A DNA stretch of 63,989 bases, counting the filler, from Folioceros fuciformis (Eukaryota): assembly GCA_049999805.1 (NCBI GenBank). It is 13 parts of 13 records of this genome, joined end to end, with 100 filler letters (N's around TTAATTAATTAA, not from the genome) between each part and the next. Parts side by side here need not be neighbours in the genome. Positions count along the whole stretch, not along the records: positions 39,356 to 54,568 come from JBNGIO010003067.1; 12 more parts are not named here. The stretch is one strand, 5' to 3'. How positions within the stretch are numbered: position 1 is the first letter of the stretch; every line of letters begins with the position of its first letter. Both the position numbers and the translations under genes were made by a program. Positions 1-63,989 of the stretch are shown piece after piece. The notes beneath the pieces were generated by a model, which saw only the letters and a list, made by a program, of their open reading frames with translations, was not told the origin of the DNA and did not search any database.

Positions 1-360
1 GACCCAACTGGCGGGCTCGGACCCGGTCGCCGGGCAAGAACCTGGATGGCGGGCGAGAACTCGTCCTACGAGCGAAGATCGGGCGGGATGAGAGGACGCT
101 GATTGCGAGCACCAAAAGGCGTCTCCAATGCCGAAGAGCGGGCGCTAGATTGCGAGTGCCGGAGCACCGACATCGAGGGCGAAAGCGCGACATAGTTGGG
201 ATCTCGGCCATGAGGCGGAATCGAATCTTAATCGAAGGATTTAGGCCCATTGTGTCGGCCTAGATTGTGGACAGAACGAGGTGTGAGGGTAACTGAATCT
301 ACATTTCATTTTGACCACTTTCTAACTAGCTTTTTGGTTGATTTGCATCGATTTTGAAAC

Positions 361-3300
361 ATGGCGCCCTCAGAAAACATCATGTTCAATATCAAGAAGT
401 TAGATGGTACTAACTTCCCGTTTTGAAAAGAACAAGTGTATAATGTTCTAGAACAAAAGAAGCAAATCAAGCCCATCAAGTTGCTAGAAGTGAAACTTGT
501 TAGCATGACTCAGGATGAGAGTGGCAGGATCTAGATGAGCTTGCTAGATCTACCATCATGCTTACATTCTCGAACTTGGTCTACTTCAACTTGAAAGACA
601 AGACCACAAGTTACGAGCTATGGCAGAAGTTGTGTGACCTGTATGAGAAGCAAAGTGCGGCTTCTCATGTGTACTAGTTGAAACAGTTCGTGGACTTGAA
701 GATGAAGGAAGGGACGAGGATGTCTGATCATCTGAATGAGTTCAAAACCATTTTCAACCAACTCTCAGCTCAGGGTATCTCGTTCCCAGATTCCGTGAGA
801 GCTATGTTTCTGTTGGTCACATTACCAAAGAGCTGGGACACCTTTCGTACAGCTCTGAGTAATTCCGCTTCTACCAGTGGTCTTACCGTTGTAAATGTAG
901 AAGGCAGCCTATTAACAGAGGAGGTGAACAAGAAGAATATGGAACCTTCGAAAGGTTCCAATGCCCTCATGGTGAGAGGAAGGTCCACTTCAAGGGGAAG
1001 TACAAGGAGCAAAGTCTTTCCCGTAGTAAGTCTCGTAGTCATAACAATGTTGAGTGTTACCATTGTCACAAGCAGGGTCACATCAGAAGGGAATGCGAGA
1101 AGTTCAAGAAGGACAAAGGAACGGAGAAGACGCAAAGCGACAACAAGGCAAGCTCGAGTATCAAACCTGACGAGGTGAACTATGTTGATGATGGAGATGT
1201 TCTTACCTCTTCTTCCTTCGATTCTGCACAACTGACAGCCGTGGAGAGTCATTTATTCTCTAATTGGATAATTGACTCTGGAGCATCTTTCCATGTTACT
1301 CCGCATAGGGAGTGGTTTAGCACTTATGATGCTACTAGGAAAGGATGTGTTTGGCTTGGAAATAACTATGCGTGCGAGATTGCAGGCGTTGGTGATGTGC
1401 AGCTGAAGTTCCATAACGGATCTTCATTCAAAAAGCATGACTAGCGCAGGGCAATTGGATGACGCTGGCTACCACTATTGGTTTGGAGATCGTTCTTGGA
1501 AGATCTCCAAAGGTTCTCTTGTGTTAGCTCGTGGAACGAAGTGTGGCACTTTGTACTCACTTCAGGTAACCACTGTCAAGGATCATGTGATTTGTTTAAC
1601 GAAACAGCCAAGTGTTTCCTGTGGTATAATCGATTAGGACATATGTCTCAAAAAGGAATGAAGATCTTATCTCGTTTTGGTTACGTCTCTGCTTTTGACT
1701 TCTCCGATTTCTCCGTGTGTGAGCATTGTTTGTATGGGAAACAGACGAAGTCACCACATGGAGCAAGAGGTAAACACAAAAGTAAACCTCTTGAGTTGAT
1801 TCACAGTGACGTTTGTGGCCCTATGCCCACTGTATCATTAGGCGGTGCATTCTATTTTGTCACTTTCATAGATGATTTCTTACACAAGGTGTGGGTTTAT
1901 CCTTTGAGAAAAAAGGATGATGTTCTGATAGTGTTTCAAAAATTCCTCACCCTTGTGGAGAATCAATCAAGCCTCCGACTGAAGTGTCTAAGGACAGACA
2001 ATGGGGGAGAGTATGTTTCGAAGGCTTTCCAGTCATTCTGTGATTCCAAGGGAATCAAGAGAGAATTGACTGCGCCGTATACTCCTCCCCCGAATGGTGT
2101 GGCTGAACGGATGAACAGGACCATCCAGGAGAGGATGTGTAGTTTGTTGTCAAACTCTGGATTGCCTAACGGATTTTGGGCAAAAGCAATGGTTACTGCA
2201 GTGCATCTTATTAACAGATCTCCTAATAGGGCTGTGGATGACCAGGTTCCAGAGGAGATGTGGTCTAGAAAGAAGCCGTCTTACAAGCATCTATGAGTGT
2301 TTGATTACGAGGCATACTACCATGTTCCGAAGGAGTTTCGGGACAAGTTGGCTCCTAAGTCAAGAAAATGTATTTTTCTTGGCTAGGGTGAATCTGGTGA
2401 GATGGGATACCGTCTGTGGGATCGAGAGGCCAAGAGGATGGTTCGTAGCAATGACGTGTTCTTCAATGAGACCAAGATGCACAAGAAGCCTACTCCAACT
2501 GTGGAGGTGCGACGGGTGGTCTTCCAAGAAGATGGATTTGACCGTCCTGCGCAGGTTGAACGTCGTGCTGTGCAGGAACAAGTTCCTCCACTTGTAGAAG
2601 AGGAGAGAGAGTGCAACCAGCTCCGGTCGAGCCACCAGTGCTTCGTAGGTCAGCACGGATCTCACGTCCTCCTAACAGGTACGTTGCATCTCTTGATTAT
2701 GTTATGCGGACGGATTGTGGGGAGCCCTCTTGTTATCAAGAGGCCATGTCAGTGACTGACAAGGACAAGTGGGAGAAGGCGATGCAGTCGCAGATGGATT
2801 CCCTCCGCAAGAACCAAACTTGGGAGTTGGTTCGGTTGCCTAGGGGCAAGAAGGCGTTGCCATGCAAATGGTTGTATGAGATGAAGGACATACCCCATTA
2901 TGGCAAACCCAAGTACAAGGCACGATTGGTTGCTAAGGGTTTTAAGCAACAGCAAGGTATTGACTTTGATGAGATTTTCTCACCAGTTGTCAAAATGACC
3001 ACCTTGCAATGTGTTCTTGGTTTGGTTGCGAGGAATGACATGGAACTTGTCCAGATGGATGTGAAGTCGGCATTTCTGCATGGAGATCTCCAGGAAGAGG
3101 TATACATGCAACAACCAGAGGGTTTCATTGAGAAGGGCAAAGAGAGTCTGGTGTGCAGGTTAAAGAAGAGCCTTTATGGTTTGAAGCAGGCACCCAGGGA
3201 GGGGTATTACAAGTTCCACTCATTTATGCTTTCTCAAGGCTCCAAGCGTAGCGATAAGGATCATTGCCTCTAAACGAAGCAAGCTAAGGATGGAAGCTTG

Positions 3301-4318
3301 CTCATTCTGGTCCTCTATGTGGATGATATGCTAATTGCTAGGACTAACAGTGATGAGATTTCAGTGTTGAAGTCAAAGTTGAATGCTCGCTTTGACATGA
3401 CAGACTAGGGAGAGGCAAGCCATATTCTTGGCATGCGTATTCGTCGAGACAGACAGAAGCGTTTGCTTTACTTGTCTCAGACTGAATACATAAACAAGGT
3501 GCTTCAACGTTTCAATATGGAGAAGGGGAAGGTATTGAGTACTCCATTGCCTCCATATGTGAAACTGTAAAGCAAGGATTGCCCAAGTTTTGCGGAGGAC
3601 AAAGCTGAAATGGAAAAGGTTCCATACTCATCAGCTGTAGGGAGTTTGATGTATGCAATGATTGCTACACGTCCTGACATTGCCTTTGCAGTGGGAGTGG
3701 TTAGCAGGTTTATGTCAAACCTTGGCAGGAAGCATTGGGAGGCAGTGAAAGGAGTTATGAGGTACTTAAATGGTACGAAAGCTTTGTGCTTATGTTTTGC
3801 TAGTGAAGATGCATTTGTAGTGGGATATACGGATGCTGATTATGTAGGGGATATGGACAAAAGGAGGTCCACATCAGGTTATGTATTCATGTGCACTGGA
3901 GGGGCAGTCTCATGGCGATCTCGTTTGCAATTGTGCGTAACGCTATCTACCACAGAGGCCGAGTCTGTTGCAGCGACTAAGGCTTGCAAGGAAGCCTTGT
4001 GGCTTGCTCGTTTACTGGGAGATTTGGGGATCAAGGTTGAGCTGCCAGTGTTGCATTGTGATAGCTAGAGTGCTATCCAATTGGCAAAGAATCCAGTATT
4101 TCATGTGAAGACCAAACATGTGGAAGTGAAGTATCACTTCATTTGGGAGGTGTTGGAAGACAAGAGGGTACAGCTTGTCAAAGTTCACACTAGTCAGAAC
4201 CCTGCAAATGTTCTTACCAAGGGGCTCTCTATGGGGCAATTCGCACAAGCTCGGACACTCATGGGCATGCGGTAGACCACTCTCCTATGAAGGTAAATTG
4301 GCCTTTAATTGGGAGGTT
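361..4318 (+). mobile_element. Ty1/Copia LTR retrotransposon (family A), near-complete degenerate gag-pol
   Basis: Gag start MAPSENIMFNIKKLDGTNF at 361; zinc knuckle near 1055-1100; protease WIIDSGASFH; integrase HSDVCGP..TFIDD..RTDNGGEY..NGVAERMNRT; RT KARLVAKGF..QMDVKSAFLHG..LYGLKQ..YVDD; RNaseH YTDAD..STTEAE..TKH, stop at 4275; purine tract GGGAGG at 4311. Copia domain order; several stops and frameshifts. Confidence 0.96.
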
Positions 4319-6040
4319 GTAGCACTCTCCTTTAATTGAAGGCTGGGACAATGGCCTACATATATCCGTGTGGACAATCTCAAGAACATCTAAAGCTCTA
4401 TGAAGAGACTTGTTCTTGAAAGCTGCTTGATGACGTTTCGACAACACATAGGTTTCACATAGAGATAGGGGTGGCAAGCTGCCAATTTTTCCATCACTGT
4501 ATAGCTCACTGTTAGCAAGTTTCTGTAACTTTGCACTATGAGGGTGACCTAGGCGAGCATGCCATAACTTAGCCTTTTCTTCTAGCTTATTTGTTGCTTG
4601 TGAAGAGTTAAAAGCTAAGTGTGTCTTTGTTGTGTGACTACGTGTGTGTAGATGAAACAGGTCATGTTCTGATGACCCAGAAGCTAGTATCTTGCAGGGA
4701 TCAAAAGCATCAATGACCCTCCACTCTGTAGGGGTAAACAGGATGTGAGTGTTATTATCCAAGTTTAGTTTCCTAATAGAGATGAGATTCCTAGTCATTT
4801 TAGGGACATAATATACATCTCTCAGTATAAGTGTGATTCCAGAGGGAACTGGAATTTTTACTGTGCCTTTTCCTGGAGACACAAGTGATCTATCATCACC
4901 AAGGTAGACAAACTGATTGTCTACTAGTCTGTATGTGACAAAAGCATTTCTGTCAAAGCATATGTGCGCTGTTGCACCAGTATCAAGGTACCATTCATTA
5001 ACTGGTCTACCTTGTATATTTGCAGACAAACAGGTGGGGTTAGCAAGAGGAAATGCAAACTTCCTTATCCCTACTATCAGGGCTAAAGGTGAGGCTTGCT
5101 TTTTCACCACAACATGTGTCTGAGAAGTGGAGTTGCCCTCCTTGCGAGGTACTCCGGCCTCCTTCTTCCAACACTCATTTTCCCAATGTCCTGGAACTTG
5201 GCACTAGTGGCATTTTCTAGTCCTTTTAGATTTGTTCTGTGCTATAGCTCGCCGTGAGCCATCAGCACCTTGAAAGGTATTATGTTTACCTTTAAAGTTA
5301 AGCCTTGTGCCTTTATTTTTGTTTGTGGTGTAAAGAGCCTGCTGCTTGCCAGCACGCTTATTCTGTCCTCTTATTGCTTCTTCTTGAAGAAGAGCTCCCA
5401 CTAACTCTGAAAATGTTGTCTATGGTATAGTGACATTTGCAGCCTTAGCAATCTTAGCAGCCTAAAGCTGAGAGGCATTGTATGAGGTCACAAAATGTGA
5501 CCATGAGTCAGGGAGAGACATCATGAAGTACAAGGTAAGTATTTCATCATTGAGAATTTCTGAGAAGCACTTTCTAATTTAGAAACAAGTGTTCTAAAGT
5601 GCCTAATGTGTTTTTCAACTGTATCCCCCTCTCTCATTCTGCAAATTTGTATATTTCTAAGAGTAGTCATAGGGTATTTACTCCTGCATATAGATCTTGT
5701 GGTCTAGACCAAATCTCAGCAAATGTTTTGCATCCAGAAGTCTGTCTAAGCATGTCAAAGGTTAGTCCACTTCTTATTAAGTACATTGCAGCTTCATCCT
5801 TAATGTACCAAGCCTCTTAGTATCTTGTTTCAGCAAAGGAAGGGGTAGCTTCAGGGGAAGAAGAGCCAGGGAGTATTTCCTCTCCAGTGGCTATCTTCCA
5901 AATTCTTTTATTTTGCAGGGCTCCACGCATACGCATGACCCAAATGTCAAAGTCTGTCCCCCCAAACCGTTCTTTCTCTTTAAACCCATCACCACTCAGA
6001 TTAGTGGTGCAACCATTTTTAGGATTCTGGAAATCCTGTC
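4319..6040 (-). mobile_element. Ty1/Copia fragment (family B): gag, protease and integrase N-terminus, truncated
   Basis: Minus-strand gag start FGGTDFDIWVMRMRGALQ near 5920-5970; zinc knuckle near 5160-5215; protease WYLDTGATAH; GAG-pre-integrase LWHARLGH; integrase stops after HTDICRPLSQPSIKGECY at about 4319. Confidence 0.9.
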
Positions 6041-6499
6041 CTAACTGTTAGGATGTTGGCTATGTGCAGATCTGTGACCTATCCTGACAAGGTACACAAT
6101 CCTAGTAATAGAGAAAGCAGGGGAGCAGTAAGATGCTACTGTTGCATCTTAGATAGGCTGCGAATGGAGGTCGGCGGGTTTCCTAGTTAATGGGAATAAA
6201 GAGCATTGGAACCACGTCCTTGGGGAAGGTGAGCCCCCATGACCCTCCGGGTGAGTTTGAGGTTAATCTGAATGGTCTTAGCAGTGCGCTATTGTCAGGG
6301 TGATGGGGAGCATTTTCCGAGCCCTGTCCAAAGAGCTGGACACGGGGTCGGTTTTTTTCTCCCAAGTATAGTACTCATGCTATGTAAATATGTAGGCAGG
6401 GGTCCCCTTAGTATTGTATGAGGACGATAATATTAATCCGAATCCTTTTCTTCGTGAAAAAAAAGAGTCTTAGATAGGCCGCAGCAGCAGCCCTATCTA

Positions 6500-9400
6500 C
6501 GAAGGGTTTGCAAAGTGATCTACCACTGGTAAGATGGCAAATTGGTTTGCAACTAAATGTGATATCCTTTGATTTCTAATCTCCCATCTATTAAATGCAT
6601 AGGTAGAGCAAGAAGGACGGGAATTTGGTGCATCGAAGGTATGTAAGTTGTATTTCTTATTTGCATGTAATCCCTCTAAGAGCAAAGTTAATGAGCTCCC
6701 GAAAGCTAACGCTACGGGCAAAAACTAGACTGCGAGTGAGCGGGTCATAGAGTTTATAGGCCTTAGATTCTTCGCCATACCCGACAAAAATAAGGGGACG
6801 GGCCCTATCATCCAGTTTCCTGTGTTGGGCAGCATGAATGAGAGCATAAGCCGGGGACCCAAAAACCCGAAGGTGAAGAAGGCTGGGTTTGCGTTTCCAC
6901 ATGACTTCAAAGGGCGTACGATCAGGCACAGCAAAGGTAAGGAGTCTGTTTAAAATATAAGTAGCGGTAACAACCGCTTCTGCCCAGTATGCCTTGCTTA
7001 ATCCAGACTAGGCAAGCATGCTCCTTGTCATATTAAGTAAGGTCTGATTCCTACGCTCAGCAACGCCGTTCTGTTGCTGAGTGTATGGAATACTGAGCTG
7101 ACGAGTAATACCCTGTGCTGCTAGATATTCATTGAAAGGTGAATTCACAAATTCAGTCCCATTGTCAAACCGGAGGTAACAAAGAAGGCAACCTGTTTGG
7201 CGCTGAATCATGACCAACCATTCTTGGAAATATTGAAAGGCATCCGATGTCCGTTTCATGGGGAATGTCCAAGAGTACCAGCTGTAATTGTTGGTGATGG
7301 TCAGATAATAAAGAGAACCTCCGAGTGATGCCACATGGATCTTCCCAGAAATGTCAGCGTGGACAAGTTCTCAAAGCGTGGAAGTCCGATATGCAGGGGT
7401 AGAGGGAAAAGGAAGCTCTTTCTGCTTAGCGACGATACAGGAAGTGCAGGTAGGTAGCTCTTTGAAACACTTAGGTAAGGGCTCCCTATAGCAGCCGAGG
7501 ATAGACATACGGATCAGCTTGTCCTGGTTGGCATGACCTAATCTGGCATGCCAAAGCTGTGCTAAAACTCGCTGGGACTTAGCAACCAGGTGAATGCTGC
7601 GGGCAGGGACGCATTGCATGTCAAGACGATAAAGGTCATTCTCTAAGAGGCCCTTGGCAACTAGCGACTTAACAGAACCTGTCTGAAAAATGCTGCAGCC
7701 AGTGGAGGTAAAGGTGAGTGTGTAGGCACTTAACCGTAAAAGCTGACTGATGGATAGCAAGTGCTTAGCCATGTTAGGGACATAAAGGACCTCGTCAAGT
7801 CGGAAACACGGGCCACTGGAGTTTTGAAAGTAATAGGAACCTTTGCCCAAAATCTTCACACCTGAATGGGTGAGCTCATCACCTAGCAGCACCCTCTCAG
7901 AGGTATGAAGAGGAACAAAGTTGCTAATCAAGCTTTGATTGTGGCAGATATGCGTCGTTGCTCCGGAGTCCAAGTACCAGGAGTTATCCGCCTTGGAGGA
8001 AGTAGACAAGCAAGTTGTCATTACCACCGGCTGCTTACCGGAAGTTTGGCCTGAAGATGGCCTGGCCTTGGAAACAGCATGAGCCGCAGCCCCCTTTTGG
8101 GATTGATCAGCTCGTTAAGGGTCTCCAAATTTCTTTTTACGGCATTCTCGCTCCCAATGACCAGCAGATTCGCACCAGTTGCAGGAGCCAGTGCGTTTGA
8201 TTTGACCTGGTTTCGAGTCCTTCGAAGGGCTAGCTGCAAATGAGTTTCCAGTCTTGTGTTTATTGTTTGTATGGGGAGGCCGTGACTTAGAGCTGTAAAG
8301 CACCTTGTCCATTTTAGTTCGGCCAGAGTTGGAATGAGAGCCTATACGTGTCTACTCTTCCTGAAACAAAGCCTCAATAACGTCTGTGAAACTAATCTGT
8401 ACAGGTTGTCCTGCAGCCATGGCCTTGGCAGCATCTCTTAATGATGCTCCATAACTTGAGATGAAAGGCTGGTAACTATTGGGTAGGCTCGTCAACAGCT
8501 GTGCGACTGCATCAACTTCGGTCATGGGGGAACCAAGTGAAGCAAGTTGAGAACGTAAGTGTCTAAACTTTGCCACAAAAACAGCTACTTTATCATTGTC
8601 CCGCATGCGAAGAGAGAAGAGCTCGCTTCTAACTACTACCAGGGTGAGAATGTTTTTCACGTCGTAGGTCTGTGAAAGCTGGTTCCATATGTCTTTAGCC
8701 TTTGGCAGGTAGGCAACGTTTGGCACCAGAACTTCATCAAGGCCACTAATTAACAAGGCGCATGCCACATTGTTGGCTTTGTCCCATTTTTCCTTATCCA
8801 ATTGATTGGCAGTAACAGCAGGTTGTTGGAGCTGCCCACTCACAACTCCCCACACATGTCAGGCTTCAAGAGCAGCTCGCATTCGGACACTCCAGATAGG
8901 GTACTTGTTCCCATTAAACCTATCTTTTTCCTTAAATTCAATTGTATAAGAAGGTTGATAGCTCGGTGCTGCATAGGGAAGCAAATGTTGAAGGCCGACA
9001 CCACCGGCTGGTGGATAGGGAGGGAGAAGGGGCAAGCCACCTGCTGTAGGGACTTGTAGGTAAGGATTTGGAAGGGGACCCGCCCCTAACCCAGCCCCTA
9101 ACCCAGCACCAAGTCCTGCTCCAGGGTAACCGAGTCCTCCATCAAACAGTCTTAGAGGGGGGGGGGGAGTCCCGCTCCAAGTCCGCCTCCATATCCAGCG
9201 TAGGGGTTCCCTAATCCAGCTCTAAAAGAAGGCAGAGGGTTGGCGAATCCTACTCCTTGTCCAAGCAGAGGATTCCCAAGCCCAACTCCTTGAGTTGGCA
9301 AAGGATTGGAAGGCCTTGCGCCTGGCGCAGAGGTGGAAGTGGAAGCAGCGGCTCCAGTCCCTCATGAAATGGATGCAGCGGCTTCAATTGAAGGTGGTCG

Positions 9401-9700
9401 CGTGGGAGGCTGTGTCCCTGTAGAGCCTGCAAAGCTTGCAAGCGCGTCAAACAGGGAGAAAGTGGGGGAAGAGGAAGCCTCTGATGCCGCTAGTCCACCA
9501 AAGAGGACCCCAGCAACACCATGATTGGTGACAGAGTCTGGAAGAGGATCCGTGTTCTCAGCCATGAAGAGGTGCTAGCAGCAATTCTGTCTGTGCGGAG
9601 GTCAACAAGCTTGGAAGACCCTCCTAGAGATTTGAGTCCACCAGCATCCGGGGCGATTTCAATTGGAATAGGTGCACCGGTTGGTGAGAGGAGATGGAGG
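6500..9700 (-). mobile_element. Ty1/Copia fragment (family C): gag, protease, integrase; RT and RNaseH missing
   Basis: ORFs 8352-8855 (gag), 8115-8312 (CNWC..GHWEREC knuckle), 7371-8027 (WYLDSGATTH, LWHARLGH), 7008-7334 (FDNGTEF, QQNGVAERRN) and 6657-6929 (LRVFGS, KLDDRA, FVGY). Boundaries approximate. Confidence 0.92.
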
Positions 9701-9711
9701 GGCGCGAAAGA

Positions 9712-9811
9712 NNNNNNNNNNNNNNNNNNNNNNNNNNNNNNNNNNNNNNNNNNNNTTAATTAATTAANNNNNNNNNNNNNNNNNNNNNNNNNNNNNNNNN
9801 NNNNNNNNNNN
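9712..9811. other. Artificial contig spacer (first of 12)
   Basis: 44 N + TTAATTAATTAA + 44 N. Identical spacers start at 12270, 14518, 17203, 18834, 35346, 39256, 54569, 57852, 59613, 61435 and 62862. Confidence 0.98.
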
Positions 9812-10039
9812 CTATGCGGCGTTAGCCGAGCGGGAAGAAACATGATGTGTCGGGTTGAAACCCTAAACCCCTACCTTCAACTGTAGGTCAAGGTTTTCTT
9901 GATGAGTTGCATGAAGCTTGGTCATGCACCCCATCAAGTAGGCATAGTCAGCTCGAAACCTACGAGCTCGAACCACCAGCATCCTGTGAATCTTGGTCTG
10001 ATGCTCAGCTTCTTGTTGTGCTTTCTCCTGCTGAAGGTC

Positions 10040-11855
10040 TTAGTGTCTGCTCTTCAGTCTTCATATATTGTTGTTGTTGCTAGTCAACCAGTGACTATCA
10101 ACCTCAACAATGTGACTGGCGCACTCCTGCAAGAGGAGCAAAGCCATCACAGGTCTGGATCCAGTTCCAGAAATCGAGGTGAAAAAGTGCTCTTGGCAGC
10201 CAAGGGCAAAATGTTTGGGAAGGGGATGGATAAAGGAGGAAATAAACCTACCTCCATTTTATCCTCGATTGCCAAACAAGTTGGCACTTGCCACTGGTGT
10301 GGCATTCCTGGACATTGGGAGTGCGACTGTCGAAAGAAGCAAGCTGGTGATCCAAAGAGGGACGTGAAAGTATCAGAAGCTCATGTTGCTGTGAAGGACT
10401 CAAAGTTACCTTCACACAAGAGTGCTGCAACAGCCTTGACTGTGCGCTTCACTGCTACACATGAGCTTTCATCACTGTGGTTTATTGACTCAAGTGCCTC
10501 TGCACATGTTTGCAATAACTGGCAGTTGTTCACAACTTTCTAGAACACAACCTCACCACCACAGTTAGTTTATGTGGGAGATGCTGAAGGCGTTGCAGTT
10601 AAAGGTACTGGACAGGTGGTCATACCTTTAATGAGTGGAGGAACACTTCAGTTGGAAGATGTCCTCTATGTGCCCTCCATGTCGAAGAACTTGATCTCTA
10701 TCCGAGCAATTACAAGCAGTCAGTTGTATGGTTTCCATTTTGAAGCTAACCACTGTTACATTTACAATTTAGATGATTCAAACCATCATGTAGCTGAAGC
10801 TACATTAGTTGGTGACACCAGCTGTTCACTACATCCAAGACGTTAGAACAAGCTGATGTAGTAACTTCGATGAATCAGGCTAAGTTGTGGCATGTTAGAT
10901 TAGGTCATGTAAATGTCAATGTTAGATTGTTATAGAGAGAAGTTGTCGTCATGCTTCAAATCACTTCCTGTTTGCAGAGTTCCTGTTTTAAGTTCCTATG
11001 TCCTGTCCAAACAGAAAGAACTACCCTTCAAAAATAGGAATGCCACAAGGGCAACATCCTTGTTAGAGTTGGTACATGCTGACATAGCTGGACAACTGCA
11101 AATTAAGTCATTAGGAGGTGCTGAGTACTATCTAATAATCACTGATGATTATTCAAGATACACTTGGACTTACCCATTGCGACACAAAGGTGATGCTTTT
11201 GATCAGATCTCACCCTGGATTGTCATGGTTCAACGCCAAACCGGCTGCCTGGTAAAATGCCTAAGAACAGACAATGGAGGGGAGTTTGTTGGCTACAAAT
11301 ATGATGAGTTGTTTAAAAAGTGTGGCATCATTTGCCAACTGGCTGTACCTTACACACAACAACAAAACGGTGTTGCTGAGCATAAGAACCAGACACTTAC
11401 GGGCATGACTCGAAGTATGCTATCCTATGCAGGATTACCTAAAAAGTATTAGGCTGAAGCCATTACTACTGCAACATATATACTGAACATGCTACTTACA
11501 TCTGCTTTTCGATGACGGACTCCTTATGAAGTGTTCTGGGTACGTAAGCCCAGTATAAATTACTTAAGAGTATTTGGATCATTTGCCTTTGTATATGTTC
11601 CTGCAGAAAGAAGGAAGAAGTTAGATGACAGGGCAGTTCCTTACCTTTTCTTAGGTTACTCTGAGGAGAGTAAGGCTTATAAGTTGATTAATCCTCAAAC
11701 TCATGAGGTGGTGCTCGCAAGAAGTGTCACGTTTTGTGAACTTACCTCTCCTAGATCAAATCCTTCACTAGAAGAACTTGAGGGCACTACATATATAGTC
11801 CTTGAGGGCACTACATATATAGTCCCTGACCTTGCTATAGTTCCGAGCATGTGAA
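10040..11855 (+). mobile_element. Ty1/Copia fragment (family D, related to C): gag C-terminus, protease, integrase
   Basis: CHWCGIPGHWECDC knuckle, WFIDSSASAH protease, HADIAG..ITDDYSR..RTDNGGEF..QQNGVAE integrase, LRVFGS..KLDDRA. Ends near a 24-bp tandem duplication at about 11777-11825. Confidence 0.92.
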
Positions 11856-13239
11856 TCTTTTTTTATCATTGTTATAAAAAAAATATCATTATATTTTATT
11901 ACCATTAAATTAGTTATTGATTAGATAGAGAGAGATTATGTCTAGGTTGAAAAATAAATTGGAGAAGATTAAAATATTTATTAAAATAAAAGATGGGAAA
12001 ACCATGTACTCTTAAAAAACAACTATAAACCCTAAAGGGGCCGGGGTCTGTGCAGGGCCGGTTCGGTCGTGGCAATGGGGCACAGGTCGGACGGGCTAGG
12101 TTTGGCAGATCCAAAGAGTGTTTGTCGCACTCCAGCTTGCGGCCCTCCAGTTCAAGTGGAATTGGGTTTGGCGGATCTTTTGTCCTTGTTTTTTATTTTC
12201 CTTGTGTTATGGTTTCTTCTATGATTCGAAATTTATGATTGGCATGGAGATTTTTGAAGAGCTTTGGTTNNNNNNNNNNNNNNNNNNNNNNNNNNNNNNN
12301 NNNNNNNNNNNNNTTAATTAATTAANNNNNNNNNNNNNNNNNNNNNNNNNNNNNNNNNNNNNNNNNNNNGTCTTACTATGGAGGTCCGAGGTCTCCATTT
12401 AAGTAGTACATTTAGGGCTACACAACTTCCAGGTTCAATATGGGATAATCTACACTATCCTAAGTTCACTAATAACTAGAACTAGTCTAGTATGAACCCA
12501 ACTGGGATAACCAACACCACATGAGTTTAGCTCATATAGAGCTCGATAACTCAACAAGGAACACTACCTATCACACTTCTACCTATCAGCCGGTCTATAG
12601 GCCTGTCCATACATTCACAACAAAAAGGCTAGAAGCCTAGCCTATCCCCTAAGTCAGCTCGCCCAACTCACTCCTGTTCTTCAGCCCTTCAGCTCTTCAT
12701 GATTCCCACTTCAGTCCCTTTCTCCTTCACCTCAGCTCTTCAAGATTCCCACTTCAGTCCCTTCCCCTTCACTTCAGTCCTCTACCCTCCACTTCTACAC
12801 ACACCCCTGCACTTCAGCAGCTCACTCTTCACTTCTATGCATTTCACTCCAACTCTTCCTCTCTTCTCTTCAGCCGCCCCCTGGAAATTGGGACACAATG
12901 GCTTCACGCCCTGCAGTCTCCAAGCATGGTGTGGACACTAGGACTGGATAGCCCTCTAGCTCATGGTCTTGTTCCTCCACTTCAACCAGCCTGCAAATCA
13001 TTCAGCCCTTGCGGATCCGGCCACACGGATCTTGACAGTCTTGGGATCTCCACGTTCCCCCAGTGGTAAGGGAAATCAGGACCTTTGTTTGGTCTCAACC
13101 GGCTCAGCGCCCTAAGCCAGGAGTTCCGCACACCAGGTCCGGGGATATCACACCATAGACCCCCCTTCTCTCCATGGCAGGCCTCTCCTCTTGTACTCCT
13201 AACCCTCATCTCTCTCTCTGACTTTAACCATCCTACATC

Positions 13240-13460
13240 TGGTTCTGACCTAAACCTAACCTAGGTCTAACCTAACCCTAATCTAAGCCTGACCTAAACC
13301 TAACCTAGGTCTGACCTAACCCTAATCTAAGCCTGACCTAAACCTAACCTAGGTTTGACCTAACTTAGCCTAGGTCTGACCTAAACCTAACCTAGGCATG
13401 ACCTAAGCCTATCCTAGGTCTGACCTAGATCTATCCTAGGTCTGACCTAGACCTAACCCC
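13240..13460. repeat. Low-complexity tandem repeat built from (T/C)GACCTA/AACCTA/CCTAGG units
   Basis: Repeated CTGACCTAAACCTAACCTAGGT-type units read directly. Lies in a contig (12370-14517) that looks like non-coding retroelement sequence. Confidence 0.85.
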
Positions 13461-14617
13461 AACCAAGAACCCTAACTCTAACCTACCCCTGCTTCTAATT
13501 GCCCCTTGACATCGTTAGCTGCCCTTTGCCCCAAACTCATCAACCCTCACAACTACCACAAATCCGGAGTGCTTCTCAACACCCTCCTCGCCTCTCTCGG
13601 GTCAGATCATCTCTTCCCCTCAGATCGTCCTGCACCCTTCAGAGACCTCCATCTTCAAGTCCCTTCCCCACTCTGCTGGCCATGTCCCGGCAAAGTTACC
13701 CACCTAGTGCCCTTGAATGAGCACTTCGTAAGCTTGGCACTGGAAGTGACAACCCACCATTCTTGCCAACATAACCATCACTGGGCTTCCCACCCACTAG
13801 CAACAAGTCTGTGCTAGACCTTCCACCTGCAAGCGACCTGTTAGCGGAGGGAAAGCCGAATGCCACTTATGTCATATATCTGGATGGGGTGGTATCCCTT
13901 AGTTTCGTCCGCATGCATTCTCCTGGCAGCTCTCGCCCCCGACCCTTGTCCAAGCCATTGTACCCTCCTTGCTCAACGCCAGACTCGAGCCGAGACCCAA
14001 CTTTGCTATGCTCTTGATCCCATGAGCGATTATTGGTGCATTTCCTGGATGTTCCAATGACATCTCCGAGCCTTTGCAGATCGCCACTAAAAAGGCTCAG
14101 CATTGATGTCAGAACACATACACATGCCTGCAGGGACAGCCTCCCCATCCCTATTCTTTCCAATTATGGGCCCCCAAAAACCAACTATACCAATATCATC
14201 ACTGCAAGGAACCACCCTCATGGAGTAACCCGGTTCTTGCACCGTGTCCCCTGTTGGCCCAGTCCTGCAGGTTGGGTTTCTCCCACCAACACAACCAAGC
14301 GGCTCCCACACGTCCCTCAGCACCTATGATCGCCTGAACAAAGGGCTGGCCACAACCAACCCACTCAAGGGAAATACGCACCGACATCCAAAACCCTGTG
14401 GTTCCTCTCGCTATATGATTCCACAGGTAGAGCAACATGGAAATCTCTAGCCCCAGCCCCCTCGAGGCAGCTGCCTGCAACCTGCCTGTCCCTATCAACA
14501 TGAGAGTTGTCTTTTGCNNNNNNNNNNNNNNNNNNNNNNNNNNNNNNNNNNNNNNNNNNNNTTAATTAATTAANNNNNNNNNNNNNNNNNNNNNNNNNNN
14601 NNNNNNNNNNNNNNNNN

Positions 14618-16888
14618 GAGGGCTGAAGTGCAGGCGCTGAAGGAACAACAGGGGGCCCTGCTAGCTCAGGTGAGGGAGGCTCACGAGGCTAACCTGGAGT
14701 TGCAACAGGAAATGGCTAAGGCACAGGAGAGGGAGATAGCCGCTGTGGAGCAGGCCCAGAAGTTAGCTGACAGATACAAGCGAGAGTGGGATGAGGCCAG
14801 AGAGAGAGTGAAGGGGAAGAGCAAGGTTGGGCGCCCGAGTCAGTCGACGACCCCGCTAGCAGAAGGGGCTACCGGTAGCCGAACTAGGGGAACGGTAGTC
14901 GAAGAGGCTACCGGTAGCCCGATAGTCCACAGGACTACCGATAGTCGGGTAGCCGACGGGGCTACCGGTGGCCCAGCGAGACCCAGGATAGCTGAGGAAC
15001 CAACCCTGGAGAAGAAGGAGGCAGCAGTAGGGGCGCCTGCCCCTAGGCGCTCTTGGAGGGTGACCCGTACCAGGAGAATAGAGCCGGAGGAGGCAACAGC
15101 TGGGCAGGCAGAGAACCTTCAGGTACCCCAGCAGGAGGGGGAGTAGGCAACTCGAGGTAGCCCAAGGGAGGACGGGGTAAGCATCTCTGTTATGACAGAA
15201 GGTCGGATTGTGCTGCAGTATGAGGAGGAGGCCTCCTATGTGCCAGGCCTGTATGTAGAAGGGGCCAGAGTTCTGAAGCTGTTTCTGTATGTACGTATGG
15301 GCACAGGAGGGACGCGGGGCTACGTCCTACAACTGAGGACGTGCCTGGGACTCTACCACTACAGATGGTGGGTGACAGGGCTGCCCCACTACTATGCGGA
15401 GGCAGTTCTGGAGGAACTGACGGAAGAGGAGGACCACCGCGGGGTAGAACGGGAGCCTGTGGCTGTCCTTAGCAACCAGAGAAGGAGGAGGGGTGGTGGA
15501 CCACAGTGGCGGGACCCACCTGCGCCGCCAGCCAGGCCCAGCAGTAGCAGCAGTGATGTGGAGATCCTCTTGGAGGATCTGCCGGACCAACGGAGAGGCA
15601 GAAGAGCGAGAGGAGGAGTAGCGAGGGGTGATGTGCGATGGCCAGGAGGAAGCCGCCAGCGGCGTGGGACAGGGCGATAGTAAATGCAGGCTAGATTAGT
15701 TTTTTTTAGTGTGCTTTATTTGGACCCAAGTCGCTCAGAATTTAAGAGCGCACCTCCCCTGCCTAACAGACTTTATGGCGGGAAAACAGCCATCACCGTG
15801 TACAAGAGGCCGGTTTGAAGGCCTAAGAAAGGAGCAAGAACCAGCTGGACAGTCGACCCTGTAGGGACCTAGCGATGGTCGTTGCTGGACGGGAGGTCCA
15901 GGCAAGCGAGCGCATGTAGCAACCTGGGGTGCGGGTGTAGGTGGTGGGCGCTCCGTGATTAGGTCCGGGGACGAATTGGGAGGAGGCGCCTCGCCGAGTG
16001 GGAGAGAAGCTCCCCAGCTATCCTCGAAGTGGTCACATGGTTGGTGTGGGTGACGGAGCCGAATCCACGAGTTCGGAGTGGAAGGGATTCCTCTTCCCTT
16101 AGCTTCGGTACCTCACCATTCCTGAACGTTCATAGGAGCCCAGGAGGGGCATTGCTGAGAAGAAGACGAAAGAACCGGAGAAACAGGAAGCACGAGGGTG
16201 CGCGTGTGTGAGAAAGGGGAGAAGCGAGTGACCGAGTAATGACTAAGGGCGAATGTGAAGGGACGCCAGAAGGAGTGGAAGCCGGAAGTGAAGCGAAGTG
16301 TGACTGTTCGCGGTGAGCCTGGAGAGGTCGTGAAGAAGTTGAATTGAGACCGCAGAAGGTGTATCTAAGGTGTGAGATCCCTCGGGTGGAAGGCGACCGG
16401 CAGATTGTTGCTGTTCATGTGTGCGTACGTTTGATCATGAGGAGTGAGGGGCGGCTTTGTGGAGAACCAAGGAAGGGAATGCGCGGAAAAAAAACGGTCG
16501 GAAAGGGACGACTCGGAGAGAGAAAATTCTAGAGAGAGAGAGAGAGAGAGAACCCACGAGTGGTAGCCCGAAAGACAACGGTAGTAGCCCACTAGGGAAC
16601 GGAGAGTAGCCCAGTGGGCAACCACGAGTAGTCCAGGGGGAGGTAGTCCCTGGAGCGACCGAGTGGTAGGGGAGTCGCCTGGAGGAAGAAGTAAGAGGGC
16701 TTGGTAAGGTCCGAGCATTGGACGCGTGTGTGTGGGTCAGTCGAGTTTTAGGTGTTGGCTGACTTTAGAAGCTAACCTGTGTAGTTTAACACAAATCATT
16801 CCCTTGGGATCGAATCCCAGAGCTACAACGACATAGAGGGCTTGTGTGGACCTTGCGGTACCCCTGGGTACCATATTTTAACCCCACA
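14618..16888 (+). mobile_element. Probable Ty3/Gypsy-type element 3' region: accessory ORFs and candidate LTR
   Basis: ORFs 14628-15146 (coiled-coil, low complexity) and 15192-15680 are homologous to 38190-39255. Candidate LTR TGTAGGG..CCCCACA at about 15860-16888 contains a GA repeat. No gag/pol is visible, so the superfamily is inferred. Confidence 0.55.
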
Positions 16889-17302
16889 CTCCCGGTAGCA
16901 ACTCTGGGCGTAACCTCATCCTGCCTGATTCTTCCTCGTACTCCGAACCTTGTTGCCCTCCTGCGCCTACGGTCATCGGTGGTCTCTGCCCGCTCTGCTA
17001 TACTGCCTTAGCTTCCGCTCTCCTCCGGCCGTCGTTGCGCTTCGCGGCTACTCCCGCTCTTGCTCCATCCCGCGAAAGTTTCTGCCTCGATTACTTCTCA
17101 GGTCCTCCCCTGATTCACCCTAGGGTTTTATGCTGCTGTTCCCACTCCACTACTACCGGTTGGGCTACTGTCGGTTTCCCTTCCACGACGGTCGTCCAAC
17201 CGNNNNNNNNNNNNNNNNNNNNNNNNNNNNNNNNNNNNNNNNNNNNTTAATTAATTAANNNNNNNNNNNNNNNNNNNNNNNNNNNNNNNNNNNNNNNNNN
17301 NN

Positions 17303-18354
17303 AAGGAAGGAGAGAAGATAGCAACTCACACAAGCAAGTTTCGGCAATTGAGAGCCCAGATCACGTCGTTGACTGGCAACAAGATGCCTGAAGTCGAGGC
17401 TATGTCCCAGGTGCTCATCAGCCTCCCTCCTTCATACCAGAATTTCATCACCAACCAAAATGCCTCCATCAAACCTAGTGCAGCTGCTGCCAACGCCCCC
17501 ACTGTTGAGGAAGTGAATGGAGCACTCTACCAGGAAGAGCAAGCAAGGCTGCTTCATGGCTCTGCTGTTTCTAAAGCAGCACAACCCGAGAAGGCCTTGG
17601 CTGTGAATTTTAGACCTCCTAAAGGCAAGTCTAAATTCCGAGGGGGAAACCAAGGTGGAAGCTCTTCTGGTCGAACTAAATATGCCAGCCCTTCCACCAA
17701 ACGTTCCGGCACCTGCAATTGGTGTGGAACTCCTAGCCACTGGGCACGAGAGTGCCGCAAACGCAAGGCGGGTGAGCCACAGAAGCAACCACGTGCCAAC
17801 GTTGCTGTAAAAGAGAAGCAGAATGTCGACAAGGCACCTGTAAAAATCCTTACCGTTTGCTTGTCAAGTTCTCTTCACAATAATAGCTGCTGGTATCTTC
17901 ACTCTGGAGCTACAACACACATCTGTAAGGATAGGGAGTTGTTCTCCACCCTAGACCTTGTGCATGTCCATGACAAGGTGCTGCTAGGTGATGAGCAAAG
18001 TAAGTCCAGCTTGCACATAGAAGGCAAAGGCACTTGTGTCTTCGGACTGCATGACAACACAGATCTTACGTTAGAAGATGTGTTGTGTGTACCCATCATG
18101 GCCAAGAACCTCATGTTCATGAGTAGCCTAGGCTGATGCAATTACGTACCTTTTGTATGCTTGCTGACTTCAACCACTATTCGTTCTACAAGAAGGCATA
18201 CCCTGAAAAATGTGTCTTCAAAGGCATACTAGATCATGGCCTTTACAGATTGAATATAGTGTGTCGCCAGCCACTTACTCCCAAGCATGCTGCACACTCC
18301 ACTGCCACACAAACACTTAGTGCTAAGCAGGAGGCAGTCCTATGGTGTGCTAGG
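17303..18354 (+). mobile_element. Ty1/Copia fragment (family E): gag C-terminus, protease, truncated GAG-pre-integrase
   Basis: CNWCGTPSHWAREC knuckle, WYLHSGATTH protease; reading ends at LWCAR where another element's LTR begins. Confidence 0.9.
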
Positions 18355-18833
18355 TGTTGAAAGATCGCTCCAGGAGCTACATGGTGAAGGAGGAGAGGAG
18401 GAGGCAAGGAGGAGAGGAGAAAAGAGAGGTCACACTCTCACAATAGAGTCTCTCACTAGCAAGGGAGCTCAAAGGGGTATTTATACCTTCTAGAAGAGCT
18501 CCCTAGGAAGCTTCACAAGAAGCTTGACGCAAATCTCGTAGTCGACTACGAGATTTGCTACAGGAAGAACTTCGCTCCTTGTACTTCCCCTTTGAAGTGG
18601 ACCTTCCTCTCGCCATGAGGGCATTGGAACCTTTCGAAGGTTCCATATTCTTCTTGTTTACCTCCTCTGTTAACAGGCTACCTTCTACATTTACAACTGT
18701 AAGACCACTGGCAGGAGCAAAATTACTCAGAGCTGTACGAAAGGTGTCCCAGCTCTCTGGTAATGTGACCAATAGAAACATAGCTCTCACGGAATCTGGG
18801 AACGAGATACCTTGAGATGAGAGCTGGCTGAAA
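18355..18833 (-). mobile_element. Internally deleted Copia family A derivative: partial LTR fused to gag
   Basis: 18530-18833 matches family A gag (RAMFLLVTLPESWDTFRTALSN..). 18355 to about 18520 has a minus-strand TATAAATA box and a terminal CAACA. Confidence 0.75.
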
Positions 18834-21673
18834 NNNNNNNNNNNNNNNNNNNNNNNNNNNNNNNNNNNNNNNNNNNNTTAATTAATTAANNNNNNNNNNN
18901 NNNNNNNNNNNNNNNNNNNNNNNNNNNNNNNNNGGTTATAAGTCATACTGCTTTGGGTACTATTCCAACTCAGAGGCACACAAGAGAAAATTCTCAGCCA
19001 GCAAGATGGGTCAGCGTTTCTTCCAAGAAATCCTTGGTATTAATGGTACTGTTGTTGCTATCAGCAGATTAGAGTGATCCTGTTAATGTGTCCTACCAGG
19101 CCAAGTCATTCGTAGGATTCATGATGAGAGCAGTTTTACCAGGGGAGATTTTGATAATAAAGTTCGATCCACGTGGGCTTTAATTGAAGACCATCTTCAG
19201 AGGGAACATGGAGCGCATTGTACTGACATAAGGTAATTCCGTTCGAAAGTGATAACACAGCCATCTACGTCTGTGCTACGTGGTGCTAACGACTTGTTCA
19301 ACTGGTTTCAGGGTTCTCATTGATAAGTATGAAAATGCTTCTGAGCTGAGTGCCACTGCGGATGGTCGGCTTCTACTGGAACTCGCAAAGGTACTTCACA
19401 CCATTTATCTTAATTTTCTTCTATCAAAGGCAAGACGGGTGCAGAGGTGCTGTGTTGTGAGAACAGCACCATGTAATCAACGTTTGTCCATACTGCAGGA
19501 AGACGGAAATCTTGCTAGTCATCCATTTGCTAAACTTGCCATAGAGAACTCTAGAAAAGTGGGCCACAACGACATAATGGAGCGGATCAGTCGTCAGCTT
19601 GACCGTGTTAATGCTGGCTTGAAGAGTCTACAGCAAAATGCAGTTGATCATCCTTGAATGTAACCCCAACCATGTTGATCGACCATGGTTTAAGAGAGCT
19701 GGATTCTACGTCCGTTTTTAGTGTGGGAGAGAGAAATTTTATAGAAATATTTTTAAAAATATAACAATCTAGCTATTAAGCCTAAAAGAGCACCCAAGTG
19801 ACTCTTCTGGCCTCTCCAAGTTTGCACATTGTTCTAGAAGGTCATTTGAAAATAAATGTGAAGGAGGCCTATTCTATTTGGACTCCTCTTACACTTCTAA
19901 CCTCTTATTTGAATCACTTGATGGTCCAGACTTACATCAAGCTACGTCATAGCTGCCATGCTCCTTGACCTGCCATGTGAGAATAACATGCCACTTGGGA
20001 GTTCATTAAGATGACATGCCACTTGAGAGTTCAATAAGGATGACATACCATTTGAGTGTTCTCCGTTACAACAACTCGACCCAAATCTATAAACACAACC
20101 CATTACAATCATGGATCACAATCATCTTGTTCAAAGATATATCACTATGAAAAACGTTGCATGTATGAATCTGCACAAGACATTCTAAAGCTTTTCTCTT
20201 CAATCTTTTGGAAAGATTCTCATAACTTGCAAATGTCTTACCGTCATAATATAGTGCAATGAAGGAAAAATAGCCAATAAGCAATCAATGAGATACCTTA
20301 AATCATAGAAGCTATGTACATATCCCTACACAGATTTAGGTGTCTCGTAAGCCTTAAGCTCAAGAGTGAAAGCATAGGCTGCTCTTGCCTTTCGTACTTG
20401 ATAAGTTTTCACAACTAGAACAATCCCTAAACCATACTTTCTAGGATGTTGTAGTAGGATCCCTAATCTAGATATGTTATAAGTCCTTAACTGGTCCATA
20501 GGACTTTTAGAGTCAAACATTTTCCATTTCCACATCGATATACACATAGATGAATATGTTCCATTTCTTGGATGATGATGGTTTGAACATGAGAGCCCAA
20601 GGTGGAGCTACTCATTGGCCACCTCGAGAAGTTTTAGTCTCAGAAGGTTCAACAAGCACTAGGACATAACATGAAGCAGGAGTTGTAGGTATTGAACTTC
20701 TAGGACTGGAATTTTACTCAATATTCCTCCTCTACTTGACTTCACTTCGCTTCCATTGTTCTAATTGTACTACTCCTTGTTCATGATCAATATGTACTTA
20801 TTGGCCTTAGGATTGCCTTACCCTCCTCACTCCATGAGGAATGCTGTCAATGCCATTATGCTCTGCTGGATTGCTGCAAAAAAATAACAATAACACAAGT
20901 GAGAATGCATCGTCCTCAATTCCTCTTTGCTCCACCTTCCATTCCTCAACACCATGACAAGTTCTTGAAAGGAGGTAGGAGTTAAGACATTTGCATGATG
21001 CATGATTGTGTGTTAGACTGGACTAACCAACATTTGCAAGTGTAAGTCTTCTTGATAACTTCACATGAGGGATTGGCTAAGGATATCAACTCCAAACTTT
21101 TCCAATCAATCATCTGCAAGCATTACATTAGCTACTCCAAGGATAAATGAGTTCCTACCACCTTGCAACAAACTCCAAACAGATTGGCTAAGGATATTTA
21201 CTCCAAAAATTTTCAATGAATCATATGCAAAGACTACATTAGTTACTCCAAGGATAAATCAATTCTCACCACCTTGCAGCAAACTCCAAAACAATCTCAT
21301 ATCTAATATATCAAAGAAGAATTTACTTATTTTAGAAGAACAAGATGGAAAAAAATATCAAATGAACTTATTGGTTTGACAATTAATCGAGATGTATGTT
21401 CGACTATCAAACCTAAATGAAAATTTTACTTAACAAATATTGCTATTTCTCAGTTGGAGAAAAATAGGTGCGTCTCCAAACATCCCGATACATCCTGATC
21501 AACCTATTTTGGCAGCCATAGAATTGCTTTCAAATCAATGAGTGTAAATTAAGGCATAAAACACAAAACCCTAAACCCTATTCCCTATTAGGACAAATTA
21601 CAAATCATTTCACCATAAATAAGCTAGCTCTCTAGTGGAAAAACAGCCTTAAGAGAGAAAATCTTAGCACAAT

Positions 21674-21721
21674 AAACCCTAAACCCTAAAACCTAAACCC
21701 TAAACCCTAAACCCTAAACCC
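21674..21721. repeat. Interstitial plant telomere-like repeat (CCCTAAA)n, about 7 units
   Basis: AAACCCTAAACCCTAAAACCTAAACCCTAAACCCTAAACCCTAAACCC read directly; two more units at about 21566-21580. Confidence 0.85.
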
Positions 21722-22854
21722 ACACAATCAGCAAGTTTACAAACCATATCAAATCCCTCCTGGATTTGATATGGTTTGATTTGGCTCCTGGATTTGATAT
21801 TCTTTACCTTATTAGCAATCGAATGTGAGCGATTGAATTCTTGGTGAATGTTTTAACAAAAACATGAAATAAAATAGCTGATTTTCTCATATTGTTGTGT
21901 TGATAGATGAACATTCTTGTGATGTTGATAGACGACGGACGATGTCCCTTTAGGTTATTAAGAAGACGTCGGTTATCCTTCAATTTGATAGCGTCCATCA
22001 TGGACGCTATCATATCGAATGATAATCGAATGTATGTATTTGAGTTCTCGAATGCAATATGTTTCCGTGTGAATGTATCTACCCTAGGTTCAACTGATCA
22101 ATTCCTTGTTCAATATGTACTATTGATTGACCTTAGATACCCGGGGCAAGGATTGATTGGCCTTAGGTACCCATGGCCTTGCCCCCTCACAACCCCATGA
22201 GGAATGTTGTCAAATGCTGCCCTTCAAGACCATAACAAGACTTGAATGGAGATAGGAGTCAAGGCACACATCTACATATGTGTTGGACTAGGTTCTTATC
22301 GCACGAACAGGTATATGTATGTGAAGGATTGGCTGAGGACATTAGATCAAAATTCTCCAATCAATCATACGCAAAGACTGCTAAATAAGTTCTTACCATC
22401 TTCCAGCGGACTCGAATTTTCGCCTTTAACATTACAAATGGATTTGTCGGTTTGACAATTAATCGAGAGGTCTGTTTGACCTTGAAACCTAAGCGAAAAT
22501 TTTATTTCACAGATATTACTATTTCTCAGTTAGCGAAAAACGGGTTCAGTCTCCGAACATCCCGACGCATCCGGATCAGCCTATTTTGGCAGCCACGCAA
22601 TCACATTCGGCCACCGACCCTAATCCCACTGGACCTCGAATGTTTGGGCCTCCTTTTAGGCACACGACGACAACGGAGTTGACAACTATGTATCCCTCAA
22701 CAGTCATCGCAGGAAGATACATGAACAGATGATTACACAGAGGAAAAATCACAACACTAACCAAGTTTGATATGCCTACGTTCCTACATTGCGCGGACTG
22801 CGAGGTTATGTACTGTCAGCAAGTTGAGCTGCTGTTGCTTACCAATTCCGGGCC

Positions 22855-24806
22855 CTAATCGATCACCGCTGGGGGTACGTCAGCAAGATCAATATCCAAG
22901 TCGTCCAATCCTAAGCTGTCAGCCCCTGATCCCCTCAGCGCGAAAGCACCCTGCAAACACATTTTCGAGTAAGAATCCAACCCCGAACAGCCAATCCTGT
23001 TTAACGTCCAAGAACATCACCTACCTCCTGCTGCAGCCGAACTTCCTCAGCTCGCGCTGCCTCTTCTGCAAGAGCTACCCTTTGCCTAAAGGATCTGGCC
23101 ATTTCATCCGCCTACGCATCCCAAGTACCCAGAGTAAGTGTCAGTCTGAAATCGGAGGCGCAAGACCAGCCCCGTCATTCACGACAAGCGAGGCAAAGCC
23201 ACCCATACCTTCTCATAAACGAGTCCTGGATTTCGGAGCATGTCACCAGGAGTTGGCTCCAACTTCTTAGTGGACAGACTAATCCTGCCTCTTTCCCTGT
23301 CCTGGCTGAGAATCATAACCTGCAGACACTAGCTCTTAGTACACTGCCCAAAGGTACACTCAAGAAGGGAGACAAGACAAAGCGAAAAGGCGAGCAAGCT
23401 AGAATCGAAGGGACTGTACCTTCAGCTTGTCCCCAGGTTGGAGGACAGTCTCCACGGTAGTGATCCGGTCGTGGCTGATCTGGCTGATGTGCAACAGGCC
23501 ACTTACACCTCCAATGTCGATGAAAGCACCATACGGTTTCACCGACTGCACAGTTCCCACAACTATCGATCCCACTCCGTATGTGTTCTGGCTTTCAGCA
23601 GCAGCCTTGCGGTTGCTGAGAACCAGTCGTGTCCGCTCTTCATCCACCTCAAGAACCTTGAGTGGAATTTCCTTATCAATCAAGTCTTCTTGATTTGTCC
23701 TCTGCATAGGGATACACGACGCGTCTGGTCAGCCCATCAAAACCCGCACCTAAGACGCAGGGCCAGTGCAGGATCACCGCGGAACACCATTCAGAGCCCG
23801 GAAAATAAAACTCACCGCAGAAACCTGAGAAAATGGCACGAATCCACGTAGCCCCTCCACTTGCACAACGATGCCTCCACGATTAGCAGCCAGCACCTGT
23901 GCAAGTATCCGTGGACGCACCAAGTCAAGGCGAGGTCCCTTCAGACAGACCCCCTTCTCAATGGAGGTAACTTCGTCCAGCCCTTACCTTCCCTCTGATA
24001 GTGATGTCGTCAGCTTCAACCTGTCTGCACCGCTCCCACGACAAATCATACTGAAACTTTTTCAAACTGAGTATCAACCTTCCATTATCATCGTCATCAC
24101 GAATAATGACAAACTCCTCCTCCATACCCGGAGTCAGCCCTATCTCCTCCACCTTCTTCAACTTGAAGACGCAGGCCTCTTGCAGGGGCAAATAGGCCGG
24201 TGCTTTAGCACCGATGTCAATCAGCGCCCCACCATAGTCCGTCTTAAACACAACTCCCTTCACCTGCAATCCAACACAACCTTTACAAACTAGGAATGGT
24301 GGCGGACAATCCATCGTCCAACGCGCTCTCCCACCCTTCCATTTAGGGTTAGGGCAGCAAATGCAGCAAGGACGCATTCCATTCCACCACAAAGCTCCAA
24401 CATGCATGCATTCATCTTCATGGCCCGCCGAAAAGCGTACCGTGTCACCAACTTCGAAGCTGAAATCATACTTGGACAAGGCATCAGAAAACTCATCGTA
24501 GGTGAATGGCACTCCCTCCAAGGGGCTTTGAAGAGCCCGCATCCAACGCTCCTCCACTTCCTGCATAAGGCTAGCGTCCTTAGGCTTGGCGCGCTCCAGG
24601 GAAGCCACGCAGTGCACTCGGGACGGAGCCCTGGCAGCAGCAGCTGCCTTCCCGACGAACTTCTTGCCGAGGAATCTGCTGTTGCACAGACCCATGGCCG
24701 CCTTACCAGTACCAAGGAACGGGGATGGCGAGTGCGAATGCGCCGCAGGCTCCCGGAACACCCCGACCGAGGCTGCGGCCACGGACTGCGTGGCGACCGC
24801 TGCCAT
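22855..24806 (-). CDS. PRPS1: 30S ribosomal protein S1, chloroplastic (7 exons)
   Basis: Exons 24806-24441, 24263-23988, 23896-23816, 23701-23420, 23319-23209, 23111-23025, 22950-22855, all with GT-AG introns. Ala-rich transit peptide; S1 domains ([43 protein letters not shown]); [13 protein letters not shown] motif. Confidence 0.96.
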
Positions 24807-25981
24807 GGCTGTAGTTGCAGCTGAGACGGCGGAGTGTTGACGTGCTTGGACAGGGGCCTGATGTCTCTTCACAGTCCTGGAGCCTGTCGAGCTGCGGACT
24901 AGACTAGACTAGGCTACACTAGCCTAGAGAACCATCCTGATCAACAAGCTCATTCAGGCGTCGTGCGATCGACCATTCAAGCACACTCTCCGCGGAGTCC
25001 AGCATCCAGGTGGGCGTCAAGCCACAGTATCCTGTGGTGTCGTTCGGTTGCTCAGCTGCGTGGTGGCATTATCCACATTTTTGCCGGCGTGGTTCGAACC
25101 CGCCTCCCACCCGGGTTCCATCCCCGCACCGCATTTTCTTTTGTTTTCCTTTTACAGGGGATAGAAATGTCTGAAAATATGAAGACTAACCAGAGACGGT
25201 GGTCCTTCCAACTAATGCTTATTATGTTATGCGAGTGATCACAAGTGATGACTGATGGAATCTTGTTTTCTTTGAAAACGTTCTTCAAGTTCGTGATAGA
25301 TTCTCTATCCATGGATGGCAAGGCTGTATTCGCTCCTTTCGCTTTGCTTTCCCAAGTTGGCTTCCATAGATTTTAAAACATCCATGCAGAAGAAGTTCAG
25401 TTTCCTGGCTTTCCGACCAAACAAGGTGCTCAGTTCGAAGGAAAAAGGTTTGGGGAAGGTGCCTTTGGTTGTCACAAAAACGCACCTCCGAGGATCTGAT
25501 TATTTGTCTGCTAGAGCCTTCAACACATGTACCGGGTTGTGCAATACAGATTCTGTTTGGAATGGTGCAGTGCGGCAGGCCATAGAAGATCCAACCACTA
25601 CTGCATGAGCTGTTCTCTTCGTGTCCACCAAACAGCATTGGTGAGCGATGGTGCCTAACCCCGTAGTACAGCTTGCTGGTACCAGCCCGAGCTTTTCAAT
25701 TACATGGTTTTGCTGTGCTAAAGTACAATGCCCCTTTTCCTCGGCTCAAGGGACAGTCCTTCACTGCTCCGAAGGACAAGGGACAGGAAGAGAACTTCTC
25801 CAGACAGGTGACAGGGTGAGCTTCCTGTCTGCATGGAATACAAGCCATATCCTTGCCAACGCTTCACTTTCCAGGACTCGGTTCATCGAGCAGATGAACG
25901 CTCCAGGTGTTCATAAGGTACCCGGTTTTGTTACACATCTCAGCAAGAGCGAAGGAAAGGAAAGGCTTTCCCTCATCACGT

Positions 25982-28839
25982 TCATCGTGTCGCTGCTGCC
26001 CCCTCGTTTTGGTTGAGTTTCAAATGAATGTGGCCACCGGGTTCCATAATATAGTGCCAGGACCATGAACCTTCTTTGGGTATTGGTTCCAAGGTCTTAC
26101 AAAAACCTGTCCACAACAACAAATCGACAAACGTAAAGCCCTGAGAATATACAGATGAGCAAAGCCAAAGCTACTCCGAACGTGAGCATTCTCTTTACCT
26201 GCCTCGGACCCAATGACCCGCATCCTGAATCCATCAGGCACTCGAAAACTTTGAGGCCCTTCAAACACGACGCCAAGAGCCTCAAACTCAGAGTTTCCTT
26301 CCAGAACAATCTCCAGTGACTCAAATCTCTTCATTCTCCGCTGCCAAAAAATATTGTCGGGGCAATCCCAGTCCACCCCCTCGTTGATAATTCGGACTCT
26401 CTCCAACCTGCACCTCCCACAGCCATCTCCGTAGCGTAGCAGCATTTCCCCATTCCGGGACCTGGATGCTGAGCCCATGACATTTTCAGCGTGCACTATC
26501 AGGCTTCCATCGAGCTCTACATCTTTCCACGAAAATTCAGCTATTTCCAGTTGTAACTCTGAACCTTCGGCTACGGAACCCCCACGGATCTTCTGGCGGA
26601 TCACATCCCAGAGAGGTCCTAATGCTGGGTGGAAAAGTACGACAAAAGGAGGGGCGCTGTCCACATAACAGTAGTTATTCTCCATCGGTGGCATCTTCAC
26701 GCCACAGGAAGTGAGCAGATCAAACCCATTCCGGGTCACGTCTAGAAAGGATCCGTCAGGAGTCTGATGCAAAGTCTGCTCGTTCGGTTTCCTCCTCCTC
26801 TTCGCTGAAGAAGTGACCTTCCTTCGCTGGTTATAAGTTATGAACGTATCCAAATCCTCCATGAACTCGGGTGAGCGTTGAGAGCGAAACTGATTTACAA
26901 GAGAGTCCGCAACATTTTGCATGGTGCATTCCAGCCTACCAGCGAGAACACTGTGGTGTTGCCCCAGAGAGTCCTCGAAAGTGATGGGTTTCTTCAGGTT
27001 CAAGATCATGCCTGGCAGTGAGGCAGAGCAGCCACTAGAAGCCACTTTCTCCACAGCCGCAAGGTCTACGAATAATACATTCGTGTTGGCGGGATACTGG
27101 GCCTCCATGCTACCTGGAGAGACGGGCACATCGGGAATCCCAAGCTTGCTGAATTCCGTGTACTCAATACAGGTGACAGCATACTCCCAATTGCCATCCC
27201 AGGTCTTCCTCTCAACCAGCACGTTCACACCCTCTGCAGTCCCCACGTTCCTCTTGCAACTCGCAAAACCAAACTTCTTGTTATGGTGAAGCCCAATACC
27301 CGATAGGGCAAGAAGTGTGACGTCGGTGCCCGCCACAGGATTGCTAATCTGTCTCACAATAGCTGCTTTCCGACCCTTCTCCCGGAACCATCGGAAGACA
27401 CCAGCATCTTTGGCCAGCTTCCAGATCACACCATGACCCCCGGGTTTCACAACTGCTGTCAATGGCCCGCTGGTGACCCATCGCCCATCTGCAGCTGACA
27501 CTGTGGGCACCAGGGGCTGCTCGAAAATTTTGAAGTTGCCGCGCCCACGGCCAAACCAATCAAAGCTCTCACACAGGGCTTGTACTCTGTCGTGGTTTCT
27601 CTTAGCTGCACTCGACATGATGGCAACTGGTATCAGCACCTGCTCACCAAAAACCTTGAAGTGCAAGTACTCCCTCGCTTGCAGATCCCGCACGAGACCT
27701 TCCAGCAGAGTCCTCCCACAATACGGCAACATGGCAACGGGCATACACTCCCCCGTCGCCTCATCCACAAGCCCCAGACGGTCACCTGCACCGCCAAGAG
27801 GATATATTTCACCCATGACCGGCAATCCCTGAAGCCCCCAGCTCGCAGCCTGGGCTGCGTACGCGGGATTCTCCGACAAATCTGGCCCTGAAGGAACGTA
27901 GAAGCACCTGCTATCAGCACTGCAATGCCCACTCACGGCCTTCACGACCTTCGACTTCAACTCCGCGTTCTTGATGAGCTCCAATGCCGTCACATGGTAC
28001 CCCACAATACCTCCGATACAGTCATAGAACCTCTCCACTCTAGCCAGCATACTGATAAACTTAGACAGTGCCACATGCATCTGGCTCGAAGCACCGCCAT
28101 CATGCCCAGCCCAGGTGGCCCGTTCCAACCGCTTCCCATCAAGCTTGCCCTGCGTCCTCGCCCTCCCTGCACCATCCCACCCATCAATCATCTGAGCAAG
28201 AACCACAAACGCTTCCTTCAGCAAGTGACCCTGGAACAGAACCGGGCTGCTCCTCACCATGTCACCCTCCGGTCTCCCAGAGGACCCCTCCAAATGCTCA
28301 TCTTGCCAAGAGAAGGGCACATCCAGGACATGCTCCTGGCCCGCAGCAACCAGACACTTCAACAAGTAAAGCTCCTCCGCATCCAGAACATGCATAACCA
28401 ACAATACAGCCGGCTGGACGTAAACACTCCCACCTGCCGTCCCAAAAACAGCCTGCACTCTGCGACACGTGTCAAGCACAGCCACCTTCTCCTCCAGAGT
28501 CCCCAGCTTGGACAGCCTCCTCAGCAAATCCTTCAGGTCCTGGATCTCCTGGGCCAGGGCATTGTCCCTTCTGGCCTCGGCATCCCCCGGAGGAGACACC
28601 GCCGGCGGCACGGACACCAGGGGGGAGGGGGAGATGCTGGAACCGAGTCGTGGCTGCGCAACGTGCAAAGCAGCTCCCCTCTTGCCTGCCCTAGGCTCCT
28701 TGTTCTGCTCCACAGCCGAGGCCCTGAGGACCGTCCTTCGCAGCCCATGGTCCGTCGGATCAGAACCCACCTCTCCCGTACATATTCCGCAGAAATGCAG
28801 AGGCGTTGACTTCACAGGATGGAATCCCACGCCAAGCAT
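25982..28839 (-). CDS. UGP3: UTP-glucose-1-phosphate uridylyltransferase 3, chloroplastic (sulfolipid pathway)
   Basis: Motifs EIYPLGGAGDRLGL, YCGRTLLEGLVRDLQARE, KPGGHGVIWKL, PANTNVLFVDL, RLECTMQN, LHQTPDGS. Exon 28839-26199, intron 26198-26107, last exon 26106-25982 (GSWSWHY). The start Met is a best guess. Confidence 0.93.
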
Positions 28840-29756
28840 CGTAACTACCCAACAAGGCGAAGATTTCAGCGCTCCAGCCCCAGTGAGAGGCGATTCAAAC
28901 CATACAACACCCGCAATCGCACGTTGCACAAACAGGTGGACGTGCCACAGCACCGTCCAGCTGCACCGACTGGCACCGGCATGGCTGACGTTGCGAACCG
29001 GCAGCAGCGGCAGCAGCAGCAGACACAATGGCAATTGCTAGGCAGCCAGGGAGACTGACAAATATTCAATTTCAGGACCCAGCACTCCTGATCCTCCGCG
29101 CACCACCGCTCCGCCCGCCCCCCTGCCCTGCCCTGCCCTCCCTTCACATCAATTCCTGCAACATCCAGCCCGCAATCAACTTGATCACGTAAGCTCTTCA
29201 ACTGGCGGCCGTTGGGCGTGAGATCCGATCCCGTGTAGGCTTCGACCTCGCCGTGAGCTCAAAAAGATTTGAGTGAAGGCCTGCCTCGCGTAATATGCCA
29301 CCTAGATGCGAGCCAGATCCGTTGCAGGGCAGACAGCAGGTCCCGAGCATATCCGCACGGCTGCCATGCTATGCTATACTGTGCTATGCTGGAAGGTTGT
29401 TGCATGCGCTAAATAAAGGAGCTGGCAGCGACTCTCCTTGGCTGCAGGCAGACAGGCAGCGCACCAGCGACAGCGCCGACATTTGTGGTTGGCCTTCGCC
29501 GGTGCCCGGATATCTGACACCCAATTGTTAATATACGTATGTACTCAAAAGTTTCTGACTCAAGCCAGAACGTGCACTCCCATCACCGCAACCCCTTCCA
29601 GAAAAAATTATCTGAAGGTTGGGAAGAGCTGTAAGCCCTAAACTCAGACAGTAAAGTGGTTAGCTTTAAATGCTGCTACACGGGCCCCGTATTTCTGGGG
29701 TCGTGGAGCTGCCTGTACACAGACATTGGACCAGTACGACTGGACTGGGGACTCCC

Positions 29757-31627
29757 CTAAGTTAAGACCGGAGACGAGGGATTGCTATCCGATCGACTCC
29801 ACCTACGGAGTCTTTGCTCTAGATCTGCGATGACAGCCGTTTGCTGCTTCTTGCTCTGCTTGGGAATAGATAGCATCCAGAGCGATCCGACTTTCTCCGA
29901 TGCAGCCTGCCAAACACGCGTGCTTCAGTTTCCACATTCCTGGACAGGAAACCCTAACGCGCTGAAGCGATGTCGAAATTGCAGGCGTGGCGTGCGTACC
30001 TTGAACAGAACGTCAGGGTCATACATTCGGTGGGTTACATTTTGTAACACAGTGATTGTCTCGCCAATGTGATTGGTAGCCAGCAACTCATCTTCTCTAA
30101 TCTGCAATCAGGTGGACACATTACCCGTGAAGCCGACAACATTGTGACCGCAGCCTGCCAAGGACCCGAGGATCAAGATACCGTCACGATAAAGCTGTAC
30201 ACACCTTGAATATCGCCAAAGCCACTCTGAACAAGACCTTCACTCCCTCGTTAAATACGACATCCCACACTCTCAAAGTTGTCTGTAGCAAGGCAAAGAT
30301 TTACTTAACACCGTTACGGCCACATAGAAGAGACAACGATGGTCGCCAGATAAGCAAAGCATAGACTCAAGGAGGAGGACGGAGGAGCCCGCACCTCAGA
30401 CGGAAAACTTTTAGCAAAAAGACACAGAAACCATTCAGTGGTGATCAGGGAGATGTCAAAGCCGATCTGATCAAAATGGGCTGCCAGCCTGTGAAACCAC
30501 CGAGACGTGGATAAGACACATGAAAATTGAAGGTGCTGACATCACGGACGCTTAAAACCATGTGGAGTTAGACAACGCACCGCGGACATTTTTTCACAAA
30601 AACTTCGTTGAAGACACGCTGCTGTACGTGACACCCTGTTAGGTTCTCCGAGTAGCAATCACTGAACAGAACATTTTCCAGCAATACGGCGAGCATCCAG
30701 AAGGCCTGTTCCTCGGTTTTCATCACAAGAAGCAGCAGTGCTGCCACATAGTTCATTCCCTGCATGTAGTAAGCACGCTTGGCGTTACAATTCATCCATT
30801 CACCCAAGACCTTCACCGGGCCTCGGAATCGCACCAGTTAAAGCATATGATACGCAGGAAACGCACTCCTACCTGGCAGTAACCAATATGAGAATCTCGA
30901 AATGAGTAGGCGACGAGGACCCGACGCAATGTAGCCCTTCCTTCCTCACTGTTCACCCAAGGATGGGATGGAAATGTCCTGGATAGATCCTACAGCAAGT
31001 CACACCCGGTAAGATGATGACTTGCCTCAAGAGGATCCTGGTTTTGTAGTTGAGCAAGGCGGCAGATGGGGCGCACGTCTACAAACATTTCTGCTTTGAA
31101 ACGAGCTGAGATGGGAAACTTACCCGGTCAATCTGGTGTGTCGCCGGGGTTTGCTTATCAACCACAGCTTCAGTGAGGTCCTGGTAGTAACTATCGGGCA
31201 CCGTCGATAGCTTCTTGGCAGCCCCAGACAAAGCCGGCCAAACTCGAGGTCTCAGAGACGGAGGGATGCCTTTCCAAATCAGCTTCTTCAGCTGGACAGA
31301 CCTTGTTAGGTTGGATATGGAGAGAGACGACACAAGGTTGCCCTGCTCAGAATGGGCCGAAATTTCCGGCTGGAGATACCATCCTGCACCCTTGTTTGCC
31401 TCCATAGCCCACCAAACCCGGCCCTGCTCGGCAACCCTCTCCTTCACGAGATTGAAAACCACAGCATCTTCAGCAGACAGCTCGAGACAGAAGCCATACA
31501 TATCTACAACTTTAACGATGACGTTCTTTCGAGAGCTAGTCAATCCCCTGCTCTCCACGCGGGTCTCCCCAGGATAACCTCGAACCAGAGCATCCTGAGA
31601 GCCCCCCAAACGCTCGAAGCCGAACAT
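29757..31627 (-). CDS. TBC-domain Rab GTPase-activating protein (7 exons)
   Basis: Exons 31627-31124, 30989-30873, 30759-30581, 30488-30395, 30282-30205, 30101-30000, 29906-29757. Motifs GIPPSLRPRVW, IDRDLSRTFP (Arg finger), GYCQGMNY (Gln finger), WFLCLF, RVWD. Confidence 0.94.
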
Positions 31628-34600
31628 ATTCCTGGCAGTTCCGCGGAGTGACGGTAGGGTTGCCGTGGGACTTCCACAGACAAATTTAGCCCGTTCTTGG
31701 CTGTTTCGAATCCTCTCAGAAGCGGGTCGCGGGCACGCTTCAAGTCTGGTAAACCGTCCGTAAGACCCCAAATGTCTGTCTGCGCTCTACATATCTCGGT
31801 CACACTCCTTCCCCGGTTCTCATATGTTAGATAAATATCTCGGTTACACTCCTGGTCTGATCCACTCCTAGTATGGTCCTCATGTGTTGGACACACGCCA
31901 GTCACATTGCACGCTTCATCCCGCAGTCATGCAGTTTCAAACGACCAAGCTCCGGCAGCAAAACCACCTGCCGACCACCTGACAGACATACCACAAAGTC
32001 AATTAAAGGCCCGTTCCGATCCATCATCCTCATCACTACAACAATCCTGGAACGGCCCAACCGGCACATCACTTCACCAAGCCAGAAGTGCCAGCAATTC
32101 CCTTCGTCCTGAACGGGACGAGAGATTGCAAATGAGTCGAAACGCAAAGGTAGGGGTTGCAAAACTCCGACCACAGCTCAGAGGGCTGTTTCCCGGCACT
32201 CTTGCGCATCAACACTCAGGAGACCTAAAGCCAGCAGGCACTCGAAACACTGAAACCACTTTCAAAGCAAGCGCTCACGTCCAGCATCACACAACCCGGC
32301 ATCACACATGATGCGCCAGTTCAAATTCCCAGCGAAGCAAGCCAGAAAGAAACCGCGCAATGCCATAAGAAAAACATGCAGCCACTCCAAAAACAGGGCA
32401 GCTCGCGCCACAGCTCCCAGCAAGCACAATCCACTTCAACACAACTCACCAACCGCAGATCAGGCAGAGCGCATCCGTCCTGAAACACACGGTCGCCCCC
32501 GCTCCTGGAAGCAGCAGCTAGCCCTGCCCGAGATCCGTTCCCGCGGCTTCCACGGTCTCCATCTTCAGCAAACCGGCAACAGCGCAGGGCACAGGAACAA
32601 GCAGGGCAGCGGGGGGCAGCGAGAAGCTGGCGGCAGGCCCGGGCATAACCGACAATCCAAAGCGCCACCGATCCAGGGCCCAGCCAGCCACCTCGCGGGA
32701 GTGAGCATCAAGCCCGAGGCTCAAAATCGCGCGGATGTTCCCCGCCCGCGGCAGACGCGGAAGCAGCAGGAGGCATTGCACCAACCAGCTGCGGGCGCGT
32801 GGGGGTTTGCGACAGAGGAGGAGACGGAGAAGCGCAGCCGTAGCAGATGTGAAGGCGCAGAGCGTGCGGAGGCACTGCTGGGGGTCAAGCTAACAGAGGC
32901 GTTGCGATGTTGCTGCCTTCGAACAGCCTGTTACGGCCCGGCGACCACGTGCCAGGATAACTCAACCACTTAGCCTTGCCAACTGGAACGAGGCAACCTG
33001 CAAGAAGAGGTCGCACGACCGTCGGCGCCGCGTTAGAGAATCCCAGTGGGAAGTGTGTCACCGGCTGCCCCAACCCGCAGCGAAATAGGAAAGGGCCTCA
33101 AGTCTCCCGGTCGTGACCAAAATGGCTCACTAGTGGTACACTGGCAAGGTGCTGACACCGCAACAGCCTTATTTAATCTGCCGGACATACAGTAGTAACA
33201 CATAGCTAAATCGAAAATAAAATTTAATGCAAAATAAAGGATGAAGATTATTATTATTATGATTATTATTTTCTGTCTGTGGCTCTCTTCATGTTTTGGT
33301 TAGATAAAATTTTGGCCAAAGCTTTATTTTGTTGATAGGCATAAAAATGAGACAAAATTTTAAGTGGGTGAAAAAATTTGGGTGAAGTTGAAGCACTCCC
33401 TAAGTACCTTAAGGTTTGTTTCCAAAGTTAAGGCTAAGTATGGAGGCCATTGGACATGTGGCTTAGAAATTATAACTACTTGATTGGATTTTCTCTCATG
33501 ATGTGTTTTATGTCTCTTTGCAGGAAGGAAAGAGAATGAAGACATGAATAGAACAGACTATGTCCTCCTGGTTCAAGATAATCATAGTTTGCAAGAAATA
33601 ATTGAATTCCTCGCAAAGAGAGAAGTGCCTTCTGCCTGTGGTTACTGTTCTAGAGTATCTAATGGATTATTTTTTATTATTGAATAATGGAAAGCCATAT
33701 ACTTTAAAGGTCAAAAGAAGTCTTATTTAATCCAGAGGTTAAAAGGGTTAGAAGCCCTTTCAAACATCATTCTAAAAAACTACTTACTACTCTTAATAAA
33801 AAAATTACTTACTACTTCTAAAATGTCATGATGCGGAATAACAAAAGGCTTACTTACCACTAGCACCAAAGAAGCCACTTAACCTGCACTTGTTGTATCT
33901 TGTAAGGCATACCTTTCTAGGTGGGGGAGAGAGTAATGACACAAGTGAAACAAGATGAAAGCTAACGTAGAAAAGATGAAAGCCAAATCTAGAGTTATCT
34001 CATGGAGAAGCTTAAGCAAGTATTTTTCTTATTGCCTTTGGAAACAGGATGTATGTTCCAAGCAAAAGCTCCTAAGAAGGATGGAGTTGTAATGACCACT
34101 AGTATTTTGAGATGAGTGGTGTTATAATTCCTAGCTTGAGTAGTGGCTTAGTTGTGGAGTATAAAAAGGCTAGGGTTAAGCTAGGGCTAAGGCTTTGAGA
34201 CAAAGAGAAGCCTAGCGTGTTGCGAGATAGCTGTGGAGAGTTTAAAGAGCAAGCTTGTCAAATAGAGTCAAGAGAAGTAATTAGTGGGGTGTAGATTGTT
34301 AGACTCTTTTGGAAATATCTTGAATAAAGAACAACACCTAGAGGAGAGGAGATGGTTTGTGAATCCTACATACGGATCCATTTATTGAGGATGAGTACAA
34401 TCATGCAAAGTTGAACCCAAGATGAAAGTTAAGATTTAGTCAAGACCCATAAAACCCTAAAAGGCTTGCATGAAATTAAGTTAGCCATGATACTAAAGAG
34501 AAGGTATCATGTCAAATGAAAATGAAAATGAAAGAACCGTAAACGCTAAACCCTAAACATTGCACCAAATATCACAAAATATAAGACACTAACTATGTGG

Positions 34601-35549
34601 ATTGTCACAACACGTAGTACACTAACTATGAATGTAGGCACCTTAGGTTCCAAGTATCTTTTCAAGAGCATAAACAAAAGACTAATGATATCATAGACAA
34701 AGATAGTTAAAATAACGGGCAACAAAATCATAGTTTATATTATTATGAAACCTCTAGTAATTTATTTAAAATAATTTTATTCATATTTCTTATAACCTTA
34801 GCTTCTCACCATGAATTCAAGCTTGTGCAACTAATAACACGTAGGCTGCAGTGGTTGTCTTGCCGCACGAGAAAGTGCATGCACGAGGGGCTCCTTGCCA
34901 GGATTTGCAAGCATTTTCAATTACAGATGCAGCGGCGTGAAGTGCATTCATGACAGGCTAAGCCTACCGAGCCACTCAGCCATAAAACACCATCAAACAC
35001 CGCACCTCAGTGTCCAGACAAACAACACAATGAGCACAACAACGCACGTCCAAGAACCGGACCAGACCAGACCAGACCAGACGTAGCTACGTTGCAACCA
35101 AGAAATCATCTCCGGGGATAATTTCCTGGTTGAGAAACCTGCATTGCAACCAAGACCTACCTGCATCCAATCACAAGATGCAGGTTTTTAAGGACCATCC
35201 GAACGGAACCAATCAGCCAAGGCAGCGATCATCCACGCCATGCATGCCATACGCTCAAAACACTCCTTCTGGAGATCCCGCCCGCCACCGCACCAAGCTC
35301 ATTGACGCTGACATGAGGATTCCAAGTTAGCGGTCCAGCATTGGANNNNNNNNNNNNNNNNNNNNNNNNNNNNNNNNNNNNNNNNNNNNTTAATTAATTA
35401 ANNNNNNNNNNNNNNNNNNNNNNNNNNNNNNNNNNNNNNNNNNNNGCATAAGGAAGAGTTCACTTTTGAGCCCCATCCGCCATGACCTTCCCCGTTCTAA
35501 GTCAAAGAGGCTTGCATCACCGAGAAGAATTGCACACATGCAGGTGGGG

Positions 35550-36171
35550 TGTCTAACATCGAAGTGGAGGAGCCGAAGGTTCTAAACCGGAGCAAGTTTC
35601 TCGATTGAGCTGCTTAAGCGAGAATGCTGTACATGTAGTGTCTTGAGATTTGGTTGTACCCGCACTACTGTCGAGTGCTAACGTAACCGACAGAACTGCT
35701 CTTCAGCAACTAAAACATTTATCCACCTAAGCACGAAACGTGCCCTAATAACTCTTGGGTGCTAAAGCCCAATCCGTGGCGCTAGAGTTTCTACTCCAAC
35801 ACTCCCCTCGCTGCAGATTTCAGCTTGCTGTGATGGTGTCGATCTTTCACACGTGTCTCAACCTCATCCTCGTTCTTCGAGGTGCACAGGTAGAAGGTCG
35901 AAGTAGCAGAAGCACGATGCTGGCAGTGGTGGAGCAGAGTCATGCCTTTAGTATGCTTGTCGTGAAGTGGCTTGGGTAGGCCCTTCGTCAGCAAATCGGT
36001 GGTGTTGTCATTCGTGTTGATGTAGCTTAAGGCGACTTGCTTGTTGGCCACCATTGCCGAATGAAGTGGTGCTAGAACTCCACGTGCTTGGTCCTTGCAT
36101 GAAGCACAGGGTTGAGTGTCATGGCTATGGCCGATAGATTGTCACAGAATAGCTGTGTGGGCTGATCTTGG
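35550..36171 (-). mobile_element. Ty1/Copia 3' end: RNaseH, PPT and start of 3' LTR
   Basis: CDNLSAI..NPVLHARTKH..DLLTKGL. Minus-strand PPT GAGGGGAG is followed directly by TGTTGG at 35801. The distal LTR end is uncertain; the RNaseH is cut at about 36172 by another insertion. Confidence 0.85.
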
Positions 36172-39100
36172 TGTAGAGAAAAAAAATATTCGAGATCCCC
36201 TTTTTGAGTGACAATTTGTGTGATTTTTTTTGTGGCAGTGTGAAGAAAACGGCTTAGGTTGAGAATAAGATCGGGGTATTTATACCCAAGGTCGCCTTGG
36301 TCCATGAGGTTTTGGGCAAATTGGTAGTAGGACCAGGTGTCCGGGGTGGCCAGGCAATCCTTGGCCTTCGGTGGTGGAGAGGGCACTAGGAGGTCTATAC
36401 ATGCACCCCCCCTAATATTAGAAATAAGAAATGGTCCTCGGGGTAGGTAGTTTGTGGACTTAGGCTAGAAAATAGGGATGTCGTGACTCAGCAACGGTGG
36501 TGGAAGCTGAACCACCGTCGTGGAAGACCAACCGGCGGCAGTGCTAAAGGCGATAGCGGAACCTGGACGACTTGACCAGTATCAAACCCTAAGTAAGTCA
36601 GGCGGGGTTAGATGCGATTCGAACAGGAGCACAACTGGGAGGTCGGGGAGCGGAAGCGGAAGTAGAGTGGGAGCGCAGCCTCGGCGAGGAGCAAGAAGAC
36701 GCGGCAGTGGTTGGGCAAGGCGGAGGCGGCACAGTGGACAACCACCTCAGCAGGATCAGACGGCGCAAGGAAGAGACAGGGCGAGATGAGGCGGGAGAAC
36801 GTCGCGGCGCAACTAGCGTCAGCGGAGGCGGCCAGGGAGGAGGAGCAACCTCCTGTGCCAAGGGTGGAAGTGGCCTTCTAGCCCAACATGGAGCATTGGC
36901 GAGTCAGAGCCGGAGGGCTAGTGGAGGAGCTAGGCCTCGGGTTCATGGACCAGAGCTAGAACCACGCAACTCCTGGTCTGGTTCAGGAGTGCACCCAGCG
37001 ACTAAGGAACCCAGTCAGGGAGGAAGGAATTCGAGGCTAGCCATAGGACTGGAATCTAGAGCTGATGCGGCAGGTGTATGGGCGCAATTAGGAGGAGGAA
37101 GGGGGACTCGTCCTCGAGTCCCTAAAGAAGCGCAGCACCGCAGCGGCCACGACGGCGCTGTTGAAGGTTGGAGCTCGAAGGGAACCCAACGGGTGGTTGG
37201 CAAGAGATTTGGCAACTGCCCAGCTGATAGGGCTGGCGAGGTGGCTCCTATGCTTCCTGCACATTCGAAAGCAGGACTACCTCTCTGACCAGATGCTCCT
37301 GTTTGTGCACGAGGTGGTTAAAGGCTATCGGGTGGATTGGGGCAGGATCCTATACGACAGGATGAGTGAAGAGAGGCAGAACTTGGCCTTAGCCTCTCCC
37401 CAACCTTCTATGATTTCTCCATTCCTGGTACATACATATTGCTATGCTAACCTCTTGCCTGAAGTAGAAGTGATTGCCTCCTTGCAGATGTGGAAGCCGC
37501 TCAGGGAGGTGAAGTGGAAGCCAGTGGAGCCGAAGGAGGTCCACTCCAGCAGCTGGGAGTCACGAGGCACGGAGAGTTCGGAAGAGGAAACCCCAACCAA
37601 GCAGAAGAGGAAGGTGGGGATAGGTTGGAGAACTCCTGCCAAGAGGAGGAAGACTGGTGGGCAGGTCACCAAAACAATGAGTGAGTCAACGCAGCAGGAG
37701 GTTGTCCAGGAGCAGGCTAAGAAGGAACCGGAGGCACCTTAGGGGAAGGTGCCATAAGTAGAAACGGCCCTAGCTGAGGTGGTGGCCAAATTAGGGCACG
37801 TTCCAGAAAAGGGACCCTTCCCGGGATGGGAAGAGATTTTTAGAAGGGTTCCTCTAGTGGCTAGGCTGTAGACAGAGGATCTGGACCAAGTTCGGGCACT
37901 GCTGGGGAGGCAAATCTTGGACAGGAGGATGGCTCCTGGGGGTGAGTCGTAGTAGGTGGACCTGCCAAGCCTGACCACGGCGATGGTGCAGGCCCAGGCA
38001 GACATGTTGGACCAGGCTGCCAGGGCATTAACTTGGTTGAGCATGTAGGCAGAGAAGGAGGCCGAGGCCCAGGAGAAGTTGGTTGAGGCTGAAGCGAGTC
38101 TGCAGCACTTGGAAGAAGTCCGACAGACCTTGACTGCGGCCAAGGAACAGGGCAGAGGAGGAAGCCTGCCAAGAGAGAGAAGAGGTGCAGACGCTGAAGG
38201 AGTAGCACGAGTTGCTCCTAGCTCAAGTGAGAGAGGCCCATGGGACTAACCAAGAAATGCAACAGGAATTATTAAGGGCCCAGGAACTGGAAGCGGCTGC
38301 AATAGAGCAAGTACAAAAGTTGGCGGACAGGTACAAGCGGGAGCAGGACGAGCCCGGAGCAGAGTGAAGGGGAAGGGCAGAGCCACGCGAGGTAGTCGAG
38401 CTGCAACGGAGGGAGCTGAAGAACCTACCGGTCGGAGAGAGACAACGCCGGTAGAGGAGGGCCCGACCCCAGTTGTTGAAGAGGCAACTGTCGAGGAGCC
38501 TGCAACGCGTAGGTCTGGAAGGGCAACCCGCACCAGGAGGACGGAGCAAGGAGGAGCAGCAGCTGGGGGGATGGAAGATCCTCCAGTGCCACTAGAGAGC
38601 AGAGGGCAAACAGTCCGAAGTAGCCCACCGGAGGAGGGGGTAGGCAGTTCCTTCGCAACAAAGGGGAAGCAGCAGCTGGAGGGATGGAGGACCCTCCAGT
38701 ACCACAAGAGAGCAGGGGGCAGGCAGGCTGAGGTAGCCCAAGGGAGGAAGGGGTAAGCACCTCCTTTACGATAGAGGGTCGGATTGTGTTGCAATATGAG
38801 GAGGAGGCCTCTTATGTGCCGGGCCTCGATGTGGAAGGAGCTTGAGTTCTACAGTTGTTTTTGTATGTCTGCATGGGCACAGGAGGGATGCGGGGCTACG
38901 GCCTGTAACTGAGGACCCGCAAAGGGCTCTACTACTACTGGTGGCGGGTGTGGGGACTGCCTCATTGCTATTCCGAGGCAGTCCTGGAGGAGCTGACAGA
39001 GGAGGAGGCGTAGCAGTGGGTTGAGCAGGAGCCTGACCTCATCCTCAGCAATCGGTGACGGAGGGAGGAGAGGAGTTCCCTACGATGGGACCCACCTGCG

Positions 39101-39255
39101 CCGCCGCTAGCGAGGTCCAGCAGAAGCAGCAGCGAGGTGGAGGTCCTTTGGGAGCACGGTCCTTTTGGAGGTCCTGCCTGACCAACGGCGGGGTAGAAGG
39201 GCCAGAGGCGGGCCAGTGAGGGGAGGAGCGCAACGGCCAGGAGGAAGGCGCCAGC
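36172..39255 (+). mobile_element. Probable Ty3/Gypsy-type element region with decayed accessory ORFs, inserted into the Copia RNaseH
   Basis: Starts TGTAG at 36172. ORF 37161-37742 (..VDWGRILYDRM..) resembles plant retroelement accessory domains. 38190-39255 is homologous to 14628-15680. Many in-frame stops. Confidence 0.6.
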
Positions 39256-40856
39256 NNNNNNNNNNNNNNNNNNNNNNNNNNNNNNNNNNNNNNNNNNNNT
39301 TAATTAATTAANNNNNNNNNNNNNNNNNNNNNNNNNNNNNNNNNNNNNNNNNNNNTTTTTTTTTTTTTTTTTTTCTCCTTATGAGTTTTTCCAAGTTAAT
39401 GACTAGATTTACTCCCATAACCATGATGTTGTTTTCATTTATTAAATGATCTTGGCCTTATGTTGATGCTTGACTAAGATTAGTTTTTTAGTTCTCTCTT
39501 TTAATAGAAAGTAGAATATTCATTTTCATGGTCATAATTATCATCCTTTTAGTCTTGCTCATGAAGCAATGATTATTAGCTTGTCAATTATTTTACTATT
39601 AATTGTTGATCATGTAGTTCGACCTATCCATTATGATGTAAGTCATCTCTTTAAGATTACTATTATTGTGTCTTTCTCCTCAAGATTAGCTCCAAACTAA
39701 CTCTTTTGCATCACCTATGTGAGTGGTAATCATATATATTCTTACATCTATAAATAGTAGAACTCATAGTAGATGTGATTATGGTCAAATTTCTCTATTA
39801 CTATAATAGTGTACTTGAAAATAATTATGGTTTTGGTCACAATAAAAAAAAATTAAAATGAAATGAATCTTAGCACTACCATCACCCCTTGTGTGCCTAA
39901 GTTTGCATCACATCCTTTATATGGTGCAAACCTGTGCCCTCATCTTTTGACGTGGCATGTTTATTTAAAATAAGATTTTTACACAAACATAAATGTGTGA
40001 AAAATATCATTAATTACATGTACAGGAAAAACAAACGTACATGTTCCAGTACACTCATTCTCCACTAAATGATTTTGTCTATTCATACTTATATAATGGT
40101 TTATGAGAAATGAAGTTTATCTTAACATATACTTAGAGCTACTGAAGATGTTGTTCATAATAATTGTCATCTAAGTCCATGATATGATCTGGTTGGCAAT
40201 GACTTGAAATTAATTAATGAGATGAAAGTTGGAAGATCCACCATCAAATTTTTCTAGCAAAGCCTTATGGTTATATCATAGTATTCTTTGCCTCTTCTCA
40301 AGTAAGAACTTGTCTTTCGAATCAATTGCTTATTGCACACTCTAGCACATTCATTCAATAAAGTGCTCCTTAAGACTATAGTACTATAGCATAATTCTAA
40401 ATTTTTGACCCTTGAGAACATGGAATCAATAGACCTATCTCATTCTCCTACACATTGGTGCACATCTTACATGAAAAATAGAATGGGGACAAGGGCAAAT
40501 ACCAAGTTTAGTGCATTGAAAACAAGTAGGTGAGGTGTACACAAATAACATTTAAGCTTGGCAATAACTTCATATGAATGAACTTTATCACAATCGTGAT
40601 ATTATCCCATAGATATATATTTTATTGCAAGAAGAGATGACCACATCTATGTACCTCAAAATGAGGAGGAATAATTTGAAGAGGGCCAAAGGTCAAAAAA
40701 AGGAGGACCAGCCCCTTCAAATACCACTCCTCTAATTACCTACCACTCCTTAGATGCCGTTGTGATTGGGAATAACAAAAGACCTTGTTGCCATCGATAT
40801 CAATGAAGCCACAAGGTCTACTCTTATTGCTATCCTAAAACCTGCATTGGCCGAAG

Positions 40857-41090
40857 CTCATTGGAGAATAAAGGAGATGCTTTGTCAAAAGAAAACCCAA
40901 CACTCATTAGAGACCCAATGTTCATTGGAGATAGATGGAGATGCATTGTCAAAGGAAAACCTAGCACTCATTGGAGAACAAAGATAAGTTGTCGAAAGAA
41001 GACCCATTGCTCATTGGAGATCAATGGAGATAAGTTGTTAGAAGAAGACCCGATGCTCATTGGAGAATGATGAAGACACGTTGTCGATAA
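40857..41090. repeat. Degenerate tandem repeat, about 45-bp unit, 5-6 copies
   Basis: Recurrent CTCATTGGAGA...GAT...TTGTC..AAGA..ACCC units. Confidence 0.75.
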
Positions 41091-44000
41091 AAGACTATTA
41101 GCAAGGAAAGAGGAGACTTTCATTCTTGTGGCTGTAATACACTCCATGGTAAGCCTTACAAAAGTCCACACCAGTAGTGCATGAGTTTCAAGAGCCAAGG
41201 GATATGAGTCCCGGAGAGTACTTGTGAACCTTCTTGCTGCACATCCCTTCACCTCCCGAACCGGAGGATAGGTTGATGACATGTTCATAGATGGATTCCT
41301 TGGTGGGATTTGTGAAAACTTCGTGGGTGATACAAACTTCCTCCCCTTCTTTAAAAAAATAAGGTCCTACATAACGTTAGCAAATATTTTTTAGGTTTTT
41401 TTTATGGATGCGTAAGTCTTCTCCAATTCTAAGAGGCCTGAATTAAAAAACGCAGTCTATTCTACTGTCCGATACCACAGTTCTGTAGCAATGGCAAAGG
41501 GTAATGGGATCATGCAGAAGCAAGGTTTAAGGCCGAGCCAACGGCTTTGAGGCGGGCCAAGTCGTGGACGAAGTCGAGCGAGGGTGGGTGTGTTTCTGAA
41601 GGGAATGGAGCCCCGTCCGGTACCGCCGGTGATAGCGAGCGCTTGCTTGATCGGCTCCCTGGACCCAGGTGCATCCTGGTTGATGAGGCCATCTTAATCG
41701 TCAATGAAGAAGGATTACCCACTGTATTCGTGGGGGCGAATAAAGTGGGTGACGAATACAGTGGGTAATCCTTCACACTTTCTCCTGGAATAGTCTCGCA
41801 ACTCATAGTGAGTCATATAAGTATGATCCAAGGCCCAGGGCCCGGTTCGGTTCCCCTAGGAATGTGGGCAAGCGTCATGAGATTCTCGGCAACCTTTTTT
41901 TGGTTTCAAATTTATGAGATTGTGCCGTGCTCAATGACGCTTATCAATCATGCAGCACCGCTCCTCTTGCTTTCTGCAAACTATCCCACCAGACCTCCGG
42001 CATTTGGGACCACCATTGCATGATGAATTGACCTCAAGATCTCATCTCCTGGATGAACCAATTGGCAGCCAGTTGTCGCGAAAAAATTCGTAAAAGGGCG
42101 GCTGTGTGGCCCATTGTAGCGCATCAACAATTGCACGTCGTCGAGCTTTCTGACGGAGGAAGGATAACTACAATCCAATCAGCTATAATATTGTATGTAT
42201 GCCTCCCCATTATTTTAGGAACATATCAGAAGCGATGGTCCTAGGCTGCCCGGGTACACAGAAGCATACGTGGACGCTCGCTCGCCACGCAAAAATGTAA
42301 GCTCGATAGTTATTAGTATGTCACCAAACGGTACAAGTTTGGACTCATCTACCCTTCCGTATCCTCGTACTGGAGCGAGGCACAAGCTTTGTTGAAGACA
42401 GGAAAGTGATTTGTAAGCCCCTTTCTGGAAAGCCCTTCCGTGCACATGTGTGAAAGCTAGAAATTGTGGAATTTTTACTTGCACAAAACCAAGGCCTACA
42501 GATCTTGCAACAAGGTTGGTCGGGAGGGACGGTGAACCCAGTTTATCTTGTGTTGGATACATGCTTGCCATTCTGACTCATCGTTGTGCTTACACGTCCT
42601 GTCATCTTCTATCTTAGCTACCAGGGTGAGCAAACGTTTGGCATCCACGAACTGAATGGGTAGGAGACACACAGCCAAGGACCAGGATTCCACATGCATC
42701 TCCTGTGTGTGAGGGAGACGACATGACGCACAGTCTCACACTCGTACTTCAGTTGCCCGCATTAGCACGGAGATTGGTCTGTCAGGCTTTGCCTTGGTGC
42801 ACGGGATATAGCAGGCCGGATGCCTCTGCAGTGGCTGCAGTACTGGCGCTTTTCCTTTTGCGAAGAAGCTCAGGCCTTCGTTACCTTGTTCAATACTCGA
42901 AGAGTCGGTATGGAGAGAGGCTTCCGTTGCTCCCAACTGCTGATAACAGGAGTTGAGCAAGTGGCGTGGAGGCCCCTGGTCCATGATATTACAGTCAAGC
43001 TCACCAGACGGAAAGACAAATTTAAATGCCGGCAACGAACAGTGGCTGTCCTCATCCATAGTTTCTTTCCTGCAATCATGTTCTCCGTCATGCCACCTCT
43101 GGGGCAGTGAGGACCCTGGTGACCGAAGCGTCGTCTCCAAGTTTCATTTGTTGGTGGTACAAACAGGCGCTGTGCCGACTTTCCGAACAGACTCCTCTTC
43201 GTCGCTGTCCAGAGTCTCCAAAGTCCACACCAACAGGCAGCCACACACTCTTTGAAGCAGTCTTGGACACCAAGAGTTGGTGTACGAGCACAGCCTTTGC
43301 GCCTCAGCAGTACCCGTCAAGCCATGTGCTTCTTCTTGTTCTTGTGCGTCCCAGTATTATCTGTTTTTTCTCTTTGATGCTACAAGGTGTGGGTCATTTG
43401 ATGTGTCCCTTGATGTCGATGCGTGTCCCTTGATGTCGATGCATGCCCACTCTCCAACGTGGAACAAGATCTACTCCGAGCACCGTATCCGACTGAGAGT
43501 GGACGACCGAGGGATCCCCTCCACGGCCGCATCGTCTATCCGCCGAGTGAATCCCTCCTGCTGCTAGTGGGGCTAAGCCCAGCACATAAACGTAAGAGCA
43601 AGACAAAAATGTGCTCCCCACCAAGGGGTGCTGTCGTCATGGGACCACCCTTCGAGCTGCCTGTGGCCACACAAAATCAAGAGCCCGGAGTCGGCATATA
43701 AAAAAAGCAACGGCTGGCTGTGAGCCAGTGCGCATGCCAACCTCAGGTCTTCCTCCTCCCGCCCCGTGTTTCCGACGGTTGAATCGTTCCAACTGAGGTA
43801 ACATCTTCCCAGCTCGGCTGTGTGCAACATGTTATCATCAGTACCCGTGCCTTGGAATGTGCTCCTTTATCGCACCCCGGTGAGTTGCGGGCCACATATC
43901 CTCCTGCCTGGGACCAGCAGCTGTGCCCGGCACGTGAGCTTCCCTTCCCACTTTCTCCTTCCCACGTTATGGCAGCATCCTCATCTCTAAAGCCGCCCAC

Positions 44001-45836
44001 AACGATACATGTGTCCGTCCACACCTCATGCACATTCAACGCACCGACTCCACGCCAGAGCAGGATACATCACATCTTATAGGTTTTAGTTCTCCCACAA
44101 TCCGACGCGATCCATTTTTCCCTGCGACCTGCTCCAGAGGCCGCAAAATCAGGACGAGGCGCTGGGCACCCATTCATTGATTCGGTACCCATTGGAGCAA
44201 TTGCCCGAATCCTCCCTTCCTCAAAAAGGCATTCACAGTCATGACCATGGCCATGGCCCCAGCCCTAGAGTCAGGACAAGTTAGCGCAGCCTCGGCTCTT
44301 GCAGGCCAATCAGCACTCCGCCTCCAACCTGTACGCCGCATAATGTACATGCTGTCTGTGCGCAGTCGGTCAGTCGTCCACTCGTCAATCACAAGCGGTG
44401 GAGTGTCGGACAAACAGCGTGTTACGACAGCCTGATGCCGCCCGCGTTCCTGGGGAAACCACGTCTCCTCGTCCAGAGGCACCGCTGTTTTCTCATCACC
44501 CTCGTCGGCCGGGCAGGGACAAGCCCAAGGCCAACGCCAACTCACGGCTGCGGGATATTTACATTTGACAACTCGCATCCTCCGTGCAGGATGGGTCGTG
44601 GCAAGTCCTCAGTCTCCCAAACCCAGATACTTGACAAACGTCGGCGGGGTACCACCTGTCTACACAAAATCTTGTGGCCATGGTCCGCACAGTTGGAAAA
44701 CATGAAGCACCGCCTAAGGCTGCCGTTTCAGAGGTAACGTGGCCATGTCCATTTTCATAAACCCTCTTCTTGAGCCGTCCTTAGTTGAGCACTAGCCAGG
44801 CGCTGCAGGGACTGTCTGATGGGAATCTTCGCCATCGCACCGCGTCATTACGCACATGGTAAGATTACCAGGAGGTGATGGTACTGTCGTCCCGACATCT
44901 TCCTCCCGGATCCCGTTCTCTTTGCCGTTCCCGTTCCCATCCCCGTTCCGCGTGAGCCTAGAACGGCCCAACCGGGGGTTCCCTCGAGAGTCGGGAATCC
45001 GGACTCGGGAGTGGTGGCTGGAGTTCACGTCCAGTTCAGTGTGCCTTGTTGGGTGGCGACCACTCGGTTCGAGGTTTGGTTTGTAGCGGCACCTCGGAGC
45101 TCGAATATATGTATGTGGACGAGTGTCACCATGATCCTTAGGCCAAGGTAGATGTGAGATAGTGTATGGGAGTAGGTAACACATAGTGGCTGGAAACGGC
45201 AGCCTCGGGGTACTGACACTGTCAGGCCTCACAGGCCGGGCCAAGGGACCCGCCAGGGGGCCACCCGTTTTCTGCAGCCGTTAAACTAAGTGAGGGTTAC
45301 CATTAAACGTGGATTAAAAAACGCTCCTACACCGACCTCCCTGCGTCCAACCTGCCCACATGGCTCGCCGTCAGTTGCAGGCGGTCCCGCCTTTTTGACA
45401 AATCGGCGGCAACTGGAACATCACTCTCCCCGCACCGCTTCGTCATCGTCCAGTTTGGCTGCTACCTCCGCCATGTACGCGTCTCGCACCTTCCCCGCAG
45501 GTGGCTTCCGCCTGTCCGGTTCCGCCTAGGGTTTGCTGCTTCCCGACTTATACGCATTCCCTCTCTCCATTTCAGATCACTCTGCGACGTCTGACACACT
45601 CTCCGGCTCAGCGGTCTCTCGCTCTCACTTGCGCTTGCTGCTCTCGCTCGTGCCTGTGCCCGGCCTCTTGTTGTGTAGCAATTCAAGGCGTGTGCGTCTG
45701 CGTGTGACTCGACTGTGCGTGTGGCGTCGAATTGAGTCGATCGACATCTGGCGGCCTGAACTTATTTTGAAGGAACTTGATTCCGCGTTTTGGTTTTGCG
45801 ATTGTTCGAAGCTTCCGTAGCGGCAAATCGGCAGAC

Positions 45837-46418
45837 ATGTTTGGATTCGTGAACAAGATTCTCAAGAGTCCGGTGTCGGTGACGAAGTTGAAAGGAGACG
45901 GCCCCGGCTCGGGAAACGGAGTTGTGACTGTGCTGCTGAGCCATGGGGAGGTTCTGGAGTTCCCGTGCAGAATGAAGTGCTCCGGGTTGCTGGCGGCATA
46001 CCCCGGCCACACCGTGTGCCACGCAACCGCACTGGTGCTGCACCAGCAGGTGAAAATGCTCTCCAACGATGCTTATCTCGAGGAAGGCGAGATCTACTTC
46101 CTGCTTGCCAAACCTGAGGCTGGGCCGAAATCGGTGAAGAAGGCGTCCAAGGGGAAGCTTGAGACTTCGTCTTTGCTTACAGAGGAGCGGTCTTCCCGGG
46201 CCGGGCAGCAGTCTCAGGGCAGCTCTTCGGTGAAATTTGTCATCTCGAAACAGTACTTGGCCAAGATTCTGGAGGAGGGGAGCAGGCGCGGAGCGCGTCT
46301 CACGCGGAGTGAGACGAACCCTCAGGCTAAGGCCTTGCAGCCCCTGGCGGTCAGGCGGCTCCAGCCGAGCAACACCTGGTCGGGGCCCCTGGAGAGCATT
46401 GCAGAAGTCGCGTCTTGA
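45837..46418 (+). CDS. DUF4228 / PADRE family protein (single exon)
   Basis: GEVLEF..LLAAYPGHTVC..LEEGEIYFLL, internal VKFVISKQYLAKIL and C-terminal WSGPLESIAE, all typical of this family. ATG at 45837. Confidence 0.85.
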   Translation: MFGFVNKILKSPVSVTKLKGDGPGSGNGVVTVLLSHGEVLEFPCRMKCSGLLAAYPGHTVCHATALVLHQQVKMLSNDAYLEEGEIYFLLAKPEAGPKSVKKASKGKLETSSLLTEERSSRAGQQSQGSSSVKFVISKQYLAKILEEGSRRGARLTRSETNPQAKALQPLAVRRLQPSNTWSGPLESIAEVAS

Positions 46419-49279
46419 GCGGGGTGTTGCTCCGGTTCCGGACTTGGTTTCCTCCGTCGGGCAGGTATTACGTTTCGGAGGGCGTGTGCTTCTTAGCGGG
46501 TTTATCTGCTGTCGCTGCCGACCTTGCATCGGGAATACATCGGCCCTTGGGTACTCTGTTCAGGAGTGGAGGTATCCTTCTCTTTGTTGCTAGAGATTTC
46601 CATGGCCCCGTTCGAGCCTCGCTCTGTTGAGCCTCCTGCCTTGGGTGCCAGGGAGGCGCTTGTCTGCCGTTCGCGGACGCTGTATATCATGGTAGTATTC
46701 TCAGAGTCCCTAGTCTGTTTCCTTTTATGTGGGCAGATCTTTGAGGTAGGTAGTTGCTTACTGTTGCAGGTATGCTTGCCACACACTAGAGGGCTGTGTC
46801 GTATTTATGTCCTTGAAGTCACCAGTGGTGGCGAGAGTCTTGTAGTCGCCTGTCTAGGAGGGATAGCAGCAGGCAGATAGAGAGCAAGAGGAGGAGGAGG
46901 AGGATATGGGCAGCCACGAGCACGGAGTTTGCCGCTCGGATTTAGCAGCGTATGTAGGAAGCCAGGGTTGTACCAGAGGAGGCGGAGTTCGGTTCGAGAG
47001 CACTACTAGCTTGTCGATCTCCTTGAAAGTGTTCGCACGCGGACTACGACACGGTCCTGCGCGACTTAGATGCACGGAGGCCTAGGGAAGTGACTGTATA
47101 ATATAATTTTCATTTTCTGTTGATACCCAGCGCACATACTGAGTGCAGTGGGAACATGGAATTCGGCTGTGACTGAACTTGTAACTTGAGTATCTAGCAA
47201 CACAGTGTGGGAATCATGTGTGCACCACTGCAACAGAGTACCTCGGCTTCCATCTTTACTCCCTTTGTGTCTGCTAGATCCTGCCGAAAGGATACCTGGC
47301 CATGAATTTTGTCTACTTCCCTTGCTTATTCTCTACCCAACGATAGGGCAGCGATGTCGGCTATCTCCAATTCAAATGAAATGTGGATGGTACAGATCGA
47401 TCACACTTGCACGAAACTAGAGTAAGAATGGTGTAATTCCCTCAGAAAGCTACCGAATAATTCGATGAATTCTTCACTCACAGGATGTGTGACTCGTATC
47501 GGCCAATTCCATCGACCGGTAAGTTTGGACTTGCAAAATTTAGTAGTTCAGCGGCGTACATCCCGAGCCGTCGATGCGACCGACAAGCGGTGCGAGTTAG
47601 GGGGGGGGAGTGTTTGGCCATAGCCCACCACAGCGGTTCGTCAATGCAGAATTCTGTAAACGAGTCGTTTGATCGCAAGCCCTCTTTCTCAGATTACGTT
47701 CGTTTAGTTGATTCAACTTTCAGCATTGGCACACCTTATCCCAGCGCGTCGTCATCGGAGAGATTTCAATTTTGGAGGGCCAGTCAGATAGGTAGTCGGC
47801 ACACGATGTTACAAGTTACCGAGCACATATGGTATCCTGTTCCATCCAAGGAGACTAGAATAATCTTCGTCTAGCACCCATGTTCCATCAAGTGGAGTAG
47901 AATGGTCTGCTCCTGCCACAGCTCCTCAGAAATATGCGCAGATATGCGCAGAACTTTCATACGCCATTGGACATCAATACAGTTGGTCGTAACTGAAAAT
48001 ATTTGATAGGGGCAAAAAGTCGCGGGAGTCGTGGATGACTCGACACATGAATGTCAAAGTCCGTCAGCAATCCGCTAGTTTATCCTCGCCAGTATATTCC
48101 CCAATCGTACTCAGTATGCGCGTACACGAAAATGAAAAGATGAACAACAGCATACGATACAATTTCACCAAGGGTTGGATTCAGGCACTCCCGATTCGCC
48201 TACGGGTCATTTTTACTAGCTGGGGTCCCACGGCTCGAGTTTGTCCGCCAACGTGTACGACAAGAAGCACATACGTATAGCAACATTGCCAATCCGAGTT
48301 AATTAAATTTGCATCTCCTCCTCCCTTAAATTGGAGACGACAAGCACCAAGGAATACCATCCATGCTGGGATGCCTTGGGGTGGATCATAGGATAGGGCA
48401 GCAGGGCAGCGTGGTTCGGGGATGGTCAAGCTACTCAAAAGGCAAAATAAAATATCAAGTTATGTTGAAAGAATAAGGTAAAATAGTTAAGATGCATAGA
48501 GGTAATATGACATGGAATGGTCAAGCTATGTACCTCGCTTGAATAACACTAGTTATGTATCTCACTTGAATAATATTACTTTAATTTCTTTATAATTTTA
48601 TTTTTAGATAAATTTTCTATCTTATTTTTTTATAAAGTTTTAACTATGAAACATAATCACACTTATCACTTGAAATTATACAAGAATAGCCTAATTCCAT
48701 AAGGGATAAGTTATGAGATGCCAAAATTATAACTTAGAAACGATGGAATGTAGGTGAATAGTAGCTTCAATGAATACCAGGGATGGTTGGAATTTAATTT
48801 AGTAGCAATGTAACCATTTGATATAATTGAATCATATGCCCACATCAAAATCTTCCATATCTCTTATAAAAAAAATTTATAATTATATTAGAATAATAAT
48901 AAGAAATAGATAAAATGATAAACTAAGTTTACATGGAACTTGACATTAAAATTGTGAGGAAAATCTTTCTTTGAAGTTACTAATGCTAGACCCTAAGATT
49001 AGGTTGCTTGGGCTTTGTTCCGTTTTCTTCCCAAGTGGTGTTCTTGATGCTCATGGGGAAGGTGTCTCATGCCATTATGAGGTGGCTTTTTGCCTTTGTT
49101 CTTTTTCGTTCTTCAGATTGGCAGGGCCTTCAAGAGAAGTCTAGTTGTGCCACTCGGGTTCGGTTGTGTTCTACTAACGCATTGTCACGCAACAATTGAC
49201 CCACTTGGGTTCTTGTCTTCATTCTCCAAATCTACAAATCAAGTAGTTAAAATTAAATTTTGGACCTTCATTTTCTATA

Positions 49280-50135
49280 CCGTATTTGAAAGTTTCATTT
49301 TCAATCAAGTAAACTTTCTTAAACATCTTGACTTAATTGCAGGATTGCGCTACTAGACAAGTGCACCTGCACTAGAAAACTTCATTTCCAATCAAGAAAA
49401 CTTTCATAAAAATACTCACTTAACTATAAGAGTGTACCGGCATAGTTGCACTTGAAAATTTTATTTTCAATCAAGAAAACTTTTAAAATATACCTTCTTA
49501 ACTTTAGAAGTAAGTCGGTCTACCGGCACACATGTACTTGAAAACTTCATTTTCAATCAAGAAAAACTTTCTTAAACATACCTTCTTAACTGCAGGATTA
49601 TGCAAGTCTGCTGGTGCGCCTGCACTTGAAAAGTTCATTTTCAATCAAGAAAATTTTATTAAACATATAGACTTAATTTCAAGGGTGCGTCGATCTATCA
49701 ACACACTCGCAATTTAAAACTTTATTTTTAATGAAGACAACTTTCTTAAACGTACTCACTTAACTCTAGGAGTGCGCCGGTCTATCAGCGCATGTGCACT
49801 TGAGAAAATTTATTTTCAATCAAGAAAACCTTCTTAAACATATTTACTTAACTGCAAGAGAGAACTGGTCTACCGACGCACTCGCACTTGAAAACTTCAT
49901 TTTTTGTCAAGAAAACTTTCCTAAACATATTCACTTAACTACAGAAGTGAGCCAATCTACTACTGCACTCGTACTTGAAAAACTTTATTTTCAATCAAGA
50001 AAACTTTCTTAAACATACTCACTTTAATTCGAGGAGAGTGTCGGTCTACTTGTGCACCCACATTGTAGGAGTGCGCTGGTAGACCAGCGCACTTGGACTA
50101 CAAGAGTGTGATGGTAGACGAGTGTATCTAGACTA
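49280..50135. repeat. Tandem array of an 88-bp unit (9 copies) carrying the 26-bp palindrome, plus 2 extra palindromes
   Basis: TTCATTTTCAATCAAG recurs at about 49293, 49381, 49460, 49546, 49633, 49721, 49809, 49896 and 49984. Each unit carries a decayed GAGTGCGCCGGTCTACCGGCGCACTC. Confidence 0.92.
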
Positions 50136-51495
50136 CTTGTTTTTTAATTTTTGAATTGAGGAATTGAAGCACTAGTTAGTATAGATAAATAAAATGAATA
50201 TGATATATAAGATAAATAAAAGATATAAGATATATAAATTGAATAAATAGACATGTCCACGCACATAATGTTTTCAGAAATTGGTAAAAAGTGGATACAA
50301 AGCTAGGATCATACCAATGGTAGAAAGAGCCAAATGAGCTTTATGGAATCTAACCGTTTTGCTTAGACCTTGTTGCTTCTTAAAAGAAACCTTTTGCGCG
50401 GTCTTTCTTGAGAGTGCGCTCAAGTTGCTTAGACTGTCCAACTTGAGCCAATGGCTCTGGCATCCAAGGTGACCAAGATGGCATTACATGGCCTTTCATC
50501 CAATGTTGGGATCCCTTATTTTATAGGAGGTCCGAATTTTCGTCGCAGAAGAGCCTTGTTGTCTGGATAGGGTGGTATTTGGGCAAGCCCTTACATTTGC
50601 CTTACTTTTGTTAGATGATGTTAGGGATAATCAATAACCATCTTCGTGACTACTTTTACCAGCGGAACTTTGTAGTGGTCTTGTAAAGCTATTTCTTGGC
50701 GGCTGTAATTGTAGAGGGGGGGGGGGGGGGTTCCCCCTATGTTTCACAAGTTCTAGGTGCTAGTATATTACTAGCCATAAAGAAGGCCACTCCTGAGGTG
50801 TGTTCACAGATGCTTACTTGTGGCTCATTAGTCAAAGTGTTGTTATTCAAATTCGGAAGGATTTCTAGTTTCATCTCATTCCTCACCAATTCAAGATTAT
50901 GTTTCTAAGAGGCTGCGAATTGATCGTGTTTGGGGGTTTGATGGTTCTTGAGTCTCACTCAGACTAGATAGCTCTACAGGTAGATGTAGAAAATGCCTAC
51001 AACATAATATACAAGGCAGTTATCTTTGATGAGCTTTTCGGCACTGGTGGGTAGTTGGTGAGCCTCATTCCTTTTGTTTGTTCCTTCTATGGGTCGCCTT
51101 CCATTCTCTACTACTAGTATAACAGGGTCTATGCCTAACGGTTGTATTCCATGAAGCCCGTTTGGCGCACTCTTAAATTTACACCATCCTAGGCACATAT
51201 CCATCTTTAAGCTGGTTTTAAAAAACCGTATTGTTTGGACGTGTGTTGGACATAACCCATAATCATAAATAACTAAAACACCACATGCGTACTGAAACAT
51301 GAAGTAGAAGACTGAAAACGTTTCAGCAAAAATCCAAATCGTCCTTCGAGTGCGCCGGTCTACCAGTGCACTGAACAGTGTGTTTCACTAAAATCAATCT
51401 GGCTATGTGCATGCTATGAATAAAAAAACTTTACCAGTAAAATTTAAATAAAGGCATATTGTACCACAAACTGCAAGCACTTTCAATCTACTTCT

Positions 51496-54400
51496 TTAGA
51501 TCAAGTCATGGACGTCTTGGATGGCCTCAGAATCGACAACTATCTCTACATCTCTAAGACGTTGGCCCTTTGTGTCGCTGAAGTTGTCTCCTTCCACCTC
51601 CAGTACCGAGAAATGTGGATCGTCCACTGTCTGAGGTGGAAGCGTGCCATTCTCATCCCAAATGGTCAGCGCATATAGGTCTTCAGTTGGTCGGTCGTCT
51701 GAGTGCGTAATAACTTCACCTTTCTTTCCCAATAGACTGTAAACCTGCATCCGTCGATCCACGCTACCGTCCGCGCATACTTCCTTGGCCCAAAACTTTG
51801 TGGGCCCATGAGAGAAGGGGTCTGTGCTGATCTCTTCATCAGCGTCTAGCAAAGATCCAAGGCCATTCACTCTCTGCATCATGTAAGTCGTGCATCGTAT
51901 ATCGACGTGCATCGCAACTACATGCCTCCCTCTCTGAAGAGCAGCCTGAAGGAATGATCCGGATCCTGCACAGGCATCCACTACCCAGTCCCCTTCAATC
52001 AAAAACATGTTCACTAGCATCCCCATAAGCCCCAACGGCTTCTAGTATGGGGAGACGACCATCGAATCTGCCGAGTGAAAAAGGTGCTTTTTCACAACAA
52101 CACCATGCCTTATCACTCTCGGCAGTAGAAAACCCTGATTTGCGAATAAGGCTGCTTTGGTGATCTGAGCTTCCAAGTGGACTGCACTACCAACTGTCAG
52201 GTACTCCACAGTCTCCACTGCCCCTACATTCGGCAGAATATTCGTCTTTTCCCAAACCAGTGTCTGTATGGTGCCTTTCTTGCACCACGGCCTAAGTGCC
52301 TCTCTCGCTTGTGAGATCAGGTCAACTCCATGCATAAGCACCCCTCGATAAACATTGCTAGTCGTGCATTCCGAAAACCCCTTGATCATATCTTCAAGTT
52401 CCTCGTTAGTCAACTGCGTGTCGTAATCATGTCGTTGAAGCCTACGAGACAAATCAGCGAACAATAGGGTATAAGGTCTCTTTACCAAAAAACCACTCAT
52501 CTCGAGAACGCTTCACTACATCACTTGATACTTGGTTTTTTGGTTGCTGTTGGACACTCTGAACTCTGACAACCCAGCATCCATGTCGGCGTCCGCTAGC
52601 TTCTGCTTCTCCTCTTCTAACCGCTTTCAGTTCCGTGCTGAGTACACGTAATCCTGGAACGACTTGGGCAACGATTCCAAGTCGTTTATATCTGTAGGTT
52701 TCTGCCAATAAATACATTCGTCAGCAAACTATGTAGCATTCATTCTTCAAAATGGTTAGACTGCACCATTGGCTTGGTCAATGGCAGGAGTGCGCCAGTC
52801 GACCGGCGCACTCTAGCCCATATGAACGGCACAGGCCAAGCGCGGGCTGGAGTGCGCCGGTCTACCGGCGCACTCCAGCCACATGCTGCGCCTAAGCAGC
52901 CAGGATGCTTGGAGTGCGCCGGTAGACCGGCGCACTCCGGCCACAGTCTGGCCCTAGTCCTTCATAAGGGCTGTAGTGCACCGGTAGACCGGTGCACTCC
53001 AGCCACTGACCAAGCCAATCTGGTGAGTGTCCAAGGTTAGTCGAGATTGAAGAAGGAAATAAAAGGAAACTTACCACTTTCGCGAAAGCCGTCTGGAATC
53101 GAAGAAGATTCGCGTCTTCGGTGTGCTTGGGGTAGATCTGTTCGGCTTCTTCGAAGGTCGCGCACTTCAACGCTATGCGAAATGCGTGCTATATCATATG
53201 GATCTTCTTCCTCTTGCCCACCTCTGCGTCCATATCCTTTAGCTGGAGCTTCCCCTGTATGACCTTCTGCGTCACTGCGATCAACATTTCTTCTCCTTTT
53301 GCTCTTGCTGGAACCCCTTGAAAGGCCCTCCAAGGCCTGCCCTGCATTGTCATTACCTTCTTGGTGGACTCGTCAGCAATCGGAGTGCTACTGGAAGCTA
53401 TGCCAGCTTCCCTGGCTTCCTCTTCGCTTTCGCCCGCTTCTTCGTGCCTGTGCTCCCTCCTACTACCTATTCCGGAAGCTCGCTCCTCTCCCACATCTTA
53501 AAGATCATGTCCACGTCCTCCCACAGGACTCCGCTGCACCTTGCCACCCGATATGGCAATGTCTGTCTATCCACCATCTTCTGGACCCAGTCAATATCCC
53601 TTGGGTCACCTGCCTCATCAGTCATCCCCAACAACCTGTACATATTGAATTTCCACTTCACTGGTGGCTTCTTGTCCAGGTCGTGGCTCCTGTAGAAAAT
53701 ATCCAACTCATCATGGATATATCTTACTTGTTTGATGAAGCCCATCCTCTTTCGTTTGTCGGCAAACACATTGTGATCAACAGCAAGGACTCGCATTTCC
53801 TCATTTGTGAGGCCTGCATAAACATGCCCTTCCATCCACTCGCACTTGTCTTCTCCTAGGTACATCTGATGCAGCTTCTGCATAGCTGCAAAGCAATGGT
53901 TGCCCCCAAGCACTCCCATCTGGTACCCCTGTGTTGTTATCTTCTCGAGCAAAACATCCTCCTTCTTGCAAGCTTGTTTCGGATCAATCATGCATAGGAG
54001 AGATAAAATACCTTCCTTCACAGACCCTGTCTGCATTTGCCTGACCAGGCACTTCATCCAAGCTTCGTCAACCTCATGAATCTGGGCATCTGCTGTGATA
54101 TAGCTTGTAGGGTGGAGGATATCCACATGAAGATCGAACAACTGTTCGGGGCGGCTCGTCCTCGAAAGTAGGCCCTTGAGCCTGCCGCCTCTGCTTCCGC
54201 CTCATAGAGGCCTCGTTGGCAGACCCTGTCGACCTGCTCTTCCTCTTCTGTGGTGAAGCTGCAATGACACCACAGCAATTGTTGCAACAGATATTCACGA
54301 CAAGAAACCAGACAGTAAGGAAACCAGACCCGACCACATTGCAGACCGATTAGCAAGATACCCACTTGTGGCTCTTTTTCAAGACCTCGCAAGAGAGGTC

Positions 54401-54568
54401 ATGGCCGTCTTCTTCTTCTTCATGACTGGGGTGCCGGTAGGCCGGAGCACCATCTTCTGCTTCGTTCTGGGGGGCGTGACCTCCACAGGCGATTCCTCCT
54501 CTTCTTCCCGGTCAGACCGTAAGCCTCTTCCACCTTCCATGGCCTCGTTGAGGCTGTCTTCTGTCGAG
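51496..54568 (-). pseudogene. Spliced ParB/Srx-like domain + beta-class N4-C/N6-A DNA methyltransferase fusion (decayed; 5' end lost at gap)
   Basis: Exons 54568-54366, 54258-53075, 52701-51496 with GT-AG introns. ParB-like QIHEVDEAWMKCLVRQM..GGNHCFAA..LTNEEMRVLAVDHN. MTase LLFADL, LVWEKTN, VEYLTVG, PY*KPLGLMGMLV, GDWVVDACAGSGS..AA..GR. Contains in-frame stops and frameshifts. Confidence 0.82.
52788..53000. repeat. Four 26-bp palindromes at 62-bp spacing inside the ParB-MTase intron
   Basis: Copies at about 52788, 52850, 52912 and 52974. 52845-52880 is a perfect 17-bp inverted repeat with a 2-nt spacer. Confidence 0.95.
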
Positions 54569-54908
54569 NNNNNNNNNNNNNNNNNNNNNNNNNNNNNNNN
54601 NNNNNNNNNNNNTTAATTAATTAANNNNNNNNNNNNNNNNNNNNNNNNNNNNNNNNNNNNNNNNNNNNTGCGGTTAATCAGTGCGACATTGGCATGGATT
54701 GGCAGGCTTCTTCCTCAAGCGACATGGTGCCTACGAAAGCACCAGAGTTCATTTCTCAAGGTAGGCCACGACTTCGGTTGAAGATGGGCTTTCGTTTGTT
54801 GAAGTTGATAGTCTGATCTTCGCTGTTCCCGTTTTGCTGCTTTGTTCCTGATGATTCTGAAGGAATTGACATCGACTTCCGATAGTCTCTTGTACGTCTG
54901 AGTCTTCT

Positions 54909-56660
54909 TTGCGAAGCCAGTATCCTTTCACGCTAGCGACCATGAAAATAACACCTCTGAAGCGGAATGAAGATCGCACAATCTTGCACGGGGACTTTGA
55001 TGATTCAAATGCAGAAGGAATTGCGAGTGGACACGGGTTACCAAGAGAATTGACCGGAGAGCGCTTCCAGCCCGAAGCTGAAGCTGGGGATGTCTTGGCC
55101 GTAGACGTAGTCAGGACGACGGGCACATCGTCGCGAAAAACATACAATCTAAAACCATCATCCGAGTCCTTGATTGAAGTTCCTGGAGATCATTGACACA
55201 GTCGGAAGAAAAAAATCTTGACTGTACCTGAGGAAAAGTGTTCTGAGATCCGCATTTCTGCAGATTATCGGAGACTATGTTGTGCAAAGCAGTATCTCAG
55301 ATCCTTAGGAAAACCAGGCTTTCGGGATTTGAGATATCGATTTCTAAACCTATGCAGGACAGAGCAAGAAATGTATTTGCAGACCCTGTTTGATGTCAAG
55401 CGCGCTTTGGATGGACGCTCGATCGTGGTGGCTTTTCTCATTGGATCAGTAAAGATACGCTGTTGTCGGGACGCATTCAAACGAGTTTTTTGCATCGGTG
55501 CGAACAGGTACGAGGCAGCAAAAGAAAGAGCTTTGGATAACATTATGTGGGTGGGCTCTGTCCACGTAGAAAAGCACACCTGGGATCCCGCTATGGCTGC
55601 TTGTGTTTGGATGGATCAATTGTTCTGCCTCCTTGTAGAACACATGCCAAACATTGAAGTGTACCATCTTCCCGACTCGTACACAAAAGGGGAAATTTTT
55701 AGGGAGTGCAAGCAGCAAATGCAACGAGCGGAACAGTACAGTGTGTCTTACTCTTATTTCTGTCAATTGTGGGCTTCACATTTCTACAAGGTGCAAATTC
55801 CAAAGACAAACAGGTTTTTGTTCTGTATAAACTGCGATTACCTGAAAAGAAACATCAGAGCCGAGTCTGATAAGAAGAAACAAGGTATGTGAGCGTGTTT
55901 TTTCAGTTACGTTTCACGTAGGCATATGAAGTGCGCCAGTCAACCGCGCACTGCATTCCATCATTCCCTGGTAAGTGTGCCGGTTGACCGGCACACTTTT
56001 TCTTCCCAATGATGTTGTGAGTGCGCTGGTAGATTGGCGCACTGCCCTTGTTTCGAACCCTTCAGTTGTCATGGTGACTGCGCATTGCTGGGTGTGTGCC
56101 AGTCTACTGGCGCACACCTTCCTCTCCCACTCAAGAAATGAAGGAACTGACTGCTTTGTGGCGGGTGTGTGCCGGTCTATTGGCGCACACCTTCCTCTCC
56201 TACTCAAGAAATGAAGGGACTGACTGCTTTGTGGTGGGTGTGTGCCAGTCTACCGGCGCAAACCTTCCTCTTCCACTCAAGAAATGAAGGGACTGACTGC
56301 TTTGTGGCGGGTGTGCGCCGGTCGTACACTTTTTCCGTATTCTAATGTAAAGTATTTGATGTTTTTTGTAGAGGGCTTTGAATCTGACTTGAAGCTTCAT
56401 CGAAATAGACTGAAGGCAGAGCGCGAGAAGAGTATAAAACATCGGGTCAAATGTTATTGCGACCCCAGAAAGTACATTGGAATATCAGTGGATGGATCAA
56501 CAGAAGACTCACCTGCCCCATTTTGTACGAGTGCCCAAAGATTTAGCGGATGTTGGCCTCGTTGACGTCCATGTAGTAGGGTGTATGGTATACAACAAGA
56601 CTTTGACACCAAAGCTCTTCATCGAGTTCGGCAACATTCGAAACGATGCGAACTTGACAT
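54909..56660 (+). pseudogene. Spliced DDE-transposase-like pseudogene (CxxC..H and DGMDQxK motifs; DUF7869-like)
   Basis: ORFs 54909-55196 and 55218-55892 share a frame (TGA between them). Intron 55885-56371 (GTATGT..TAG). Motifs YHLP, SYFCQLW, IPKTNRFLFCINC, LKLHRN..ER, ISVD[G]MDQQKTHLPHF (frameshifted), HVVGC, DANLT. True start is uncertain. Confidence 0.7.
55930..56330. repeat. About seven copies of the same palindrome, including a 73-bp tandem unit, in the transposase intron
   Basis: GTG(C/T)GCC(G/A)GT-NN-AC(C/T)GGC(G/A)CAC variants at about 55930, 55974, 56019, 56093, 56166, 56239 and 56312. Confidence 0.92.
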
Positions 56661-57827
56661 AAATGGAGAGCAGGAGAGATGATAAATCATAGGGCAATAA
56701 TCAACAATAATTATTCAAAGTAATGGAAAGAGTGCATATTATCTATGCTAGGCACCTCTTCGCTAAAGTGACCTTTCATTAATTAAACTAAACTTAACTA
56801 ACCACAACTAACCGGGGGTAAACCCTAAGCGAGTGAGGTTACCCGTGAACACCCTCTCTTAAGCGAAACGAGCTTAGGAGTTATGACGGGACTAAACACG
56901 GGTTTAGCAAAGAGGGTGAGGACGGCCACGAGGAGAGGATGGGCACGCGAGGCTTAATGAGCAACACTCATCACTCATAGAGGACGTGTGAGCTGGAGGG
57001 AGATGGAGCAGAGAATGAATCTTACATCAGCCTACACAGCGCTCCTCATAGCCATCTTCCTGTGTGTCCAGATCGCGAGGGTGTATACGATGCCTGGGAA
57101 TCGTTCTTCGAAGCGGAGTAAGGAGAGCAGGGAGGCTAGGAGAACTCGCCCTTCTAAGCGTCCAGCAGCAAAGGAGGAATGGGATGAAACCAATGTGGTG
57201 GAGACCAGCTTAATGGTTGGCGGCAGGAAAGTGTTGTTCAACGTGACCTTGTGATGGGCGAAACCTGGGAGAGAAGAAGAGCTCCCAGCGGATACTGGCG
57301 ATGAGACCAGTTTGATGAGGCCGCTACAAGAGGCACATAGACTGCTTGGGCTGCTGAAAATATTGCAGGAAGAAGAGGCAGCAATCGGGGAAAACCAGCG
57401 TACAGGTGATTGGATTAACTTCGAGCTTCATCCACCTGACCAGTTTTTCAAATTGTTGCAGTGTTGTGGTAGCTAACCCTCCCTGTTGCCTGATGGCAAG
57501 CACATAAGAGCACAGAAGGAAGAGCTATATTCCACAATACTGAGGACATGGGCCTCACCCGTAAGTCTTGTTTGCAGTAGGTTAAGCTGCGGGTTTGAAA
57601 TAGGATTGAAATTTTATCAGCCCAAGTGCCTGTATATGCTTCTAATGTTTATGCTTTGGTAGGGCCTTTGTTAGGATGTCTGCTGTGTTATTCTCAGTAG
57701 GCACGTAGAGAATTTTAACTAACCCCCTCGCAGCAGCATCTCTAACATAGTGATGATGGACTTCGATATGTTTTGTCCGAGCGTGGAAGCGGGGATTTGC
57801 AACAAGGGCGATGGCTGATTGATTGTC
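56656..57827. mobile_element. About 1.17-kb insertion (solo-LTR-like) interrupting the transposase-like gene
   Basis: Bounded by TGACA..TGTCA. The transposase reading (..DANLT) appears to resume as VE followed by a GTGAGT donor at about 57830-57842. No clean target-site duplication. Confidence 0.5.
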
Positions 57828-58124
57828 ACAGTAGAGGTGAGTAGGGCCATCNNNNNNNNNNNNNNNNNNNNNNNNNNNNNNNNNNNNNNNNNNNNTTAAT
57901 TAATTAANNNNNNNNNNNNNNNNNNNNNNNNNNNNNNNNNNNNNNNNNNNNAAACATTCACTTACCTTTTCACTAGGGTTGCGTCTCTAGTTTTTAAAAG
58001 GTCACGCCGTTTCAGAATAGATTAAGTTAAGTTGGTTTATTCTTTAATGTACTCTTCTTGATATATACACAATATAATGTAATTGTTGTATGCAATTGAT
58101 TTACACCTTTTTATTAATTTTGTC

Positions 58125-59556
58125 AAGAGGAAGACTGCAACCACCTCTTCGTCCAAGATGCGCAAGAGAAACACAGGTTGTTGTCAAAAACTCACCCGAT
58201 GTTCTTTCTGTTCTCCTGTGTGAAGAAACTAGTATCTTGGGAAGCCACTAACGCTAACATCTTGCCTAACATTGAGAAATGTTTCAGTGGCAGCTTCTTC
58301 ACTGCAAAAGAGGAAGAACAGGATGGCAGGTCCTGTAAGCGAAGCAATTACTCGGCGTAAGCAGAGGCGGAAGGCCCAAGGTCCTACTTGCAAAGAGGAG
58401 CCGCCACGGACAGTGGAGACAGACGCCGAAAGAATGGAGAGAGTTGAGCAACATGAAGACTATTTGAATGCAGTTCGGAGAAAAGCTCATGCCAGACGGA
58501 TTCGATCAACAACGTTTGATCTGCATGTGGACATCCTGCATCCGGCCAGTTAAATTACAGCAGATGCACAAATACGGGAGGTAGATGAAGCGTGGATGAA
58601 GTGCCTAGTCAGGCAGATGCAATCAGGGTCAGTGAAGGAAGGCATTTTGCCTCTCCTTTGCATGATAGATCCCAAATAGGCTTCCAAGAAAGAAGATCAC
58701 AGTGCAACAGTACAAGATGGGAGTGCTTGGAGGAAACCACTGCTTCGCAGCTATGCAGAAGCTATACCAAATGTACCCAGCTGAGGACAAATACGAATGG
58801 ATGGAGGGGCATGTTTATGCAGGACTAACAGATGCGAAAATGCGAGTCCTCGCAATGGATCATAATGTGTATGCCGACAAACGAAAGAGAATGGGCTTCA
58901 TTGAACAAGTTCGATATATCTACGACGAGCTGGATATCTTCTACAGGAAACATGGATTGGATGAGAAGCCCCCCGTGAAGTGGAAATTCAATCTCTACAG
59001 GTTGCTGGGGATGACAGATGAGGCAGGTGACCCTCGGCACACTAACTGGGTGCAAAAGATAGTAGACAGGCAGACATTAGCATATTGGGTGGCCAAGTGT
59101 AGTGGGATCCTGTGGGAGAACGTGGACAGAATATTCAGGATGTGGGAGAGGAGTGAGCTGCCTGAACAAATAGCAGGAGGAAGCTCTGGCACAAAGAAGC
59201 ACGCAAAAGCAAAGAGGAAACCTGGGGAAGCTGGACTCGCTTCTAGTAGTACGCCAATGCAAGACGAGTCTTCGAAGAAGGTTGTAGCAATCAGGACAGG
59301 CCTTGGAGGGCTTTCCAAGGAGTCCCAACAGGTGTTAAAGGCGAAGAGATGCTTATTGCTGTGACGCAGAAGGTTATCCAGGGGAAGCTGGACCTCAAGG
59401 ACATGGACAGAGAGGTGGGCAAGAGGAAAAGGATCCATCTCATCCAACATGCTTTCAAGATGGCTTTAAAGTGCGCAACCTTTGAGGAAGCGGAAGTGTT
59501 GTATCCCAAGCATACGGAAGACGCACATCTCCTCATATTCCAGACTGCAAAAGTGG
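58125..59556 (+). pseudogene. Second, partial copy of the ParB-like(-MTase) gene, ParB exon only
   Basis: Colinear homology with 53075-54366 (DILHPAS, GVLGGNHCFAAMQKL, LAMDHN, WERSELPE, FQTAKV). Ends at the same splice donor (AAAGTG/GTAAG, about 59556) shortly before a gap. Confidence 0.88.
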
Positions 59557-59829
59557 TAAGATTCCACACTCGGGAATGGGTCTTTGTTTTCCATCTTTTG
59601 GAGTGAAAGTGGNNNNNNNNNNNNNNNNNNNNNNNNNNNNNNNNNNNNNNNNNNNNTTAATTAATTAANNNNNNNNNNNNNNNNNNNNNNNNNNNNNNNN
59701 NNNNNNNNNNNNTTTCCTTGTGGCACTGTTAAGGATCATGTGATTTGTGTAACGGAACAACCAAGTGTTTCCTTGTGGCACTGTTAAGGATCATGTGATT
59801 TGTGTAACGGAACAACCTTGTGTTTCCTT

Positions 59830-61434
59830 GTCTGTCCTTAGACACTTCAGTCGCAGGCTAGACTGATTCTCCACAAGGGTGACAAACTTCCGAAACACTG
59901 TCAGAACATCATCCTTTTTCCTCAAAGGATAAACCCATACCTTGCGTGAGCAATCATCTATGAAAGTGACAAAATAGGACGCACCGCCTAACGATACAAT
60001 GGGCATAGGTCCACAGACGTCACTGTGAACCAACTCAAGAGGTTTACTTTTGTGTTTACCTCTTGCTCCATGTGGTGACTTGGTCTGTTTCCCATACAGA
60101 CAGTGCTCACACACGGAGAAATCGGAGAAGTCAAAAGCAGGGACGTAACCAAAACAAGATAGTATCTTCATTCCTTTTTGAGACATATGTCCTAACCGAC
60201 TATGCCACAAGGAAACACTTGCCTGTTCCGTGACACAAATCACATGATCCTTGACAATGGATACCTAAAGTGAGTACAAAGTGCCACACTTCAATCCACG
60301 AGCTAATACAAGAGAACCTTTGGAGATCTTCCAAGAACGATCTCCAAACCAACAATGGTAGCCAGCATCATCCAACTGCCCTGCACTAATCATGTTCTTA
60401 GCCAACTTGGGAACATGCCTAACATCCTTTAGTACGAATGAAGATCCGTTGTCGAACTTCAACTGCACATTACCAACGCCTGCAATCTCGCATGCGTAGT
60501 TATTTCCAAGCCGTACACATCCTTTCCTAGTAGCATCATATGTGCTAAACCACTCTCTATGCGGAGTAACATGGAAAGATGCTCCAGAGTCAATTATCCA
60601 ATTAGAGAATAAGGGACTCTCCACGGCTGTCAGTTGTGCACAATCGGAGGAAGAAGAGATAAGAACATTTCCATCGTCAATAGAATTTACCTCGTTAGGC
60701 TTAGTACTTGGACTTGCTTTGTTGTCGCTTTGCTTCTTCTCCTTTCCTTTGTCCTTCTTGAACTTCTCGCAGTCCTTCCTGATGTGCCCCTTCTTGTGAC
60801 AATGGTAACACTCAACATTGTTACGACTACGAGATTTACTACGGGAAGAACTTCGCTCTTTGTACTTCCCCTTTGAAGTGAACCTTCCTCTCACCATGAG
60901 GGCATTGGAACCTTTCGAAGGTTCCATATTCTTCCTGTTCACCTCCTCTGTTAACAGGCTACCTTCGACATTTACAATGGTAAGACCACTGGCAGGAGTG
61001 GAATTACTCAGAGCTGTACGAAAGGTGTCCCAGCTCTCTGGTAATGTGACCAACAGAAACATAGCTCTCACGGAATCTGGGAACGAGATACCTTGAGATG
61101 AGAGCTAGCTGAAAATGGTATTGAACTCGTTCAGATGATCAGACATCCTCGTCCCTTCCTTCATCTTCAAGTCCACCAGTTGTTTCAACTAGTACACCTG
61201 AGAAGCCGCACTTTGCTTCTCGTACAGGTCACCCAACTTCTGCCATAGCTCGTAGCTTGTGGTCTTGTCTTTCACGTTGAAGTAGACCGACTTCGACAAT
61301 GTTAGCATGATGGTAGACCTAGCAAGCTCATCTAGATCCTGCCACTCATCCTGGGTCATGCTAACAGGTTTCACTCCTAGCAACTTTATGGGCTTGATCT
61401 GCTTCTTCTGTACTAGAACATTATACACTTGTTC
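59830..61434 (-). mobile_element. Ty1/Copia family A fragment: gag, protease, integrase N-half
   Basis: Close match to about 430-2000; ORFs 61189-61428, 60265-61071 (CYHCHKKGHIRKDC, WIIDSGAS) and 59791-60243. Confidence 0.95.
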
Positions 61435-61534
61435 NNNNNNNNNNNNNNNNNNNNNNNNNNNNNNNNNNNNNNNNNNNNTTAATTAATTAANNNNNNNNNN
61501 NNNNNNNNNNNNNNNNNNNNNNNNNNNNNNNNNN

Positions 61535-62841
61535 TCCCATCTGAGGGGAGATCTCACCCTTGGCCACCTGCTGCCCATACCAGGCATTACGTCCTTTGAG
61601 AAGGGTGACGTAAGTATCAGCCAGCAAAGGGCCTGCGAGTTTTTCTGGATCTTCTGAGAGCAAGTGAGTTATGTAGATCATTTCTGACGTGCAGTGTGCG
61701 AAGTACACGGACTTACTGGTGGCACTCTCGTTTGTAAGAGCTGCAACCATTCCTGCGCACCGAAATCTACCTTGTCAGCAGTTTGCCTTGCCATTGCAAC
61801 AAGTAGGCCAGGCGAGGAGAGTAAGCCCCTTGCTATTTACCTGCACCGATGGCATACACATTTTTCAGTCCTCCCATCACCTCATGAGTGACGAGGTCAC
61901 TATTGTCCCAGACTATAAAGTGAGGCTGCCGAAGAAACCTGGCCAGGGGCTTTCTCCATTTCTCGGCACCACATATTCTGGCATTTGCATATTCCTTGTT
62001 GTACACTTCCGCAGCAATATTAGGGCCACCTAGATACAAAATGTTCTCGTCCAACAGACCAGCTGCCACCGAAACAGCATCCAACCCCACGTATCAGTCT
62101 CAGCTAAAATGGTTGGAGCAACTCTACGTGCCTGTGCTAAAAAACGGGGACGACCGCAATTTTTCTTTCACAATCCAAACACTCACTGGCAGCTTGAATC
62201 ATCTGCGTGGGAGTCACAATATGAGGATCCGGATCAAAGGCCGCCTCAACACCCTTAGCCAAGGAAATGACGATAGGTTTAGTCCTCCTCTCACGCCAGT
62301 AGTTGCCGATCTTTTCAAACACGGCACGGGTTTCAGTGGACGGGAGGCCATTGACGACAATGTCCGCATCCCAAACCGCGCCCTGCAAGTCGGTCACAAC
62401 TCTGAGCGGACACAAGGGCGTATCCAGCATGTTTATGCAAAATCCATCCCTCAAAATCTCGTCGGCATAAAGCACGCGGTCTCCCAGCCTCCCTTCCACA
62501 TACTTCAGGTAGGCGCATTTTGCCAGCAGGCGTCGCAACACGTCCTCCCGTGCATTAATAACCTCGAACAGCTTCACAGCCGACGCCCGCTCCAGCTTCT
62601 TCTCCGGCCTGCGCCAGATGCGAATCTGGATCTGCTCCCGCATGTGCCCGTACGCATCCTGCAGCATAGCCAGGAAGACGCTCCCCCACGCGCCCGCCCC
62701 TACTCCCGTGATCCGCACCTGGTCCCCGTCCCCCTTGCCCAGCGTCTGCCTCAGCTCTGCCAGCCGGTCCTCCGCCGTCCCCACTGCGGCCTCAGCTGTG
62801 GCAGCAGCGACGCCATTCCCAATTGGCCCCCCGCTCACCAT
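61535..62841 (-). CDS. GPDHc1: Cytosolic NAD-dependent glycerol-3-phosphate dehydrogenase, 3' truncated by gap
   Basis: Exons 62841-62187, 62062-61841, and 61752 to the gap. Motifs [60 protein letters not shown]. Confidence 0.94.
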
Positions 62842-62961
62842 GGCCCCAGCCTTCTCACGATNNNNNNNNNNNNNNNNNNNNNNNNNNNNNNNNNNNNNNN
62901 NNNNNTTAATTAATTAANNNNNNNNNNNNNNNNNNNNNNNNNNNNNNNNNNNNNNNNNNNN

Positions 62962-63989
62962 GAGACTGCCCCTCCTGTGCACATGAAGACATAACCTGAT
63001 GTGGACCTCCTTTTGTCCATATCCTCTGCATAATCAGCATCCGTATATCCCACGACAGATGCATCTTCACTACCAAAACATAAGTACAAAGCTTTCGTAC
63101 CATTCAAGTAGCTCATAACTCCTTTCACTACCTCCCAATGCTTCCTGCCAGGGTTTGACATAAACCTGCTAACCACTCCCACTGCAAAGGCAATGTTAGG
63201 ACGTGTAGCAATCATTGCATACATCAAACTCCCTACAACTAATGAATATGGAACCTTCTCCATTTCACCTTTGTCCTCCGCAGAGCTTGGGCAATCCTTG
63301 CTCGACAGTTTCACATATGGAAGCAACGGAGTACTTAATACCTTCGTCTTCTCCACATTGAAACGTTGAAGCACCTTGTTAATGTATTCAATCTGAGACA
63401 AGTACAGCAAACGCTTCAATCTATCTCGACGAATACGCATGCCAAGAATATGGCTTGCCTCTCCCAAGTCTGTCATGTCAAAGCGACCATTCAACTTTGA
63501 CTTCAACACTGAAATCTCATCACTGTTAGTCCCAGCAATTAGCATATCATCCACATAGAGGACCAGAATGAGCAAGCTTCCATCCTTAGCTTACTTTGTA
63601 TAGAGGCAATGATCTTCATCGCTACGCTTGTAGCCTTGAGAAAGCATGAATGAGTGGAACTTGAAATACCACTCCCTGGGTGCCTACTTCAAACCATAAA
63701 GGCTCTTCTTTAACTTGCACACGATATTCTCTTTGCCCTTCTCAATGAAACCCTCTGGTTGCTGCATGTATACCTCTTCCTGGAGATCACCATGCAAAAA
63801 TGCCGACTTCACATTCATCTGGACAAGTTCCATGTCGAGCCTCGCAACCAGACCAAGAACACATCGCAAGGTGTTCATTTTGACAACCGGTGAGAAAATC
63901 TCATCAAAGTCAATACCTTGTTGTTGCTTAAAACCCTTCGCAACCAATCGTGCCTTGTACTTGGGTTTGCCATAATGGGGTATGTCCTT
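62962..63989 (-). mobile_element. Ty1/Copia family A fragment: RT and RNaseH start
   Basis: VAKGFKQ..LYGLK, YVDDMLI, VPYS..GSLMYAM, YTDADY; close match to about 2885-3910. Confidence 0.95.

What the first reader, a model, noticed from the sequence alone, without database searches (positions are those of the whole stretch)
52788..53000. Palindromes with paired substitutions in both arms: parS-like sites or hairpins
Seen: consensus GAGTGCGCCGGT-NN-ACCGGCGCACTC at strict 62-bp spacing. Several variants change both arms symmetrically: AGTGCaCCGGT/ACCGGtGCACT (about 52974), GCGCtGGT/ACCaGCGC (about 50070), GTGtGCCGGT/ACCGGCaCAC (about 55975), GCCaGT/ACtGGC (about 56097). Known: ParB dimers load at palindromic parS sites and spread along DNA. 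Inference: these could be loading sites for the ParB-MTase, transposase-binding sites, or cruciforms homogenised by hairpin-templated repair. Caveats: the ParB arginine patch reads GNHC in both copies, and all paired changes are C>T/G>A at methylatable sites.
Basis: partly seen in the sequence, partly recalled or inferred. Interest (0 to 1): 0.7.

Follow-up and report, generated by a model that had tools for sequence, protein, structure and literature searches.

The report
Hairpin palindrome arrays in transposon introns
A 26-36 base palindrome, repeated in short arrays in the non-coding parts of a many-copy mobile element of a plant-like genome, keeps its two arms matched, probably because one arm gets copied from the other; this is an ordinary kind of feature sitting in an undescribed element.

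Summary
GAGTGCGCCGGT-NN-ACCGGCGCACTC occurs 13 times (up to 3 mismatches) against 0.07 expected.

Three things change the picture:
- The four copies form a ~260-bp foldback (52764-53025; DNA fold -112.9 kcal/mol, z -15.4). It fills an intron-like gap in a degenerate gene for a ParB/Srx-fold domain plus an N6/N4 methyltransferase.
- That gene belongs to a many-copy element. Spacing elsewhere is 35, 44, 46, 73 or 87 bp.
- The window is a chain of contigs, so the putative transposase may not be adjacent.

Paired changes are in modest excess: 6 symmetric against 11 single-arm in nine well-kept copies, with 1.7-2.2 expected. One pair is an A/T transversion. The decayed 87-bp array shows no excess. 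The 2-bp core occurs as CT and as its inverse AG.

Best reading: these are hairpin-capable repeat modules of a mobile element. Deamination mutates their arms, and arm-to-arm copying (template switching) re-matches them. A role as a protein-binding site is only inferred. Specific parS-like ParB loading is not supported, though not excluded.

The parts
52764..53025 (.). Foldback of about 260 bp that contains the four palindromes spaced 62 bp apart. Arms 52768-52877 and 52910-53019, centre 52893/52894.
   Evidence: The arms are 110 nt and 82% complementary. Mirrored matches are 52 of 60 palindrome positions and 45 of 80 other positions. Spacers match better mirrored (20/32 by eye) than direct (8-10/32). 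The DNA fold is -112.9 kcal/mol against -54.0 +/- 3.8 for shuffles, z -15.4.
52786..52815 (.). Palindrome unit 1. Core CG; one single-arm change (G>A in the left arm).
52848..52877 (.). Palindrome unit 2. Perfect, with arms extending to 17 nt (52845-52880); core CT.
   Evidence: As single-stranded DNA the hairpin is -23.1 kcal/mol, z -9.9.
52910..52939 (.). Palindrome unit 3. Core AG. Over the 28 nt 52849-52876, unit 3 (52911-52938) is the exact reverse complement of unit 2, core included.
52972..53001 (.). Palindrome unit 4. Paired CpG change (GCACC / GGTGC); core AG.
   Evidence: The hairpin is -16.5 kcal/mol.
52702..53066 (-). Intron-like gap in the ParB/Srx-MTase gene (donor GTAAGT at about 53066, acceptor CAG at about 52702). 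The foldback fills most of it.
   Evidence: tblastn with relatives aligns domain 2 down to 53060 and the MTase from 52431. The Chara relative has about 97 residues between them, against 647 bp here. Splice signals were read. This is inference; there is no RNA evidence.
53476..54162 (-). ParB/Srx-fold domain with motif GGNHC. The ORF spans 53467-54201.
   Evidence: AF2 pLDDT 84.8. Foldseek's top hits are Noc, ParB, Srx, KorB and PadC, best E 2.5e-3. VIA gives Z 11.1, rmsd 2.2 A over 95 residues to M. xanthus ParB. No Pfam hit.
51496..52512 (-). Degenerate N6/N4-type DNA methyltransferase part. It has an in-frame TAG at 52039-52041 and a frame change near 52500.
   Evidence: PF01555 E 1.5e-5, 25.5 bits, below the 26.7 cut-off. 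Relatives P0013, P0002 and P0031 pass the cut-off. tblastn aligns 52431-51793. ORFs.
51346..51375 (.). Single palindrome in the region 3' of the MTase; three single-arm changes.
   Evidence: The hairpin is only -5.5 kcal/mol, z -1.1.
51161..51172 (-). Lone half-site close to the inferred end of the many-copy segment.
   Evidence: In one search, loose ends lie before 51121 with unlike flanks (agreement 0.45), and 51172 reads T in all laid contigs of X1 and X2.
50067..50096 (.). Palindrome with a paired change (GCGCTGGT / ACCAGCGC), core AG. It is the middle of three units 35 bp apart (50032, 50067, 50102).
49286..50024 (.). 87-bp tandem array, about 8-9 units. Each unit holds a decayed palindrome between conserved AT-rich spacers.
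   Evidence: There is no excess of paired changes (5 observed, 5.0-5.6 expected).
55893..56370 (+). Intron-like gap (GTATGT ... TAG) of the + strand ORF. Palindromes fill it: 55927 (one-base deletion in the right arm), 55971 (perfect, two paired changes), 56017, the 73-bp array at 56090/56163/56236, and a truncated copy at 56311.
55197..55892 (+). It lies on a different contig piece (54669-57851).
   Evidence: No Pfam hit. No sequence relatives found. The Atlas gives unnamed eukaryotic clusters at 0.97. The downstream frame 56438-56662 has weak DUF7869 leads: Pfam E 0.085 and Atlas 0.93.
58669..59364 (+). Second ParB/Srx-like copy, 78% amino-acid identity, on another contig piece. That piece ends before the place where the palindromes would lie.

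Best explanation
The palindromes are a hairpin- or cruciform-capable repeat module of a mobile-element family. Each has 12-17 bp arms around a 2-bp core. The module has been amplified into short arrays in the non-coding parts of the element: two intron-like gaps, the region 3' of the methyltransferase, and an older flanking array. The element is many-copy and degenerate, sits in a land-plant-like genome, and carries a ParB/Srx-fold plus N6/N4 methyltransferase gene.

The arms are CpG/CHG-rich and mutate mostly by C>T/G>A. While a copy can still fold, one arm is occasionally used as the template for the other (intra- or intermolecular template switching, that is hairpin-templated correction). 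This turns a one-arm change into a paired change and can invert the 2-bp core (CT to AG). Once several mismatches accumulate the hairpin is lost and both arms decay independently, as in the 87-bp array.

Shown here: the module, its arrays, the foldback, its location, the many-copy status, the excess of paired changes and the two core orientations.

Inferred: the template-switch mechanism itself. Also inferred is that the module serves the element as a dyad-symmetric site for a dimeric element-encoded protein. I put this last step at roughly one in three.
For: - Enrichment and clustering. 13 matches against 0.07 expected. 20 of 25 loose matches lie within 49341-56265, and none of the rest is palindromic.
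- Many diverged copies of the host element. 829 contigs of run X1 were laid on 50030-54568 at 80% likeness or more. Only 92 are 99% or more alike. The flank 50043-51162 is covered by contigs with 0 differences.
- Array turnover. Joints in other copies join palindromes to unrelated spacers of various lengths (tables 5 and 5c).
- Folding. The foldback has z -15.4. Well-kept single units fold at -12.6 to -23.1 kcal/mol (z -4.8 to -9.9). Decayed ones fold at -1.6 to -5.7 (z +0.9 to -1.1).
- Paired changes, all 19 copies. 15 symmetric, 55 single-arm, 2 asymmetric doubles. Re-pairing arms gives a mean of 6.7 (P 0.0003). Conditioning on the number of changes per arm gives a mean of 8.6 (P 0.009).
- Paired changes, nine well-kept copies with one representative of the 73-bp array. 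6 symmetric against 11 single, with 1.7 and 2.2 expected (P 0.005 and 0.001).
- One pair is an A>T/T>A transversion.
- Core orientation. CT 11, AG 6, CG 1, CA 1, TG 1 of 20. Copies 51346, 55927 and 56017 share the asymmetric right-arm end CACTG, so they have the same arm orientation, yet carry CT, CA and AG.
- Relative conservation. In the 62-bp set the palindromes are 84% alike and the spacers 38%. This is despite four-fold denser CpG in the palindromes, with CpG o/e 1.13 against 0.43.
- Published mechanism. Template switching between short inverted repeats homogenises arms and inverts spacers of 2-5 bp when arms exceed 9 bp (PMC8604942, passages read; PMC8794818, abstract start seen in the listing).
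Against: - The sample is small. There are six paired events in four copies, all from one window. With 54425 dropped and the decayed copies kept, the conditional test is only P 0.066.
- The 87-bp array shows no excess.
- Copies are related by descent, so the events are not fully independent.
- Site mutabilities were estimated from the same copies that were tested.
- The CT/AG flips inside the 62-bp set are explained by the foldback itself. Only one case (56017 against 51346) argues for inversion of the core alone, and it rests on a shared G>C that could be convergent.
- Paired changes could equally come from founder palindromes made afresh by inverted duplication.
- Nothing here shows binding, transcription or any benefit to the element.
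- Element ends, TIRs and TSDs were not found. Contig adjacency is uncertain.
Confidence: 0.5

Rival explanations
1. Independent methyl-cytosine deamination plus shared descent only. The arms mutate separately at a few hot CpG/CHG sites, and the paired changes are coincidences multiplied by array duplication. No arm-to-arm copying occurs and there is no constraint.
For: - 57 of 89 arm changes are C>T or G>A.
- 4 of the 6 paired events in well-kept copies are at the CGCCGG core.
- The 87-bp array shows exactly the expected number (5 against 5.0-5.6).
- Significance weakens when doubtful copies are dropped (P 0.066).
Against: - The paired A>T/T>A transversion and the paired outer G>A.
- 6 observed against about 2 expected in well-kept copies.
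- The palindromes are far better kept than their CpG-poor spacers in the 62-bp set.
Confidence: 0.2
2. parS-like loading or recognition sites for the element's own ParB/Srx-methyltransferase. The protein binds the dyad as a dimer and methylates or spreads from there.
For: - The N-domain has the ParB CTP-binding-domain fold (Z 11.1).
- The gene and the sites travel together, with the sites inside the gene's own intron-like gap.
- The family fuses this domain to an N6/N4 MTase in Chara, Adiantum and Riccia proteins.
Against: - The arginine box is GGNH(S/C) in 22 of 22 aligned members or near it (G99 and H102 nearly invariant, no Arg). Canonical CTP clamping is therefore unlikely.
- Residues 154-244 gave no confident ParB HTH match.
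- The sites are 26-36 bp and unlike parS.
- For a sequence-specific reader, a second matching change does not restore a lost contact, so paired changes are not what selection for binding predicts.
- This copy of the gene is dead: a TAG, a frame change, and motif IV unreadable.
Confidence: 0.1
3. RNA-level element. The arrays are transcribed within introns, and the long foldback or local hairpins yield small RNAs or bring splice sites together. Pairing in the RNA is then what is conserved.
For: - Both well-kept arrays fill intron-like gaps on the sense strand of ORFs.
- The foldback would give a stem of roughly 125 bp.
- By my own tally of the table, 8 of 10 single-arm transitions in well-kept copies leave a G-T(U) wobble on the sense strand.
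- Rfam gives only hairpin look-alikes: mir-1269 at 50.3 bits against a gathering score of 100.
Against: - No Rfam family is reached.
- Other copies of the palindrome lie outside any ORF: 49286-50136 and 51346.
- Transcription-linked C>T bias also predicts the wobble tally, and that tally is not significant.
- The genes are degenerate.
Confidence: 0.12
4. Binding or crossover sites of the element's recombinase or transposase.
For: - Dyad geometry with an asymmetric 2-bp core.
- A half-site about 40 bp and a full site about 225 bp from the inferred end of the many-copy segment.
- A decayed array at 49286-50136 that could be a sub-terminal repeat block.
Against: - No recombinase or recognisable transposase domain was found.
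- Most well-kept sites are internal.
- No TIR partner exists in the window.
- Spacing is not helically phased (35, 44, 46, 62, 73, 87 bp).
Confidence: 0.08

Closest known systems
Quasi-palindrome correction, i.e. template switching between short inverted repeats (Ripley model; yeast survey PMC8604942; RNA-hairpin study PMC8794818)
   Same: Arms longer than 9 bp with a 2-bp spacer. Changes appear on both arms so that pairing is kept. The spacer is found in both orientations. The inverted repeat is better kept than its surroundings.
   Different: Here the process is inferred from about 20 paralogous copies in one window, not from dated events on a tree. The copies sit in arrays inside a mobile element, and methyl-C deamination supplies most of the input mutations.
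Foldback-type elements and sub-terminal repeat blocks of DNA transposons (Drosophila FB, plant foldback MITEs, CACTA En/Spm TnpA motifs in tail-to-tail pairs; all recalled, not checked in a call)
   Same: Long inverted arms built from short repeated units. Repeated short motifs in non-coding parts of a transposon. A many-copy family.
   Different: No TSD or terminal inverted repeat was found. Most units are internal, inside intron-like gaps. No Tnp2/TnpA-type or Mutator-type protein was detected.
Bacterial parS/ParB (and Noc/NBS, KorB/OB) systems
   Same: A ParB N-domain fold is encoded next to palindromic sites.
   Different: The organism is a eukaryote. The arginine box is replaced by GGNH(S/C). 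The domain is fused to a DNA methyltransferase. The sites are longer and unrelated in sequence, and occur in tandem arrays. No ParA was seen.
Transposon-borne DNA methyltransferases of eukaryotes, and phage ParB-methylase loci (Iyer et al. 2016, PMC4738411, passages read)
   Same: A prokaryote-type N6/N4 MTase with a ParB-type module inside a eukaryotic repeat family.
   Different: The passages I read describe a ParB-type HTH fused to a chlorophyte-type Dam. They do not describe this ParB/Srx N-domain family in streptophytes and marine invertebrates. No cis sites are described there.

Membership tests
parS centromere-like site with cognate ParB | A ParB N-terminal domain fold encoded by the element | tested here: met
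   VIA Z 11.1, rmsd 2.2 A, 95 residues aligned to M. xanthus ParB. Noc, KorB, PadC and Srx follow. Foldseek's best E is only 2.5e-3.
parS centromere-like site with cognate ParB | The conserved GxxRxxA arginine box that binds CTP | tested here: not met
   The motif reads GGNHC in both window copies and GGNHS or similar in relatives. G99 and H102 are nearly invariant, and there is no Arg.
parS centromere-like site with cognate ParB | A ParB helix-turn-helix domain that reads parS | tested here: inconclusive
   Residues 154-244 match nothing above Z 3 on their own. One ParB-parS chain aligns across 21-244 at Z 6.9 with rmsd 5.6 A.
parS centromere-like site with cognate ParB | A 16-bp parS-type palindrome bound specifically by the protein | not testable with these tools
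   The sequence and length differ (26-36 bp, 2-bp core). Binding needs a bench assay.
Sub-terminal transposase-binding repeats of a TIR transposon | The motif is concentrated within a few hundred bp of both element ends, beside TIRs and TSDs | tested here: inconclusive
   One inferred boundary lies near 51121-51172, with a half-site at 51161 and a full site at 51346. The other end is not in the contig. No inverted partner exists in the window.
Sub-terminal transposase-binding repeats of a TIR transposon | A recognisable transposase encoded by the element | tested here: inconclusive
   There are no Pfam hits at E 0.01 or better. Weak DUF7869 leads only: E 0.085 and Atlas 0.93. No relatives were found. 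The single-sequence model is unusable at pLDDT 38.
Foldback element / MITE | Long inverted arms made of repeated sub-units | tested here: met
   Arms 52768-52877 and 52910-53019, 82% complementary, each with two palindromes. Fold z -15.4.
Foldback element / MITE | A target-site duplication at the ends | tested here: not met
   The flanks read ...GACTG | CACCA...TGGTG | AGTGT... No matching direct repeat was seen.
microRNA or hairpin RNA gene (Rfam) | Reaches a family's gathering score | tested here: not met
   The best is mir-1269 at 50.3 bits against 100. All five matches are below threshold.
Helitron 3' hairpin | A GC-rich hairpin just upstream of a CTRR end, in an element with Rep/helicase | not tested
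   No Rep/Hel ORF was noticed among the ORFs of 44000-63989, but no dedicated search was run.

The most novel reading that the evidence does not exclude
A eukaryotic mobile-element family, with relatives in charophytes, ferns, liverworts and some marine invertebrates, carries a bacterial-type ParB/Srx-methyltransferase. That protein recognises the element's own palindromic or cruciform sites and marks the element's DNA with 6mA or 4mC. The palindromes would then be the cis half of a self-marking system imported from phages or plasmids. The arm matching would be kept because the protein reads structure (a cruciform) rather than sequence.
Probability: 0.07. Interest if true: 0.8.

Novelty: new member of a known kind. 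Interest (0 to 1): 0.35.

Why it matters
On its own this is an ordinary feature: repeated palindromic modules in the non-coding parts of a transposon. Their paired changes are a neat but small natural example of arm homogenisation in short inverted repeats on a background of methylation-driven decay.

It matters more as a pointer. The host element carries an undescribed ParB/Srx-fold plus N6/N4 DNA methyltransferase family that is patchily spread in streptophytes and marine invertebrates. Its only conspicuous non-coding features are these sites. If an intact copy exists, the pair (protein, palindrome) is a directly testable candidate for a transposon that modifies its own DNA.

Tried and rejected
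- Exact-pattern scans for the palindrome, with transitions allowed at the CGCCGG core. Viral contigs gave 0. Metagenome contigs gave 4, all unrelated perfect hairpins in other sequence contexts. No extra copies were gained.
- Whole genome.
- Laying runs. One call only. It gave many diverged contigs and joints but no per-copy arm pairs. Of 987 differences only 40 were shown, none inside the palindromes. No RNA holder was listed, and nothing of the run guessed to be RNA (X4) was laid.
- Protein searches:
  - ParB-like ORF, longer proteins: none.
  - + strand ORF, longer and near lengths: none.
  - PDB profile search with A1: none.
  - Viral contigs relatives of the ParB-like ORF: the alignment query was unusable, and the single protein gave none.
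- Single-sequence structure of the + strand ORF: pLDDT 38, not used.
- Rfam: only sub-threshold miRNA-hairpin look-alikes.
- A second palindrome seen in loose ends of other copies (CCGTAATGT...ACATTACGG) is absent from the window.
- TIR search for the segment end 51100-51420 against the window: only the palindromes match.
- Literature:
  - The two 12-mers occur only in two unrelated primer or guide lists.
  - 'DUF7869' is in no paper of the library.
  - Nothing I read describes this ParB/Srx-MTase family or its sites (searches; passages).
- A CRISPR-like reading (30-nt repeat plus 32-nt spacer) was rejected. The organism is a eukaryote, there are no cas genes, the spacers are partly related in mirror image, and the other arrays have conserved spacers.
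- 14853-14974, a CCGGTAGCC repeat, is a coding repeat unrelated to the motif.
- 54425-54454 is a doubtful member: 8 + 8 of 24 positions, inside an ORF.
Full report
**What the window is.** The window is eukaryotic and looks like a land plant. One ORF (45771-46418) is a PADRE-domain protein (PF14009, E 9e-20). Copia-type gag/integrase/RT pieces fill 57642-63989 (by reading). There is a (TAAACCC)7 run at 21673. The window is also a chain of contigs. Twelve joins of the form N44-TTAATTAATTAA-N44 cut it into pieces. The finding lies in piece 39356-54568. Adjacency of these pieces is therefore not established. No whole genome is held.

**The observation.** The 18-nt core GCGCCGGTNNACCGGCGC matches 13 times at up to 3 mismatches against 0.07 expected, and 0 of 100 shuffles reach 13. 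All matches lie between 49774 and 56259. Four copies start at 52792, 52854, 52916 and 52978, exactly 62 bp apart. A looser scan of every possible centre gave 25 rows. Twenty lie between 49341 and 56265, and five elsewhere are not palindromic.

**Anatomy.**
- The full palindrome can reach 17-nt arms (GGCTGGAGTGCGCCGGT-CT-ACCGGCGCACTCCAGCC, 52845-52880). As single-stranded DNA it folds at -23.1 kcal/mol (z -9.9).
- The four units at 62-bp spacing are not a simple direct array. Arms 52768-52877 and 52910-53019 are 82% complementary.
  - Unit 3 is the exact reverse complement of unit 2, including the core (CT against AG).
  - The outer flanks and the spacers match in mirror image: 45 of 80 non-palindrome positions.
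  - Direct comparison of spacers gives only 8-10 of 32.
  - The whole 52764-53025 folds as one long hairpin: -112.9 kcal/mol, shuffles -54.0 +/- 3.8, z -15.4.
- Elsewhere the same module is spaced differently:
  - 87 bp: 49286-50024, decayed palindromes with conserved AT-rich spacers.
  - 35 bp: 50032, 50067, 50102.
  - 44 and 46 bp: 55927, 55971, 56017.
  - 73 bp: 56090, 56163, 56236, plus a truncated copy at 56311. Units are 91-94% alike throughout.
- The strict 62 bp is therefore local, and the spacings share no helical phase.

**Context.**
- On the minus strand, tblastn with distant relatives places three parts: a first domain at 54162-53476, a second helical domain at 53347-53060, and a methyltransferase part at 52431-51793.
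- The stretch between the last two is about 350 bp longer than in the Chara relative. It starts with GTAAGT (about 53066) and ends with CAG (about 52702). The foldback fills most of this intron-like gap.
- The first domain has no Pfam hit. A 22-sequence alignment gave a confident model (pLDDT 84.8). Foldseek's best matches are all Noc, ParB, sulfiredoxin, KorB or PadC, best E 2.5e-3. VIA-align gives Z 11.1, rmsd 2.2 A over 95 residues to the CTP-binding N-domain of M. xanthus ParB.
- The ParB box that should read GxxR reads GGNHC in both window copies and GGNHS or similar in relatives. The C-terminal helices (154-244) match nothing convincingly.
- The methyltransferase part hits PF01555 just below its cut-off (25.5 against 26.7 bits). 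Relatives pass it.
- This copy is dead. It has an in-frame TAG at 52039-52041 and a frame change near 52500. Where relatives read IADAPYG (motif IV), this copy reads FADLSRR.
- Relatives are few: 33 at E 1e-3 or better among 1.84 billion representatives, the best at 41% identity. All are unnamed. They come from Chara braunii, Adiantum nelumboides, Riccia sorocarpa, Saccoglossus kowalevskii and Lineus longissimus.

**A many-copy element.** Contigs of three runs of one sample were laid on 50030-54568 at 80% likeness or more. Run X1 gave 829 contigs, of which only 92 are 99% or more alike and 306 are under 90%. The stretch 50043-51162 is covered by contigs with no differences at all. Loose ends with unlike continuations lie before 51121, which marks one boundary of the repeated segment. 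A lone half-site (51161-51172) and one full palindrome (51346) lie just inside it. Joints in other copies link a palindrome to unrelated spacers of various lengths, and to a second palindrome type absent from the window. The arrays therefore turn over quickly while the module persists. I found no terminal inverted repeat or target duplication, and the other end is outside the contig.

**The other ORF.** The + strand ORF 55197-55892 continues, after an intron-like gap (55893-56370, GTATGT...TAG) that is itself filled with palindromes, into 56371-56662 with a frameshift. It has no Pfam family and no relatives by word-seeded search. It has only weak leads to DUF7869: Pfam E 0.085, and Atlas 0.93 for the downstream frame with 0.97 to unnamed eukaryotic clusters. 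'Transposase' is therefore a guess.

**Paired changes against a null.** I compared each arm (12 core positions) with the consensus in 19 gapless copies. Copy 55927 was left out for a one-base deletion and 56311 for truncation.
- There are 15 symmetric double changes, 55 single-arm changes and 2 unlike doubles. Of the 89 arm changes, 57 are C>T or G>A.
- Re-pairing left arms with other copies' right arms gives a mean of 6.7 symmetric (P 0.0003).
- A stricter null keeps the number of changes per arm and draws positions by pooled site mutability. It gives 8.6 (P 0.009).
- Keeping only one of the three 73-bp units gives 13 against 5.9 and 7.5 (P 0.001 and 0.015).
- Also dropping the doubtful 54425 gives 11 against 5.7 and 7.3 (P 0.007 and 0.066).
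- The signal sits in the nine well-kept copies: 6 symmetric and 11 single, against 1.7 and 2.2 expected (P 0.005 and 0.001).
- The seven decayed units (six of the 87-bp array plus 50032) show none: 5 against 5.0 and 5.6.
- The six events are C9T (50067), G7A (52972), G1A and C6T (55971), and A2T and G10A (56090). A2T is a transversion on both arms and is present in all three full 73-bp units. Deamination cannot make it.
- In the 62-bp set the palindromes are 84% alike and the spacers 38%. This holds although the palindromes have four times the CpG density, with CpG o/e 1.13 against 0.43 (window 0.62).

**The core dinucleotide.** Among the 20 copies the core is CT 11, AG 6, CG 1, CA 1 and TG 1. 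CT and AG are reverse complements, as are CA and TG, and CA/TG are what CpG decay of CG gives. Inside the 62-bp set the foldback itself explains the flip. Copies 51346, 55927 and 56017 share an asymmetric right-arm end (CACTG rather than CACTC), so they lie in the same arm orientation, yet they carry CT, CA and AG. This is one hint of core-only inversion.

**Reading.** Paired, pairing-preserving changes are not what selection for a sequence-specific dimeric protein predicts, because a second matching change does not restore a lost contact. They are what a structure, or a copying process between the arms, predicts. Template switching between short inverted repeats is a documented mutational process. 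It homogenises arms and inverts short spacers when arms exceed 9 bp (PMC8604942, passages read; PMC8794818, only the start of the abstract seen). It fits four things seen here:
- the excess of paired changes;
- the transversion pair;
- the two core orientations;
- the loss of the effect once hairpins can no longer form (decayed units fold at -1.6 to -5.7 kcal/mol, z about 0).

I therefore commit to this: the palindromes are hairpin-capable modules of a mobile element, mutated by deamination and re-matched by arm-to-arm copying. Whether the element uses them as sites for a dimeric protein, as RNA hairpins in its introns, or not at all is not shown. I rate a protein-site role at about one in three. 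The specific ParB-loading idea I rate at about one in ten, because the fold is right but the arginine box and a readable HTH are missing.

**Comparison and novelty.** The closest process is quasi-palindrome correction. The closest structures are foldback elements and sub-terminal repeat blocks of DNA transposons (recalled). Membership in parS/ParB fails on the arginine box and is untestable for binding. Membership among MITEs fails on the missing TSD. No Rfam family is reached. The motif is not in print in the library searched. I read nothing that describes this ParB/Srx-MTase family or its sites. Supplements were not opened. The palindromes are a new member of a known kind. The host element may be the more interesting object.

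**Limits.**
- The evidence comes from one window of about 20 related copies.
- Site rates were estimated from the same data that were tested.
- There are no per-copy data from the rest of the genome.
- No RNA, methylation or binding data were available.
- Contig adjacency is uncertain.

Noticed in passing
window 9712-62961 (12 places; for example 54569-54668): The window is a chain of contigs joined by N44-TTAATTAATTAA-N44 linkers. Neighbouring pieces need not be neighbours in the genome.
   Followed up: partly
window 51496-54201 (-) and 58669-59364 (+): An undescribed eukaryotic family: a ParB/Srx-fold N-domain (GGNH[S/C] in place of GxxR), a helical domain and an N6/N4-type DNA methyltransferase. 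It is many-copy here. Unnamed relatives occur in Chara, Adiantum, Riccia, Saccoglossus and Lineus. The window copy is broken by a TAG at 52039-52041 and a frame change near 52500, and motif IV is unreadable.
   Followed up: partly
runs laid on window 50030-54568: Run X3, from the same sample as X1 and X2, shows a strong excess of C>T (165) and G>A (276) places. Many G>A are at 100% only in X3, as a conversion-treated (bisulfite-like) library would show. It might carry methylation information for this element.
   Followed up: no
other genomic copies, seen as loose ends behind window 52943: In other copies the palindrome is followed by a second, different palindrome (CCGTAATGT-N5-ACATTACGG). It does not occur in the window.
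   Followed up: partly
window 56438-56662 (+) against 56224-56565 (+): The + strand ORF changes frame near 56490. The continuation reads ...MDQQKTHLPHF... and gives the only (weak) family lead, DUF7869.
   Followed up: partly
window 21673-21721: Seven copies of TAAACCC, the plant-type telomere unit, lie inside the window.
   Followed up: no
window 45771-46418 (+): ORF with a PADRE domain (PF14009, E 9e-20). It is the main clue that the genome is a land plant or close to one.
   Followed up: no
window 50717-50733: A run of about 17 G lies in the low-copy stretch between the 87-bp array and the many-copy segment.
   Followed up: no
window 49286-50024: The spacers of the 87-bp array are AT-rich (GC 0.23) and carry their own small inverted repeat (GAAAA-CTTCA-TTTTC). 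The palindromes have decayed while these spacers are fairly conserved among units in TRF's gapped alignment (74% matches); a gapless count over four units gave spacers 0.56 and palindromes 0.63. In the 62-bp set the palindromes are far better kept than the spacers.
   Followed up: partly
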